Assembly (NCBI GenBank): GCA_049517415.1
Contig: JBEKSC010000016.1
Location: 1-64,000 of the forward strand
Reading direction: 5' to 3'
From: Candidatus Bathyarchaeia archaeon
Lineage (GTDB): Archaea > Thermoproteota > Bathyarchaeia > 40CM-2-53-6
Length of the DNA stretch: 64,000 bases
In this document: one piece after another, positions 1-64,000 of the stretch
How positions within the stretch are numbered: position 1 is the first letter of the stretch
Layout of the letters: every line of letters begins with the position of its first letter
Notes under the pieces: generated by a model
The model's input: the letters and a program-made list of their open reading frames with translations, nothing else
Database searches by the model: none
What the model was told of the DNA's origin: nothing
Made by a program: the position numbers and the translations under genes

Positions 1-180
1 AACCCGACCAGGTATGTGAACCCGACCAGGTATGTGAACCCGACCAGGTATGTGAACCCGACCAGGTATGCGATCCCGACCAGGTATGTGAACCCGACCA
101 AGTGTGCGAACCCGACCAGGTATGCGATCCCGACCAGGTATGTGAACCCGACCAAGTGTGCGAACCCGACCACGTGTGCG
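1..180. repeat. 18-bp tandem repeat, 10 units visible, runs off the left window edge
   Basis: Unit AACCCGACCAGGTATGTG with variants ATCCCG..., ...CAAGTGTGCG and ...CACGTGTGCG; units are contiguous with no spacers. Confidence 0.97.
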
Positions 181-227
181 AGGACCATGAATGTGAAGAA
201 AGCGTATGTGACACTGCACTTACATAA
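3..227 (+). CDS. 3' end of a Cys/acidic hexapeptide-repeat protein, (PDQVCE/D)n...CEDHECEESVCDTALT*; 5' part lies outside the window
   Basis: In frame +3 the repeat variants are synonymous or conservative (TGT/TGC, CAG GTA/CAA GTG, GAA/GAT). In the listed ORF 16..258 they are non-synonymous. Stop TAA at 225-227. Confidence 0.75.
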   Translation, partial: PDQVCEPDQVCEPDQVCEPDQVCDPDQVCEPDQVCEPDQVCDPDQVCEPDQVCEPDHVCEDHECEESVCDTALT

Positions 228-364
228 TTGCTGCTACTGGAAAGAAGACTCATCATAGCAACGCAAACGATAACGCACAACACCAGAGTACGTACCTTGC
301 TAGACACTCCAATCAACCCTTTTCTTCGGACAATCCCCGTACTTAACTACGTCGTGTAGTTGCC

Positions 365-751
365 TTGGCCCTCAATAATAAGATTGTGGAAAAATTTCAC
401 TTTGTGGGGGTGCTCAAACAACCGTATCGAATCGTCACTGAACGCAAGATGCAGAATGGACGCGAACTTAGAACCTACTGGCGATGGCCCGACGGTACGA
501 CACGAGAGGCGCAAGAGATACTTAGTTTGAAGTCGGATGGAAGTTGGACCTTCGAGGTCCCAAACGGCGTGGGTTTCCGCATCGTGGACGAATTCCGAGC
601 CGAATCCGTTCCAACCGGCACCAAACTCATTATTCGTAGTACCCTGACGCCGCTGGACCATTCCGCTGCCAGCCGTATTTCTGCCCAGAAGGAGTTTATG
701 ATTCAGGGTTGGAAGGACGCGGCAGAAATTTGCGAACGTGACGCGCCCTAA
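365..751 (+). CDS. hypothetical protein, possibly SRPBCC/START-like
   Basis: 128-aa ORF, beta-rich with a C-terminal amphipathic helix (MIQGWKDAAEICE); the fold guess is weak. Confidence 0.45.
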   Translation: MALNNKIVEKFHFVGVLKQPYRIVTERKMQNGRELRTYWRWPDGTTREAQEILSLKSDGSWTFEVPNGVGFRIVDEFRAESVPTGTKLIIRSTLTPLDHSAASRISAQKEFMIQGWKDAAEICERDAP

Positions 752-789
752 GTCAAATCGCATCTATAAGGAATCGCCTGAACCGTTAC

Positions 790-890
790 GGTGTGTGTAG
801 GTCAGCTGGTGCGCACACACACCCCCCTCGGTTCAGATCCAGCCGATGGGTGTTTCGGGTACACCCACTGGGGTGAAAGTCCCACGCAGT
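790..890 (+). ncRNA. putative structured non-coding element (four hairpins including a GGGTGAAAGTCCC T-loop hairpin)
   Basis: GGTGTGTGT 790-798/ACACACACC 815-823; TCGG 828-831/CCGA 843-846; TGGGTGT 847-853/ACACCCA 861-867; ACTG-GGGTGAAAGTCCC-ACG-CAGT 867-890. Confidence 0.3.
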
Positions 891-990
891 ATCTTCAGTC
901 TCAAATCCTATATGGGTAACGAAGTCTAGGCTTCGTAGATTCATGATCTTCATTGTTTGGAGTGCGTTGTACCGTACCAACTGAGGAGGA

Positions 991-2952
991 TTGGAGAGGA
1001 TGAGTGGGGAGCAGCGAAGACTTGCAGCAGTAATGTTCACCGACATAGTCGGATACAGCTCCCTAACCCAGAAGAACGAGCGGCTAGCGCTTGAACTGCT
1101 TGAGGAGCATAGAGGGATAGTTCGCCCAATAGTTGCCCGCCACAACGGCCACGAGATCAAGACCATCGGAGACGCGTTCCTCATAGAATTCCCAAGCGCC
1201 CTCGAAGCAACAGAATGCGCCGTCGAGGTACAGCGGAGCCTTCATGACCATAATCAGCAGTCAAGTGAGGCTAGGCGTGTTCACATCAGGATCGGAATTC
1301 ACCTGGGGGACGTAATACGGCAGCAGAATGACGTCCTCGGAGACGCCGTAAACATTGCGTCAAGGATCGAACCGCTGGCGGAGCCGGACGGCGTTTGCAT
1401 ATCCGAACAGGTCTACGACCAAGTCAGAAACAAAATAGCCTACCCGACAGAGAACCTTGGACCACGCCAACTGAAGAACATAGAGTACCCGATCGACCTG
1501 CACAGAATCATATGGACGAAGGATAACGTCGCGTCTGGGCAGGAAACGAATCGCAAGTCGCGTCTGGACAGTAAGCGAATCGCCGTACTGCCCTTCGCCA
1601 ACATAAGCCCCGACCCCGCAGATGAGTACTTCGCCGATGGCATGACGGAGGAGCTGATTGACAGGCTCGCTCAGGTGAAGAGTCTGAAGGTCATCGCTCG
1701 AACATCGGTGATGAGTTACAAGAAGAAGGAGAAGAAGGTCTCCGAGATTTCTAGAGAGCTTGAGGTTGGAACACTCGTCGAAGGAAGCGTGAGGAAAGCT
1801 GGCAACCGGGTTAGGGTCACCGTCCAGCTGATAAGCGCAGGCACCGAGGAGCATCTCTGGTCGTCGCACTACGACAAAGACCTGGACGACATCTTCGCGG
1901 TGCAGAGCGAGATAGCGGAGAGTGTCGTCGAGGCTCTGAAAGTCAAGCTGCTCGAATCTGAAAAGAGGAATCTCCGGAAAAGTCCCACGTCCAACCCCGA
2001 GGCATACACGCTCTACTTGAGGGGAAGACATCACTACAATAAGGGAGGCAGGGAGAGCACCGAAGAGGCTATCAAGTATTTCGAGAGATCCGTCCAGCAG
2101 GACCCGACCTTTGCACTAGGATACGCCGGGCTCGCAACCTGTCACCAAGCGATGATAGTGACCGGGTACACCCGTCCCGCGATCGCCTATCCCAAGGCGA
2201 TGGCACTCGCCCGGAAGGCGCTGGAGCTCGACCCGGACCTCGGGGAGGCACACGCGGTATTGGGCAGCGTACTGTGTTTCTACGAACGGGATTTTCGGCG
2301 GGCAGAGAAGGAAATCACGGAGGCGATTGCATTGAATCCGAGCTACTCGACAGCTCACCTGTGGTATTGCATAGTGCTGCATGCCGAGGGGCGCCCCAAC
2401 GAAGCCCACGCGGAGGTCCTGAAAGCACTGGAGCTCGATCCGCTCTCCCCGCGTATCAACGCTGTTATAGGGCATTCCCTTGGCCTTCAGAGGATGCATG
2501 ACAGAGCGATAGAGCAACTTGAGTCCGTGGTACGCACGAACCCCCGCTTCCGCTTTACTTACGGCGAGCTCGTCCTGGAGTGCGTCGGCAACTCGACGTA
2601 CGAGAAGGCGCTCAAGGCGATTGAAGACCTGTCTCGACTTACCAATCAGCCCTTGGAAAAGAAGCTCTACACCGCCTACGTTTACGCGGCGATGGGCAAG
2701 GAGAGCGAGTCACGCAGTCTGCTGGACGAGGTCGAGGGAAGGTTCGAAGAAGAAATACTGAGCCCGTACGTTGTAGCGCTTACCTATTTCAAGCTCAAAG
2801 ACAACGACGCTGGCTTCAAGTGGCTCGAGAGGGCCTACAGCGATTATGATTTCAATTTGTTGCGGCTGGGTATTGACGTCTACTTGGAACCGGCCAGGTC
2901 AGACCCGAGATACGCTCAACTGTTTGGCAGAATCGGACTGGACAGAAAGTAG
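991..2952 (+). CDS. class III adenylate/guanylate cyclase - TolB-like - TPR protein
   Basis: RRLAAVMFTDIVGYS, KTIGDAFL, RIGIHLGDV, GDAVNIASRIE; IAVLPFANIS...YFADGMTEEL; C-terminal TPRs. Start may be ATG 1000. Confidence 0.93.
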   Translation: MERMSGEQRRLAAVMFTDIVGYSSLTQKNERLALELLEEHRGIVRPIVARHNGHEIKTIGDAFLIEFPSALEATECAVEVQRSLHDHNQQSSEARRVHIRIGIHLGDVIRQQNDVLGDAVNIASRIEPLAEPDGVCISEQVYDQVRNKIAYPTENLGPRQLKNIEYPIDLHRIIWTKDNVASGQETNRKSRLDSKRIAVLPFANISPDPADEYFADGMTEELIDRLAQVKSLKVIARTSVMSYKKKEKKVSEISRELEVGTLVEGSVRKAGNRVRVTVQLISAGTEEHLWSSHYDKDLDDIFAVQSEIAESVVEALKVKLLESEKRNLRKSPTSNPEAYTLYLRGRHHYNKGGRESTEEAIKYFERSVQQDPTFALGYAGLATCHQAMIVTGYTRPAIAYPKAMALARKALELDPDLGEAHAVLGSVLCFYERDFRRAEKEITEAIALNPSYSTAHLWYCIVLHAEGRPNEAHAEVLKALELDPLSPRINAVIGHSLGLQRMHDRAIEQLESVVRTNPRFRFTYGELVLECVGNSTYEKALKAIEDLSRLTNQPLEKKLYTAYVYAAMGKESESRSLLDEVEGRFEEEILSPYVVALTYFKLKDNDAGFKWLERAYSDYDFNLLRLGIDVYLEPARSDPRYAQLFGRIGLDRK

Positions 2953-3007
2953 TGATATAGGAAAAAAGCCGGTCGGTCGCCAGAGACACTAAAGTCGACT
3001 GTGATTT

Positions 3008-3214
3008 TCATAGGATATTTTGGCGCATCAACCGAGGACTTGACGTTACCGTTGATTGGGTAACGTAACTTTCGTAGCAAGACAACGAACAAACTTGAAC
3101 CCTCATCATTAGCAAGTGGGCGACTAAAGGGACCTCTGTCTGCGTATGGTCAAAATCGACCCACGATTTAGGATGCCCTTCGCTTGGACAGATGATCTGT
3201 TTAGGTTCGGCCAA
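3008..3214 (-). CDS. small hypothetical protein with a decayed paralogue near 5.6 kb
   Basis: N-terminus KQIICPSEGHPKSWVDFD matches KQITCPSEG*PNSWIDLD on the minus strand at ~5590-5642. Confidence 0.35.
   Translation of the reverse strand: MAEPKQIICPSEGHPKSWVDFDHTQTEVPLVAHLLMMRVQVCSLSCYESYVTQSTVTSSPRLMRQNIL
3153..3202. repeat. imperfect direct repeat, copy 1
   Basis: 41/50 identities by manual ungapped alignment with 5593-5642. Confidence 0.8.
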
Positions 3215-3473
3215 GTCTTCGTTCGGTGGATGATTTGACTTCCTTCCTCGTCATTTGCGTTCAGGCTACGCTCGGCAAGAGTTAAGGATCAAGAACCAAT
3301 AGCCTCGTTCCGCAAGTCTTGCTCGCAGAACCTCTTAGCAATATTCCTAGCCCCATTTAGATCTGCATTTGAACCAATCCGCAGACATAGCATTCAAAGA
3401 TGGATTGCTTAATCCGAGTTGGTGCCGGGAACCGTGATGATGAAAGCACGAAGGATTGCGGGAACGCTCGTAT

Positions 3474-3665
3474 TCAGGGGGTAGTCTCGGTTGTCAATTC
3501 ATCCTTTGGCGCTAGTTTATCACTTGGTTTGTCAAATTCGCGGCCGCATGACTCGCAGTGGTACGCTAGAACTAACTTGGATTCACCCGCAACCCAAACT
3601 AGTTCATGGCTTTCGATGGCTAATCCAGAACCGCAGATCGGGCACCGCATGCTCGATGTCTCCAC
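3474..3665 (-). CDS. small zinc-ribbon protein
   Basis: CPICG...HCESCG; its GTG start abuts the stop of the upstream Zn-ribbon gene. Confidence 0.7.
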   Translation of the reverse strand: METSSMRCPICGSGLAIESHELVWVAGESKLVLAYHCESCGREFDKPSDKLAPKDELTTETTP

Positions 3666-3932
3666 TCATTGGGCGACGGGCGATGTCATAATCGCCTTGC
3701 CGAGTGACCAGAATCCTCTGGCTGAGCAGGTTTCACAGCTCCAGCCGACGCGGTCCCCTGTCTTGCTAGAATAGAAAATCACGATCCTATCTCCGCACCT
3801 TGGACAGCGAAGCTTCGTCAGTTCAGAATCAAGCGCCACTATTGTGTCCTCCCTGTGAGGGAACTTAGGTAGGGCTGGGACATTATGTTCGACCGAGAGA
3901 GTATCCTTCAGTTTGAGAATTTGAAGTATCAT
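3666..3932 (-). CDS. small zinc-ribbon protein
   Basis: CPRCG...SCETCS; start codon uncertain. Confidence 0.65.
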   Translation of the reverse strand: MILQILKLKDTLSVEHNVPALPKFPHREDTIVALDSELTKLRCPRCGDRIVIFYSSKTGDRVGWSCETCSARGFWSLGKAIMTSPVAQ

Positions 3933-4056
3933 ACTTTGTCAACCTATGTCAATCAATCAGATTGAATGATGTTGTTTGGCACTTTTTGGATTCAGTGGTC
4001 GCGGAGGAACCCTCATTAAAGTACCGCTGACGTAGAATACCATAGAGGGCAGTGAA

Positions 4057-5235
4057 TTGGTTCAGAAGAATGTTAGCATCTATACCTCAGGAAGGAAAAC
4101 TTGGATTGCTGCAGGTTTTCCACGAGAATGGGCCGAAAGTTGGCAGAAAATCTGTCAAAGAGAAGCAAATGAAGACGAGAAAGAGAAAGTTCGCTTCATC
4201 GTTCGATTCACCTCTCTTGGAAGGGAACTTGCATTCCTAAGTCCGTTTCCCGCCAGATCTGCTGAAGCTACCCTCCAATGCAGTGATATTACCCAGGCAG
4301 AATTCGGGCTAATTTCCGGTTATTTGAACGGATGTAGGAAATTAATGCTGAACTTTCCCGATAACGAAGAAGGAAAATATCTCGAAGCTCTCAACCGCTG
4401 GCGGAGAAAACTCCCGGGGACAAATTTGGGGCGAAGGAAGCATGAAAAGAATGGGGTCCAACAAGTAGTGGAGTTCGAGGTCCCAACAAAGACCATTAGC
4501 GAAATCTTGGAGGATCTCCACGCTCAATACTTCGGCATACGCGACAGAGTTCAGCGGGCGTTTACTGAGGCCTCAACCTTGCCGATTAACGCTAGCATCC
4601 TAAAAGAAACATATGGTGCAGTCCAAGAACAAGAGGACGTAGCTGATTCGTTGGTCTTCCAGGGAAAGAGACTTCTGACAAGCGCTTTAGATAACCCTGA
4701 AATCCTACATAGTGCAGGAATTAGCGGACTCAGAGAAACTGTTCCCAACACAGTGCTTTTGCACAATATGGAGAGGATAATCGACTTACACACCGAATGC
4801 CTTGAAGGATTGATCAATCTTAACAAAAGTATTGAGGCGGATGCCGTTTCCAAGAAGAAGCTCGCGAGCCCATCTAAACTCATGTTATCTAAAGCGAAAT
4901 ACGGTTTTCCTCAGTTTCTTGTTGACATTCAGAAATTCGTAGACAAGGCATGGGAGGGCCTAAGAATACCTATTATCGCTCTGTCAGTGGTTCGAACGAG
5001 GCACGACTGTTTCACTCATCCAGTATTTGGGAGGGTCGCCTTTAGAGGCGACGACATCACACAAAGCAATCGTGAAGCAATCATAGCGCTCGTAATAGGA
5101 AGCACCGCTTACCAGACACAACTAGGTTGGCTGCAGGGTAAGATGTGGGCCATGACAGGTCATGCGATTAACCTAGCGGAGGCTGCGCTGAACCTTCTAG
5201 AGCCTGAGAAAATTGGTCAGCCTTTACAAAAATGA
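4057..5235 (+). CDS. divergent archaeal AbrB-PhoU family phosphate uptake regulator
   Basis: AbrB-like N-terminus (TSGRKTWIAAGFPREWA); PhoU-like helices QEDVADSL, HNMERIIDLH, GHAINLAEAALN. Confidence 0.65.
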   Translation: MVQKNVSIYTSGRKTWIAAGFPREWAESWQKICQREANEDEKEKVRFIVRFTSLGRELAFLSPFPARSAEATLQCSDITQAEFGLISGYLNGCRKLMLNFPDNEEGKYLEALNRWRRKLPGTNLGRRKHEKNGVQQVVEFEVPTKTISEILEDLHAQYFGIRDRVQRAFTEASTLPINASILKETYGAVQEQEDVADSLVFQGKRLLTSALDNPEILHSAGISGLRETVPNTVLLHNMERIIDLHTECLEGLINLNKSIEADAVSKKKLASPSKLMLSKAKYGFPQFLVDIQKFVDKAWEGLRIPIIALSVVRTRHDCFTHPVFGRVAFRGDDITQSNREAIIALVIGSTAYQTQLGWLQGKMWAMTGHAINLAEAALNLLEPEKIGQPLQK

Positions 5236-5592
5236 CGAGGCTAAACCCCAAGTCGGTGCCTCACATATATTAGAAAATTGACGCTAAAGATCAGGAGAAC
5301 ACCACAAAAAGGACCGTAGACAAGTTGCACTGCATTGCCTATGAGAAACAGGAATGCTTCGAGTACCCCTGTAACAACCGCGTGGAACATCACACGACTC
5401 ATTGACCGTCGCATGTTTTCGGCACCTTACCCATAGGTAGAGAAGAAACGCGATAAAGGGGGTCACTAAATCACAAGAGTTGTCAAAGTTTCGACTTGCG
5501 AGAAATCCACCAGACAGAAGAGCGGCCCCTTGAATGCGGGCGAATAGGTGATTGCCGCGTTCAGGCCAACCAAGAAAAATGGAGGAAAGTCC

Positions 5593-5642
5593 AAGTCGAT
5601 CCACGAGTTAGGTTATCCTTCGCTTGGGCAGGTGATTTGTTT
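5593..5642. repeat. imperfect direct repeat, copy 2 (pseudogene fragment)
   Basis: Matches 3153-3202; in-frame TAA on the minus strand at 5613-5615 where the other copy has His. Confidence 0.75.
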
Positions 5643-5670
5643 ATAGGTTAAGATTGCCCAAAAAGGAAAT

Positions 5671-6213
5671 ATGAGTCAGGAAATAGCTACTCTGGGTGGC
5701 GGCTGTTTCTGGTGCACGGAAGCAGTCTTCAGCGACTTGAAGGGCGTCGTGAAGGTTGAGTCTGGATATTCTGGGGGTACGGTGGCAAACCCAAGTTACG
5801 AAGAGGTCTGCACGGGAAGAACGGGGCACGCCGAAGTAGCGCAGGTTACCTTTGACCCTGAAGTGATTTCATACAAGGAAATCCTTGAGATCTTCTTCAC
5901 CGTACACGACCCTACTACTCTAAACCGGCAAGGGGCTGACGTTGGCACTCAGTACCGTTCCGTAATCTTCTACCATAACAACGAACAGAGGGCGGTCGCC
6001 GAACAAGTGATCAAGGAGATCACGGCGGCCGGGATATGGGATGCACCGGTCGTTACTCAAGTCGAACCGTTGAAAGCCTTCTACAAGGCCGAGGACTACC
6101 ACCAACAATACTTCGAGAATAACCCGAGGCAGTCCTACTGCCAAATTGTGATTGCGCCCAAAGTTAGGAAGTTTCGGGAACACTTCCGAGACCGGTTAAA
6201 GGCAGATACTTGA
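5671..6213 (+). CDS. msrA: peptide-methionine (S)-S-oxide reductase
   Basis: [45 protein letters not shown]. Confidence 0.98.
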
Positions 6214-6215
6214 AT

Positions 6216-6410
6216 CTAGCGGGCTAGGGTTCGACCGCATGACCCGCAGAAGTGGGCGTACTGAGGGTTGACGGTACTGCAGTAGGAACAGGTTATGGTT
6301 GAAAGGGATTTACCGCAACCGTAACAGTATTTGTTCGCAGCCGGATTGCTCATACCGCAGTTGCTGCAAAACACAATGCCCGGCCTTTGCGGACCAGCCT
6401 GCATAGCCAA
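6216..6410 (-). CDS. double zinc ribbon protein
   Basis: Four CxxC pairs (CSNCG, CYGCG, CSYCS, CGSCG). Confidence 0.8.
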   Translation of the reverse strand: MAMQAGPQRPGIVFCSNCGMSNPAANKYCYGCGKSLSTITCSYCSTVNPQYAHFCGSCGRTLAR

Positions 6411-6713
6411 TCAATATTAGCAGTTGTCCCCCTCTCCTTATAGAATCTCCGGCAACTTGAATTGAATTGATACGCGTACGTGGTTCCTATTTTTCTAGGA
6501 TGGAGGTGATTTCATGGGAAAAGTCGGATTGTTAGCGCTTATGGTTTGGACGTCGGCATCGTGGCCGGGGTTTGTTACTAAAGGGATGGTCGCCCTTGTT
6601 CTTGTAAGCGGAACGGACTCCGGTGTATTTTCTTGGAGCCTCGGGCAGGGTTTGAAGCCGCAGTGGGTCCCTTCGTACTCGAATCCTCGTATCACTAGGC
6701 TTGTGTCTTACGA

Positions 6714-8261
6714 TTATTCTGGGGGAATCTCCTTGAATGCTAGCGACAGGTCGATACCTTGCTTCTTCAGATATTGTTTGTGTGCAAGGTAAAGTATTAG
6801 GCCGCCGATGAATGAGCATAGCAGGAATGCGTAACTTAGTGTGTTTCCGCCGTATATACTTGGAAATATCACGAACTCATAGGAAACGAATGCGAAGACG
6901 GCGGTGCTGAGCACGCCCGCTATTACAAGCCCAGCTCGAACAGCATTCGATTCGGATTTTCTTCGAACTCCGTACAAGATCGATGCGACTGCAACGAACA
7001 TGAAAAAGAGCATTGGGCCAATGGCCGTGGCGGACAACGCTGAGAGTTCACCGTAGTAGAAGGCCGTCGCGCCCACCAGCAGAATCGCCAAGACTAGGTC
7101 GAAGATGTGGGCAACTGCGGGGGAATTAAACCGCGGGCTCACGTAAGCAAACTTCGCAGGCAGAAACCTGTCGAATGACAAAGCAAGGATGTATCTCGCA
7201 ACCGCCATTATGGTCACCATCAAGAAGATAATATTCCAGATAATCCAAGCGAGGCCAAGCGTCACCGAGACGGCTAGATTGTTCGCGACGCCCATGGCAA
7301 GAGTCCAGAAGTTGAAGCCGTAATCAAATACCAGAGTCGAGTTTGCGAAGGCGGAATTGATGAATGGTTGGCCTGCGACCCCGTAGAGGACGGCGAAAAC
7401 TATCGTCCAGATTATGAAGACCGTAATTCCAGAAATCGGGACGCTCCATCTCAACGCAGTCTTTCCTTTCAACTCGGATCCAGCGATTGTGGACATGTTG
7501 AACCATGGGAAGAGGAACAGGAAATAGAACGGAATCAGGATGAGAGTGTTTCCAAAATCGAATGATGGCCCCGTATAGGAGTTGGCCAATGAGTTGTAAG
7601 TCGTACCGTTAATCCCTAGTGAATTCACGTAGCTGACGACTCCGCTTCTGCCTGCGCCAACTAGAATGATGAGCGCCAAGACTATCCCGATAGTACCGAA
7701 CACGACCAATACAGTCAGCGTTCTGATTGCGGTCTTGGGGCTGACTATGTTAACCAAGACCAATATTGTGAAGATAATTGACCCAAGAATGAATTGGGAC
7801 GTTGGGGCAGCTCCAGGAATGTTTCCCGGCAACGCGAGGCCCAGAAAGTTCTGGTTTCCCAGAGCAACTCCAACTGATCCGATCGAGAAGACAGCCGACA
7901 GAATTAGAATTGCGACAAACGCGATGAAGTTCAGACACGCCCCAGTTAAACCCATGGCACTGCCAAAGAGTCCACCAAGCTGTCTAGACATCCAAACGTA
8001 GTCGCCACCGGTGCGCGGAGTTCGCCTCTGGATTATCGTGTAGATGAACATTTGAGGAAGAACGAACAGGAACCCTATTACTGAACCGTAGACTAGGTTG
8101 ACGCCGGACATTGTCGGAAAGAACACTGTATAGAGCGGGAGTAGGGCGATCGTTGCGCCGAGGCCCATCCAAGCCGCGTTCATGCTTATTGCATCAAGCA
8201 ATGAAACGTTCTTCACTAACCCCGTAGCTTCCCGGACAAAAACCGTCGGACGCTTCGACAT
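6714..8261 (-). CDS. APC family amino acid permease
   Basis: Archaeal-type N-terminus FVREATGLVK, PRTGGDYVW, about 12 hydrophobic segments, C-terminal FKEIPPE; likely start ATG 8261. Confidence 0.93.
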   Translation of the reverse strand: MSKRPTVFVREATGLVKNVSLLDAISMNAAWMGLGATIALLPLYTVFFPTMSGVNLVYGSVIGFLFVLPQMFIYTIIQRRTPRTGGDYVWMSRQLGGLFGSAMGLTGACLNFIAFVAILILSAVFSIGSVGVALGNQNFLGLALPGNIPGAAPTSQFILGSIIFTILVLVNIVSPKTAIRTLTVLVVFGTIGIVLALIILVGAGRSGVVSYVNSLGINGTTYNSLANSYTGPSFDFGNTLILIPFYFLFLFPWFNMSTIAGSELKGKTALRWSVPISGITVFIIWTIVFAVLYGVAGQPFINSAFANSTLVFDYGFNFWTLAMGVANNLAVSVTLGLAWIIWNIIFLMVTIMAVARYILALSFDRFLPAKFAYVSPRFNSPAVAHIFDLVLAILLVGATAFYYGELSALSATAIGPMLFFMFVAVASILYGVRRKSESNAVRAGLVIAGVLSTAVFAFVSYEFVIFPSIYGGNTLSYAFLLCSFIGGLILYLAHKQYLKKQGIDLSLAFKEIPPE

Positions 8262-8317
8262 AGTTCGGTTGTATCGTTTTAGGTCAATATTTATCGGTTG
8301 TGTAGTAACGAATGTTA

Positions 8318-9133
8318 CTACATTTTTGCTTTCGAATGATACGGAGTGCCTGCCTCCCAAAGGCTATCAAACATTCCTTGAAACGCGGTCACAAAGCCGT
8401 TGTTGTTGGTCCATAGATCCGCCTCCCGCGCTCCGCCAACCGAGTCAATGTCCGTCAGTTTCGGCCCAAATGCGACTTCCTTTCCGTCGCAGATATTGAT
8501 GTAGAACGATATGTTGTCAGCATTCCTAACCTGCGAATATTCCCTGACAGCGGAAATCTGTTTGCTGTTAGACTTGTCGATCTCAGTGACAATGCGTATC
8601 CTAACTCCTCGTATGTGAGCAGCAGCCAATGCTCGTAAGCCCGAACTCTTCTTAGTTAAGCGTGCCATACCCCATTTGCTGTAGACAACATCAAAGTACG
8701 ATTGAGCTCGATCTATCATTTCCAGAGTGGATGTTGTTACACGATCACGCCCAGGCAAGAGTTTGAAGTCGCTCTGAGGAGTCTCGGCTGATATAGTTCT
8801 GTTCTCTATCAAGGAACGGATTTCTTCGTATTTCGTAACCAAGTCTCGTGCCTTATGAGAGAATTCCATGAGCAATCTCTGAAGTCCATGCTCCGCGTTG
8901 GAAGCTTCGTATCGTGCTGGGTTTGCCAGGAATTTTGTTACTAATCCTTTCCTCACAAGTTCGGAGAGAATACGGTACACTTCGGGTCGGATCAGCCCGA
9001 GCTCCTTCGCAAGTCGGCTTGCCTTCGAGCGACCCTGCGTCAGAAGGCATAGGTAGCACTCTGCCTGTAGTCTCGTGAGACCGAGCTCCCTTAGGAAGGC
9101 GAGTATATCTGCGTTATCTAATTGAGGACTCAA
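8318..9133 (-). CDS. TrmB family transcriptional regulator
   Basis: LGLTRLQAECYLCL...RPEVYRILSELVRKGLV HTH; C-terminal effector domain (RGVRIRIVT, ICDGKEV). Confidence 0.9.
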   Translation of the reverse strand: MSPQLDNADILAFLRELGLTRLQAECYLCLLTQGRSKASRLAKELGLIRPEVYRILSELVRKGLVTKFLANPARYEASNAEHGLQRLLMEFSHKARDLVTKYEEIRSLIENRTISAETPQSDFKLLPGRDRVTTSTLEMIDRAQSYFDVVYSKWGMARLTKKSSGLRALAAAHIRGVRIRIVTEIDKSNSKQISAVREYSQVRNADNISFYINICDGKEVAFGPKLTDIDSVGGAREADLWTNNNGFVTAFQGMFDSLWEAGTPYHSKAKM

Positions 9134-9296
9134 CTAATCTACACGGACGATCGATTGCTGCTGCAAATGACTAAGATTGTGAAGCACAAAAGCATTTTCT
9201 CTCAACTTCACTCGGCACTTTTCAAACGCTAGGACAAGTTAAATTTCTCACCAGCATAACCTCGGACTGAACTGCTCAAATGAAAGGAGAGGACAT

Positions 9297-9986
9297 GTGA
9301 GCGCCTACTATTCGCACAAGCTCTCAGCCACACGACTCAAGCAAGTGTACGAGATAGCTCCTATCAGAGTCAGGCAATATCTCGACGCAGAGGTGAATCA
9401 TGTTTTGGAGAAGATTCGTCCGGGTGATCTAGTCGTCGAGCTGGGGTGCGGCTATGGGCGGATAATTCCAAGGTTAGCTGCAAAAGCAGGATGGGTGGTT
9501 GGGATCGACACATCTGGCGGGAGTCTGGAATATGCACGGGAAGCACTTGACATTCCGAATTGCGCGCTTTCTCGCATGAACGCTGTTAAACTTGCCTTCT
9601 ACGACGGGGCTTTCGACTGTGTGATCTGCATTCAGAATGGTATTTCCGCGTTTCACGTCGACCAACAGGCACTTGTCAGTGAGAGTGTCCGCGTGGCAAA
9701 AGCAGGCGCCACTGTTCTCTTCTCAAGCTACTCGGAAAGGTTCTGGAAGGATCGCCTCGAATGGTTTGAGCTTCAATCAAAGGCGGGACTCGTGGGAGAA
9801 ATCGACTATGAGAAAACAACGGACGGTGTCATCGTATGCAAGGACGGCTTCACGGCAACCACGATGAGCAGCGACCATTTTCTCGCACTGACAGCCCAAC
9901 TCGACGCCGATGTTCGGATTGTAGAGGTAGACGAATCGAGTTTGTTCTGTGAGATAGTACGAGGCTCTCAAAGTCCAAGCAAATGA
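9297..9986 (+). CDS. class I SAM-dependent methyltransferase
   Basis: VVELGCGYGR motif I, GIDTS, FDCVIC. Confidence 0.9.
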   Translation: MSAYYSHKLSATRLKQVYEIAPIRVRQYLDAEVNHVLEKIRPGDLVVELGCGYGRIIPRLAAKAGWVVGIDTSGGSLEYAREALDIPNCALSRMNAVKLAFYDGAFDCVICIQNGISAFHVDQQALVSESVRVAKAGATVLFSSYSERFWKDRLEWFELQSKAGLVGEIDYEKTTDGVIVCKDGFTATTMSSDHFLALTAQLDADVRIVEVDESSLFCEIVRGSQSPSK

Positions 9987-10408
9987 AGAACAGACCGATT
10001 GAATGGCCAAGAATTCAGTCAACGGAAGAAATCATGACTGTCTCAAGCGCAAGACCTCTGGAGGAGGCATTGTACCCACGGTATTGGTGGGTACAAATCT
10101 CACCAGCCCCACCAATATCGGTGGTTTCAAGCAACGACCATGCATCAGTTCACCGAACATCGTGTCTTGGTTCTTGGTCGATAGCAAATTGCTTTCAAGT
10201 TCAGTTAGGGTCTCGGCATTTATTCTCCACGCAAAGTGAGCGCCTCGCCTTTCGATCCAAGTTAGGAGGTCAACGGTTTGGGCCGGAAGGTATGCAGTTA
10301 ATATTTTAAGCGAAAGCATACTGGAAAAAAGCCGAGACATACGATAACTTCCGTAAACTGATCTTCCCGAAAGATTTCTTCGCACTCGACGATAAGGTCG
10401 ATATCGTC

Positions 10409-11347
10409 TTGTTGATCAATGTCACAAATGTGATGCCAATTCCTGAAGAACGTTTGGTGTTGTTATCATTATGCAGAGAGAAAATTAAGGAAAAGGGAAT
10501 TGCGTTCTGGTACAATTGGCGAGACCCAACCGAATTCAAGGCTAGAATGCGAATCAACGATGGCTTCTTCAAGGGGGTCGACAGACAGGCGAAGACTTTT
10601 CATGGAGAATGGGATCGGGCTTGGGTTTACAATGCTATGAACTCCTCTGGCTTCTCCCGAGATGAAGACATTATCTTGCCTAACGTGGGGAACAATCAAG
10701 CATACGTCTTCAGAGCGAATAGGCCGATCCTTCTAACGAGCTTTCTCGATTTGGATGCGATCAAGAGAGGCGGTAAGAACAGGAACGCGGACGACAGGAT
10801 AGCAGAGACTGGTCCGATTAATTTCCTTGATACTTTCATGAACGAGCTCCAAGCCATTGAGACAGGGAAAGCAGAACAGGCAAAATTCCATCACTTATCT
10901 GAGAGATTAATCTCCAACATCTTCGATCATCAGCTGAGAGACCCCGATATTGAGCGCGAAATCAACGAGGCCAGAGGATTTATCGACATATTATATCACA
11001 ATAGGAATCAGCCGGGGTTTTTCAAAGACTTGAGTGATTTGCGAAAGGTGCTGTGCGCTACTGTCTCGGTTGAATGCAAGAACTATGCAGATGACGTGGG
11101 CAATCCGGAATATGACCAACTTGCTGGAAGACTAAACGATGATAGAGGTAATTTCGGCCTCTTGGTTTGTAGAAGTATATCTAATCGAGAATTAGCTATT
11201 GGCCACTGCAGAGATCGTCTAAAAGACAAAAAGTACATTATCGTATTGGACGATCACGATATGCTGACGTTAGCTCGACATAAGCAACAATCGGATCATG
11301 ACGTAGACAGGTTTATGGAACGCAAATTAGCTGAAGTAGTCAATTAA
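10409..11347 (+). pseudogene. restriction endonuclease-like PD-(D/E)xK protein, probably with a broken N-terminus
   Basis: C-terminal GFIDI...VECKNY...NPEYDQL; the same frame continues upstream through a single TAA at 10307-10309 into ORF 9983..10309. Confidence 0.6.
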
Positions 11348-11539
11348 CGAAAGTTAGTAGTCCCGCGATTGCAGTTGGTTCATGAAATCCTTCAGCCGGT
11401 AATCGACGAACTCACGATGAGGTGGGCGCAGTAGAGTTTCGGTTTTCTTCGATCAATGAGTCGATGGAGGATGACGAACATCCACTAAAAGGTGGCGGTA
11501 GAACTGAATTGAGAGACTTGCACTTCTCGAAGCTAGCTA

Positions 11540-12040
11540 TTGATGTACATGCGAGTCGGCGGGCCATTTATTGACTCCCCACAGGACCTCGGCAGATGGA
11601 TTCAACTGCTCGAACACCTGCTTACCATTGAGCAGAAAACTGGAGTCATGATTAAACAACCTCGTTCGGCAAGCTTATGGGATCTCGAAAACGCCAAGAG
11701 ACTTTCGGCGCTCCTAACAGGCAACAAGACTCAAGTGGACAAGTTCGAATGCACTATCAATCTTACAAAGGATGGTGCAAGAAAAATGCTTGATTCCTTA
11801 ACGAGCCTTGGATTTGTCCTCAATGTCACTTTGAGGATCCACAATTTCAAAATGAAGCTCTTCTCGTACGAGTTCGATTTGGGAACTGTCAGAGTGGAGA
11901 TGCCTCAGGCATGTGCGGTCGAAGATTTGGCCAGTCTCAGGAAACAGTACGATGAGTTAACGGTCTCTCAATCCTTACGAATCAGACTCACTTCGTGTGA
12001 CGACAAGAATCCAGTCTTGACTAAAGAGTTTCCTGCCTAG
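11540..12040 (+). CDS. hypothetical protein
   Basis: 166-aa ORF, no recognised motif; may be a C-terminal remnant. Confidence 0.5.
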   Translation: MMYMRVGGPFIDSPQDLGRWIQLLEHLLTIEQKTGVMIKQPRSASLWDLENAKRLSALLTGNKTQVDKFECTINLTKDGARKMLDSLTSLGFVLNVTLRIHNFKMKLFSYEFDLGTVRVEMPQACAVEDLASLRKQYDELTVSQSLRIRLTSCDDKNPVLTKEFPA

Positions 12041-12146
12041 GACTAGGAAGGTTTCATAAGGATAGTCTTCCACCGTCAAGGGGCTGGGATAGCTCCTGAG
12101 ACTTGCCAATGAAAAGTCTCTAGAACTGAATATCACTCACGAGATT

Positions 12147-12878
12147 TTGTCCAATCTTGGCATAGTAGCGATCGGGTTTACTCATCGTGGTGAGCGCGAT
12201 ACGGGGGCGGACATCTTAATTCCGTTGGGTCATCCTAGAATTTTGCAATTTAAGGCCTCTCGAAGCGGGTTGGATGGCAGCCAATGTCGGTTTAGAATTA
12301 ACACCAATGGTGTTCCCAACCGTGGTATTCTGCCGAATCAACATTTCGCATTAGATGCCATAGGACGCTCAGGGCTTTGCGATACGGTCTACGTATTCCC
12401 TTTGATCCATTCTGACAGCTACTTTGTTTCTAACATGGGTCAACTGCTACGTGACACCATCATTGTTGACGCTGTTGCAATAACCAATTCAGTCTCGCAT
12501 CGCTCCGCAGGTTGGTTTTCCGTGCCACATTCAATCACGGTTGATATCAGAAATAACTTCCATGTAAGATCTAACGTCGAAGGACGTGGGAGTGGTGTTT
12601 CAGCGAAGGATTTTCTAGCCAAAATGAAACAAGAGATCGAAAAGGCTCCGACCGAAAAGACTCCGCGAGATAAGCTGGAGCACGAAACTATCACTGAGAC
12701 AGTCCGAGAATTGGAGTCCGCAGTAAGAGAAGCGGGGGTCGTAGGCAGCTCAGAGCACACACTTTCCTTTGTTGCTTGGAACGCGACAAAGGAGACGAGA
12801 GTGGTCATGTCGCTACCAGTGCGGCTCAAAGGATTAAAAGAGAAGAGAGAGCCTAAACTGCGCACGCTGGGCAAATGA
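12147..12878 (+). CDS. putative PD-(D/E)xK-like nuclease
   Basis: Frame is open upstream (NEKSLELNITHEIL), then GADILI...LQFKA (D...QxK); true start probably ~12097. Confidence 0.55.
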   Translation: MSNLGIVAIGFTHRGERDTGADILIPLGHPRILQFKASRSGLDGSQCRFRINTNGVPNRGILPNQHFALDAIGRSGLCDTVYVFPLIHSDSYFVSNMGQLLRDTIIVDAVAITNSVSHRSAGWFSVPHSITVDIRNNFHVRSNVEGRGSGVSAKDFLAKMKQEIEKAPTEKTPRDKLEHETITETVRELESAVREAGVVGSSEHTLSFVAWNATKETRVVMSLPVRLKGLKEKREPKLRTLGK

Positions 12879-13075
12879 GTCTTCGAGCACTGCGAGTCGC
12901 ATTCTTTTTGTTTGGGCTCTCAAAAGCGAAAAGGGCTAGCCTTGCCATAGGTTCCGTTTTTAGGTTGAACAAAAATCAAATCCGATAATGCGAAGTACTA
13001 CGAACAATCAACGTAGCCGTAGGCTATTCAGGTACAGGGTCGCCCACTAAGTGCTGATTAGGCGGTGAAGCAAGG

Positions 13076-13810
13076 TTGACATCTCCGAGAACCCTCGGTG
13101 TGAATTTCATCTTCCTCGGAGCCGCAACTATAGCTCGTCAACAGCTTCAAAATGCGCGTGACTTATCGCATCGGAAAATGCATCAGGACGAATACAAAGC
13201 GGATCTCGAACGTTATGGCGGCGAATTGACGCTCGCGGAGGCAAATAGGCGATTGGCGGCGGACGCGAATGAGATTCGAGAGTTTCTTGAAGTTCAACAA
13301 TTAGATGGTCCCCGGGGTTCAGAGGCGAGGCAATTGACCCTAGATCCACGATGGGACCACAATGATCCCAACTCTAAGCGCCTCTTTGAAAGAAAACTAA
13401 TCGAGGATTCGCCCGTGTCGAATTACTTGGAGTTCGGTGAAGTCGCACAACTAATATACGGAGACAAACTGCCGACTGCTCGCCTATGGGTTCACTGGAG
13501 AGACTATGTGATAGGCTGCGTGCCAGATGGCGTTGCAACCAACTACGTGTACGAGTTCCGAGCAACCACCAAAATGAGTTCGCAAACAGAGGAGCAAGCA
13601 CTAAGACAAGCTCACCTATACTCGTATGCCTTCAAACGACCAAGATTCAAAGTGCAGATCGCACAATTCAGGCTTCCGAGAAATCCATTTCCACTCAAAG
13701 TTAGAGACCTGCCGAAACCTGAGATTTCAACTACCCTCAAGAATTCGACAGAGGAAGATTTTACGAGAATTATGTCAGAATTCGACAAAGCGTTTCGTGG
13801 CGCGCAGTAA
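13076..13810 (+). CDS. Cas4/RecB-like PD-(D/E)xK nuclease, no Fe-S cysteines
   Basis: GCVPDG...VYEFRAT...QAHLY; the catalytic Lys position is Arg; stop is 1 nt before the helicase ATG. Confidence 0.6.
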   Translation: MTSPRTLGVNFIFLGAATIARQQLQNARDLSHRKMHQDEYKADLERYGGELTLAEANRRLAADANEIREFLEVQQLDGPRGSEARQLTLDPRWDHNDPNSKRLFERKLIEDSPVSNYLEFGEVAQLIYGDKLPTARLWVHWRDYVIGCVPDGVATNYVYEFRATTKMSSQTEEQALRQAHLYSYAFKRPRFKVQIAQFRLPRNPFPLKVRDLPKPEISTTLKNSTEEDFTRIMSEFDKAFRGAQ

Positions 13811-13811
13811 T

Positions 13812-16800
13812 ATGAACCAATCTTCCGGCAATTCCAGTAGGGGACGCCTATGGACACCATCCGGAACTCATTCGCAATCATGGAAGTGTCAGAAATGTGG
13901 TTTTGTAGTTGTCGTAAAACCAACTCGTCCACTACGTTTCTGCCCTAAATGCGGTGTCCCGATGGGATCGGGCAGAACAGAAAGTCGAAGGGACGAGACG
14001 AAACCGCCCGGCAAAGAACCAACGGGAGACGCATTGAGTAGCAATCTTGTGGCTGCCCTCAACGATGAAATTGAACACATAAAGAAGGAAGGAGGCAGCC
14101 GTTCCTACACAATCAAGAACGGTGAGAGAATTTCAGAGATTGCGGGCAGATTCGTCTACAGCTTCGACTTCGATGGCGACCGATTAGAGACTGACGTTCC
14201 TGTTCAGTTGCAAATTGGCGATTCGCAGGAACGTATCCAGGCAGATGTCGTATCAGTCGTCGGACAAGAGATAATGCTGGCAGTCAAGTCAACACTACCC
14301 GAAAATATTCCGAAAGCCAGAATGTTTGCCGACCCACTCTTCATCCTCGAACGACTAAGAGACTGCCTCAAATCCCCACCTCAAAACTTCAACCATATAC
14401 TTGCACACAAACTCTTCCGTACAGAAAATCAGCCGAACCTCGGCCGAGTACGCACCAAAGTAAGCGGTAACCTAAACGAATTCCAGACCTCCGCCGTGGA
14501 ACGTTGTCTCGGCAGCGAAGTATTCTTCATCTGGGGCCCACCGGGCACAGGAAAGACCACCACCATCTCAACAATCATAAGTCATGCCTTCGCAGACGGA
14601 AAGAACATTCTCATTTCCTCAAACACCAACGTAGCCATTGACAACGCCATCTCAGGTGCAGAGAAATCAATTCGAGAGAAGTCAGGCTACCAACCCGGCG
14701 ACATCGTCAGAGTGGGCGTGCCCCAAGCCTACGTTCCAGACAGCGTCTTACCGCAACAGATCGCGAAGGAAAAACAAGAACAAATCGATAGAGAGATTCA
14801 GGAACTAGAAAAAGCGAACAAAACTATTCACAGTCAAATCCAGAGCTTTCGAGAGAAGATCAGGATACTTGACGAGTGCGACCGCCTCACCGCCCTGGAA
14901 AAAAACCAACGCGAACAGCTAAGCCAAACCAAAGCTCAACTGCAAGACCTGGACCGGCAAGAAAGCACCAAGCGAGATCAACTAAACAAAGCACGGTCTA
15001 TGTCCTCCATCGGCCGAAAACTCCGCCGCCTAGAAGTCGACGAAATCGCAATAGCGCTCAACAAGATATCCACTCGACGGCAAAGTGTTCAAACCCAGTT
15101 TGCCTCTGATGAACGTCAATATCGCTATACATGTACCGTTTTGCAGCCAGTTCAGCTGAAAGCTGCTGATGTCATCGGAGACTATTTCGTTCAATACGGG
15201 ACAGAAGGAAACAAGACCGCATTAACAGACCACCTCAACGAGGCTTTAACAAGTTTGGAGGCAAACACGGCTCGCATTAGCGAGCTGGAAAAGGCGAAGA
15301 GCAGTATTGAGAAGGAGATCATTGCCAAGGCAAAGGTGATTGGGACAACTCTTGCTAAGACCTGGTTGACAGCGGAGATAATGACTCGAAAATTCGATTT
15401 GGTCGTAGTCGACGAGGCTAGTATGGCAACGCTGCCAATGCTCTACTTTGTTGCGGGCCTATCCAGTGGTCGAATTCTGATTGTTGGTGATTTCAAGCAG
15501 ATTCCAGCCATCGTTATGGCGGAGACGGACTATGCCAAACATTGGCTGAGGCGGGATATCTTTCAGGTTGTAGGTGTCACCGATCTAGAGGCAGGTACGG
15601 ATCTGTGTGAAATGCTCAGAATCCAATACCGAATGAACCCTGACATCTCAAAAATAGTGAGCACGCGCATCTACGGAGGGCACCTCCAGGATCACGGAAG
15701 TGTCAAACGTAGTCCGAACGTTGATAGACCGCCGGGAGCTGGCTTCTCACTAATCCTTCTGGACACGTCGAATTTGAATCCGTGGTCAATGACGCATGAC
15801 GAGTCATATTCCCGCATAAATCTGATTCATGCGGAATTGGCTGTTTACATGGCTAAGGAGGCCATAAAGAATGGGTTCACGAAGATCGGAATAATAACCC
15901 CCTACCGTGCCCAAGCGAGAATTCTTGGGAAGAGAATCGAAGATTCGAACCTCAGAAAATATGTTGAGGTGGCTACGGTTCATCGATTTCAAGGGAGAGA
16001 GAAGGAGGTAATTATCTTTGATGTCTCGGACAGCAAACCCTACCATCCAAGTCGGTTGGTCAGCGTCAAGAACAGCGAAGAGAACCAAAGTGAACGGCTG
16101 CTGAACGTTGCGGTTTCACGAGCACAAGATAAACTGATCCTAATCGGTAATCTCAGTTACCTGTCGAAAGAGCTGAGTTCAGATGAACTCCTTCCCAAGA
16201 TAATCGGAGACTGCAGCGAGAACGGAATTCAACTCATGGGCGAACAATTCTTAACTTACCCGAGCGAAAGCAGTGAACAAACAGACTCCCAAGAAGGCAT
16301 TCTAACCTACAAGGCTGAAGACTTCTACCCAGCACTCGAATCCGACCTGACCAACGCAAAGGAAGACATCGCCATCGTTTCGCCGTTCGTCACCGCACGA
16401 AGGGTCGCGAAACTCGAAGAAACATTTACCGCAGCCATCAAACGCGGAGTAAACGTAAGGATTCTCACCAAACCACCCGACAAACAATTCGACAGCGAAC
16501 CTCTGAAAAGATCAGCAACGGAAGGAATTCAAATCCTCAAAGATATTGGCGCGCGAATGGAACTTAATCCGAGAACGCATGAAAAGATCTGTGTCATCGA
16601 TAATTCGATTGTCTGGCATGGGAGCTTGAACATTCTCTCACAGTACGAGTCATCTGAGTCGATGATGCGTTTTGTTGGAGAGAATACTGCGCGTCAATTG
16701 TTAAATGATGTAGGCCTGAAAGCCGAAAGCCTGCTAAAGCCGGTGTCATTTGCCGCCATACATGATGGGATGAGAGCCGTTACTGCGACTGGAAAAATCG

Positions 16801-17186
16801 TTCGAATGGGTCCAGTGCAGTTTCGCAGGAAACGTGATGGCACTATGCTGAGATTCGCAGAAGCAGTGCTCCAAGCGGAAGGAAACGAGTGCAATCTGAT
16901 TCTATGGGGATCAGAAACCGATCGTGTGAAGGTAGGAGATGATATTCGGATAGTCAACGGCTATACGCGCGCATACAATGGCAAGGTATCTTTACAATCT
17001 GGTAAGTTTGGCAAGCTCGAAGTGCTGCAGCCCATCAAAGAGAGAGTGCGAGAGGAAGAAGACATTGATGATATTCCCGAAAAAGTTACGGTTGAATCCA
17101 AGGGCGTATGCCGACATTGCGGAAGAACTATCTTGGCCGGATCAGTAAGTGAACACGAGACCAAATGTGCCGCCCCCAGATCATGA
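13812..17186 (+). CDS. Zn-ribbon - UPF1/DNA2-like SF1 helicase (coiled-coil insert) - PLD nuclease - SSB-like OB fold - Zn finger
   Basis: GPPGTGKT, DEASM, GDFKQ, QYRM, TPYRAQ, TVHRFQGRE, NVAVSRA; PLD HEKICVID...GSLN; OB-like LILWG...VKVGDDIRIVNGY; CQKC/CPKC and CRHC...HETKC. Confidence 0.88.
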   Translation: MNQSSGNSSRGRLWTPSGTHSQSWKCQKCGFVVVVKPTRPLRFCPKCGVPMGSGRTESRRDETKPPGKEPTGDALSSNLVAALNDEIEHIKKEGGSRSYTIKNGERISEIAGRFVYSFDFDGDRLETDVPVQLQIGDSQERIQADVVSVVGQEIMLAVKSTLPENIPKARMFADPLFILERLRDCLKSPPQNFNHILAHKLFRTENQPNLGRVRTKVSGNLNEFQTSAVERCLGSEVFFIWGPPGTGKTTTISTIISHAFADGKNILISSNTNVAIDNAISGAEKSIREKSGYQPGDIVRVGVPQAYVPDSVLPQQIAKEKQEQIDREIQELEKANKTIHSQIQSFREKIRILDECDRLTALEKNQREQLSQTKAQLQDLDRQESTKRDQLNKARSMSSIGRKLRRLEVDEIAIALNKISTRRQSVQTQFASDERQYRYTCTVLQPVQLKAADVIGDYFVQYGTEGNKTALTDHLNEALTSLEANTARISELEKAKSSIEKEIIAKAKVIGTTLAKTWLTAEIMTRKFDLVVVDEASMATLPMLYFVAGLSSGRILIVGDFKQIPAIVMAETDYAKHWLRRDIFQVVGVTDLEAGTDLCEMLRIQYRMNPDISKIVSTRIYGGHLQDHGSVKRSPNVDRPPGAGFSLILLDTSNLNPWSMTHDESYSRINLIHAELAVYMAKEAIKNGFTKIGIITPYRAQARILGKRIEDSNLRKYVEVATVHRFQGREKEVIIFDVSDSKPYHPSRLVSVKNSEENQSERLLNVAVSRAQDKLILIGNLSYLSKELSSDELLPKIIGDCSENGIQLMGEQFLTYPSESSEQTDSQEGILTYKAEDFYPALESDLTNAKEDIAIVSPFVTARRVAKLEETFTAAIKRGVNVRILTKPPDKQFDSEPLKRSATEGIQILKDIGARMELNPRTHEKICVIDNSIVWHGSLNILSQYESSESMMRFVGENTARQLLNDVGLKAESLLKPVSFAAIHDGMRAVTATGKIVRMGPVQFRRKRDGTMLRFAEAVLQAEGNECNLILWGSETDRVKVGDDIRIVNGYTRAYNGKVSLQSGKFGKLEVLQPIKERVREEEDIDDIPEKVTVESKGVCRHCGRTILAGSVSEHETKCAAPRS

Positions 17187-17293
17187 ACTCCTGAACAAAG
17201 AGTTGCAGTCCTATCGACAGTTGTCTTCGAAGAAAAGTGTGGCGCACACGATTATAGCGACAGATTTTCACTCAAGCGTGAGGTTAGCTATCA

Positions 17294-17668
17294 TTGACTG
17301 TGACTAAGCAGCTATCGAAAGCCAAATTCATCAGTCTTGAAACATACAAGAGAAACGGCGAAGCAGTTAGGACTCCCGTTTGGTTTGTAGAAGAAAACGG
17401 CCTGCTTTATTTTCATTCACCGGCAAAATCTTGGAAAGTGAAGAGGCTTCAAAGGAACCCTGTCGTTCGTTTAGCACCTTGTGCAAGGTTCGGCAGAATA
17501 GAGGGGGACTGGCTCAAGGGAAAAGCTACTCGAATTGATGGAGAGGAAGATACCGAAAGAATCGTCAAGCTAGTAAACTCCTCGCGGTCGGGAGGGGATA
17601 GAATTCTTGGCTTGTTCGAGAAGAAGAATAGAGTTGCTTTCTCAATCAAGTTGGACGATGAAATGTAA
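17294..17668 (+). CDS. PPOX-class F420-dependent oxidoreductase
   Basis: ISLETYKRNGEAVRTPVWF, WKVKRLQRNPVVRLAPC. Confidence 0.88.
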   Translation: MTVTKQLSKAKFISLETYKRNGEAVRTPVWFVEENGLLYFHSPAKSWKVKRLQRNPVVRLAPCARFGRIEGDWLKGKATRIDGEEDTERIVKLVNSSRSGGDRILGLFEKKNRVAFSIKLDDEM

Positions 17669-17781
17669 TGTTGAGTGATATCTATAGTAGGAGATCCCGA
17701 TACATTAGATTGCTAAAGCGTATCTGTCTGTTTGTAGGGACCACCTACTTGGCGCGTTGTTGACAGATAGATGATTCATCC

Positions 17782-18927
17782 TTGGTTTCGCGAGCTCTCG
17801 TATACGGGATCGATTACACAATCTGGGCGGATCATATAGATAGGACCATGCTTATTCGCGCCCGAAGGAAAGGGAAGATTAAGTGCTTTTGCGGGAAGCA
17901 CCTCACTTTCGTTGACTCCACCATCAGAATACCTCATTTTAGGCATCTGAAGGGAAACTGCTCAATCATAGGTGTAGAAAGAGACACCGAAACGCACAAC
18001 GAAGGCTTGGAGTATGTTGGACAGATTCTAAAGAACAAGCTAAAAGACATGGACGTGGAAAAGGAGACTACATTCAAAATTCATGGAGGAAAAAGGCGCA
18101 CAGATATCTTCGTGAAGTTCAAAGGCGACACTACAATCTGCTATGAACTTCAGTGCTCTCCAATCTCCGAAAATGAATTCGTAAACAGAACAATCGCCTA
18201 TGATTCACTAGGTCATGAACTCGTCTGGATCTTCGGCCCCGAAGCCAGTGGCCTAAGATACCCGCCGTCTGATTTCACCAAGGACATATCTAAGGGTTCG
18301 AGGATTTGCATTAAATTCGTCGCTCTCTCTGCCCTAAAAGAATCTGGCTATCTTGCGCTCTACTCTCCGACTCAACAGGAAAGACTGTGGATAGCTTACT
18401 GTGCTGATGGAGTTTATGATAGGACACGCGACATTACGTTGACTAGAGGCGAAAAACAATTCGTAGTTAGCTTGCCTGAAGTAGAACTTACTACATTCCC
18501 TCTGGAGTTCGGGCAAGATGGCCTTCCCTACGCTCGAAACTTTCCTCGCCAACAAATCGATGTACGAAATGGAAATTCAGCAAAGATCGAAAAACTTCGG
18601 GCCGTCTATGCTAGAGAACTGCACCTCAACGAGCATACAACTCGCCCCAAGCCAACGCGTCCACCCAAGCAACGACCTAAGAAACCATCAACGGAGAAGA
18701 AAACTTGGATCACCAAGAATGGGCCAATCTGCATCGTATGTGGGTCAGCTATCCGAGATCAGCACTACCATAAATGTGTGGAATGTGGCAGCATATTGGA
18801 TGACAAATGCACTAGGATAATTGAGAAGGCTCTGCACGAAGAGGAACACAATACTACTGGTTGGGTGCGGCATTGCGAATGGGTCAAGATACTCCATTTA
18901 GAAAGAGGAAACGAGAAGAACTCATAA
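17782..18927 (+). CDS. CoiA-like nuclease with a C-terminal Zn finger
   Basis: CFCG...IPHFRH, ETH, RRTDI...ELQCSPIS...RT..Y...LVWI; C-terminal CIVC/CVEC. Confidence 0.8.
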   Translation: MVSRALVYGIDYTIWADHIDRTMLIRARRKGKIKCFCGKHLTFVDSTIRIPHFRHLKGNCSIIGVERDTETHNEGLEYVGQILKNKLKDMDVEKETTFKIHGGKRRTDIFVKFKGDTTICYELQCSPISENEFVNRTIAYDSLGHELVWIFGPEASGLRYPPSDFTKDISKGSRICIKFVALSALKESGYLALYSPTQQERLWIAYCADGVYDRTRDITLTRGEKQFVVSLPEVELTTFPLEFGQDGLPYARNFPRQQIDVRNGNSAKIEKLRAVYARELHLNEHTTRPKPTRPPKQRPKKPSTEKKTWITKNGPICIVCGSAIRDQHYHKCVECGSILDDKCTRIIEKALHEEEHNTTGWVRHCEWVKILHLERGNEKNS

Positions 18928-19007
18928 CCTCCACAAAGCTGAGACAAATTGAGAAACACGATCAAACATGGTCTGGAGCAAGTGGAATCGAATCGAGGGG
19001 CTGGCGA

Positions 19008-19499
19008 TCAATCTCGCATGTGCTCTATTATCTGAAGGGCTCTGTAGAACGGTTCTCCGCTCGTTGAGTCGTCGTGTCTAGCCATTTTCTGAAGCTCTTC
19101 AACTCTCTTCGTGTATTCTGAGTTCACTATTAGCTCAACTTTTGGTTTGATCCTCGTTTCAATTGCTTGAAGCTGTGCCATTCTCTTTCCGGCCGGTACG
19201 TAGGGCGACCAGAACATGTATTTCGGAGTAAAGTCACGCGACCATTGCCTACCATACTGAACGTTATTTTCCAATTGCTTGCGTATCTTTTCTCCGGTTA
19301 CGTCAGCTCCTCCTTTGCTTATCAGAAGACCTCCAATGTGGGTCTTCACTTCGCAAATGTAGACAACTCGATGTCGCAGGTCAATGCCGACCACATCCAC
19401 CTCACTCTGTTTTCCCTGTCGCACATTGTACATAACGTGTTGGCAACCCTTCACCAGCTTGAGATAAGCGCCAACGACATATTCTCCCATTTCCGGCAT
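19008..19499 (-). CDS. PD-(D/E)xK nuclease
   Basis: GEYVVGAYL, EVDVVGID...CEVKTH. Confidence 0.8.
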   Translation of the reverse strand: MPEMGEYVVGAYLKLVKGCQHVMYNVRQGKQSEVDVVGIDLRHRVVYICEVKTHIGGLLISKGGADVTGEKIRKQLENNVQYGRQWSRDFTPKYMFWSPYVPAGKRMAQLQAIETRIKPKVELIVNSEYTKRVEELQKMARHDDSTSGEPFYRALQIIEHMRD

Positions 19500-19514
19500 A
19501 ATCTTCGCCTGATT

Positions 19515-19901
19515 TCATTGGTTCAAAACGCCATCAAAGTATGCGAAATCCTGGGGCGGTTTGAAATCGAAAAACACTTCGAACGGATTCATCGGTGGGT
19601 TGAGTCGAAAAACTTCATCGATCTCGAAGGCATGAATGACGTTCCTGCCCCTACAGTATGAAAGATATTCCTCTTTCCGGATACCTCCAGAATCCTTGCA
19701 CTTCTCCCAGATTTCGTAAGGAGACCCAGAGTGTATCTTTCTGACGCTAAACCAACCTATGATTCTCTTCGACGGAGTGCACTCATAGACGAAGACCTTG
19801 CCAACCGGTTCCTTTGGTTTCCGCCTTCTGAACTCGTATCTTTTCTCTCCCGAGAAAATCTTTGAAGCGAACTCAGGCCTAATCGACAACAACACGTTCA
19901 T
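19515..19901 (-). CDS. ASCH domain protein
   Basis: LLSIRPEFASKIFSGEKRYEFRR, PPQDFAY. Confidence 0.92.
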   Translation of the reverse strand: MNVLLSIRPEFASKIFSGEKRYEFRRRKPKEPVGKVFVYECTPSKRIIGWFSVRKIHSGSPYEIWEKCKDSGGIRKEEYLSYCRGRNVIHAFEIDEVFRLNPPMNPFEVFFDFKPPQDFAYFDGVLNQ

Positions 19902-21393
19902 CAGTTCCAGTCTCCTTGATTATTTTGCTAAACGATTCGTCGGGCAGTACCTCAAAGCCCCGAGGTGCAGAGTAAATGTCCTTAATGACTCCTAACTCGA
20001 TCAGCCGTTTCATGTTTATACGCTTTGGAAACGAGTACGCGTAAAGCAAATTGACAATAAACGGCTTATTTGTCATTGGAGCTGTTTCCCATTGTTGCCT
20101 TAGTTCTTCGTCCGGAAACACGCTCCGTTTTCTGCAGAGCTTAACGAAAGAACCTGCATCTCTAATGGAAGTGTTAACGCTCTCCACTATGCAAAGCGTT
20201 GTAACTACTGACGCATAGTACCCACCAGTCCTATAGAACACAATCAAATCGCCACTCCTTAGACCACGATTGACCGATCTGGAAACGTAGACCTTTGACA
20301 TCGCATTCCTGAAGGGTTCATTGTCAATGAAATCTGCGGGTGATTCAGTCCGCAATATTGAATCCGGAAACAAATCCGTATGATACTCGGGACGTATTGG
20401 GACAAGAAACTTCCTGCCGTGCCGAGACAGAAAGGGGTACGTAGTTCTTGGCGAGGCTAAGGACGCCCTAGGCGAGAAGTTCCTCACATATACATCCTCC
20501 CTTCTCGAAACGGATTCCTTTATTCCATGGTATTCGAATCCGAAATTTCTAAGGAGATCAATTAGCCGTAACTGATCGACTCGTTTTGGAAATATCGTGA
20601 CGTAGATTTCATTTACGGATAGGCGCAGAGCATTGTCGAACACCACTTTTAGGAGGCGTTCTCCGAGTTTGACGCCGTTCGATTGGACTTTGAACGTGCC
20701 GATTTTGAGGCGCCTCTTCTTGGCAAAGGGCGGTGTGATATCCGGGTATGGTTCCGAGACATCCTCTAACTTGACGTAAAGGAAGGCAAGTATGTTCTCA
20801 TCTGACCTACAGACATATACCAGCTCATCGGACTTTCTGTTGAACCATCTTTCGTAGTCTAGATAGTCTTCCTTGAAACTGTCGAAAAACGGATCGGCTA
20901 AGTTGATATTTCCAAAATAGGCCGTCCGGACGGACAACACCTTGTAGTCCAGTAGACTGGGGTTCTCCCTCGTGACCTTCTCAAGGAATTCGTCTATTGT
21001 GAATACTGAACTATCAATTCCTAGCGATTGGGCTTTCACGTGAATTAGTCGGTCTTCCGAAATTAACAGGTCAACACGGCCGCAAAGAACCTCGTTAAGG
21101 AGGACGCTATCGTTTTCGTCGTTCTCGGTTGTGTCATATTTCGTTGATATTGCTTGTACTTCTGGTCGAAGCGGAGCTACCGTTGGTAGAAGATGATAGC
21201 TCTTTATCTTCACTAGGAATGCTTCGCGGGCCTTACTGTTCTGATTACTCGATATTTCGTTTAGCGTGACTTGGTGTATGCATTTCTGATATCCTAGCTT
21301 ATCGATCCACCCGAATAATGTCCCGATGTCTTTGTTGATCGGGTCCTTCGTTTCACGATGAATGATGATATTTGTATCCAATAGAACCTTCAT
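19879..21393 (-). CDS. PIN - GNAT - ASCH/PUA-like fusion protein
   Basis: PIN VLLDTNIII...ENDSVLL...LISED; GNAT LKIGTFKV...GVKLGERLL...FGF; C-terminal VPIRPEYH...KVYVS...GDLIVFYR. Confidence 0.85.
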   Translation of the reverse strand: MKVLLDTNIIIHRETKDPINKDIGTLFGWIDKLGYQKCIHQVTLNEISSNQNSKAREAFLVKIKSYHLLPTVAPLRPEVQAISTKYDTTENDENDSVLLNEVLCGRVDLLISEDRLIHVKAQSLGIDSSVFTIDEFLEKVTRENPSLLDYKVLSVRTAYFGNINLADPFFDSFKEDYLDYERWFNRKSDELVYVCRSDENILAFLYVKLEDVSEPYPDITPPFAKKRRLKIGTFKVQSNGVKLGERLLKVVFDNALRLSVNEIYVTIFPKRVDQLRLIDLLRNFGFEYHGIKESVSRREDVYVRNFSPRASLASPRTTYPFLSRHGRKFLVPIRPEYHTDLFPDSILRTESPADFIDNEPFRNAMSKVYVSRSVNRGLRSGDLIVFYRTGGYYASVVTTLCIVESVNTSIRDAGSFVKLCRKRSVFPDEELRQQWETAPMTNKPFIVNLLYAYSFPKRINMKRLIELGVIKDIYSAPRGFEVLPDESFSKIIKETGTDERVVVD

Positions 21394-21465
21394 TTTAGTC
21401 GCACCCCACACAACACAATCTTCTTTCGCTGGACGTCTTCGGTGAACTCACGTGGTTGTTGGTCT

Positions 21466-22587
21466 TCAATGTACGGGCTTGTCCATTTGCACAAAACGAA
21501 CATCGTACTTCGTGCAGAAATCTTTGATTTCTTTTGAGCACACCTTTGCGACAACCACCGCTTCGACATTTGGCGAGTTAATTGCTAAGCCAACCTCAGC
21601 GCACTTGAGTACCCTGTATTTCAGAGCTTGATAGCATCCGGGTAAAGGATTCCAGGTTTCAACTTCGACGATCGCGTAGTGGTCGTCTGAGAGTTCGAAA
21701 ACTATGTCTGCAGCGTCTCCGGAAGGGAAGACATACTCAACATGACACTTCGTGACGCCAGTTAACCCAATGTTTCCGGGATGCGTTGCAACCCATTGCT
21801 TGAGACGCTTATGTTCTTCGCCTTCTCCGCCATGGCCGTACTTTCTTGCCATAGCTATCCTTCGGTTTCGGCTGCCACTTTTGACTGAGCGCGGACCAGA
21901 GGGAGTCGGTATCTGAATCCCTCTGAAGTCTTCCCGAAGTAACTAGTCGATCATTTGTCTCGAAATGGGATCGCGTATAGTGTCCCGTAGGTCAGCCAAA
22001 ATAGGCATTACCTGAGAGTCGGCAAGATAACGAAAGAGACCAGTACCCCACTTGATTCCGCCCCTTGTCGAATAATAATCCCAAAACAAAAGTTCTTTCG
22101 CTTCCTCAAGCGGCAACCTCAACGCGCACTTCTGATCTGCGACCAAGTACGTTTCGTGATCCGGAGGGTTTCTCAACCCAGCAATTTTGAAAAACCCGAT
22201 GATCTTGCGATCTTCTTCATCGTCTCCAGGAAAGCGAGTGGTCAGCACAGCCAACTTTCCCTTCTCCACGTTCGCAAGCCTCATTGGTGTGCCAGCCTTC
22301 GACCCTGAGTGGTAACGCCCTACACCAAATTCCCAGGCCCGAAACAGCCGACTTTCGTAACAAGGATCTGTAGGAGGGTTCCCCTTGAAGCCACCGTCGT
22401 AGTATTTCCGGCATTCACATTGCTTGTTACTGCACCAGATTCTCCCGGAATCTATGTTCCATTTGATGATGTCCTCTGAGCAGGTTCCATTGAATCCAAC
22501 AAAGACCCCTTCGTTCCCGTTATTGTAGGTGCATTTTACCGCTACGTGCCGACCCCCCTCTTTTCGATTAGAGTTCGCCAAAACCAA
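21466..22587 (-). pseudogene. Cys-containing N-terminal domain plus PD-(D/E)xK-like nuclease, interrupted by one in-frame TAG
   Basis: ORFs 21943..22587 and 21466..21852 share a frame and are separated only by TAG 21943-21945 (...QMID*LLREDF...MARKYGHGGEGEEHKRLK...ADIVF...VEVET). Confidence 0.75.
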
Positions 22588-22814
22588 AGCCTTCCTAATC
22601 GATAGGCGATCCTTGGAATAGCACTAGCCAATTATTGAGATTAGCGTGGAAAACACAGCCACTGGGTGGCTGCCATGGCGCTGGGGATAATGACCCAGAT
22701 GTCTTTGAGTTTGAATCCCCGGTCAAGCGCTTCTCGCGAGTCTCCGGCCTATCATCTCAAATGCTAAATTCACATCTTCCAATCGATTACTACAACGACC
22801 GGGCGTAGTCTTGC

Positions 22815-23576
22815 TTGAAGATTTGTTTCTTGCAGATTGGTGCTGAATCTGGAAGCGGGGGGATATTTAGCCCGCTCTTCAAGAGCTGAAAGCCCAGGTT
22901 CGAATTCATTCCGATTCCCGAAGAGTATGCCCGGCCTGGCTCGCATTGCCCGACCTATTGGGACTTGAGAGGAAGAAGGAAGGGGAAGCCTCGTCTTTCA
23001 ACGTATTTGCCCCACGGGTTGGCCAAAACACGGGTCCATAACGACCCAGAGTTCAAGACTTTTACGTACGGACACATTGGAAATAGATTGCGTGACCTTT
23101 CTAGAGGCGACATATTGGTCTTCTACGCTGGCTTGGAACCCTACGATTTCAAGAACGAGGATTTGAAGCAGAGATACATCGTTGGATACTTCGAAGTAGA
23201 AAAAGCTGACTTTGCAATAAAATTCGAGCCGGGTTGCAGATCAAGACTTCTAGACCACGCGTTCTCGAAAAATCAACACGTATCCTACCGTGACTTCACC
23301 AAAGAATGCAAGAGAAAGAAAGGCGCGCTTTTTCTTGTGAAAGGAAGAAAATCGGGAAGTCGCCTTCTAATGAAAGGGCAGCCAATAAGCGAGAGGAGAA
23401 TCATTACCTGCACGCGTGACGGGAAAAAGAACAAAATGACAAGATATCGGTTATCAAAAACGATGGTGAAGGAATTTGGAGTAGACTGGGGCGACATTAC
23501 TATGGCCGTCCCTCATTGGATAAGAGATGAGCGTTACGCGAAACGAGTTTGGAAATGGCTTCGTAAACTGCAATAA
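22815..23576 (+). pseudogene. Nmad3-like (nucleotide-modification-associated domain) protein with an in-frame TGA
   Basis: TTG 22815: MKICFLQIGAESGSGGIFSPLFKS*KPRFEFIPIPE...HNDPEFKTFTYG...GDILVFYAGL...YIVGYFEV; TGA at 22887-22889. Confidence 0.7.
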
Positions 23577-23870
23577 TACCGGCCAAACTTAAATCTGCGA
23601 ATCGCCAGAGCTAAGCTCGACTTGGCGTAAGCTGTGATCTGTTTTGGCAACAATTAATCCCCTACCGGAGGACCTAGCCGTCAAAATCCGTGAACTTGAA
23701 TCTGAAGTATCTGAACTCAATCTACAACTAGAAGCTGAATCGGAATAGGGTTATGGTAGTCCGCAAACCCCCTAGTGAAGAGCCTAGCGACCAAGATTGA
23801 CGAGCCTTCCAAGAAAGGCGAACACGAACATGCCCGCAACTGGAAGGATGCTTTGGTTGAACCTTATCAC

Positions 23871-24395
23871 TCAGCGTTTCGCCTGGCTCAGTTCTTGTTC
23901 TATATGGGACGGAATTTGAATTGTCGGATTATCCCCTTCTTTGTACGAGTCGAGGATGAAGAGTTCGTTCGTCTCCAAAATGCTGTCAAGTCTGGTTAGG
24001 AGGCGGGACTTCCATTTTCCGTACTCTTCTTTTGATTCCCAGATGCCGTAGATGGCGAGGTTGTATTGATGCGCCAGGGTGTGGATTGAGAGGATCCTTG
24101 GATCTTGTAGTTCGACGCATTGTATGTCCTTCACAAACTCTCTAGCTGGCTTGGGTCTAAGTCGGACGAGGATTAGAATGGGCGTCGTTAACCCCAGTTT
24201 CTCGGGGTTTGTTTTGATTGTGAAATGTCTGATGATGCCTTTCTCCACTAAATGTTGAACCCGTTTCAGGGCGCCTACGGTCGAGATTTCGATCCCGAAT
24301 TTCGCCAGGTTGGAGGATAGTTGCTGGTACGTAGATCGCGAATCTCGTTGCAGTAACTGCAGAATGGCAACATCCCTCTCATCCGCCTCGCCCAT
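23871..24395 (-). CDS. Lrp/AsnC family transcriptional regulator
   Basis: DERDVAILQLLQRDSR...RVQHLVEKGIIRHFTI...PEKLG; likely start ATG 24395. Confidence 0.9.
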   Translation of the reverse strand: MGEADERDVAILQLLQRDSRSTYQQLSSNLAKFGIEISTVGALKRVQHLVEKGIIRHFTIKTNPEKLGLTTPILILVRLRPKPAREFVKDIQCVELQDPRILSIHTLAHQYNLAIYGIWESKEEYGKWKSRLLTRLDSILETNELFILDSYKEGDNPTIQIPSHIEQELSQAKR

Positions 24396-24414
24396 CTGAC
24401 GAAAATGACTGTTC

Positions 24415-24537
24415 GAAGTTAACAAAATTAACTTCTACACCGAGGGGTACCCATGTGTGCTTCAGCTAATTAACTTAACTAAGCTTGTGAATGAATCTCT
24501 ATTAACTGATTGACATAAGAATGTTTATGGAATTAAC
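24415..24537. promoter_or_regulatory. putative operator array in a divergent promoter
   Basis: Perfect inverted repeat GAAGTTAA-caaaa-TTAACTTC at 24415-24435; ATTAAC recurs at 24427, 24469, 24501 and 24532. Confidence 0.55.
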
Positions 24538-24565
24538 CTATACTAGTATCGTATGGGTGGAAAAG

Positions 24566-24901
24566 ATGGTTACAGTCGATCTCTCAAACTTTCTTCCGAC
24601 GATTGGTTCGTTCAGCGGTGCGGGAGCAGTCGGAGCTTTACTCGGATACGGTTTCAAGAAACTTCTGAAAGTCCTCTTGATCGTCTTGGCCGCATTCACG
24701 GCGCTGATTGGAATACCACTTGGATACCTCGCTTACGAGGGAGTCATAACGATCAATTGGGATAGACTCTACGCGCTCCTCGACTCAGCCGCTTCGGCCA
24801 GCATATCATGGTTCTCGACCGCGGCACAAGCTGTTGCAATTGCTGTCCCAGCCTTCGGCGGATTCGTGGCCGGATTTGCAGTTGGATTTCAGAAGGGATG
24901 A
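24566..24901 (+). CDS. FUN14 family membrane protein
   Basis: GALLGYGFKKLLK...YLAYEGVITINW...GGFVAGFAVGFQKG. Confidence 0.85.
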   Translation: MVTVDLSNFLPTIGSFSGAGAVGALLGYGFKKLLKVLLIVLAAFTALIGIPLGYLAYEGVITINWDRLYALLDSAASASISWFSTAAQAVAIAVPAFGGFVAGFAVGFQKG

Positions 24902-24914
24902 GGAGGTGGGATCT

Positions 24915-25247
24915 ATGAAGCAAGATCGAGAGACAAACTCAGACGGACAGATTGAGGCAGATGATCATGGGCGGCTGTTTGATCCAGGTGGTCTACTGTT
25001 GGTTGGGATAGTTGGCGCGGGCGGCACGGTTCTACTGTTAAAGCATAGTTGGATTCTAGGTTTACCATGTGCCGTTTTAGCGGCATTAGGACTAATCGCA
25101 TCCCACAGACACTTTGATCCTACAAACAGGGGAACGCTCAAACAAATTGAGCAGAGTCGGGGCGGATTGATTTTGGGCGGGTCGCAATCTCTCGTGGGGG
25201 TTGGTGCGATTTCTTCTCGCGTATGCAAGGTGTTAGATAGAAAATGA
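24915..25247 (+). CDS. small membrane protein
   Basis: SD-like GGAGGTG at 24902-24908; two to three hydrophobic segments. Confidence 0.55.
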   Translation: MKQDRETNSDGQIEADDHGRLFDPGGLLLVGIVGAGGTVLLLKHSWILGLPCAVLAALGLIASHRHFDPTNRGTLKQIEQSRGGLILGGSQSLVGVGAISSRVCKVLDRK

Positions 25248-25297
25248 AACATCATGGGGATAAGACTGTGCAGAGCGTAGCATAGAGGCGAGATCCG

Positions 25298-26416
25298 TTG
25301 ATTGGTGAAGTCGTCAGAGAGCTTGTCCGTGAACTTGACACGAAAATTGTTGAACAGAATCTCGGCGACCCGTTCCTAAGTAGCCATAACTATCGCCCTC
25401 ACCCGCTCAGACTTGAGAACTTCAATGGCATAACTAGAACTGATTCGGAACGGAGACTGGCATTCATTGATGGCGGGAATCAGGAATTAGTAGGAGCACC
25501 AAACTTCTCCGTGCAACTAAATCGAGCCTACTTCAACATATTCAACAAACGAAGGATGATTCAACCCGTCGAACTGCCGAGTCGCATCGAGTTCCTTTCG
25601 GCAACAATTGCCAAGTTCGAGGACGGCAAGATGCTCTATAATACGTCACTGTTTCCCATGAGCGGAGTGGTGCCCTCGTATCTTCCCGATCAGACTGATC
25701 TTTCATTCGATTCTGCAGATAGGAGCCTCATGGTTGGGAATTCACGTGCAGACATCGGTCGCGTCGCGTCCATAGCGAGAAGATTTGCTGAATGGCGCTT
25801 TGCGCAAAGAGTTGTGGAGAAGGAACTCGACAAGGGTGACGTCCTAGTTATGGATGGAACTCTTAGAACGGCGTTTGCGAATGAATCTAAGTACGCCAAG
25901 GCGGCATACCATGCCGCTTACGAGAGAGGAACAGTCTATTCCGGACTATCCAAGACCAGCCGACTTTTTACCACAACCGGTCTTTCGCTTCTAGGCGCAG
26001 TTCGAAGACTCGCATTAGATAACGTGACACATCCGGTCTGGTACTATTATCCGATTGCTGAATCCCTCAGCCCCGAGCATGAAGCCGCAATCTTCCTCCT
26101 AAAGCTCAGCGACATGTCAAAGCGAATCTTCAGGTATGAAATAAACGCTGAACAGGTGAAAACATCAAGCACCGGCGAATTGAACGAGATCTTCACCGCG
26201 CTCTCTCAGAATTCGAACGATCTTACCTTCCCCGGATATCCTTACGGCCTTATTGATGCCGATGATAATGCTCGTGTGAGGACAGAGGAGTTGGAGATGT
26301 ATCGGGTCATGTTGCTGTCCGAAATCTCAAAGTTAGGATCAGCCACAAAATTCCAACGCCACATGGAATCCATGGACGCCCATGGAGTCATGAATCTTCT
26401 CAAAGAGGCAGCATAG
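25298..26416 (+). CDS. nurA: NurA nuclease
   Basis: [28 protein letters not shown]-terminal AH; operon context. Confidence 0.9.
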
Positions 26417-26418
26417 CA

Positions 26419-27945
26419 ATGACGATCTGTGGACAGATAGTTGCGGGCGAAGTGGGCAAGATTCTGATCAGAGAGAAGAGCGGAGAAAAAATCGAACTTG
26501 GAGATCTCCTAGTCGTCGATGATCCTGCAGGTTACACGATCCTACAGGTCTACGACCTACTCTACGGCAGCCAGATCTCCCAACTAGCAAGGGAACAGAT
26601 AGCAGGCCTAAAGCTGGAAGGATTCGGAGTTGGACTGGAATTTTTCGAGCCACAACTACGAAACTATCTGCTGGCCGAGGCGAAGGCGGTTCTCAGAATG
26701 ACTGACCGTCCTCAATCCGCCAAAGTTCTTCCAGACTTCTTCGGAACCGTAAGGCATGTTGAACAGAAGGACTTGCCGTTCCTCAGCAAACCGGAGGATC
26801 CCATCTACCTTGGCAAGGTTAGGAGCGGATCAAAGATAATCGACGTTCCCGTATACCTGCAGGGCCAGGAAGCTCTTACGCATCACATCCTCATTCCGTC
26901 GGCAACCGGCCGCGGCAAAAGCAACCTGGTCAAAGTCATGCTCTGGAGCATAATTGGTCAAGGGAAATTTGGAATATTAGTTCTCGACGCACACGACGAA
27001 TACTATGGAAGAAACGGCAAGGGACTGAAGGACCATAATAAGTCAAAAGATCACGTCCTCTACTACTCAGTTAACCCGATCACGGGAACCAGCACGCTCC
27101 TCATCAATCTCAGAACTATTCAGCCCGATCACCTTAACGGAATAATCGCCCTGACAGACGCCCAAGAGCAAGCCGTGAGACGATATCACCACGAGTTCAA
27201 GGAGGACTGGGTCGAGCAGATTCTTCGCGGAACTGTCATTGAAGGAAGCTCAATAAAACCCGTAACACTGGGAGTTCTCCAACGAATAATCAAGACGAAA
27301 CTTTCGATTTACGTTGAAGGCAACGAAGTCGTTTGCAGGAACCGCGTGTTCAGTTCAGCAGGCGGAGAATCAACCATCAAGGAGATTGTGGCAGCACTCC
27401 AAGCAGGGAAAATTGTCATCATCGACACCTCGAAGCTTGGGGATGAAGCCGAACTATTGATCGGAAGTATGATTGCGACAGAGACCTTTAACACATACCA
27501 AAACTACAAAGCCGAAGGAACACTCACAGATAAGGTTCCAATCAGCGTCGTGATCGAGGAAGCACCGAGAGTTCTCGGCAGCGAACAATTACAAATGGGC
27601 GACAACATCTACGGTAGAATAGCAAGAGAGGGCAGAAAATTCAAGGTCGGCCTTATCGCCATAACACAGCTCACGAGCGTAATTCCACGAGACATCCTCA
27701 CGAACATCAATACGAAGATAATCCTTGGAAATGAAATGGCGACCGAGAGGCATGCGCTGATCGACAGCGCCGCACAAGATCTGACCGACGATGACCGCAT
27801 GATAGCGAGCCTAGACAAAGGAGAAGCCATTGTCACAAGCATCTTCCAGAAATTCGCAGTTCCAATACAGATACCCCTATTCGATGAACTCGTGAAGGAA
27901 CAAAAAGCGCCTGCAGAGCACCCCTCACTACAGTATAGCGGGTAA
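26419..27945 (+). CDS. herA: HerA helicase/translocase
   Basis: N-terminal HAS-barrel-like region, [39 protein letters not shown]. Confidence 0.93.
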
Positions 27946-27951
27946 GCTCAG

Positions 27952-29214
27952 TTGTATACCTTCGCTCATCTCGCAGACGCCCATATCGGGGCATTCCGAC
28001 ATCCCGCCCTTCAGCTATTAGCCCTCAAGGCATTGAACGCAACCATCGATGCCTGCGTAGACAAGAAGGTTGACTTCGTCCTCATCAGTGGCGACCTCTT
28101 CGACTCGAACATCCCCGATATGGCATTAGCTAATGCCGCAGTGAAAAAATTGAGAGAGGCCCAAGAACAAGGGATACCGCTCTACGTGGTTTATGGCAGC
28201 CACGACTTCAGCCCCACCCAAAGCTCAATTGTCGACCTCCTCGAGAGCTCAGGCCTCTTCAAAAAAGTCACCAAAGGTAAGACAATTGACAATAAGCTTC
28301 AATTAGAATTCGAAATTGATCAGCGAACAGGCGCCAAACTCTGCGGGATTTCAGGGAGACGTCTTGGAATTGACAGGGCATACTACGAGATCCTCGACAG
28401 ACAGAAACTTGAGAAAGAAGATGGATTCAAAATCTTCGCCTTCCACGGCGCACTTAGCGAATACAAACCAAAATACATGGCCGAAGCAGACTCCATGCCC
28501 ATTTCGTTACTCCCGAAGGGATTCAATTACTATGCAGGCGGACACGTCCATGAGAAAACCAGTGACAGCTCCCACGGCTACAACATAACCTATCCCGGAA
28601 CGCTCTTCGGTGCTGATTATCGCGATCTTGAAAGAAGCGCTAGCGGTGAAGAGAGAGGCTTCTACATTATTCATTTTTCCACGAAAGTCGAGAGAACGGA
28701 TTTCATCCCCATCTCAGTTTGTGACTATGATTCGGAAGAATACGACGCGAACAACAAAAGTGCAACAAAAGTCGAAGAAGACCTTCTGCAACTTGTTCGG
28801 GAGAAGAAGAATCTTACAGGTCGACTTGTCTTGCTAAAGGTCTCAGGTGAGATGGCCACCGGTAAGAGTGCGGACATAGACTTCCAGAAAGTGAAGAAGC
28901 TCCTTAAGGAAAATGGCGCCATCGAAGTTCAACTCAACTATCAAAAGCTCACCTCGAAACAATACGCTGCAATTCACGTCGCAAGTCTCGGAGAAGAATC
29001 TCAAAAGATCGAAGAGCGACTGTTCAAGGAACACGTTGGAACGGTGAAAGTCGAAAACCAGAAACTGAAAGGAGAAACAGGGGTTGCGCTATCGAAAGAG
29101 CTTCTTTCAATATTGAAGCAGGCCATGAAGGAGAACGAAACCAAGAAAGACTATGAAAAGAGAATCGTGTCGGACGCTGCCAAGACTCTAGGACTTCAGG
29201 AGGCTATCAGTTGA
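27952..29214 (+). CDS. mre11: Mre11 nuclease
   Basis: AHLADAHIG, GDLFD, GSHD, FHG, GGHVH. Confidence 0.93.
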   Translation: MYTFAHLADAHIGAFRHPALQLLALKALNATIDACVDKKVDFVLISGDLFDSNIPDMALANAAVKKLREAQEQGIPLYVVYGSHDFSPTQSSIVDLLESSGLFKKVTKGKTIDNKLQLEFEIDQRTGAKLCGISGRRLGIDRAYYEILDRQKLEKEDGFKIFAFHGALSEYKPKYMAEADSMPISLLPKGFNYYAGGHVHEKTSDSSHGYNITYPGTLFGADYRDLERSASGEERGFYIIHFSTKVERTDFIPISVCDYDSEEYDANNKSATKVEEDLLQLVREKKNLTGRLVLLKVSGEMATGKSADIDFQKVKKLLKENGAIEVQLNYQKLTSKQYAAIHVASLGEESQKIEERLFKEHVGTVKVENQKLKGETGVALSKELLSILKQAMKENETKKDYEKRIVSDAAKTLGLQEAIS

Positions 29215-31276
29215 TCCTGAAATCACTCTCCTTACAAAATATACGCAGCTACAAAGGTGACACTCCGCCAATCAACCTGCCCCTTGGCACTATCCTGTTT
29301 GAGGGTGACATAGCGTGCGGCAAGTCAACCATCCTCTACGCCATCGAATTCGCACTTTTCGGACTCGGATCGTTAGGAGGAGCCTTCCTACTACGAAACG
29401 GCGCGAAAGAGGCGGTGTAACGCTCAAGTTCGAGGTCAACGGTGCAGAATACGAGGTTCACCGAGGGCTCCATAGAAAGGGAAAGACCGCCCAACAAGAA
29501 GACTGCTACCTCATCGGCCCAGCAGGGAAATCAATACTATCTCCAACCGAGACGAAAGAAAAAGTTCTTCAAATTCTCGGCTTCAATGAGCCACCGAATC
29601 CACGCGCTCAATCAGTCATCTACCGCTATGCGATATTCACGCCCCAAGAAGAAATGAAGGAGGTCATCCTCAAAGACCCAGACAATAGACTACAGACACT
29701 CAGGAAGGCCTTCCGAATAGAGGACTATAAGATCGCTTCTAACAACTCAACTACCTTCGCGTCGAAACTGCAGGAGAAGGTAAGCCGACTACAGGGTGCC
29801 ACGCAAGACATCGATATCGTAAAGAAAAGGATCGAAGAAGACGACAACGCGATCGAAGCGTACTCCAAAGAACTACAGTCCCTGAACGCTCTAGAAGAAG
29901 AACTACAAAAACAAGTCAAAGGGGCGGAGGACGAACTTAAACAGTTAGGAGCCGAACGCGAGAAGATCAAACAGGTGGAGGGGACGATCCCCCTATTGCA
30001 GAAACAAATCGACGAATACTCGAAACAACTCAACGATACAACAACCCAAAACGAGCGCATGACAAGACGAATCGACAAAGAAATTCAGCCAGCCCTCACC
30101 AAATTCGAATCTGTGAAGAAACCTACCGAGAGATCCCTGGAAAATGTAACCCGGGAGCAAAACGACCTAAGAGTTAAACTTCAAGAATCGCAGAAGTTGA
30201 AAGGACGATTCGATGAACGCATTGGGAATTTTACGTCTTTGGTGGGAACAGGCACTTGTCCAGTATGTGAAAGGACGGTTAATCCTGACGAGTTCCGTGG
30301 CAAGTCACACCATCTGGAAGAAGACAGCAAGAAACTAGAACAGGAAATAGCTGAAACCGGAAAGGCAATATCCCAACTAGACTCGTTAACGAGAGACCTC
30401 ACAACATATCTTACTGCACAAGACCAGATCACCACCCTGCGATCGCAATTAAATGAACTAAACACGCAATTTCAACAAAACAACGACCGAAGTTCCAAAC
30501 TTACAACCTCCATAAAGGAACTTACAAACAACCTCAAAACGTCCAAAAAAGAAATCGAGCCCCTGCAGAGCGTTCTGGGCCGCATAGGCGAACTAGAGAA
30601 GGAAACGTCGCGACTGGACACGGATTTTATCCGGGTTGGAAAGAGCGTCTCCGCAACTCAGGCGACAATGGCCGCATCGATAAAGAACAGAAACGACCTG
30701 CAGAATCAACTTCTCCAGAAACAAAAAGACCTAGCGAGCTTGGCTCTACTACGCGATCACAAAATATGGTTCACCGAATACTTAACGCCAACCATCGAGA
30801 ACATTGAGAAACACGTTATGATCTCACTCAACCAGAGATTCAACGACCAATTCCAGCGATGGTTCCAAATCCTCATCGACGACCCGGACATGCAGGTTCG
30901 AGTTAACGAAGACTTCTCACCCCTAGTGGAACATGAAGGCTACGAACAGGAATTCATCGGATTGAGCGGAGGCGAGAAAACCAGCGTAGCCCTCGCATAC
31001 CGACTCGCGTTAAACACCATAGTCCAAGAAGTAGCGATAGAAGGAGGCTCGAACCTACTCATCTTGGACGAACCAACCGACGGCTTCAGCCGGGAACAAG
31101 TCCTCAAGATACGTGACATACTCACAGAATTGCGCTGCCCCCAAGTTGTCCTCGTATCACACGAAAGAGAACTCGAAGGATTCGCAGACCACATCTTCAA
31201 GATTCGTAAGTCGGCAGGCGTTTCGGAGATTATTGAAGATGAGCAACCCACATCGCTGCTTAATGAAAACAGTTGA
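29211..31276 (+). CDS. rad50: Rad50 ATPase, short coiled coil, frameshifted at ~29408-29414
   Basis: N-terminal ORF 29211..29420 has Walker A GDIACGKST; restoring one base in AAAGAGGCGGT joins it to GGVTLKFEV...; Zn-hook CPVC, LSGGE, ILDEPTDG, VSH. Confidence 0.88.
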
Positions 31277-31285
31277 GGGTTTCGG

Positions 31286-33310
31286 ATGATAATCAAGGCT
31301 ATCAAGGTGCGCAACTTTCGTTCGATAAAGGATGAAACCCTAGACTGTAGTAATTTAACCGCCTTAGTCGGGCCTAACGGGGCGGGTAAATCCTCCTTCT
31401 TGAGGGCTATCGATATTTTCTATACTGCCTCCGCCAAATATTCAGAGGAGGATTTCTACGGCAGAAATACGACCCAACCGATCACGATTACTATGAGTTT
31501 TACGCGTCTCTCCGAGGATGAGAAAATTCTCTTTCGTAGGTATCTCGAAAATGAGGAACTCACCGTCGAGAAGGAATTAGCATGGCCATGGAGCAGAACA
31601 AGCCAAAAGTACTACGGTAATGGCCTGCAAAATCCTGATTTTGCAACATTTTACCGAGCACAAACCGCGAAAGAGAAGAAAGCCGCTTACGAGAACCTCG
31701 ACTCAGCCAAATACTCTTCGATGCCACGTTACACAAATGTGAATGATGCACTAACAAACCTGAAAAATTGGGAGCAAGGTCACCCTGACGGATGTGTACG
31801 TGCGAGAGATGACGGGCAGTTCTTTGGTTTTAAGGAAGTTGGAGAAGCTCATCTGGAACGATACACTCGTTTTGTTTTTGTTCCGGCGGTTCGTGACGCT
31901 CGTCAGGATGCAGCCGAAGGAAAAGGAAGCATTCTCTCTGATATCATGGACATTGTCGTACGGAGTGTCCTAGCAAAAAGTGAGGACGTAGCGAAGCTAC
32001 AGCAAGATACGCAAACCCGATACGAACAGATCATGGAACCCGATAAACTACCTCAATTAAAACTCCTTGATGGTCAACTGGGGAACATTCTCAAACGATA
32101 CTTCCCCGATGCAGACGTAAACCTGAACTGGCTCAAATCGTCGGGAATTGAAATCCCGATGCCTCAAGCTGAGATCAGGCTTGTGGAAGACGCCTTTACT
32201 GCTGAGGTTGGCCACAGTGGGCATGGGCTTCAACGCGCTTTCATCATTTCAATGCTGGAATTCCTAGCAACCGTAACGGCTACCTCAGATGAAGCAGCGG
32301 AACCAACTGTTCCCGCCTCCACGCCCCAAGATAGTCAGAACGTGGTTTTGGGCGCAGACCTCATTCTTGGGATCGAGGAGCCAGAACTTTACCAACACCC
32401 AAATCGGCAGCGGTACCTATCAAAGGCTCTTCTGCAACTTGCTTCGGATACAGCGAATCCGGCGCGGCGTCAAACACAAGTAATCTACGCAACCCATTCG
32501 CCGCTGATGATAGACCTTGAACGATTCGATCAACTGCGAATATTCCGCAAGGATCAAGTAGAGAGCGGTCAACCTAAGGTTACGAGGATAGCCCATACGA
32601 CCCTCGACGAAGTCGCCAAAGAGCTCGAAAAAGCATGCAGTAAACCGGAGGGCACGTTTTCTGGCGAAGCTCTGAAACCCCATCTCCAAGCGCTAATGAC
32701 ACCATGGATGAATGAGGGATTTTTCTCGCAGCTTGTAGTTCTTGTGGAGGGAGAAGAAGACCGCGCCGCTATACTCGGGCTTGCGGCAGCCAAGGCGATA
32801 GATTTTGAGAACCTCGAAATCTCGGTCATACCTTGCATGGGCAAAAGCAACATCGATAGGCCCTCCACCATATTTCGAAAACTCGGAATACCAGTATATG
32901 CAATCTGGGATAGCGACTTCGGAGGTTCCGGCGCGAAGGCCGAAGATAACTACAACTTACTACGGCTGTTTGGTCAGCCAACTGAAGATTGGCCAGAGAG
33001 GGTTACAGACGTATTCGCATGTTTCAAAACGACTCTAATGAAGGAGTTCGAGAGCGAAATAGGCCAACCTGAATTCAATCAAATTCTAAGTCTGTGTGGT
33101 GAGCGTTTTCGAATCACGAAGATTGACTACTCCAAGAAGAATCCGTTAGTGATAAGAGAGTTCTTCAAGGAATGCCTCCAGAAGAACAAAGGGTTCACAA
33201 TGTTAGAGAAGATAATCGCACAGATAATGGCATTAAGCGAGGCTTCTTCGAGGCATATTGATGACCATGCGTCTTCGCCTGTGACTGCGGTTGCTGCAAA
33301 CTCCTCTTAG
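31286..33310 (+). CDS. OLD-family ATP-dependent endonuclease (ABC ATPase + TOPRIM)
   Basis: NFRSI, GPNGAGKS, GHGLQR, IEEPELYQHP, ATHSP; TOPRIM VLVEGEED...WDSD. Confidence 0.92.
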   Translation: MIIKAIKVRNFRSIKDETLDCSNLTALVGPNGAGKSSFLRAIDIFYTASAKYSEEDFYGRNTTQPITITMSFTRLSEDEKILFRRYLENEELTVEKELAWPWSRTSQKYYGNGLQNPDFATFYRAQTAKEKKAAYENLDSAKYSSMPRYTNVNDALTNLKNWEQGHPDGCVRARDDGQFFGFKEVGEAHLERYTRFVFVPAVRDARQDAAEGKGSILSDIMDIVVRSVLAKSEDVAKLQQDTQTRYEQIMEPDKLPQLKLLDGQLGNILKRYFPDADVNLNWLKSSGIEIPMPQAEIRLVEDAFTAEVGHSGHGLQRAFIISMLEFLATVTATSDEAAEPTVPASTPQDSQNVVLGADLILGIEEPELYQHPNRQRYLSKALLQLASDTANPARRQTQVIYATHSPLMIDLERFDQLRIFRKDQVESGQPKVTRIAHTTLDEVAKELEKACSKPEGTFSGEALKPHLQALMTPWMNEGFFSQLVVLVEGEEDRAAILGLAAAKAIDFENLEISVIPCMGKSNIDRPSTIFRKLGIPVYAIWDSDFGGSGAKAEDNYNLLRLFGQPTEDWPERVTDVFACFKTTLMKEFESEIGQPEFNQILSLCGERFRITKIDYSKKNPLVIREFFKECLQKNKGFTMLEKIIAQIMALSEASSRHIDDHASSPVTAVAANSS

Positions 33311-33419
33311 ACCAAATATGAAGTGAGTCAAATCATATGAAGTCCAAGACTACTGCCAAGTGTTATATCACATAAGCATTAATCGAATGCCGGTCACATC
33401 AATCCATAGGTAGCGGGCG

Positions 33420-34949
33420 TTGATGTTAGCTCTTGAAACTTGTAACCCGCCAACCACTAGAAGTGACCCTAAGTCTGCGGCACGCAAACCTTCCACTCAG
33501 TCAGAATTGTATGGGCAGGTGTTGACACCGTCGCCTATCGCAAATCATATGGCTAAACTCCTGACCGAACGGTTGAGCGGCTGTCGGATCATGGACCCTT
33601 GCGTGGGTCCGGCAACGTTCCCGATAGCTCTCACCCGACAGAAGAGTCATCGCACGATGCATTTCACGCTATTAGACATCGATCCCAGCATGATGCGAAC
33701 AACGAGAAGCTGGGCAAAGAAGCATCGCAATCATGTAGAGTTGTCTACTTGCGATTATCTGACGACACGGAAAGACGAGGAATTCGACGGCATAATTTTG
33801 AACCCTCCTTTCGTTAGACAAGAATGGATATCACGAAAGGGACACTACCGCGGCTTGTTCTTGAAGCGCTACGGTCTTGAACTTCCGGGAACCTCTAATC
33901 TTTACGTATATTTCATCGTTAAGACGGTGCAGGATCTTAGACCTGGTGGAGTTTTTGTTTGCATAGTCTACGATTCTTGGCAATTCACCAGGTTTGGATT
34001 ATGGTTAGCTCAATACCTGGAAAATTGTTGCAGTTCTCTATGCGTAGAGTCAGTCGGGAACGCTCCGTTTGACAGGCATCTCGTGGACGCCACGATCATC
34101 ACAGGAAGGAGGAGACTGAAAACGCCCCTGGGGCCTCCGAGACAAATAGTAGGCTTGAGACAAAACAGAAGCCCATTCGTGAAGGTAAGAGGTTTTGTCC
34201 CGCTTCATCAGGTTTATGGAACGCGTCGCGGCCTACGATTGAAGCAAGCTAGTTTCTTCATGTGCTCTGCCAAGGAAGGTAAGAATCTAGGCGCAACACC
34301 CTTCTTGAAGAAAGTGGCAAAGGTGACAGGATACTTGGTTCCAACTGACCATGATGAAGCTGCTCTCATAGTAACCAGACCTAACGAAAAGCCGAAAGTG
34401 CGTACAGAGTTGCTTCGCCGACTGCGTGAAGCTATAAGGGAACCGGAATCAAATGTTTCAATACTCACGTGGTATACGCAGAGGCCTGATGCTTGGTATC
34501 TTCACGCTAATGCCCCTCACGCGCCGATAGTGTTCAATTACTATCTGCGCTCGCGACCAAAGCATATTTACAATCAGGAATACGGCTTCTCAGACAACTT
34601 CTATGGATTGACCGACATTTGTGGCATACCGACTTTGGCATCTCTCGCTCTTATGAATTCGACCGCCGTATCAGTTGAGATTCTTGCTCGATCCCGCAAT
34701 CAAGGAAATGGTCTCTCCAAGATACAGCTCTTTGAATATCGCGAAGCACTCATTCCGGACCCGCAGGTCTTAGGGACCGATTCGATCAACGCTATGGAAG
34801 AGCTAGGCAGAAGGATGACGATGGACCCAGCAAATGCTAGAGGTTACATAAATGAAATCGACTGTATTTTGGCGGAGCAATTTCATGACCCCGCACTCTC
34901 TCCTCCAACTCTGCGAGAACAGGAACAGCAGTTCCTACATGCAGCCTAG
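33420..34949 (+). CDS. N6-adenine DNA methyltransferase (gamma/Eco57I-like)
   Basis: GQVLTP, DPCVGPATF, ILNPPF, NLYVYF. Confidence 0.88.
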   Translation: MMLALETCNPPTTRSDPKSAARKPSTQSELYGQVLTPSPIANHMAKLLTERLSGCRIMDPCVGPATFPIALTRQKSHRTMHFTLLDIDPSMMRTTRSWAKKHRNHVELSTCDYLTTRKDEEFDGIILNPPFVRQEWISRKGHYRGLFLKRYGLELPGTSNLYVYFIVKTVQDLRPGGVFVCIVYDSWQFTRFGLWLAQYLENCCSSLCVESVGNAPFDRHLVDATIITGRRRLKTPLGPPRQIVGLRQNRSPFVKVRGFVPLHQVYGTRRGLRLKQASFFMCSAKEGKNLGATPFLKKVAKVTGYLVPTDHDEAALIVTRPNEKPKVRTELLRRLREAIREPESNVSILTWYTQRPDAWYLHANAPHAPIVFNYYLRSRPKHIYNQEYGFSDNFYGLTDICGIPTLASLALMNSTAVSVEILARSRNQGNGLSKIQLFEYREALIPDPQVLGTDSINAMEELGRRMTMDPANARGYINEIDCILAEQFHDPALSPPTLREQEQQFLHAA

Positions 34950-34960
34950 GAAGAGAAATC

Positions 34961-37885
34961 ATGGGCTGGTTGTCTTACTCCGACGATGAGGTCCTTTTAT
35001 TTCATCCCGCCTTCAAAGACGCCGTCGATAAAGCATTAGAGAAAGCCAATCTAGTGGAGAAGTATGAATGGATTCATCATCCTTCTAGAAGCCCGAAGAA
35101 GATCTTCCCAGATTTTGCCTTAGTTAACAAAGAGACAGGGCAATGGCTTCTCACCGTTGAAGTGAAGAGACGAAGAGAAGCAGTCTACGCGACGCGTAAT
35201 CAATATCAAGCGAAAAGCTATGCAGAGGATAACATAAATCGATATCCGGCTCAAGCTACAAAATTCTTCGCAATCTCCAATCTGGAAACGTCGATCCTCT
35301 TTGCTCTACATGACGGTCGTCCGCCTCAGGAATGTCAACTTAAAGACGGGGTATACACATCTGGTGACTTTCGGTCGGACACGCTCGAAGTGCATCGTAC
35401 CAAGTTTATCGACCATTGGACGGAGGTGTGTAAGCGCGTCACAGCAAACGGCCAAGTCGAGTTTGAAGTTGTTTGGCCTGCCGTATTAGACTCTCTCGTT
35501 AGCCACGCGTTAAATGTGAAGCCTTCTCCTGCCATAGCCGTTCCGATTCCCAAAACGAGCAACTGGCCCCTCATCCAGTCCTATTTCGGAGAGTCGAGCG
35601 ACTTGAACGCTGCACGCTTATTCCTTCTTCGCTGCTTGTTAGTAGAGTACTTGCGAGGAACGTTACTGAATCTCCATGATAGTCGGGGAGCTAAGATTCC
35701 GGTCATCAGGACGGAACGTCTTCAGTCCTCCCTCGCCAACGCCCTTGAGACATTGCGCGGCATCGATTTTCACGCGCTCTTTGAAGCCTCTTCTCCCGAT
35801 CTTTACCGCAATTTAACCGACCCAGATCTCGTGAATTCTCTACGATTATATGTCGAAGACCTGCTCGCCAAGAGAGTCGTGCAGCTTGCGTCGCGCGTTG
35901 ACGCACTCGAATTATTAGATACTCTATTTTCGAAGACGCATCCTTTCGAAAGTTTGGCCGTGGACGGGAAGGTGCAAACTGATCCAGATCTTGCGGATAT
36001 CTTGGCAGTACTTGCAATCAAAGACAAAACGACTCTGGTCTACGATCCCGGCTGCGGAAACGGAACACTGCTTTCCGCTGCCTATGATCGACTCGTGGAC
36101 TTGGGAGACGCTGAGAACACGGCCCTCCAAAGCTTGATAGGCATTGAGGCCGACGAAATATCAATGCGAATCGCATCACTCCGCCTTGCCCTCCGAAACC
36201 CGAAACTGCTAAGCCCCGACTTGAAACTCAACATTTTCCTAGGAGATATCTTCGCACATCCGGATTTGGTAAGAAAGGCCGACGTAGTGCTAATGAATCC
36301 GCCTTTCAAACGTTACGAGTCTCAAGACCAGAAACCGGTGCCGTCCGAGCTGAGAAAATACTACAATTCCGCCATCAAAGCGATTGACGGGAAACCTGCA
36401 ACATCGACGAAAGGCCAAAGTAACTTATTCGATTATTATGTGGAATTCGTAGCGAAAACAGCACGAGTAGGAACACATCTAGGGATTATCCTAGACAATA
36501 AGTGGTATCACAACAAGTACGGCGAAGCGCTTCGAAAACTTCTGTTGAAGGACTTTCAGATACAAGCCATTGTCGAATATCCACACGATCTCTACTTCAA
36601 ACACTATACAGTGTCCACTTCAATGTTAATCGTCGAGAAGTCAAAGAATGTCTCCACAGGGCACGAAGTTGCTTTCATTCGCTGTAGAGCCGACCCCCAG
36701 GAAGCTGGGACCTCCGTCATTGCCAAAGCCTTTCACGAAAATGCTGACTGGCCACCCGATTGGTTTGTAAGACATGTTCCGCAGCGCAATCTCAACGAGA
36801 AAGTTGGGTGGAAGACCAACTTCGATGAACCGCTAAAGCACGACTACCTGAGAAACCTAACACCCTTCGTGAGGTTCTTCGCTCGATCTAGAAGGGGCAG
36901 TCTTAACAAAGAAGGTGCAGGCACCGGAGTGATCGATTTCCCGTTCAACCAGGTAGATTATGGTCCGAAGAGAAAACGGGCTCGCGGCAAGCATAAACCG
37001 TGGGGTACCGAGGCTGATGGGCAGCTTACTCCCTCACAAAACCATCGAATCAAACAGTTGGCATCACGAATACCGGGCAGATATCGTGGGTGGGCTATCC
37101 GAAATGCTGACGATTTGACCAAGTACGTGCTTGATGAGAACAATGTTAGAAGATGTCCGACACTTGAGCCTCCGGAATTAAGGAGAGACTCATCATATCT
37201 GACTAACAAGAGGGTGGTTTGGTCATCAAAGCTAGGACGTGCCGTAACTCACATGCGATCGGATAGGAGAATAGGGCCGTTCATCCGCGAGCTCGGGAAG
37301 GTTGTTGGGTTAAACGAACACATCTTGCCACCCAAAGAGTTGTGGGTGACACTTCGTGAACCGTATGCGGGAGAGCTTATAATCCCACGGAAGATGAGAA
37401 CAGGGCACCGTGTTCACATCAACCCCTTTGCGTTCGACCCTTCGAGCAGACAGGTCCGTATCTCTAGCAACTTCATCTCCTACTCGAATTGCTTGGCGAC
37501 TGACGTCTCGTCCAATCTGGACAGGCGAGTCGCCACGACGCTAATTGCGGCTTTTCTTCTCTCAAGTTTTGGTCAACTACAGTTTGAGCGCGAGGGCTAT
37601 AATCGTGAAGGCGTATTGTGCGTTGAGAACATTCATCTGAAACGAATCAGGGTCATTGATCCAAGAAAAATCCTTCCTGCAGTGAGAGATGAAATAGTCA
37701 CGGCTTTCGGCCACCTACCCTATCCAATCTCGACAGATAGAATTTCAAGCGGACATCCAGAACGGAACGAACTGGACAGGCTGATAGCCATAGAACTTTG
37801 CCGGCTTGACAGCGGTGATCCTGCGGGGTTGATCGAGGAGGTACACGACTCACTGGACCGATGGGTGGAAGCTCGTCAGCCATGA
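34961..37885 (+). CDS. type IIG restriction-modification enzyme (REase-MTase-TRD)
   Basis: N-terminal FPDF...VEVKR...QAKSYA; DPGCGNGTLL; MNPPF; long C-terminal TRD. Confidence 0.85.
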   Translation: MGWLSYSDDEVLLFHPAFKDAVDKALEKANLVEKYEWIHHPSRSPKKIFPDFALVNKETGQWLLTVEVKRRREAVYATRNQYQAKSYAEDNINRYPAQATKFFAISNLETSILFALHDGRPPQECQLKDGVYTSGDFRSDTLEVHRTKFIDHWTEVCKRVTANGQVEFEVVWPAVLDSLVSHALNVKPSPAIAVPIPKTSNWPLIQSYFGESSDLNAARLFLLRCLLVEYLRGTLLNLHDSRGAKIPVIRTERLQSSLANALETLRGIDFHALFEASSPDLYRNLTDPDLVNSLRLYVEDLLAKRVVQLASRVDALELLDTLFSKTHPFESLAVDGKVQTDPDLADILAVLAIKDKTTLVYDPGCGNGTLLSAAYDRLVDLGDAENTALQSLIGIEADEISMRIASLRLALRNPKLLSPDLKLNIFLGDIFAHPDLVRKADVVLMNPPFKRYESQDQKPVPSELRKYYNSAIKAIDGKPATSTKGQSNLFDYYVEFVAKTARVGTHLGIILDNKWYHNKYGEALRKLLLKDFQIQAIVEYPHDLYFKHYTVSTSMLIVEKSKNVSTGHEVAFIRCRADPQEAGTSVIAKAFHENADWPPDWFVRHVPQRNLNEKVGWKTNFDEPLKHDYLRNLTPFVRFFARSRRGSLNKEGAGTGVIDFPFNQVDYGPKRKRARGKHKPWGTEADGQLTPSQNHRIKQLASRIPGRYRGWAIRNADDLTKYVLDENNVRRCPTLEPPELRRDSSYLTNKRVVWSSKLGRAVTHMRSDRRIGPFIRELGKVVGLNEHILPPKELWVTLREPYAGELIIPRKMRTGHRVHINPFAFDPSSRQVRISSNFISYSNCLATDVSSNLDRRVATTLIAAFLLSSFGQLQFEREGYNREGVLCVENIHLKRIRVIDPRKILPAVRDEIVTAFGHLPYPISTDRISSGHPERNELDRLIAIELCRLDSGDPAGLIEEVHDSLDRWVEARQP

Positions 37886-39033
37886 AACAAAGCAACGGTT
37901 TCAGAGTCATCAGTCTCTTCAGCGGGATCGGAGGGCTGGATCTCGGCTTTCTTTGGGAAGGATTCAACATCATATGGGCCAACGATCTAAACTCGCACGC
38001 TGTTGACGCATACACCAGGAATTTCGGCCTTGAGCCTACCCCTGGAGACATACATGAGATCGATCTGCGCTCACTGCCTGAAGCCGAAGTAGTAATTGGG
38101 GGCCCACCCTGTCAGGCATTTTCACTCGTCGGACAGCGCAAAACAGCTGATCCGAGAGGGGAACTGGTTTTCAAGTTTCTTGAGGCGGTAGAAACTGTTC
38201 GGCCACTGGCTTTTGTCATGGAAAATGTGCCAGGGATGGCAGCCAGCAGAGTTAACGGTGTAAGGCTTCCAGACTTGCTAACAACGGCCTTCGAGAAGCT
38301 CGGATACCACGTTACACAAACTAAGCTTGTGGCGACAGACTATCTCGTTCCGCAGAGGCGCGTTCGGATCGTAATCCTCGGATGTAGGGGTTCTCAACCC
38401 GGAAAACCCGACGGAACAAAATTCGCTTTGCAGCATTACGACATAGATTCATTGAAGCACGACATATCCGCAACAGCTGCGATTGGAGATTTGGGACCCT
38501 GTGGTAAGAAGGGTCAACGCGTATCATATCTCGACATAATGCCTTCTGAATTCGCAAGGCTGATGCGCAGTGCAGGTTTAAGAGACGTAAGCCTACACGA
38601 ATGTCCTAGAATGTCAGAGATGGACAAGCTTTTTGTCGAGCACATCCCTCCGGGAGGAAACTATTTGGACATACCCGACGACATCGCGACAAAACGGGTC
38701 AAGAATTTCAAGCGAACAGGCGGGCGGACGACAACTTACGGCCGATTGCACCCGGAACGTCCCGCTTACACAATCAACACGTATTTCCGAAGACCCAACG
38801 TGGGCTGCAATTTCCATTACTCTGAGCCACGCCTGATTACGGCGAGGGAGGCCATGCGGTTTCAATCAATACCCGACCATTTTGAAATCGATCCGAGATG
38901 CCCAAGAGAGGTGAGAAATGCTCTAATTGGAAACGCCGTGCCTCCCCTGATGGCTCAAGCAATTGCGTGGAGTCTAGACGTTGCCCTGGCATCCCGAGTA
39001 GGACTAAGCGTTACTCAGTCCACCCTTACCTAA
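37882..39033 (+). CDS. C5-cytosine DNA methyltransferase
   Basis: LFSGIGG, GGPPCQAFS, MENVPG, PQRRVR, IGNAVPP; ATG 37882 overlaps the IIG stop (ATGA). Confidence 0.95.
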   Translation: MKQSNGFRVISLFSGIGGLDLGFLWEGFNIIWANDLNSHAVDAYTRNFGLEPTPGDIHEIDLRSLPEAEVVIGGPPCQAFSLVGQRKTADPRGELVFKFLEAVETVRPLAFVMENVPGMAASRVNGVRLPDLLTTAFEKLGYHVTQTKLVATDYLVPQRRVRIVILGCRGSQPGKPDGTKFALQHYDIDSLKHDISATAAIGDLGPCGKKGQRVSYLDIMPSEFARLMRSAGLRDVSLHECPRMSEMDKLFVEHIPPGGNYLDIPDDIATKRVKNFKRTGGRTTTYGRLHPERPAYTINTYFRRPNVGCNFHYSEPRLITAREAMRFQSIPDHFEIDPRCPREVRNALIGNAVPPLMAQAIAWSLDVALASRVGLSVTQSTLT

Positions 39034-39687
39034 CCGAACTTTCCGCTTTCCAGTAGCGCAAAAAGAACAGAGGAGACAATTTTGACACTTCGGCCGATTT
39101 GGGCGACAGAATCGCGCTGACAGATCGAGAAGACCTAGGAACGTCGCCCTTCCATCATTACTCGATTCTAGTGTATCGCCGAATATGGCTTCGATTTTGT
39201 CCTCCTGGAGCCGGGGCTCGCCCGTCAATCTACGATATACTCTCAAGACATTGCGGTCGACAGGAGCCCCAGCGCGTTTTCCAACAGTCCATAAGAATGC
39301 ACGAGCAGTGTACTTGCCAACCCCGGGGAGTCCGTTGAGACTTCCTTCATCGAACGGTACCTGACCCCCGTGTTTCCTAACTAGGCTTGTCCCTAGGCGC
39401 TTCAGTTGAGAGGTCCTTTGATTCTGAAGTCCTAAAGGTTCAAGGATGTGATGCAATTCGTTCTCTTTTGCTCTTGCGATCGAAGCAGGTGTTCGATAGC
39501 GGTGCAAAACAACTGACCATACTGGGCCCACTTTAATAGCAATGGTCATATGCAGCATGACTTCTGCTATCAGAACGGGCCATGCGTGAAGCCCCTTTTT
39601 TCTCCAAGGAAAAGGCCTCCCCTGTGCGTTGTAATAACTCGAAAGGAGTTCGCTGACCATTTGTTTTTCCGAGAACAAGGGGCGCAT
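39004..39687 (-). CDS. HhH-GPD glycosylase with a 4Fe-4S motif (Mig/MutY-like, probably G:T mismatch)
   Basis: RPFPWR, LPGVGKYTA, PVDRNV, C-X6-C-X2-C-X5-C; convergent with the C5-MTase. Confidence 0.85.
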   Translation of the reverse strand: MRPLFSEKQMVSELLSSYYNAQGRPFPWRKKGLHAWPVLIAEVMLHMTIAIKVGPVWSVVLHRYRTPASIARAKENELHHILEPLGLQNQRTSQLKRLGTSLVRKHGGQVPFDEGSLNGLPGVGKYTARAFLWTVGKRAGAPVDRNVLRVYRRLTGEPRLQEDKIEAIFGDTLESSNDGRATFLGLLDLSARFCRPNRPKCQNCLLCSFCATGKRKVRLGKGGLSNA

Positions 39688-39725
39688 AGTGTTATCGTCT
39701 TTGTTTTCTTGCTCCCGTGTTTACA

Positions 39726-40064
39726 TCATGGGTATACTTGGTGAATTTGGGCTTTCGAATCGACGCCAAGGGCCACTATGCTTCCCACATTGAATAACCC
39801 CGGGTTCAACTGTTTTGCTCGCCGGAGCGACAATACGAGAGTACCTGAACTATATCCATGAGCCAAAGCTTCAAACAGTTGCCCCACTCCTCGAATCACG
39901 TCGTCATGCCCGCTCTTGATTTCGAGAGCCATACGCCATTTGTCGCCGATCACTTCGCCGTCGATGATCGCGTTCCCTACCCTGACGCCCCTCATGTTCA
40001 CTGTGAATCCTTTCTGTCGGAAGTGGCGCGCAACAGCCCACTTCAGCCATTTTTCATTCATCAT
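39726..40064 (-). CDS. small PD-(D/E)xK nuclease-like protein
   Basis: IIDGEV...ALEIKS...RGVGQL; ATG abuts the integrase stop. Confidence 0.7.
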   Translation of the reverse strand: MMNEKWLKWAVARHFRQKGFTVNMRGVRVGNAIIDGEVIGDKWRMALEIKSGHDDVIRGVGQLFEALAHGYSSGTLVLSLRRAKQLNPGLFNVGSIVALGVDSKAQIHQVYP

Positions 40065-41100
40065 TCACTTGCGCTTCCGGAAATACCACTCTTCTCCTTC
40101 CTTGGAAACGAAAGTGAACCCGTCCTCGATCATGTTAACGCGTTCCTGTTTGGTCATTGCGACTTTGCATATCCACTCATCTGTCTCGAAGTTGACGAGG
40201 TGCGTGTAGACGAGGGTGTTTCTGATGTCTTTGTGCCCGAGAATTTGCATTACGTGGAGGATGTCTTTCGTTTTGTGATATTCCATTGTAGCCTTGAAGT
40301 GTCTCAAGGTCTTGAGGGTTATGCGCTCGATTCTTGGGTTCTGAAGTTTCTTTGCGGTTCTGCTTCTTTGGGCGGCGAGAATTCTGCGGAATGTTTCCAT
40401 CGATGATAAGGGGGTCGATGTTGGGGTCGCGGAAGATGAGTTTATGCCGTTTCGGTAGGGCGTTGAGCATGTTGACGAGTTGGGTGGAGATGTGGGGTTG
40501 GCGCGGGTTGCTGTTTTTTTCGGGGGATATGTTGATGGTTTGCTGCGCCGGGTTGAGGTCGGTCCATTTGAGGTTCCAGGCTTCGCCGGCACGCATTCCA
40601 GTCTCCTTGATTAATTGGAGCATTGCCGCCACTTTCCTGCTGCAGCTGGCAATTAGTTGATCCACTTCAACCTCTAGCGGGATGAAGGGTAGTTTCTCGA
40701 TTCGTCTGTAGTTGGGTTTGTCGAAGGGTGTGTGTTTGTAGGCGTAGAACCTTGCGAGGTCTTCGGTTAACTTTGCTTTTCTCGACTCGCTCATCTCGGC
40801 TGAGGCTAGGTAGGATTTGGCTGATTCGGCTCGTAGGAGGCTTGATCTTCTGGCGATGGATTTCAGTGATTGTACGCAGTATCTGACGGTGGAGTGGCGG
40901 TAGCCCTGCTTCCGCATCCATAACCCGAAGTTGATTATTTCGCTGAGGACTTGGGGTTCGATTTTCTGGAGAAAAACCCCCTGGGTGGAGCTGAAAGCGC
41001 CGGGGGTGGGATTTGAACCCACAGGGCACAGAGACTCGTCGGTTGGACACACCTTGAGAGGCAAGCAACGTACATCTATTTCATTTGGCATTGAGTTCAT
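40065..41100 (-). CDS. tyrosine integrase 1, frameshifted at a C5 run (~40410-40414)
   Basis: TGMRAGEA, EKNS, KTLRH, LGH, Y; split between ORFs 40177..41208 and 40065..40592; ATG 41100 overlaps the integrase 2 stop. Confidence 0.85.
40998..41022 (-). tRNA. tRNA 3' fragment (T-arm + acceptor strand, Ser-like), att-site-like, inside the integrase 1 reading frame
   Basis: GTGGG TTCAAAT CCCAC CCCCGGC G; translated in frame as VGSNPTPG; no 5' half found. Confidence 0.7.
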
Positions 41101-41951
41101 TTTCGTTTTCTGAAATACCATTCCTCGCCCTGCTTGGAGACGAAGGTGAAGCCCTCTTCGATCAGTTCGGTGTGTTCCTGCTTGGTTGATGCGACCTTGC
41201 AGATCCATTCATCGGAATCGAGCGGGAGGAGATGGATGTACTTTATTGTGGAGGTTAGGCTTCGGTGACCGAGTCGCTCCTTCACGTAGAGCAAGTCCTT
41301 GGTTCTGGCGTATTCGAGGGTGCCGCCGTAGTGTCGTAGGGTCTTGAAAGAGATGCGGCGTATGCGTGGGTTCCCTAGCCGTAAGGCGATTTTGGCGCGT
41401 TGTTTTGCGAAGTTTCGGTAGAAGTCGTCGTAGGTTTCTTCGAGGTCGGTTAGTTGGTCTGTGTGGAAGATGTGTTGGTTTGTTCGTGGACGGGCCAGTA
41501 GTGCGGCTATGGTTTGGGGTTTGAGTTTGATTCGGCGTGGTTTGGAGCCTTTCTCTGGAGTAATGTTGACTGTGTTGCTGTTCAGATCGAGATCAGTCCA
41601 TTTGAGGTCGAAGACTTCGCCGGCGCGGGCGTAGGTGTCTTTGACGGTCATCATGAATGCTGCAAGTTTTGAGCCGAGTCCGCCGATTAGTTGGTTGATT
41701 TCTTCTTCGGTGGGGAGGAAGGTGGGCATTTCGACTGGGCCGCTTCGGGGTCGTTCCCACTTTATTCCTAGTTGCCGGTAGAGCCTGTTGGCGTCGGTGA
41801 TGATTTTGTGTTTTCGGTTTTGGGTGTAGGTTGCGGTGGCTAGGTAGGTTTTGAGTTCCGTCGGGTTAGTGATGTTGCAGCGATTTGCAACCGCTTTGAG
41901 GGTTTTGATTGCGGACTTGATTGTCGAATTTTTGTAGCCTTCGCGCTGCAT
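41097..41951 (-). CDS. tyrosine integrase 2
   Basis: TYARAGEV, EKGS, KTLRH, LGH, IKY; same C-terminal tail as integrase 1 (WICKVA...GFTFVSK.GEEWYFRKRK). Confidence 0.92.
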   Translation of the reverse strand: MQREGYKNSTIKSAIKTLKAVANRCNITNPTELKTYLATATYTQNRKHKIITDANRLYRQLGIKWERPRSGPVEMPTFLPTEEEINQLIGGLGSKLAAFMMTVKDTYARAGEVFDLKWTDLDLNSNTVNITPEKGSKPRRIKLKPQTIAALLARPRTNQHIFHTDQLTDLEETYDDFYRNFAKQRAKIALRLGNPRIRRISFKTLRHYGGTLEYARTKDLLYVKERLGHRSLTSTIKYIHLLPLDSDEWICKVASTKQEHTELIEEGFTFVSKQGEEWYFRKRK

Positions 41952-41983
41952 CCAGAGCGCGTGCTGTAGAATAGCTGGGTTGG

Positions 41984-42107
41984 TGGTGCGGGGGAGGGGA
42001 TGTTCGCCGATCCCCGCCGACGTGCCCCCACTACGGGGGGTTCCGTCGATTTTACGGGGGGTCGGATTCGAACCCCTGAACTCCTACGGGACAGGGTCCT
42101 AAGCCCC
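41984..42107 (-). tRNA. tRNA-Leu(TAG) 3' fragment with encoded CCA and a 66-nt BHB intron at position 59/60 (42001-42066); 5' half absent
   Basis: GGG-CTTAGGA-CCC anticodon arm, variable arm TCCCGTAGGAGTTC, AGGGGTTCGAA|intron|TCCCCT CCCCCGC A CCA. Confidence 0.85.
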
Positions 42108-42372
42108 TCGCGCATATGCGAGTGAATTAGTCATGTGGTTGGGGTATTGTTGTAGTGTTCTATGGGGGTTAAACGGTCTGGTGGAAAAAACTCGTTTTCG
42201 CAGGACCGCATAAATACCCGGAGCCTTGTCGAGTGCTTGTTTCTGCCGCCCCCGTGGGACTGGTTTTCCTATTACATGCTCTGACCTGTGGCGTTGCTAC
42301 TACCGTTCGCAAAGGAAGGCATCCCAGCCCTTCTCCGCCAGTTTCGGTATCTGAGCAGGTTCTCGGTTGATT

Positions 42373-43707
42373 TTAGAAAGATCTACTGTATGGCTTAAAG
42401 TTCGGTCGGGGCGGCTGTTGTGTTGATGCGTAGATGGCTAGTGCGAGGCTCCACAGTTGATCGTCGTGCGTGCCTGCTGGGTGGCTGAACTTTTGCGTCC
42501 CGGACTTGGTGGTTTCGCATTGTTGCTCGGTCATTTGGACTAGGAGTTGTTGGTTATCTCTTGGGAGGGTGAGTCTTCCGTGTTGCAGGGTGAGTCTCAG
42601 TTTGCCCATGATGTCTTCCTTCATTTGAGCAGTTAGGGTGACGCCTTCCATTCCTCGCATGAATTGGTTGATCTCTTCGTATGGTCCTTCACCTACGCCC
42701 GTCTTATCGAGGCACCCAGCTGCGAAGCGGTAGGCTTCATTCAACCGTCTCGCGGTGCCTATGACTGCGGTGTAGGGGGTTTCAAGCGGGAACTCGTGTA
42801 GGTAGACGAGGCGTAGGTCATCATCAGTCTTCTCTACAATGGCGATTGCGGAATGGTCAGCGTGCTTACCGAAATCTATTCCCATAAAGTATTCGCCCTT
42901 GTACCTTTCACCTTGCAGTGGTTCCCCGTTTAGCGCATATTCGTCGTTCGTGCAGCCTAACACCAACTTGCTGGGCAGGAAGCTGAATCGGTCGTCCATG
43001 AATACGGCGTTGTACTCACGGTTGAAGGCAAAGTCACCAATGGCTCTCCTCTCCAATTCCAACTTTTCCTTGGTAACCGTAGGGTTCATGGCGCTCGGCC
43101 AAGTATAGGTCGTGGATCCCAATTCGGGCTTGCTCAACGCCTCATAAAATGGGTGGTCCCGAGTCCATGGCGTGGAGGTCATGATCATTCTGGCCCCTGA
43201 TCGTGCAATCATAGTCGGTCTAATCACCGACTCAATGACAATCCTCGGTATGAAATTCGCTTCGTCCAAAATCACCATGTCCGCAGTGTAACCTCGTAAA
43301 GTTGAGCCGTCCCTTCCACAGGGCAAGGCTACGATCTCCGAGCCGTTCGAGAATCGAACTTTTGTTCTAGTTTTGTAACCCACCATTAGCCTCGCTGGGA
43401 TCGCCGTTTCTGTTAGGTCGAGGATTTTGTCGAAGAGTATAATGCTCTGTCGTAGGCCAGCGCTTACGATCAGGATTCGTACACGGCTATTTGCGAGTGC
43501 GAAGTGTAAGGCTTTGATGGCGGCTAGGGTGGTCTTTCCGACCTGTCGGCCGCAGCAGGCTGCAATTAACGGGGATTTGTCCCGGAGGAATTCCTCTTGG
43601 TATGGGTAGGGTTGGAAGTGTAGGAATGTTCTAGCGAACTGAACGGGGTCCGGAATGGTTTTGGTGAGTAGTTCCTTGTATTGCTTGACGAGTTTATTGT
43701 GTTCCAA
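42373..43707 (-). CDS. terL: terminase large subunit
   Basis: GRQVGKTT, LRGYTADMVILDEA, TSTP, GIDFG, DKTGVG, HDDQLWSLALA. Confidence 0.92.
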   Translation of the reverse strand: MEHNKLVKQYKELLTKTIPDPVQFARTFLHFQPYPYQEEFLRDKSPLIAACCGRQVGKTTLAAIKALHFALANSRVRILIVSAGLRQSIILFDKILDLTETAIPARLMVGYKTRTKVRFSNGSEIVALPCGRDGSTLRGYTADMVILDEANFIPRIVIESVIRPTMIARSGARMIMTSTPWTRDHPFYEALSKPELGSTTYTWPSAMNPTVTKEKLELERRAIGDFAFNREYNAVFMDDRFSFLPSKLVLGCTNDEYALNGEPLQGERYKGEYFMGIDFGKHADHSAIAIVEKTDDDLRLVYLHEFPLETPYTAVIGTARRLNEAYRFAAGCLDKTGVGEGPYEEINQFMRGMEGVTLTAQMKEDIMGKLRLTLQHGRLTLPRDNQQLLVQMTEQQCETTKSGTQKFSHPAGTHDDQLWSLALAIYASTQQPPRPNFKPYSRSF

Positions 43708-44098
43708 GTTTCAGGCCTTGCTGCGTAATTTCTCTAAGTTCGTTGATTACATCGGATTGAGTTTCCTTGCCTAATCTGTCGCGTCGGTTGAGTACGAGTT
43801 GCTGGATGGCGGTGTCGATGATTTTTGAAAACTTCAGTTTGGTGTACGCGACGCTTGCGTAGGTTTCTACGCTGGCGGTGTTCGCGTCAAGGAATTTTTC
43901 CGCCTTCTTCGCGTAAATCATTGTTCGGGCGATCAGGTCGACGTAGTAGTCGTCGACGGCCGGCAGGTATCCGCCTATCTTCTCTAGGGCTTTCACGATT
44001 GGGGTTCGGGTTCGCTCGTATTCAGCTGCGTCTTTCTCCGTAAGCTTAGGCACTTTAACTACCGGGTCCGGCGGGCCGCCCACATGTTTGATTTTCAT
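43694..44098 (-). CDS. putative terminase small subunit
   Basis: Helical 134-aa ORF overlapping the terL start; the call is mostly positional. Confidence 0.45.
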   Translation of the reverse strand: MKIKHVGGPPDPVVKVPKLTEKDAAEYERTRTPIVKALEKIGGYLPAVDDYYVDLIARTMIYAKKAEKFLDANTASVETYASVAYTKLKFSKIIDTAIQQLVLNRRDRLGKETQSDVINELREITQQGLKLGTQ

Positions 44099-44499
44099 TG
44101 AAGCAAGGCTCCCTCGGTTCTGCTCTTACTCCCGGAGTCGTCTTGATTCGAGCGGGCCAGCGCTAGGTACTGGAATAGGAATAACCTGTAGAGGTGTTGT
44201 TGGGGGAGGTGGTGGGTGGTTGCAAATTCCTTCAACCTTGCCAAGAGCGCCGTCGGCACCCAAGCGTCAACTATCACGCTCCGCTTCCCGTACATCAAGG
44301 CGTGGCAGGGGTTCGCCAAGCCAGCGCGCAGGGCTTCGGCAATGAGTAGAGTCCTAGAGCAGGCGCCGCTCTCTGCGACCGATTCGCCTAGCTGTTCAGC
44401 TTCGGTTTCGGTTAGAAGTAGTCGTAGTTTCGAGCAGGGGCTCTGCGTACGCCCGTAGGCTCTGCCCTTCCTGTTCACCATGTCTTGTCGCTCAACCAT
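44095..44499 (-). CDS. putative tandem ribbon-helix-helix DNA-binding protein
   Basis: Two strand-helix-helix-like units (LRLLLTETEAEQL...SRTLLIAEAL; VDAWVPTALLARL...QQHLYRL); overlaps the next gene. Confidence 0.45.
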   Translation of the reverse strand: MVERQDMVNRKGRAYGRTQSPCSKLRLLLTETEAEQLGESVAESGACSRTLLIAEALRAGLANPCHALMYGKRSVIVDAWVPTALLARLKEFATTHHLPQQHLYRLFLFQYLALARSNQDDSGSKSRTEGALLQ

Positions 44500-44889
44500 T
44501 AACCCGAGCTGGTTGGGCGACAGACGCGAGACCCCGAGCCCTCCCTATTAATTCGCTTCTCACCGCTCGTTCGGGTCACCGCGAAAGCAGCCCGTCTCCG
44601 CGACAAAGCTGCGACTCATGGCTGACAGCCCTTGGTCTACCCTAAACCAGCGCCCAAAACCCGTAGTAAGCAAATAATCCAATCATTCACAACTCAAGGC
44701 CTTCCATGCCAGTGAAACTACGTACCCATCGGTAAGCGAAACAAAGGGGTGTAGTTGGTCTGCTGGATGATAAGCCATATACGCCTCTGACCAGTTTCTA
44801 ACTCAAACTGTCCGGATTGGTCAAATAATGCGGACCCTGAACGATAAAAGCGAGAAGAGTTTAGAGAAGAAATGTTCAGGCGGTTGGGA

Positions 44890-45839
44890 ATGAAAAAGAA
44901 TATCCAGCAAGCTATCGAAGGCGGAGCGGGCGAAAAACGGAAGCGGTAACAAAACTCGGGATCTCACACGCTCGGACCTGCACATGTACAGGGAACCATC
45001 TCAACTGTATGTCCGCAAAGGACTGGATAAAATCGCAGCTCGGAGTGTGGGAGGTATTCTATGAGAAGAGGGATATTCGTGATAAGGACGTTCATCCAGC
45101 GGTTATGCCGATTGCGCTGGCGAAAAGAGCGATTGAACTCTTTACTCATAGAGGGGAGTTAGTCCTTGACCCGTTCAACGGGATTGGGACGACACTCTTG
45201 GCGGCCAAAGACCTTGACCGGAACGCTGTAGGTTTCGATATCAGTGAAAAATTCTGCGAAACAAGTGAACAGAGGATGGTACAGAGCAAGCTTACCGGTG
45301 AGTCAAGTCAGCTCGTTGTATGTGATGATGCCCGAAACATTCCCAGCTACCTAGAGGAGGAAACTGTCAAACTGATCTTCACTTCACCGCCATACGCAAA
45401 CTTGCTGAATCGGCGTAGACTTAACAAAAGCAGGCGGGGTGACATGCGCCAGAACAAACAGTATCTCAGAGTGGAGCAGTATAGCCAGGACCAGCGTGAC
45501 TTGGGAACACTCCAAATAGAAGACTACGCGGCCCAGTTGAAAACGATCTATGAGGAATTGCTTCCCCTGTTGGTTCCAAAAGGTCACAGTGTCATCAATG
45601 TTCCCGACATGTGGTGGAGCGACGGAGATGGGGGCAAGCGCATTCCTATTCACATATACGCCTACCATGCGATGCTCGAGGCTGGGTATGAGCTTCGGAA
45701 CACGATAATCTGGGACCGCACCAACATCGTCAACCAGATAGGCATCTTTGGATGGCCGTCTAACTACATTACGATGGGAACTACGTTCGAATACCTACTT
45801 GATTTCTGGAGGCCACCTTTTCAGAAGAGGGCTGATTAG
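44890..45839 (+). CDS. N4/N6 DNA methyltransferase; N-terminus probably frameshifted at an A5 run (44933-44937)
   Basis: HPAVMP, VLDPFNGIGTT, FTSPPY; the frame is open upstream of 45009 (HARTCTCTGNHLNC) with no start unless joined to ATG 44890. Confidence 0.85.
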
Positions 45840-46621
45840 AAGACTCGCTCAACTATGTCGTAGAGCTCAGGCCACATATCCTGTTTCATGCGAAACTTAG
45901 TTCCGTGGTTGTGAGTCGTCTTGGCATCGAAGTCCACGAGCACAAATCCATTGTCTATACCGGCAAGGAAATTGTCGAAGTTGAATTCCTCAAGCATTAG
46001 GCAGCTTTCGTAGAGAAACTGTTCTTTGCCTTCAATGATCTGCGTTTTCGCAAGGAGATAAAATGAACTCTTCAGTTTGGGTCGAGTTTTGGCTTTAAGT
46101 TTGTCAAAAGGCCAGTAGGGCTCAGGGTCGATTTTTCCCAATCCGACCTTATGTTCTACTCCCTTTAGCCAATCTTTGTGGCTTGAATCAACTTGGTTTG
46201 AATCAAAATCGATCTGCACTTGTTCCTTTGTTCGGTCAACGACCACCTTGAAGCCCCGGTCAGTATATTTATTGCCGCTCATGGTCACCCGAAAGCTCAT
46301 TTCATTCGCTTCTGTCTGATGGGGCCAACCATACTTGGGAAGAAGTATTCTGGGAACGATCTTTGCTTGTCTCGGCCAAGGTTCGAAGTGAAAGAGCGTG
46401 GTGAGAGAACTGGTTCCGCTTCGTTGCGACTTAAGTTCCCATGCACCTGCGTTAGCTATAGGGAGATTATTCTCTTTGATTCCTAGCAGGTCCTCAAGTG
46501 TGTTCCCAACTGCTCCTACATTATGTATAGATCGACCGCTTGGAATCCATCCTTTCTCCTTAATTTTCCGAAGGCGGTCTATGAACTGCTCCTTAGTATA
46601 GATTCGGTCAGAGGAGGGCAA
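45836..46621 (-). CDS. MvaI/BcnI family restriction endonuclease
   Basis: GAVGNTLEDLLGIKENN, WELKS, LTTLFH, HNHGTKFR; convergent with the MTase. Confidence 0.88.
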   Translation of the reverse strand: MPSSDRIYTKEQFIDRLRKIKEKGWIPSGRSIHNVGAVGNTLEDLLGIKENNLPIANAGAWELKSQRSGTSSLTTLFHFEPWPRQAKIVPRILLPKYGWPHQTEANEMSFRVTMSGNKYTDRGFKVVVDRTKEQVQIDFDSNQVDSSHKDWLKGVEHKVGLGKIDPEPYWPFDKLKAKTRPKLKSSFYLLAKTQIIEGKEQFLYESCLMLEEFNFDNFLAGIDNGFVLVDFDAKTTHNHGTKFRMKQDMWPELYDIVERVF

Positions 46622-47103
46622 ATCAATTTCAAGTGTCTATGCCACGTAGCATTATATGAAACATGGTTGTCAGAATGCGAGAAAAGGGCGCCGAGCTCTT
46701 CGTGTAATAGTACCCGCAATCGTAAATTGCCGTCAATCCGACGACCTCTGGGTTCAAATTCTATTGGGTTTCAAAGTTCTCCGCTCGGGCAAAGAAGCGA
46801 AAAGCCTGGTCTCTCTTGCGGGGCGTTTCAAGCCACGTAGAATCTGCGTGGGTCACTCGCTATTAGGCCTTAGTCAACGATCCCGTGAGACCTATTTCGA
46901 AGACAACTCAGGCTCTACATGCAAGCCCCCGATTTGGCGGCGATTTAACACAAAATACCCTTCATACCCCGCCGTTCCCCTGATACCATGATTCTCCACC
47001 CGGATTAGAGATGAGTAACATGTTGTACCCAGAAAACTACACCACATATTCAATCGCACACTCAAGCGTGCGCCCACCCAACAACGTAATAACCTGACAT
47101 AGT

Positions 47104-47316
47104 TTGCTCCAAAACAGGAGACAACTCCAAGCCATCCGAACTGACATGATGCTTCTGCAGGGCTACGACCTCCTCAAGATGATGATGCAGCAGAAACGAT
47201 TCCCCATCTCTGAACAACTCGAGTTAGCGAACAAGTTGAACATCGAACGGTTCCAGCTCACCAAGGCCGGTCAAATTCAATTCAGCCACCCAGACGGGAC
47301 CAAGGTGTTAGGTTGA
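47104..47316 (+). CDS. small hypothetical protein
   Basis: 70-aa ORF in a gene-free gap. Confidence 0.35.
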   Translation: MLQNRRQLQAIRTDMMLLQGYDLLKMMMQQKRFPISEQLELANKLNIERFQLTKAGQIQFSHPDGTKVLG

Positions 47317-47355
47317 ACCGAGTATACCCATTACCGCTGATCTATAGTGGGGTGC

Positions 47356-48222
47356 TTAGCCGCTTACGAGCGAGCGGGCTAGGAGGAATATGTTGCTTTT
47401 ATGTTCGCGAATTCGCCGTACCGAGTAGGGCCACCAGCCCTTCCCGTAGGGTATGTATTCGCTCACTCGATATCCATGTTGGGCGAGTTCAATCTTCTTC
47501 TTGTCCCTAATCCCCATCAGCATTTCAAACTCGAAATCTACCTGCCGACTCCCACTTAGTTCCACTGCTTCCTCAATCAATTTCTCATCATGGGTAGCGA
47601 TAGCGAATCCTTCTCCCCGCTCAAACATCATTCGCATTAGCTTTGAGAAGTTTTCGTTAATCTGCTTCTTGTTTTTGAAAGCGATCTCGGGTTTCTCGTT
47701 GTAGGCGCCTTTGACTAACCTTATCATTCCTTTTGAGTCAAGGATTCGGTTCACGTCTTCCTCGCTTCTCTTCAAGTATGACTGGATCGCAACCCCAACA
47801 TTGTCGAATTTCTTCCGGAGTTCTAGGTATGAATCAATCGTATCCGCCGTGTATGGGGATCCTTCCATGTCGATCCATACGAAGTTCCCGAGTAATTTTG
47901 CGGTGCTTACAATGCTGTTCAAATTGTTTTCGAAGAGTTTCTTGTCGATACCCAAGCCTAGCTGGGTTGGCTTGATGGATATGCAGCTTCGGATCTTACG
48001 TGCGTCGATTGCTTTCAGGAGTTGAAGATACTCTGTCGTGGCAGCAGCAGTTTCCTCCTGTGCGGCGACATCCTCTCCAAGAAGGTTTATGATTCCCAGC
48101 ATTTTGTGGGCGTTCGATTGCTGAGCGCGTTCCATCGCCTCCTCGTAGGTCTCGCCAGCTATCCAATGTTTAGCAATTTGGAAGAGCAGACCATTCCACA
48201 GACTAGCCGACTCAGACACCAC
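47356..48222 (-). CDS. monofunctional proline dehydrogenase
   Basis: WIAGET, SIKPTQLG, WIDMEGS, IRLVKGAY, IATHD, YIPYG...YSVRR. Confidence 0.95.
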   Translation of the reverse strand: MVSESASLWNGLLFQIAKHWIAGETYEEAMERAQQSNAHKMLGIINLLGEDVAAQEETAAATTEYLQLLKAIDARKIRSCISIKPTQLGLGIDKKLFENNLNSIVSTAKLLGNFVWIDMEGSPYTADTIDSYLELRKKFDNVGVAIQSYLKRSEEDVNRILDSKGMIRLVKGAYNEKPEIAFKNKKQINENFSKLMRMMFERGEGFAIATHDEKLIEEAVELSGSRQVDFEFEMLMGIRDKKKIELAQHGYRVSEYIPYGKGWWPYSVRRIREHKSNIFLLARSLVSG

Positions 48223-48616
48223 TCACCCACGGGGACGGTGCCGAATAAAGTTGATTGTCGCTGAGGCGTTCGTATTGCCTTTCCATAAACTCCGCACACT
48301 CGGCCGACGACATCAATCGATTGAGGATATGGGTGTACGTCTCGCCTTTCCTTCCCAACGATCGCAAACGATCCCTCGTCTCCTGACATCACTGTGTTGC
48401 TTCGACAAGAAATCTTCCAGACTTAGAGTAAGACTACGTATCGCAACGTTGAATTTGAACCGTCATTGTGTCTGGGTTCGGACCAGCTATACCACCACAA
48501 GAACGGTTAGCTGGGATCGAGTCTCAAGATTGAGTTGGAAATGAGCGTTATCTGCGCGAGTAATTTGGGAAAAATAAATATGCTACTGCTGTCAAGAAAC
48601 GTTTGAAGGAATTGTA

Positions 48617-49036
48617 TTGACCGAACTTGCACAATCTAAGACGATTGAGAACCTGAGAGCAGCTTTCGCCGGAGAGTCGCAAGCCAATCGGCGGTACACC
48701 TACTTCTCAAGGAAGGCAGATGAAGAAGGTTACCCCGAGGTTTCCGCTCTTTTCCGTTCGGTGGCTGACGGAGAAACAGCACACGCCCTGAGGCACTTCG
48801 ATTACATGAGGAAAGTTGGCGATCCGGTAACGAAAGTACCTGTGCTAGATGTTAGGGGAATGCTGGAGTCGGCAGTGAAGGGCGAAACGTACGAGTGCAC
48901 GACAATGTATCCTGAATTCGCGAAAGTGGCACGACAGGAAGGCTTCGAAGAGATAGCGAAATGGTTCGAGACACTAGCCAAAGCCGAGAAGGCACACGCA
49001 GGCAAATACAAGCAAGCCCTGGACAAATTAGAGTAG
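48617..49036 (+). CDS. short rubrerythrin-family protein without a rubredoxin domain
   Basis: AFAGESQANRRY, ETAHA, GETYE, AEKAHA. Confidence 0.93.
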   Translation: MTELAQSKTIENLRAAFAGESQANRRYTYFSRKADEEGYPEVSALFRSVADGETAHALRHFDYMRKVGDPVTKVPVLDVRGMLESAVKGETYECTTMYPEFAKVARQEGFEEIAKWFETLAKAEKAHAGKYKQALDKLE

Positions 49037-49046
49037 GCGCCGTATT

Positions 49047-49220
49047 ATGATCAATTCGAAAGTCGAAGTCGCGTTAAACGATCAGATCAGAAAGGACTTC
49101 TACTCTTCCTACCTGTATCTTTCGATGGCAGCAAATTTCGCATCTATGAACTTTAACGGATTCGCTCATTGGATGAAGATCCAAGCTAACGAGGAAACGA
49201 AACATTCCTTAGCGCAGTAG
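49047..49220 (+). pseudogene. truncated ferritin (N-terminal 57 aa)
   Basis: MINSKVEVALNDQIRKDFYSSYLYLSMAANFASMNFNGFAHWMKIQANEETKHSLAQ*; below the ORF-track cutoff. Confidence 0.85.
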
Positions 49221-49235
49221 GAATAGCGTTGTAAG

Positions 49236-50840
49236 TTATGGTTGGGGTTCTATTTCGCCGGGCCGCCACGTTTTGTCGAACCAGGGTTGGGTGGGCATGT
49301 GGAGCCGTAGGAGTATGTTCCAGCCTTTGCCCGGGATTGTCTGAACCCAATTGTTCTCCATGCCGGATGGGGCTGTTGGGCCGAAGTAGACGTCCACCGA
49401 ACCGTCCGAGTTGACTTGGAGTCTGGGAGTCGTGCTGCCGACTGATGGATATTCTTGGTCGGTCTGGAGCATGGAGCGGGTCTGGTTATCGTATACAACC
49501 ACCGACCAGTCCTGCTTGATTGGGATGTTTGGTGGCAGGTGTAGTTTGTAGTTCTTGCCGCCATCGAATGGATTCCCGTTCAAGTCCAGGCAGGCCCACG
49601 TCTGCGCTGAGCCTGCGCCGACCATGGCGGGTGTGACGCCGGTAGCGAGGAAGAAGTATGAGATGTAGTCATCGAGGCTGAGGACGCCTGCCTGTTCTTG
49701 GAATTGGTAGCCGCCGGGGAGCGGGATTCGCCATGCGCTGTTCGGATAGTAGTAGTCCTCTTGTCCTCCTCGGATTTTGTAGGTTATTGTTCGGGCGGTG
49801 ACGTCGCCGACCGCGGCCGCTTCCGTCAGAATCGCCTTCATGCGTTCGTCTGGAGCGAAGGGCTGCCCCTTCTGGATGCCGATGGAAGCAAAGTATCCCA
49901 ATCGCAGAGCGTCTAGGGAGCTGGTCGGCTCCTGTTGCACAATCTGGTTGAGCGTCTCCCAGGATGTGTAGTCGGCGGGAGCGACTGTGCACCAGGGCTT
50001 TCCGGACATGTTGATGAAATTCATCGGAGGCGGGTTGGCGGCCTCGGATAAGGGGTAGATGCGCGTGTACTTCTTGACCAAGTCCGTGCTGGGCTGCGGA
50101 TATTGTTTGGTTGGGACGCTGCGCCAAAACAGCCAATTGTTGTAGGTTTGCGGTTGCACGACAAAGTAGCCGCTTGGGGTCGGGCCACTATATCCCGGGG
50201 GCAGAATCAGATATTTGCCGCCATTGCCCTTATCCGCTCCAGTTAGTCCTATGTCGGCCACCCAACGATACCACATATCGTTGATTGAGCCTGCCACCGC
50301 CGGGGGCGCCTCAAATACGAGCGGCCCATTTGATAGATCAAGCCACATTCCGGTGTAGACTTCAACGGCCGCAGTGAGGAAGATTCCCATGGAGTCCATT
50401 GGTTTTTCGAGGTACGGTACCGTAGTGTTCGCCGGCCCCAGTGAAAGAGTGCCGCTCCGCATGCCTGCTTGGTTGAGGGCGGGAAGTGCGAGCAGGTAAG
50501 CTTGTACTGCGCGTTGGAAGTCTAGGTTGTCGTAGATCTTCTGAACACTCGCATTGTCAGGAAAACCGTCGAAGAAGTTTAGTGTACCAAAACGGGTGTT
50601 AACCGTGTTTGGACACTCGATGCCTGGCGGAATGGGAGTCGTCATCGTGTACTCGGAGGGCGGTGTCGATGTTATAGAAGATGAAGCTGTCGAATTTGAG
50701 GAAGAAGTCGGGGCGGAGCTGCCGAATAATTTGAAGACGCCTATGCCCGCCGCGACAGCAACTGCACCTGCGCCTGCATATTTCAGGAAACGCCGTCTGG
50801 AGGGGTTTAGATGAGACTTACTTGATTCCAAAGCACTCAA
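49236..50840 (-). CDS. Tat-exported DUF1254/DUF1214 protein
   Basis: SRRRFLKY twin-arginine signal, Ser/Thr linker, DFQRAVQAYL, GPLVFEAPP, GGKYLILPPGY, WSVVVYD, DGSVDVYFGP; start approximate. Confidence 0.9.
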   Translation of the reverse strand: MSALESSKSHLNPSRRRFLKYAGAGAVAVAAGIGVFKLFGSSAPTSSSNSTASSSITSTPPSEYTMTTPIPPGIECPNTVNTRFGTLNFFDGFPDNASVQKIYDNLDFQRAVQAYLLALPALNQAGMRSGTLSLGPANTTVPYLEKPMDSMGIFLTAAVEVYTGMWLDLSNGPLVFEAPPAVAGSINDMWYRWVADIGLTGADKGNGGKYLILPPGYSGPTPSGYFVVQPQTYNNWLFWRSVPTKQYPQPSTDLVKKYTRIYPLSEAANPPPMNFINMSGKPWCTVAPADYTSWETLNQIVQQEPTSSLDALRLGYFASIGIQKGQPFAPDERMKAILTEAAAVGDVTARTITYKIRGGQEDYYYPNSAWRIPLPGGYQFQEQAGVLSLDDYISYFFLATGVTPAMVGAGSAQTWACLDLNGNPFDGGKNYKLHLPPNIPIKQDWSVVVYDNQTRSMLQTDQEYPSVGSTTPRLQVNSDGSVDVYFGPTAPSGMENNWVQTIPGKGWNILLRLHMPTQPWFDKTWRPGEIEPQP

Positions 50841-51446
50841 CCCATCGCTACAACGATATGGCCTATCTATAACGATATGGCCTTCCGAATGCATACTAAT
50901 GTCGCCATCGCAAGTTGTTGCTCCTCTTGAGAAGACTTGGTACAGTATGCTTGCATCAATTAGCTTTCAGCCCTGACTGAGCCCTTTCTTACAACCACTT
51001 TCTCCGCTCAAACGAGAAGATTAAACGGTCTCCACTCTCCAGTCTTAGTACGCGTCGAGCATTTCTAGGAACCGTAACTTGGAACTTTCCGGTTACTTTG
51101 GAATCCCCAAGCTTCGTCATGCATGAATCACAACATCACAAACTTCAAACTTCTGGAAATGTAGAAATTCTGTAACTGAGGTTTCTGGTTCTAAGCAACA
51201 ACTCCTCACAAGTCTTCAGCAAAAATGAAATGTGGTTCTGACAAATTGCCCGCCGTCGACTTCAAGAGAAAATACGGCTTGAAATGAACGTACGCCTTAG
51301 GCAACAGAGTGCGTCAACAGAATTTTCAGGAAGCTCGCGAAAAGGAATCGTAATCAAATGGAGATAGCCGCTGGCTGCTGCAACAGTTCAATGTCATTAG
51401 AACCATAGACTCATCTACTTCGTTCCGTTAGGCGGTCCCGGCTACC

Positions 51447-52106
51447 ATGCCTCCTAACTTCGTTAGGTATGACTATCTCAGTTTTCCTCCTGACGAGCAG
51501 CTGAGACGTGCTCGTGAATTCTTCGAGCTCTGTAATCGTCGGCGTACGGCCAGAACCTTCTCACCTAGGCCCGTTTCGAGAGAACTCTTGGAGACCTTAG
51601 TCCGCACGGCTGGCACAGCTCCCTCTGGGGCAAACAAGCAGCCATGGCGGTTCGTAATCGTAACGGACGCGGGGCTGAAGCGGAAGATTCGGATTGCAGC
51701 AGAGAAGGAAGAGAAGCAAAACTACGAGCGCCGAATGTCGCAAGAATGGCTCGATGACCTTGCCGACCTCGGAACCGACTGGCATAAGGACTTCCTCGAA
51801 GTGGCGCCCGCGCTAATCGCGGTATTCTCGGTCGAATACGAGAAGGACGGAGAGCGGACACGCAAGAATTACTATGTAACGGAGTCCGTCGGTTTGGCCG
51901 TTGGAGTCCTCATAGTGGCCATTCACAACGCTGGGCTCGTTTCGTTAACGCACACACCAAGCCCCATGCACTTCCTTCAGGAGATTCTCAACCGCCCCTC
52001 CAACGAACGAGCCTTCGTACTAATCCCCGTCGGTTATCCAGCTGAGAACGTCACGGTGCCCAACATAAAGCGCAAACCAATAGACCAAATTTCCATCTGG
52101 CTTTGA
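51447..52106 (+). CDS. iodotyrosine deiodinase-like nitroreductase
   Basis: RRTARTFS, TAPSGANKQPW, AEKEE..NY, YYVTESVG, THTPSPM. Confidence 0.88.
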   Translation: MPPNFVRYDYLSFPPDEQLRRAREFFELCNRRRTARTFSPRPVSRELLETLVRTAGTAPSGANKQPWRFVIVTDAGLKRKIRIAAEKEEKQNYERRMSQEWLDDLADLGTDWHKDFLEVAPALIAVFSVEYEKDGERTRKNYYVTESVGLAVGVLIVAIHNAGLVSLTHTPSPMHFLQEILNRPSNERAFVLIPVGYPAENVTVPNIKRKPIDQISIWL

Positions 52107-52201
52107 ACGCGCCTTACGAAATCGTAAGGCACGCAAGCGCGTTTAGGCAGATCCTAGCGGCGCACTATTATATTCGAATTTGGTCAGCCGGCCTTGAGAG
52201 T

Positions 52202-53227
52202 TCAGGCGTCTTGGTAGATGAAAGCGACGCTGTCTCCCGATTGAACGGCCCAGTTGAAGTTTGGTGGCGAACCGATGTTCCAGCCCCAAAGGTACCCGTC
52301 GATGGGCATCTTGCAGGTTTCAATTACTTCCCCGTAGGCATTCTGCACGGTCGCGATCGGTGTGTCCTTCTTCAGCTTGACGCCGACGTCGACTAGGCGG
52401 TTTACGATTCCCCCTCTGTTAGCGACGCTCATGCCATAGAATGCGAAGTTTCCTGGGAAGACCTTAACGTCAGTCTGCGGCTCCGGCGTTCCCTCTATCA
52501 TTTCCAGCTTCTTCAGAACATTCATCAGTCCTCGGACCGCGGCTCTCACACTGATCCATTCCTCACCCAGAGTCAGGTCTGTGCCGGCCTCTAATTCGGG
52601 CGTGAACGCAGGCACACCGGCCGCCAGTAGAGCGTCAACGTATTCGACATCGCCTGGCTTCATGCCCGCCAAGGCGAAACTTCCCTTCGGCCGGATAACC
52701 GTGAAGCCGAAAGCTTTCGCCGCCTCTAGCGCCCTGTTCTCCACATTCTTATCTTTGCAATATTCCACGTATGAGAAGTGGAGGCAGGGTTTGACGTTCT
52801 CGTGAACGTCCATCACCAAATCCGCGCTCTTCGACGCGTTCTCCCAGATGAAGTTCGCGAGCCGAGACGTGATCGACCCGTCCTTGCTGCCGGGGTAAGC
52901 GACGTACATGTTGACGTAGTCATGCGGGCTAACGTATTCTCCCCACTGCATTCCTAGGGGGTTGGAGATGGGAAATGCGACGATGCTTCCCTTCAACTTC
53001 GCCGGATCAACCTTCCTAGTTAAGATTTGAATCGCCGCGTAACCCACGAGCTCGGTGGGATGCGTAGCGCAATTGATTACAACCTTCGGCCCTTCTCCAC
53101 GTCCGTTGACTAGAATCACGGGAAGATTAACTCTAGACCCGTCTTTTAGTTCAACCCATGTAGCGGGCCCATGATTTTTCTGGCCTGGTTCGGCTGAAAC
53201 GTCGCCAACTTTCAAAACTTGTTTCAA
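52202..53227 (-). CDS. succinylglutamate desuccinylase/aspartoacylase (M14) family protein
   Basis: THPTE, YPGSKDGSITSRLA, DVHE, PELE, C-terminal barrel-sandwich-like region. Confidence 0.85.
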   Translation of the reverse strand: MKQVLKVGDVSAEPGQKNHGPATWVELKDGSRVNLPVILVNGRGEGPKVVINCATHPTELVGYAAIQILTRKVDPAKLKGSIVAFPISNPLGMQWGEYVSPHDYVNMYVAYPGSKDGSITSRLANFIWENASKSADLVMDVHENVKPCLHFSYVEYCKDKNVENRALEAAKAFGFTVIRPKGSFALAGMKPGDVEYVDALLAAGVPAFTPELEAGTDLTLGEEWISVRAAVRGLMNVLKKLEMIEGTPEPQTDVKVFPGNFAFYGMSVANRGGIVNRLVDVGVKLKKDTPIATVQNAYGEVIETCKMPIDGYLWGWNIGSPPNFNWAVQSGDSVAFIYQDA

Positions 53228-53533
53228 GAGAAGTCCTAGCAGGTAGCCTACGGTTGCGAAATTTAAGCGCTCACCTTTGTTCTCAGAATCAGAGAGCTGT
53301 GAAAGGCAGCATCAATCGTGGCGGGCGAAAACGTCTTGAGTCACACTCTCTCGATTAGTGCGACTGCATTTTGGATAGCGATTACACCGGGGGGTATAGC
53401 CACTCCCTCACTTTTCCCCAACGATTTGTCTTCAAAAGGCGGCTAAGAACGTGGATGGTAACGCAAAAATTAGGGGGTTGAGTTTCGTGGTGGGTTTGTT
53501 TCGCTGAAGGAAGTCAGAACAAGATTTTGAGGT

Positions 53534-54715
53534 TTGGGAAGAGGAGTGAGGCCGTACGTTGGGACTCTCATCGTGTCAGCAGGCCTCTTCTCCATAGGTT
53601 ACAGCATTTTGATTTTCACGATACCCCTCTTCGCGGTGACTCTTGGTTCGTCACAATCGGGATTGGGGTTCATCGCCCTTGTCTACAATCTCCCATCTCT
53701 CTTCGTGCCATTTGTTGTTGGTAGATTCCTCAACAAAGCCAAAGCGATAAGGGTCATCCAGCTCGCTGTGTTGGGTTACGCGCTTCCCACATTGGTATTT
53801 CCGTACGGCTCCAATTTTCTTCAGCTCGCGGGCATAAGGGCGGTTCAAGGGTTCGCGGGGATTGCATTCTGGGTTTCAATGGAAAAGGGTCTGGCCGACC
53901 TAGCACCGCATGAAGCTAGGGGCCGAGTTATGGGATTCTACAACGTTTCTTGGGCTTCGGCGTTTGTTATCGGCCCACTTCTCGGCGGATTCCTTGTAGA
54001 CGAGTTCAGCTACGGAACAACGTTTGTGGTCGCCTTCCTAACGCAAGCAGCAGCCCTGCTCCTCCTCGTTCTTCTAAGGCCGCGTGAATCTCTTGGCAAA
54101 GCTTCAACCCGAACACGGGACCTAAGAAGCGAAGATAACGTTACTCCGCGTCGATGGGAATCTGGAAACATTTCGGCCGCTTGCCTGACGGCTTTTGTGA
54201 GCGGCGGGGCGTTAGGCGTTCTCTTTTCGCTGTTTCCGGCTTACGCAACATTTCTTGGCTTTTCAGCAATTTCGGCTGGGTTCCTCGTCCTGCTCTTCAG
54301 CGCGTCCAGGGTGGCAACGTTTCTTGGAGTCGGCCCCGTTACAGAGAGGATTGGCGAACGCAAATTCATGCTCATGGGATTGCTACTGTCAATCTCCGCG
54401 GTAGGTTTGGGGTTAACGGGGAGGGCTGAGTTGCTTGGTGTTACAATGCTTGTTCTCGGGGTTGGTGCAGGTATGTCTTACACTTCTGGCTTAACCCTCG
54501 TGTCGCATTCGCCCCGGGCGAGCAGGGGTTCGGCAATTGGGAAGTATGAACTATCTCTTAGCTTGGGGATCGCGGTTATGTCTCAGGTGGGAGGTCTCAG
54601 TGCAGATTGCTTCGGCCTTTGGACTCCGTATGTTATTATGGGCCTTGTGGCTCTTTTCGGGTCGGCCGGGCTTGTGATTCTTTATCGGACGCAGACGAAG
54701 CGAGCCCGATCTTGA
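53534..54715 (+). CDS. MFS transporter
   Basis: About 12 TM segments, RGRVMG, GPLLGG. Confidence 0.9.
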   Translation: MGRGVRPYVGTLIVSAGLFSIGYSILIFTIPLFAVTLGSSQSGLGFIALVYNLPSLFVPFVVGRFLNKAKAIRVIQLAVLGYALPTLVFPYGSNFLQLAGIRAVQGFAGIAFWVSMEKGLADLAPHEARGRVMGFYNVSWASAFVIGPLLGGFLVDEFSYGTTFVVAFLTQAAALLLLVLLRPRESLGKASTRTRDLRSEDNVTPRRWESGNISAACLTAFVSGGALGVLFSLFPAYATFLGFSAISAGFLVLLFSASRVATFLGVGPVTERIGERKFMLMGLLLSISAVGLGLTGRAELLGVTMLVLGVGAGMSYTSGLTLVSHSPRASRGSAIGKYELSLSLGIAVMSQVGGLSADCFGLWTPYVIMGLVALFGSAGLVILYRTQTKRARS

Positions 54716-54729
54716 TTCTTTCCTAGCGT

Positions 54730-55644
54730 TTACTTTCCATGTCTCTTCATGAGTTCATGCGCAAACTCGTCGACTAGGCTGTCGATGAATTTCATGAAAT
54801 CCTCCTCGGAAACCATGGCCGTGTCAAGCTTTGTGTCGATTTTCTTCTTTGCCTCGATCAAGAACTGGTCCGGTTTCAATGCGGTCGTTGTGGAGTAGAG
54901 TCCCGTCATTTTGCTGACGGCGTCGAGGAGGCGTATTGCACCATAGTGTCGTGGTTCACCTGTAATTCCGCGGGCTGCCGTTACTAGGAAAAGTGCGTAT
55001 TCAAAGAGGAATTGGTCTGGCGTGTTAGGGGTCTTCGGCGGAGTGTTGTGAACCGAGCTTTTCCTGTCTCCATATTTGTCATAGTACGTGATTTTACCCT
55101 CGGGAGACTTTCTTACTGGCGGAGGTTCGTCTGGGGCGGGGTACCCTAATGAAACTATCAGTTCGGTACGGCACCCTTCTGGCAGGCCCAAAATGGCCTT
55201 GACTGCGGATTCCGCGTAGGATTTTATGAACGAGGCGCCCAAGCCGAGGGCGTAGGCAGCTAAGACTATGTTCTCGGCCGCGGCTCCAGCGTCGTACAAT
55301 GAGGTATGATCCGCGTCACCCTTAGAAATTCCCTCGCCGACACGGAGGTCGGTGCACACGACGATCGCGGCAGTGCTATCACCGAAGTAACCTGGCGACA
55401 CGGCTTTCAGCATTTTCAACTGTTCAGGATCCTTGACTACGATGACAAATCTATAAGGGGTATTGCCTCCAGTCGGAGCTCTGTGCGCCGCGTATACCAC
55501 TTTGTCCAAGACCTCTGCTGGAATCGGTTTGGGCACGAAGATTCTGCAGGCTCGCCTTCTCTTCAGGACTTCAAATAAGTCGGTGGATGTTGACAAGGCT
55601 TCAGTTCCTAATCTATGGTTTGCGGGATAATTCAGTAATTCCAT
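54730..55644 (-). CDS. nitroreductase fused to a DUF6092-like domain
   Basis: RRACRIF, APTGGN, AYALGLGA, LGYP; C-terminal LVTAARG...EPRHYGAIRLLDA; start may lie slightly downstream. Confidence 0.8.
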   Translation of the reverse strand: MELLNYPANHRLGTEALSTSTDLFEVLKRRRACRIFVPKPIPAEVLDKVVYAAHRAPTGGNTPYRFVIVVKDPEQLKMLKAVSPGYFGDSTAAIVVCTDLRVGEGISKGDADHTSLYDAGAAAENIVLAAYALGLGASFIKSYAESAVKAILGLPEGCRTELIVSLGYPAPDEPPPVRKSPEGKITYYDKYGDRKSSVHNTPPKTPNTPDQFLFEYALFLVTAARGITGEPRHYGAIRLLDAVSKMTGLYSTTTALKPDQFLIEAKKKIDTKLDTAMVSEEDFMKFIDSLVDEFAHELMKRHGK

Positions 55645-55731
55645 CTTCTACCTCAAAATCGTTTCGCGGTTCTGGCCCGAAGGATTATTAGCGGTCTCAA
55701 CGGTGCAGCTATTGAAAGTGATTAGGTCTCT

Positions 55732-56778
55732 TTGCCTGAGTATTATGAGTACGAAATGGGAGAAACGGCTCACAAAATAGCGTCGGAGCTATTCAAACTA
55801 AAGGCCGGCGAAACATTAGTCATAACCGCGGACACGGAATCCGACCGCAGGGCCGTGGACGCGTTAGCGACCGCAGCATTCACCGTAGGCGCTAAACCTA
55901 TGGTGGTATGGATTCCTTCGCCTTTGGGCGTTGGCAAGGCAGCCGATCCCATGCTGCCCGTTGAACCCTTAACAGCCGCGTTGAAGGCAACTGACGCATG
56001 GGCCGAGTTCAACAACAAGTATCTTCTCTACTCAACTCCGTTTGAAACCGCTCAAAGGGAAAACAAGCGGTTAAGGTACATGAACCTTAGCGGCATGAAT
56101 GTTGACATGCTCGTAAGAACGATTGGTAGAGTGAATATGCGGGCCCTTGGAGACTTTCAAGGCAAGCTCACAGCCATGCTAAGAGTCGCTAAGAAGATCA
56201 GGCTCACATCCCCCGCTGGGGAGGATGTGGAAATGGAATTTGACCCTAAGGCGCCAGTAGTAAACGATGTCGGCTATGCAGACACACCGGGCCCCCACTT
56301 CTTGAGTGGTCAGCTGACTGCAGGTTACTCAAGTTCTGTGAACGGGGTAATCGTTTTTGATGGTTCAGTGGTTCCGCCGGTTGGCCTTGTGAAGAGCCCT
56401 GTCAAGTTGCACATTGCTAATGGAAGGGTGGAGAAAATTGAGGGTGAAAGCGAAGCTTTAGCGTTCGAGGCATGGTTGAAAGCCTTTAACGACCCCAACA
56501 TGTTTCGAGTAGCCCATCTTTCCTTCGGACTAAACCCAGGGGCCAATCTGACGGGGAACATTGTTGAGGACGAGAGGGTTTGGGGCAGCACCGAATGGGG
56601 CTTAGGCTATGTCGGGCCCGACCTTACGAGGGATGGGAAGCCTATTCCAGCAGCTTCACATACAGACGGAACTTGCCTTAACACCTCAGTCTGGCTTGAC
56701 GGTGTACCAATCTTCGAGAAGGGTAAGGTAGTACAGAAGGAACTTGCTGAATTAGCCAAGAAGCTAGGAAAAGAGTGA
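55732..56778 (+). CDS. M29-like leucyl aminopeptidase family protein
   Basis: GETLVITAD, NGVIVFDGS, HLSFGLNP, EDERVWG, SHTDG. Confidence 0.85.
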   Translation: MPEYYEYEMGETAHKIASELFKLKAGETLVITADTESDRRAVDALATAAFTVGAKPMVVWIPSPLGVGKAADPMLPVEPLTAALKATDAWAEFNNKYLLYSTPFETAQRENKRLRYMNLSGMNVDMLVRTIGRVNMRALGDFQGKLTAMLRVAKKIRLTSPAGEDVEMEFDPKAPVVNDVGYADTPGPHFLSGQLTAGYSSSVNGVIVFDGSVVPPVGLVKSPVKLHIANGRVEKIEGESEALAFEAWLKAFNDPNMFRVAHLSFGLNPGANLTGNIVEDERVWGSTEWGLGYVGPDLTRDGKPIPAASHTDGTCLNTSVWLDGVPIFEKGKVVQKELAELAKKLGKE

Positions 56779-56791
56779 GCGCGGTTTCCGC

Positions 56792-57574
56792 TCACTTATT
56801 CCGAAGATAGTACTTGAAGAGTTCCCTAGGTTTCGGATACGCCTTCTTGCTATGCCTCAATCCCAACCTGACAAGAACTTCAGCCATGATGACCGTACAT
56901 CCATGCGAGTCTACAATTGGCACGTCTGGGAGTTTCTTCTGGATGTACTCGTTTACTTTAGCGCCGCCATATGATATGATGACATCCGCCCCGTCGTCTT
57001 TGACCGCTGCAACTGCTTCGTTCAGGACCGCATTTCTGAGTTGTTCAATGTCGTGTTCTGATACGAGGCTTTCGTTGAAGGCTGGTGGGGGAAGGTCGAT
57101 TGCGCGGATAGATGCTAATTTCTGTTCTAACCCATAATGCTTGACGATATCTAACAATGCGGTCCGGCCCATTCCTCCGGCCTCTTTGCCTTTGCCGCCT
57201 CCCAGTGCAATTATGATTGAGAATTTGTTTCCGAGGATGGAAGCTATGGCCATCGAAGCTGCGGGTGAACTTACGACTGGTATATCGCAGACTTCCTTCG
57301 TTGCGTTAGCGCCAGGTTCGTTGTAGCAGTATATTGTGACTGCGTCAAATCCTTCTTGCTGTGCTTCCAGCGCCATCCGCGCGTTCACAACACCCGCTAG
57401 GTCAGCCTCGTAGTCGCCCTCTACCATTCGAACTGGCATATCTGGCGCCATCCTGTGCAATACTTCCACCTGAACGCTTTCCGAGACCTCCGTTGTTTCC
57501 CGAGCAGGCTCAGGGGAACCGGGCCGTCTTGGGATATCGATAGTTTCAGGGGAGAAGATTCTGATTTTTCTCAT
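56792..57574 (-). CDS. Asp/Glu/hydantoin racemase family protein lacking the second catalytic Cys
   Basis: GFDAVTIYCYNEPG, DGADVIISYGG, LRHSKKAYP; likely start ATG 57574. Confidence 0.82.
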   Translation of the reverse strand: MRKIRIFSPETIDIPRRPGSPEPARETTEVSESVQVEVLHRMAPDMPVRMVEGDYEADLAGVVNARMALEAQQEGFDAVTIYCYNEPGANATKEVCDIPVVSSPAASMAIASILGNKFSIIIALGGGKGKEAGGMGRTALLDIVKHYGLEQKLASIRAIDLPPPAFNESLVSEHDIEQLRNAVLNEAVAAVKDDGADVIISYGGAKVNEYIQKKLPDVPIVDSHGCTVIMAEVLVRLGLRHSKKAYPKPRELFKYYLRNK

Positions 57575-57725
57575 AAAACTCACTGGAAAGAATCTAGCAA
57601 TCGTATTGATAACTATAGTCATGCAGGTTTCGGTGATGTGGAACATTCAGCTAAACTATTATTCTTCTATCCTGCATGTCGGCGCTCTTAGTTTTCGACC
57701 GCCCTTCGCCATTTGAGGCATCGTG

Positions 57726-58715
57726 TTAGGGCTTGTAGAGGTGGCAGGCCACTTTTCGTGTGGCACTTAGTGTTGTGAGGTTGGGTTCTACGTCGCGACA
57801 TATGTCGCCTATGTATTTTTGGCAGCGGGTGTGAAATCTGCATCCGGTTGGCGGGCTTGCTGGGCTTGGTATGTTCCCTCGGAGGATGATGCGGGCCTTA
57901 TCGGTTGGGGCTGGGTCAACTTTCGGTACCGCGGATAGCAAGGCCTCGGTGTAAGGGTGGGCGGGGTCTTGGAAGATCTCCGAGAAGGTTCCGACCTCGG
58001 CAATTTTGCCAAGGTACATGACCGCCACCCGGTCCGCAATATATTCGACGACACCGAGGTCGTGTGTTATGAGGAGGTAGGTTAAGCCAAGCCTTTTCTG
58101 CAAATCCTCTAGGAGGTTCAGGATTTGAGCTTGCACCGAAACGTCTAGGGACGATGTTGGCTCATCCAGAATCACAAGCTTAGGGCTTAGGGCTAGGGCT
58201 CTGGCTATGCATACTCTTTGAGCTTGGCCTCCGCTCAGTTCGATCGAGTACTTCCACAGATGCTCGTCAGATAGTCCAACTAATTTCAGCAGCTCTGAAG
58301 CGCGCTGTGTGATCTCCGCTTCACTCATCTTCGTGTGAGCCGTGAGTGGCTCCGCAATTTGGTTTCTTACGATCATTCGTGGGTTCAAAGAGAGGAAGGG
58401 GTTCTGAAATACAACTTGCATGTCCTTGCGCAGGTGCTTGAGGCTGCCTTTCCCGATCTTTAGCAAATCCACGCCGTCGAAGAGTATGTGGCCTGAGTTG
58501 GGTTCAACAAGCCGGAGAAGTGCGCGCGCCAGAGTAGTCTTTCCGGAGCCGGATTCGCCGACTAGCCCAAAGACTTCGCCCTTGTCAATGTTCAGGGTTA
58601 CGTCGTCGACTGCTTTCACATATCCGGCTACTCGGGGTATGAGGCCGCCTCGTATAGGAAAGTAGACTTTGAGGTTCTGTATGTCAACGAGCGTATCTGT
58701 CATGTTCGCCACCAT
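57726..58715 (-). CDS. oppF: oligopeptide/dipeptide ABC transporter ATPase
   Basis: GESGSGKT, LSGGQ, LDEPTS, HPYT, GCRFHTRC. Confidence 0.93.
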   Translation of the reverse strand: MVANMTDTLVDIQNLKVYFPIRGGLIPRVAGYVKAVDDVTLNIDKGEVFGLVGESGSGKTTLARALLRLVEPNSGHILFDGVDLLKIGKGSLKHLRKDMQVVFQNPFLSLNPRMIVRNQIAEPLTAHTKMSEAEITQRASELLKLVGLSDEHLWKYSIELSGGQAQRVCIARALALSPKLVILDEPTSSLDVSVQAQILNLLEDLQKRLGLTYLLITHDLGVVEYIADRVAVMYLGKIAEVGTFSEIFQDPAHPYTEALLSAVPKVDPAPTDKARIILRGNIPSPASPPTGCRFHTRCQKYIGDICRDVEPNLTTLSATRKVACHLYKP

Positions 58716-59674
58716 GGCTCTGTCGGAATATTGTAGCAGGCAACGTAGTGGTCTGGTTCAACTTCTACCAGTTCGGGGCGTTTGTCTCTGCAGGCCGGAA
58801 TTACGTATGGGCAGCGGGGGTTGAATCTGCAACCGGAGGGGGGTTTGAATAAGCTCGGAACCATTCCGGCTATGTAGTGTAGGGTTTGCCCTCTCAAACG
58901 GCCCGTAACGACGGAGGACAATAGGCCGCGGGTGTAGGGGTGTTGTGGGTTCTGGAAGATGCGTTGAACGTCGGCGAGTTCTACGATAGAGCCTGCGTAC
59001 ATTATTGCCACCCTATCGCAAAGCTCACGAACAAGCCCCAAGTTATGAGTGATCAGGAGAACCGAAAGGCCGAGCGCGTCCTTCAACCTCTTGAGGAGAG
59101 CAAGAACTTGGGCTTGTATTGTAACGTCTAATGCGGTTGTAGGTTCGTCCGCAATTACTAGGCTGGGTGAACTGGAAAGGGCTACTGCCATGATTACTCG
59201 CTGCTGCATCCCGCCGCTTAACTCGTGGGGGTAGAGGCTCATTATGGACTCGGCGTCCGGAAGCTCCGTCATAGCGAGTTTCTCTTGAGCAATCTTGGTC
59301 AGTTTTTTTTCGTCGTCGTTTGGGTAGTAAATCTTGAGAACGTCTATGAGTTGAGCACCTATCTTGAAGACCGGGTTGAGGGAGGATGCCGGGTCTTGGA
59401 ATATCATTGAGATTCTGCGGCCGCGGATTTTTGCTACCTCATCTAGCCTTTCAGCGAGTAGGTCGTGTCCTTCGAAGAGTATGCGGCCACTGAGTACCTC
59501 AGCGTTCTCGGGGAGCAGGCGTAACATAGCTAGGCTAGTTGCTGTCTTTCCGCAGCCAGTTTCCCCGACTAACCCTAGCACTTCGCCTTTTCTTACTTTG
59601 AATCCGACACCGTTGAGTGCGTACACAGTTCCGTCAACGGTGTGGAAGTTAACGACCAAATCCTCTACGGACAA
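58700..59674 (-). CDS. oppD: oligopeptide/dipeptide ABC transporter ATPase
   Basis: GETGCGKT, YPHELSGGMQQR, ADEPTTALDV. Confidence 0.93.
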   Translation of the reverse strand: MSVEDLVVNFHTVDGTVYALNGVGFKVRKGEVLGLVGETGCGKTATSLAMLRLLPENAEVLSGRILFEGHDLLAERLDEVAKIRGRRISMIFQDPASSLNPVFKIGAQLIDVLKIYYPNDDEKKLTKIAQEKLAMTELPDAESIMSLYPHELSGGMQQRVIMAVALSSSPSLVIADEPTTALDVTIQAQVLALLKRLKDALGLSVLLITHNLGLVRELCDRVAIMYAGSIVELADVQRIFQNPQHPYTRGLLSSVVTGRLRGQTLHYIAGMVPSLFKPPSGCRFNPRCPYVIPACRDKRPELVEVEPDHYVACYNIPTEPWWRT

Positions 59675-59701
59675 AAGGGTCTCGTTAGAATATGTTGGGA
59701 A

Positions 59702-60613
59702 CTAGATCAGTCTCCTTCTAGATAGCTTCGGGTCGATGGCTTCCCTGATGGCGTCGCCAAAGAGGTTGAATCCTAGAACTAGCACCATGATCGCTAGGCC
59801 GGGGAATGTTGCGTACCACCAGTACTGGAGGAAGAACACTCTACCCATGTTAACCATCAGGCCCCAGTCTGGGGTTGGGGGTTGGGCGCCAAGGCCTAGG
59901 AAGCTTAGTGCGGCTACCGAGAGTATTGCAGATCCCAAATCCAACGTCGCTTGAACGAGTATTGGGGCAAGAGTTGCGGGCATGATGTGCCTCACTACAA
60001 TTACGGGGTCGCCGACACCAATCGCTCTGGCTGCGTCTACGTATGGCAGGTTCTTAGTAGCCAAAGCTTGCGAGTAAGCCAGCCTTGTGTACCATGGCCA
60101 CCAAGTGACAATTAAGGCTAGGACCGCGTTGATTATACTCCCGCCGAGAGTTGCCGCCACCGCCAATGCCAAAAGAAGCGGCGGGAAAGCTAGGAACATG
60201 TCGGTAATTCTCATTATTATTGAGCCAATTTTCTCCCCATAGTAGCCTGCAACCGCGCCAAGGGGGACACCGATAATTAGGGCTGAGCCAACAATAGCCG
60301 CACTTGTAAGTAGTGAGATTCTAGCACCGAATATTACTCGGCTGAAAATATCTCTGCCGAATTCATCTGTTCCGAACGGGAACTGCCAGCTCGGAGGAAG
60401 TAGCTGATGCACAAGGTCTGGAGCACCTTGAGCTTGTAACGGATATGGCGCGACGTAGGGCCCAATAATTCCAAGTACGAGAAAGACGACGATTATCGCT
60501 AGCCCAATCAATGAGAGCGGATTCCTCACTACGAGCTTGAGAAAAATTCTGGCCTCCTTGAACCGTTGCGCGTTTTGTGCTTGTGAACTTGCGAGCGCTT
60601 TCTGCTCGGTCAT
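59702..60613 (-). CDS. oppC: oligopeptide/dipeptide ABC permease
   Basis: FGTDEFGRDIFSR, YVDAARAIG, LSFLGLG. Confidence 0.93.
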   Translation of the reverse strand: MTEQKALASSQAQNAQRFKEARIFLKLVVRNPLSLIGLAIIVVFLVLGIIGPYVAPYPLQAQGAPDLVHQLLPPSWQFPFGTDEFGRDIFSRVIFGARISLLTSAAIVGSALIIGVPLGAVAGYYGEKIGSIIMRITDMFLAFPPLLLALAVAATLGGSIINAVLALIVTWWPWYTRLAYSQALATKNLPYVDAARAIGVGDPVIVVRHIMPATLAPILVQATLDLGSAILSVAALSFLGLGAQPPTPDWGLMVNMGRVFFLQYWWYATFPGLAIMVLVLGFNLFGDAIREAIDPKLSRRRLI

Positions 60614-61635
60614 AGCGTAACCCTCGGATCCATGAAGGCTTGGAAGATGTCGACGAGTAAGTTGATAACGACGTAGAACGCCGCGACTACGATCACTGTA
60701 CCCATTATGGCTGGATAATCCAGGGCTAGGATGGAGAGAGCAGTGTAAGTTCCTAGCCCGGGCCAGACGAAAATTATCTCAATTAGAAAGGCGCCCGTCA
60801 GAGAATATGCAAATGACATTCCTAGTGCTATTACAGTTGACGATATCGCATTCTTCAAAGCATATTTGAAGAGGATTATTCGTTGAGGGAGACCCCAGGC
60901 GAATGCGGACCGGGTGTAGTTCTCTTGGAGGGCCTCGATCATCATAGTTCTAACCATTCTAACGGTCAGCCCGAACGGGTACGTTGCAAGGGCTAGGGCA
61001 GGAAGAAAGAGGTGCCATAGACTGTTGGAGAAGACAATGAAATTGCCTTCGAAGAGGCTGTCGATCAGGTTGAAGCCAGTTATCGTCCTTAGCGGGTAGA
61101 TGATGGACACGTCCGTGCTGAGCCTTCCGCCTAACGGGAACAGGCCGAGATCCTGCCCAAATATGATCTGGAGGATCATGGCCAACCAAAACGGAGCCAT
61201 TGAGACCCCTATGATTGCAACAACTCGTCCAAAGTGATCTAGAAGGTGGTCCCGGTGTGAGGCGGAATAAACGCCTACAAGAACGCCTCCAACTACCGCT
61301 ATCACGAACGCGCACGTGATCAACTCAAGGGTCGCCGCCAATCCTACTCCTACATCGTACAAGACAGGGTTGTGAGTCCTTATCGACATTCCCAAGTTGC
61401 CGTGCAGGAGATCTGTGACATAGATGTAGAATTGAACGTATAGCGGTTTGTTTAGGCCGAGCGTCTCCTTCGCATTTTGAATCTCTTCGGCGGTCGGATG
61501 AGAGCCGGCATAGAGGGCCGCAGGGTTTCCCGGAATAACGTGGGAGACTAGAAAGGTGATTAGCAATACGCCAACTATCACTATTGCGGCGTGTGCAACT
61601 CTGCGTACTATGTATTGCCTAAGGCCTTTTACCAA
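60610..61635 (-). CDS. oppB: oligopeptide/dipeptide ABC permease
   Basis: IPGNPA, GLNKPLYVQF, HLFLPALAL, IEIIFVWPGLG. Confidence 0.93.
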   Translation of the reverse strand: MVKGLRQYIVRRVAHAAIVIVGVLLITFLVSHVIPGNPAALYAGSHPTAEEIQNAKETLGLNKPLYVQFYIYVTDLLHGNLGMSIRTHNPVLYDVGVGLAATLELITCAFVIAVVGGVLVGVYSASHRDHLLDHFGRVVAIIGVSMAPFWLAMILQIIFGQDLGLFPLGGRLSTDVSIIYPLRTITGFNLIDSLFEGNFIVFSNSLWHLFLPALALATYPFGLTVRMVRTMMIEALQENYTRSAFAWGLPQRIILFKYALKNAISSTVIALGMSFAYSLTGAFLIEIIFVWPGLGTYTALSILALDYPAIMGTVIVVAAFYVVINLLVDIFQAFMDPRVTL

Positions 61636-61886
61636 TTTCTGGTCGCTGCACTATTCAGCTGCTCCGAGTACGCACAGGAATAAATCTCCAGCATAGTAGA
61701 CCCGGCACTCTTCAACCTACCAGCACGGGCATAACGCATCTGTCTGGTCACATCAATCCATGGACCAAGCTCGTCGATTGGAGACAATTCTCATATCACT
61801 CATACGTGACAGGACAGTCAACTGATTAGAATCATTTCATCCACCGGTGGGTATTTAAAAGTTGTAACGTAATTCCCAAGTCTAAA

Positions 61887-62594
61887 GTGAGAACGACGAA
61901 GCTCCTAATCATCAACCCCGTAGGACATACGACGTGGGACGAGCAAGACAAGAAGCTTTACGAGAGCTTCGATCCAAATTCTGAAATGACCGTTATTTCA
62001 TTACCGAAAGGCCCCCCGAGCGTCGAGACCCACCAAGCACACAGGCAAGTAATCCCATTAATCGTCGAACTTGCAAAGAAGATGCATCGAGATTTCGACG
62101 CGCTTGTGGTAAACTGCTATTTAGATCCGGCAGTGGATGCTCTACGGAAGGCTCTGAGAAAACCCGTAATGGGTCCTTGCGAAGCCTCACTCGCCCTAGC
62201 ATCTATGATCGGCACAAGAGTCGGCGTCGTGACGGTGCATGGGGAAGCGTTGTCAATGATCCGGACCAAAGTCAGACAGCTAGATCCTCACAGAAGAGTG
62301 AAAGCAATAACCGGGATTCCAATGGGAGTTCTCGATTTGAATGAGGATCTAGATCAAACGAAGCAGAGAATTGTCGAAGAAGTGCAGCGCCTACGAGATA
62401 ATCGCCGCATCGACGTAATCTGCCTTGGTTGTACAGGGCTGGGAGGTTTAGCCCAGTTTACGCAGCAGGCAACCGAGATCCCTGTAATAGATCCGATCGG
62501 CGCGGCCGTCGAATTAGCACGTGCAGCAGTTGGTCTAAATCTCTACACTTCGAGCCCAACGCGAAGCCGTCAAATCGCTATTGCTAAAACTTAA
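61887..62594 (+). CDS. hydantoin racemase family protein
   Basis: IINP, GPPSVE, NCYLDP, LGCTG, PVIDP. Confidence 0.9.
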   Translation: MRTTKLLIINPVGHTTWDEQDKKLYESFDPNSEMTVISLPKGPPSVETHQAHRQVIPLIVELAKKMHRDFDALVVNCYLDPAVDALRKALRKPVMGPCEASLALASMIGTRVGVVTVHGEALSMIRTKVRQLDPHRRVKAITGIPMGVLDLNEDLDQTKQRIVEEVQRLRDNRRIDVICLGCTGLGGLAQFTQQATEIPVIDPIGAAVELARAAVGLNLYTSSPTRSRQIAIAKT

Positions 62595-62798
62595 TTGATT
62601 TCTTAGAGTTTCCTGACCTGCAACAAACGCTGGGAACAGTCAAAGCCTCGCGGTAGCCGAGGTAGGGGCAGCCAATGTCCGGCGGGGGATTGGCATCAGA
62701 CTTCGCCGTAACCCAAGCTTCCGCTGCGGCTCTTGCGCTCTCGTTCGCGATCGGTACCGTCCCAGGCCTTCGACCAATCAGCCTGGGGGTTGATTCTG

Positions 62799-64000
62799 TT
62801 AGGAGGTTTGGTGGAGTTGGTAGAAGAACACGACGGTTGTGTAAAGTGGGTCGTATTGGAATCCCGATATGTTGCTCCGAAGGACGTGTACATCTGTTAG
62901 GTCCCAAAGGAACAAGCAGGATGCGTCGTTGACGAGCTTGTTCTCAGCCTGGTAGTACAATTGGTAGGCAGCTGGCCTGTTCGAGCCCTCCTCCGCATAG
63001 GCGGTGTCAATCAAACCGTCAAAGTCTGGGTGATAGTAGTAGCCTAGGTTGAAGACTGGAGATGACTCGGTGTGGAACAAGTTGAGTAGGAAGTCGTATG
63101 GTGAGAGTATTGTTGGCCACCAGTAGAAGATGAAAATATCCTGAGCTTGCTGGAATGGACCTTGCGCTAAGCTCCATTGCTGTTCCCACGCCATGGCACG
63201 GATTTGGACGTTTATGTTCAAGGCTTTGAGGGAGTTTGCGATTAGTTCCGAGGTCCCTTCCTCCCTTACATCGCCCGCAGTGTAGGTTAGGAGCAAGTTG
63301 AAGCCACCATTCGGGTAACCGGCTTGGGCGAGCAGCTGCTTAGCTTTGGTCAAGTCGTATGAGTACTGAGTTAGATTGTTGAAGTGTCCCGGCATTCCGT
63401 GGGGGATTGGGCCGACGGATACGTTTCCGAACCCATGCAGGACGTTCGTAACCATCTCTTGGTAGGGAATGGCGTAGGAAACTGCTTGCCGAATTAGAGT
63501 ATTGTTGAAGGGGAATTTCTTATTGTTAAGCAAGCCGTACAAGGTCTGGTATTGTGGGGTTGCGACGACCTTAAGGTTCGGATCGGCTTGGAGGCTCGGT
63601 ATGTCCGCGGGTGGAACATACTCTGCGATTTGAATTTCTCCAGACTTGACCATTTCTTCTTGTACCGTTTCATCACGCACTATTTTCACAACTGCCGTAT
63701 CGTATTGGTCGCTGGTCCATCCGCCCCAGTAACCTGGAACTTTTTGCATGTCAACTTCGTTCTGTGGGTCCCACTTGGTGATAGTGTAGGGTCCCGTTCC
63801 ATCATCATGGCCAGCGTTGAACCATTGGGACGCGTTCGGGAACCCAGCCGCCTTGGCCAGGCTGTCGATCTGTGGGCTCATGATCCAAGCTCCGTAACTT
63901 GCACATGCGACAACATCAAGTGGCGTCGGACTGCTGAGTATGAACTGAACGGTGTATGTGTCCAGGATGTTGATTTGCTTCACGGTGCTCCAGATGTAGG
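62799..64000 (-). CDS. oppA: family 5 peptide ABC substrate-binding protein (5' end outside the window)
   Basis: GTGPY, PFNNTLIRQAVSYAI, YDLTKAKQLLAQAG, NLGYY. Confidence 0.92.
   Translation of the reverse strand, partial: YIWSTVKQINILDTYTVQFILSSPTPLDVVACASYGAWIMSPQIDSLAKAAGFPNASQWFNAGHDDGTGPYTITKWDPQNEVDMQKVPGYWGGWTSDQYDTAVVKIVRDETVQEEMVKSGEIQIAEYVPPADIPSLQADPNLKVVATPQYQTLYGLLNNKKFPFNNTLIRQAVSYAIPYQEMVTNVLHGFGNVSVGPIPHGMPGHFNNLTQYSYDLTKAKQLLAQAGYPNGGFNLLLTYTAGDVREEGTSELIANSLKALNINVQIRAMAWEQQWSLAQGPFQQAQDIFIFYWWPTILSPYDFLLNLFHTESSPVFNLGYYYHPDFDGLIDTAYAEEGSNRPAAYQLYYQAENKLVNDASCLFLWDLTDVHVLRSNISGFQYDPLYTTVVFFYQLHQTS

Follow-up and report, generated by a model that had tools for sequence, protein, structure and literature searches.

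An OLD gene directly behind a resection operon

Why does a gene for an OLD-family nuclease lie directly behind nurA, herA, mre11 and rad50 in an archaeon, and does this position reflect a functional tie? The stretch that raises the question (the window, 64,000 nt; GCA_049517415.1, contig JBEKSC010000016.1, 1-64,000) comes from Candidatus Bathyarchaeia archaeon (Thermoproteota; 40CM-2-53-6) from peat. Its host genome is designated G000 and the nearest congener G002. The locus contains the following features.

19515..21411, minus strand: PDC-M11A candidate defence protein and ASCH protein (island)
23871..24425, minus strand: AsnC/Lrp-type HTH regulator, divergent; same place in G002 (68% identity)
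24521..24901, plus strand: FUN14-family small protein; precedes nurA in G002 too (59% identity)
25298..26416, plus strand: nurA nuclease, 372 aa; PF09376 above cut-off
26419..27945, plus strand: herA helicase/translocase, 508 aa; PF01935, Walker motifs
27952..29214, plus strand: mre11 nuclease, 420 aa; metallophosphoesterase, the sole Mre11 found in the genome
29211..31276, plus strand: rad50; Walker A, zinc hook CPVC, signature, Walker B
31277..31285, plus strand: 9-nt spacer between rad50 and OLD
31286..33310, plus strand: OLD-family ABC ATPase-TOPRIM nuclease, 674 aa, motifs intact
33420..34949, plus strand: N6-adenine DNA methyltransferase (RM block)
34961..37885, plus strand: type IIG restriction-methyltransferase (BpuSI_N)
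37861..39033, plus strand: C5 cytosine methyltransferase
39004..39687, minus strand: HhH-GPD glycosylase-like protein (PADLOC: type II nicking endonuclease model)
40177..46621, no strand assigned: two tyrosine integrases, terminase large subunit, N6/N4 MTase and MvaI/BcnI endonuclease (island)

The gaps from nurA through OLD are 2, 6, -4 and 9 nt, in agreement with the tight packing of the four resection genes, and with the start of OLD 9 nt past the rad50 stop on the same strand (31276 and 31286), that a sequence-only reading of this DNA had described. That reading placed rad50 correctly in the operon and overlooked that the gene is frameshifted as assembled. A TTG start at 29211 and Walker A are followed by a stop at 29418-29420, with the remainder in another frame. 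Contigs from four of four runs, any of which may be the source sample, have an extra G behind 29410 and are otherwise identical to the stretch. Since all four carry the base missing near 29410, the frameshift is an error of the assembly and rad50 is intact in nature; a true pseudogene was ruled out. The restored Rad50 is 688 aa long by count.

All four genes are thus clustered and intact, with catalytic motifs and zinc hook present. The best NCBIfam matches of HerA, Mre11 and Rad50 are the expected families, yet they score far below equivalog cut-offs, which were set on other lineages (Rad50 was scored through the intact G002 orthologue). The four genes and their spacing are those of the archaeal end-resection operon, and judging from family membership their products would resect DNA ends. 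The operon differs from the known type in belonging to a divergent clade, present in 28 of 401 genomes of the class, in its short Rad50, in its location in a defence island and in the absence of a native mre11-rad50 from the genome.

The sequence GAGGG, presumably a Shine-Dalgarno-like motif, overlaps the rad50 stop upstream of OLD. OLD may also have its own promoter, given a TATA-like hexamer 27 nt ahead of its ATG, found with a loose pattern and without a chance control. A sigma-70 promoter and terminator scan, whose model does not cover archaeal promoters, gave fewer sites than shuffled sequences. The GC3 of OLD is 0.49 and that of the operon genes 0.53-0.56, a gap too small to use.

The defence island and the RM block behind OLD

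Examination of the flanks confirmed an RM block behind OLD, made up of an N6 MTase, a type IIG REase-MTase and a C5 MTase, and located the operon inside a defence island, which counts in favour of the immune role proposed for it. No convincing att-like repeats were found around the island, and the 64,000-nt window contains no tRNA gene.

One explanation of this arrangement is that the RM cassette begins with OLD, which fires when RM is inhibited or cutting, and that the cassette landed behind rad50 fortuitously. RM blocks follow OLD in G000 and G002 alike; the RM genes of the two genomes differ, however. RM or methylase genes are also the commoner direct neighbour of the OLD clade (16/80 metagenome loci, 8 being DUF1156), whereas the closest relative of this OLD, at locus L125, has Holliday-resolvase-like genes directly behind it. 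In addition, a gap of 109 nt with a TATA-like stretch separates OLD from the MTase gene, against 9 nt to rad50. We regard this explanation as decidedly unlikely.

Assignment of the OLD protein

The protein matches AAA_15 (E 5e-43) and OLD-like_TOPRIM (E 4e-17), its top PADLOC model is 'Old' (E 2.5e-60), and the OLD-type TOPRIM PF20469 scores 63 bits against a cut-off of 23. The ATPase motifs are kept (Walker A at 29, signature at 312, Walker B at 363, H-switch at 403), as are the TOPRIM acidic motifs (487, 541); residues E488, D542 and D544 are invariant in 8/8 aligned sequences. The predicted structure (pLDDT 74, built from 8 sequences) has the overall OLD fold. Foldseek placed 6P74, the class 1 OLD of Thermus scotoductus, at the top, followed by GajA, with TM 0.47-0.60 and high rmsd. 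6P74 is the best match both by sequence profile (E 8e-43) and by fold (E 5e-20). P2 OLD did not appear by chain name among the profile-search or Foldseek matches.

As had been claimed, OLD has no adjacent UvrD partner: neither UvrD nor a reverse transcriptase was found among the scanned OLD neighbours, and the nearest SF1 helicase lies about 14 kb upstream. Retron and split-PARIS partners were likewise absent from the scanned neighbours. Gabija (class 2 OLD, GajA plus GajB), which shares the fold, was ruled out by the lack of an adjoining GajB/UvrD-like gene; in the whole clade, 1/109 scanned neighbours was UvrD-like, on the opposite strand. The available text of PMC12407980 reports that Gabija depends on RecBCD clearing DNA ends. 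A retron (class 3) was ruled out by the lack of a neighbouring RT and by an Eco8 effector model score of 49.5 against a cut-off of 250.

With the class 1 OLDs (P2 Old, T. scotoductus OLD and Vibrio cholerae Vc OLD) the protein shares a single-chain ABC ATPase plus TOPRIM and the lack of a UvrD or RT partner. Its length of 674 aa is nearer class 2 than class 1, exceeding the 528 aa of 6P74, to which it is about 20% identical. Class 1 OLDs are described as single genes (PMC10568477), whereas this one closely follows a resection operon within a defence island. In Lamassu, whose immunity is built on Rad50/SbcC-like end sensors according to the part of PMC12663957 available, the SMC-like subunit is the sensor for the effector of the same system, whereas the present locus has all of Mre11-Rad50-NurA-HerA next to a self-contained OLD.

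Another archaeal OLD-family ATPase-nuclease, Cran1 (class 5) of Sulfolobales, is set apart by its description. The accessible text of PMC12796447 reports it as order-wide in Sulfolobales, with a conserved membrane-protein neighbour and a cell-cycle role, and as not antiviral. Its example raises the possibility that the present OLD is an accessory repair or housekeeping nuclease, trimming or nicking ends or acting in the cell cycle, with no part in defence. The operon-like spacing and the nearest structure, a DNA-cutting OLD, fit such a role. Against it, OLD-TOPRIM genes are patchy (36/401 class genomes) and mobile, most operons lack OLD, the context is one of RM, integrase and terminase genes, and the membrane-protein neighbour of Cran1 was not seen beside OLD. 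We find this role the hardest to credit.

Absence of a native Mre11-Rad50

Whether the genome has a second, housekeeping mre11/rad50 had been raised as a check; none was found in G000. Neither of its other NurA-HerA pairs (C34, C42) has Mre11 or Rad50 beside it. Two further candidates were rejected, C36 for its SMC length and C35 as a member of another family, about 650 aa long. The native mre11-rad50 pair of the genus is missing from its usual site in G000, and Mre11 was not found in 11 of 22 congeners. The operon is of a patchy, likely imported type and is not the inherited housekeeping copy of the genus.

Recurrence of OLD beside resection genes

The adjacency of rad50 and OLD recurs in class, metagenome and plasmid loci. 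In G002, an orthologous operon (63-89% identity) is followed by a different OLD, which falls elsewhere in the tree and aligns with that of G000 over 90 aa at 32%. Neighbourhoods in the OLD clade are variable, yet its three closest members all follow rad50. The two closest relatives, L125 and L126 (68-70% identity), both do so, and the Rad50 of L126 groups with another Rad50 subclade. A pair of plasmid OLDs share 85% identity, and the SbcD genes that they adjoin, on opposite sides, share only 26%. OLD directly abuts Mre11, Rad50, NurA or HerA genes at 5/41 class loci, 6/80 metagenome loci and 2/9 plasmids, and is non-adjacent at 36/41 class, 20/20 other-phylum, 74/80 metagenome, 15/15 viral and 7/9 plasmid loci. 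Left out of these counts were L130 (OLD followed by a Rad50-like ATPase without Mre11), L277 (with a short metallophosphoesterase), and G119, whose mre11-rad50 lies some 7 kb off. On the FastTree tree, 8 changes are needed to account for the 11 adjacent rows in a set of 80 clade members. A single origin of all adjacent OLDs was ruled out by the trees (quick and FastTree, with long branches flagged).

At many adjacent loci the gap is short (9, 9, 24, 31, 33, 39, 56 and -4 nt). At three adjacent loci, G244 (421 nt), L153 and L294 (381 nt), the arrangement is divergent or convergent or the genes lie far apart, so that adjacency can exist without co-transcription. In G034 (94% complete, 310 contigs), OLD stands behind the 3' half of rad50 only, and Mre11 was not found.

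These results bear on whether mobile resection operons and OLDs simply gather in defence islands, with OLD defending alone and no functional tie between them. What lies behind rad50 differs: in the 22 sister operons whose downstream gene is visible, OLD occurs in one and other, varied genes in 21, so that the observation named earlier as counting against a guard was in part made. Defence-type genes occupy the site in 5/22 (OLD, type I RM, PD-(D/E)XK plus MTase, and HNH twice). Orientations of OLD and operon vary, and around six plasmid SbcDC modules the neighbouring genes differ and do not include OLD. Mere co-residence sits less easily with the unrelated OLD in the identical slot in G002, with the two cases of closely similar OLDs beside unrelated Mre11-Rad50 types, or with the genus itself, where OLD scores over the cut-off in 3/23 genomes and adjoins a non-native operon in 3/3.

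At 4 of the other 40 OLD loci in the class, a resection operon lies directly alongside, which gives a binomial p of ~1e-7 to 1e-6 under genome-random placement and ~0.002 under a rough island-only null with assumed parameters. Among type I RM (HsdR) control loci, 1/49 abut such operons and 3/49 lie within about 4 kb, and the OLD excess over this control is not significant (one-sided Fisher p 0.12 for the class, 0.21 pooled, 0.44 within 4 kb). A plasmid control using the type IIG protein gave no match. Mre11 is present in 27/28 OLD-bearing and 42/47 HsdR-bearing genomes tested elsewhere in the class; because it is near-universal there (69/75), co-occurrence at the genome level is uninformative. 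We consider co-residence without a functional tie quite possible.

A proposed relation between OLD and resection

The reading that we tentatively prefer, while granting that it may well be wrong, is that of a stand-alone class 1-type OLD that senses DNA ends and is kept silent by resection. The guard hypothesis is retained in part: the lack of a second mre11/rad50, the recurring adjacency and the defence island favour it, and the varied cargo behind most sister rad50 genes does not. To our knowledge, RecBCD is absent from archaea. The analogy drawn with P2 OLD calls for revision: what P2 OLD senses is DNA ends and hairpins and not RecBCD itself, and another class 1 OLD, that of Vibrio, acts independently of RecBCD. 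The activation of P2 OLD by ends and hairpins, and the suppression of that activation by SbcCD and RecBCD, are reported in the available text of 10.64898/2026.07.10.737580 and PMC13648713.

By analogy, the present OLD likely senses unprocessed ends or hairpins that the resection machinery normally clears, and would fire only once a virus blocks or outruns that machinery. The five genes from nurA to OLD would share one transcript. The resection operon would act as a safeguard for the host rather than a physical guard, and linkage would be favoured since a host that received OLD without genes for end processing would be harmed. The substrate may be tRNA, which P2 OLD cleaves, or DNA, which the Thermus and Vibrio OLDs cut.

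Gene order, intact motifs, a sole Mre11-Rad50 and the repeated occurrence of unrelated OLDs beside unrelated Mre11-Rad50/SbcDC operons support the preferred reading. The points against it are the rarity of OLD in sister operons, the mostly non-adjacent OLDs, the non-significant RM control and the Vibrio class 1 OLD, which works without RecBCD in the part of PMC12392090 available. That these loci form a new class of OLD seems to us rather unlikely. In such a class, OLD would be the end sensor of a portable immunity module and a mobile Mre11-Rad50(-NurA-HerA)/SbcDC operon its built-in protection, and the module would have come together many times, independently, in both archaea and bacteria.

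We found no prior description of an OLD-resection operon pairing in the literature searched, and the archaeal OLD paper found (PMC12796447) gives, in its available text, a cell-cycle and not an antiviral role. If the module were a new class, the RecBCD-OLD conflict would gain its first counterpart in archaea, and archaeal viruses that inhibit Mre11-Rad50 or NurA-HerA in a Gam-like manner would be predicted. Even if the link to OLD is passive, it is of note that Mre11-Rad50 was lost, and apparently replaced, in the genus. If the preferred reading is true, the principle that repair nucleases spare the cell from end-sensing immunity would hold in archaea as well, and for the complex ancestral to eukaryotic Mre11-Rad50. 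That reading would also give a reason for break-repair operons to move about as parts of defence islands, and toxicity could then serve to screen for inhibitors of resection encoded by archaeal viruses.

The five-gene locus and its OLD protein

The sequence-only reading had placed an OLD gene directly behind a nurA-herA-mre11-rad50 resection operon. Open reading frames and domain matches bore out this order and these positions, with intergenic gaps of 2, 6, −4, and 9 nt, and an RM block follows OLD:

25298-26416, NurA
26419-27945, HerA
27952-29214, Mre11
end at 31276, Rad50
31286-33310, OLD (AAA_15 and OLD-like_TOPRIM matches)

Although rad50 was correctly located, the first look had missed that it is frameshifted in this assembly. 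The metagenome runs containing the window stretch come from peat and wetland; 20 were listed, and the contigs of all four compared carry one extra G behind 29410, which is their sole difference from the window. The frameshift is therefore an assembly error. Upstream of the operon, five TTAAC motifs (24419-24505), located before FUN14 and both at and past the start of a divergent AsnC-type regulator gene, possibly constitute an operator.

The window protein belongs to the OLD family. Its ATPase and TOPRIM motifs are complete, and its best PADLOC model was 'Old'. With the profile of its clade, the top PDB match was the class 1 OLD of Thermus scotoductus (E 8e-43), and the predicted structure (pLDDT 74) again matched this protein best, followed by GajA. 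Partners of class 2 and class 3 OLDs are absent at the gene, which would, by our reading, work like class 1. Its setting is not the isolated one reported for class 1 (PMC10568477), and it is unlike Cran1, a different, conserved archaeal OLD class (PMC12796447), whose main text, as far as available, does not mention Mre11, Rad50, or HerA. No description of OLD beside mre11-rad50 or sbcDC was found in the accessible parts of the literature, including PMC10586767, PMC13707971, and the OLD sentinel preprint; Krishnan et al. 2020, Dot et al. 2023, or supplements may list the neighbourhood.

Neighbours of OLD genes

OLD loci were scanned uniformly in six frames with local profiles of Mre11, Rad50, HerA, and NurA. 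In 401 Bathyarchaeia genomes all 41 OLD-TOPRIM places were covered, and resection genes were directly adjacent at 5. They were also adjacent at 2/9 plasmid loci (9 of 11 matches covered) and at 6/80 metagenome loci (the best 80 of 424 confirmed, 14 of 64 parts searched). Many of the metagenome contigs are short, with 125 of 160 sides of OLD extending at least 500 nt; one metagenome locus (L203) duplicates a genome locus (G144). None was adjacent in the rest of the phylum (0/20; 20 of 23 places covered) or on viral contigs (0/15).

Table. OLD genes adjacent to resection genes in genomes (G) and metagenome loci (L)
G000, genome of the window
G002, nearest congener
G016, mre11-rad50-nurA-herA-OLD
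G244, OLD divergent from nurA
G034, OLD after the 3' half of a rad50, at a gap of 9 nt; no Mre11 match in this genome
L125, behind rad50
L126, behind rad50
L153, convergent
L167, OLD-nurA overlap of 4 nt
L170, HerA-like gene with a low profile score, followed by a cut mre11
L200

Three further metagenome loci (L128, L179, L181) have resection genes within 4 kb. HsdR-family places served as the control; 49 of the 72 in these 401 genomes were covered (eight with narrower windows), with one adjacent (G018) and three within about 4 kb. With the query left out, OLD exceeded HsdR in the class (4/40 versus 1/49, p 0.12), in the pooled set without plasmids (10/155 versus 1/49, p 0.21), and within 4 kb (13/155 versus 3/49, p 0.44), but not significantly. 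This control set is small, and related loci are not independent.

RM or methylase genes were commoner direct neighbours than resection genes, at 16/80 metagenome loci (109 neighbours scanned). That OLD serves as a back-up to RM is unlikely, in our judgement. Other contexts were also seen. One OLD-clade branch directly precedes DUF1156 methyltransferases (L160, L163, L165, L180, L186, L187, L188, L198), and in L127 and L131 OLD is flanked by type III mod on one side and res on the other. Paired Holliday-junction-resolvase-like genes occur near OLD/resection loci at L125:2731-3684 (PF10107) and L167:13144-14169 (by eye). In G016, a SIR2-domain and ABC ATPase fusion stands directly behind a weak OLD-like gene (L104:11973-14351).

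Sister operons and phylogeny

The Mre11 clade of the window operon occurs in 27 other class genomes, of which 20 show a downstream gene and 7 have contigs that end first; two added loci gave 22 sister operons. The conserved rad50-OLD adjacency that had been envisaged does recur elsewhere, but 21/22 sister operons carry other genes behind rad50. Since OLD is present in only one (G002), the link is not obligate. Four carry type I RM, a PD-(D/E)XK and MTase pair, or HNH (twice), and the others housekeeping or unknown genes. The G002 operon is closest to that of the window (63-89% identity), shares its AsnC-FUN14 flank, and likewise has RM genes after OLD. Its OLD, with 32% identity over 90 aa and a separate tree branch, is by sequence unrelated to the window OLD.

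The window OLD forms a well-supported clade with L125 and L126, with rad50 upstream in every member; the sister of this clade, L128, is 3.7 kb away from a different operon type. The Rad50 C-terminal tree groups G000, G002, and L125 (support 91) and places L126 elsewhere. Two plasmid OLDs are 85% identical, and their flanking SbcD genes are 26% identical and on opposite sides; plasmid SbcDC modules akin to the Paracoccus one had OLD in 0/6 (6 of 25 matches covered). Among 80 OLD-clade members, 8 changes are needed for 11 adjacent rows (FastTree only).

Mre11-Rad50 in the host genus

As for a second, housekeeping mre11/rad50, none was found in G000 (100% complete, 59 contigs). Some Mre11 type is present in 11/22 congeners; with a wider profile the remaining 11 gave weak short matches or none, one being 100% complete in 3 contigs. 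Four congeners have the type common to other genera of the family (46% identity). Its gene adjoins one that we take from its sequence to be rpl3-like in G017, G011, and G001, and in G007 the contig ends before. At this native site G000 has another 353-aa ORF and no remnant (C1:3480-4966). The window-type Mre11 clade is scattered across families (28/401 genomes). We infer that the G000 lineage lost the native mre11-rad50 and imported the window operon. OLD exceeded the cut-off in 3/23 genomes of the genus, 3/3 beside a non-native operon. A repair or housekeeping role for this nuclease seems very improbable to us.

At least four other Mre11-Rad50 types are patchy in the genus. A three-gene SF1 helicase-mre11-rad50 unit without NurA/HerA was seen in L038 (G002:C42), L039, L107, L113, L114, L116, and L120, once with a type I methyltransferase behind. 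G000 has more NurA-HerA genes without Mre11/Rad50 alongside (C34:13724-16293, C42:11986-13845).

Defence and mobility genes surround the block: PDC-M11A, Nmad3, two RM sets, two integrases, and a terminase. PDC-M11A (E 3.5e-208), Nmad3, an ASCH gene, and several unannotated nuclease-like ORFs (19008-23576) are further candidate defence genes. An 1186-aa protein (13626-17186) fuses an SF1 helicase to PLD-like and OB-fold/SSB-like domains. The two tandem tyrosine integrases and terminase large subunit (40177-44499) represent a provirus or integrative-element remnant, for which no att sites were found. Tandem 18-nt repeats occupy the contig start (1-216). OLD and operon may simply reside together in this island, an explanation to which we give only slightly less weight than to the safeguard reading below.

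Proposed role of the OLD

P2 OLD is a tRNase switched on by DNA ends or hairpins; self-ends are cleared by RecBCD, and SbcCD suppresses its activation (10.64898/2026.07.10.737580; PMC13648713). Gabija behaves similarly (PMC12407980), a class 1 OLD from Vibrio nicks DNA independently of RecBCD (PMC12392090), and archaeal ends are resected by HerA-NurA with Mre11-Rad50 (PMC3326311). The locus and its recurrence are real. For its function, the proposed guard of the resection machinery is better recast as a safeguard, a tentative reading to which we give somewhat less than even weight. The HsdR comparison, the commoner RM neighbours, the plasmid SbcDC modules without OLD, the missing Mre11 match in G034, and a TATA-like hexamer 27 nt upstream of the OLD start speak against it. 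As a safeguard, OLD would sense the state of DNA rather than the repair proteins, and its linkage to an end-clearing operon may allow it to spread into hosts that lack one.
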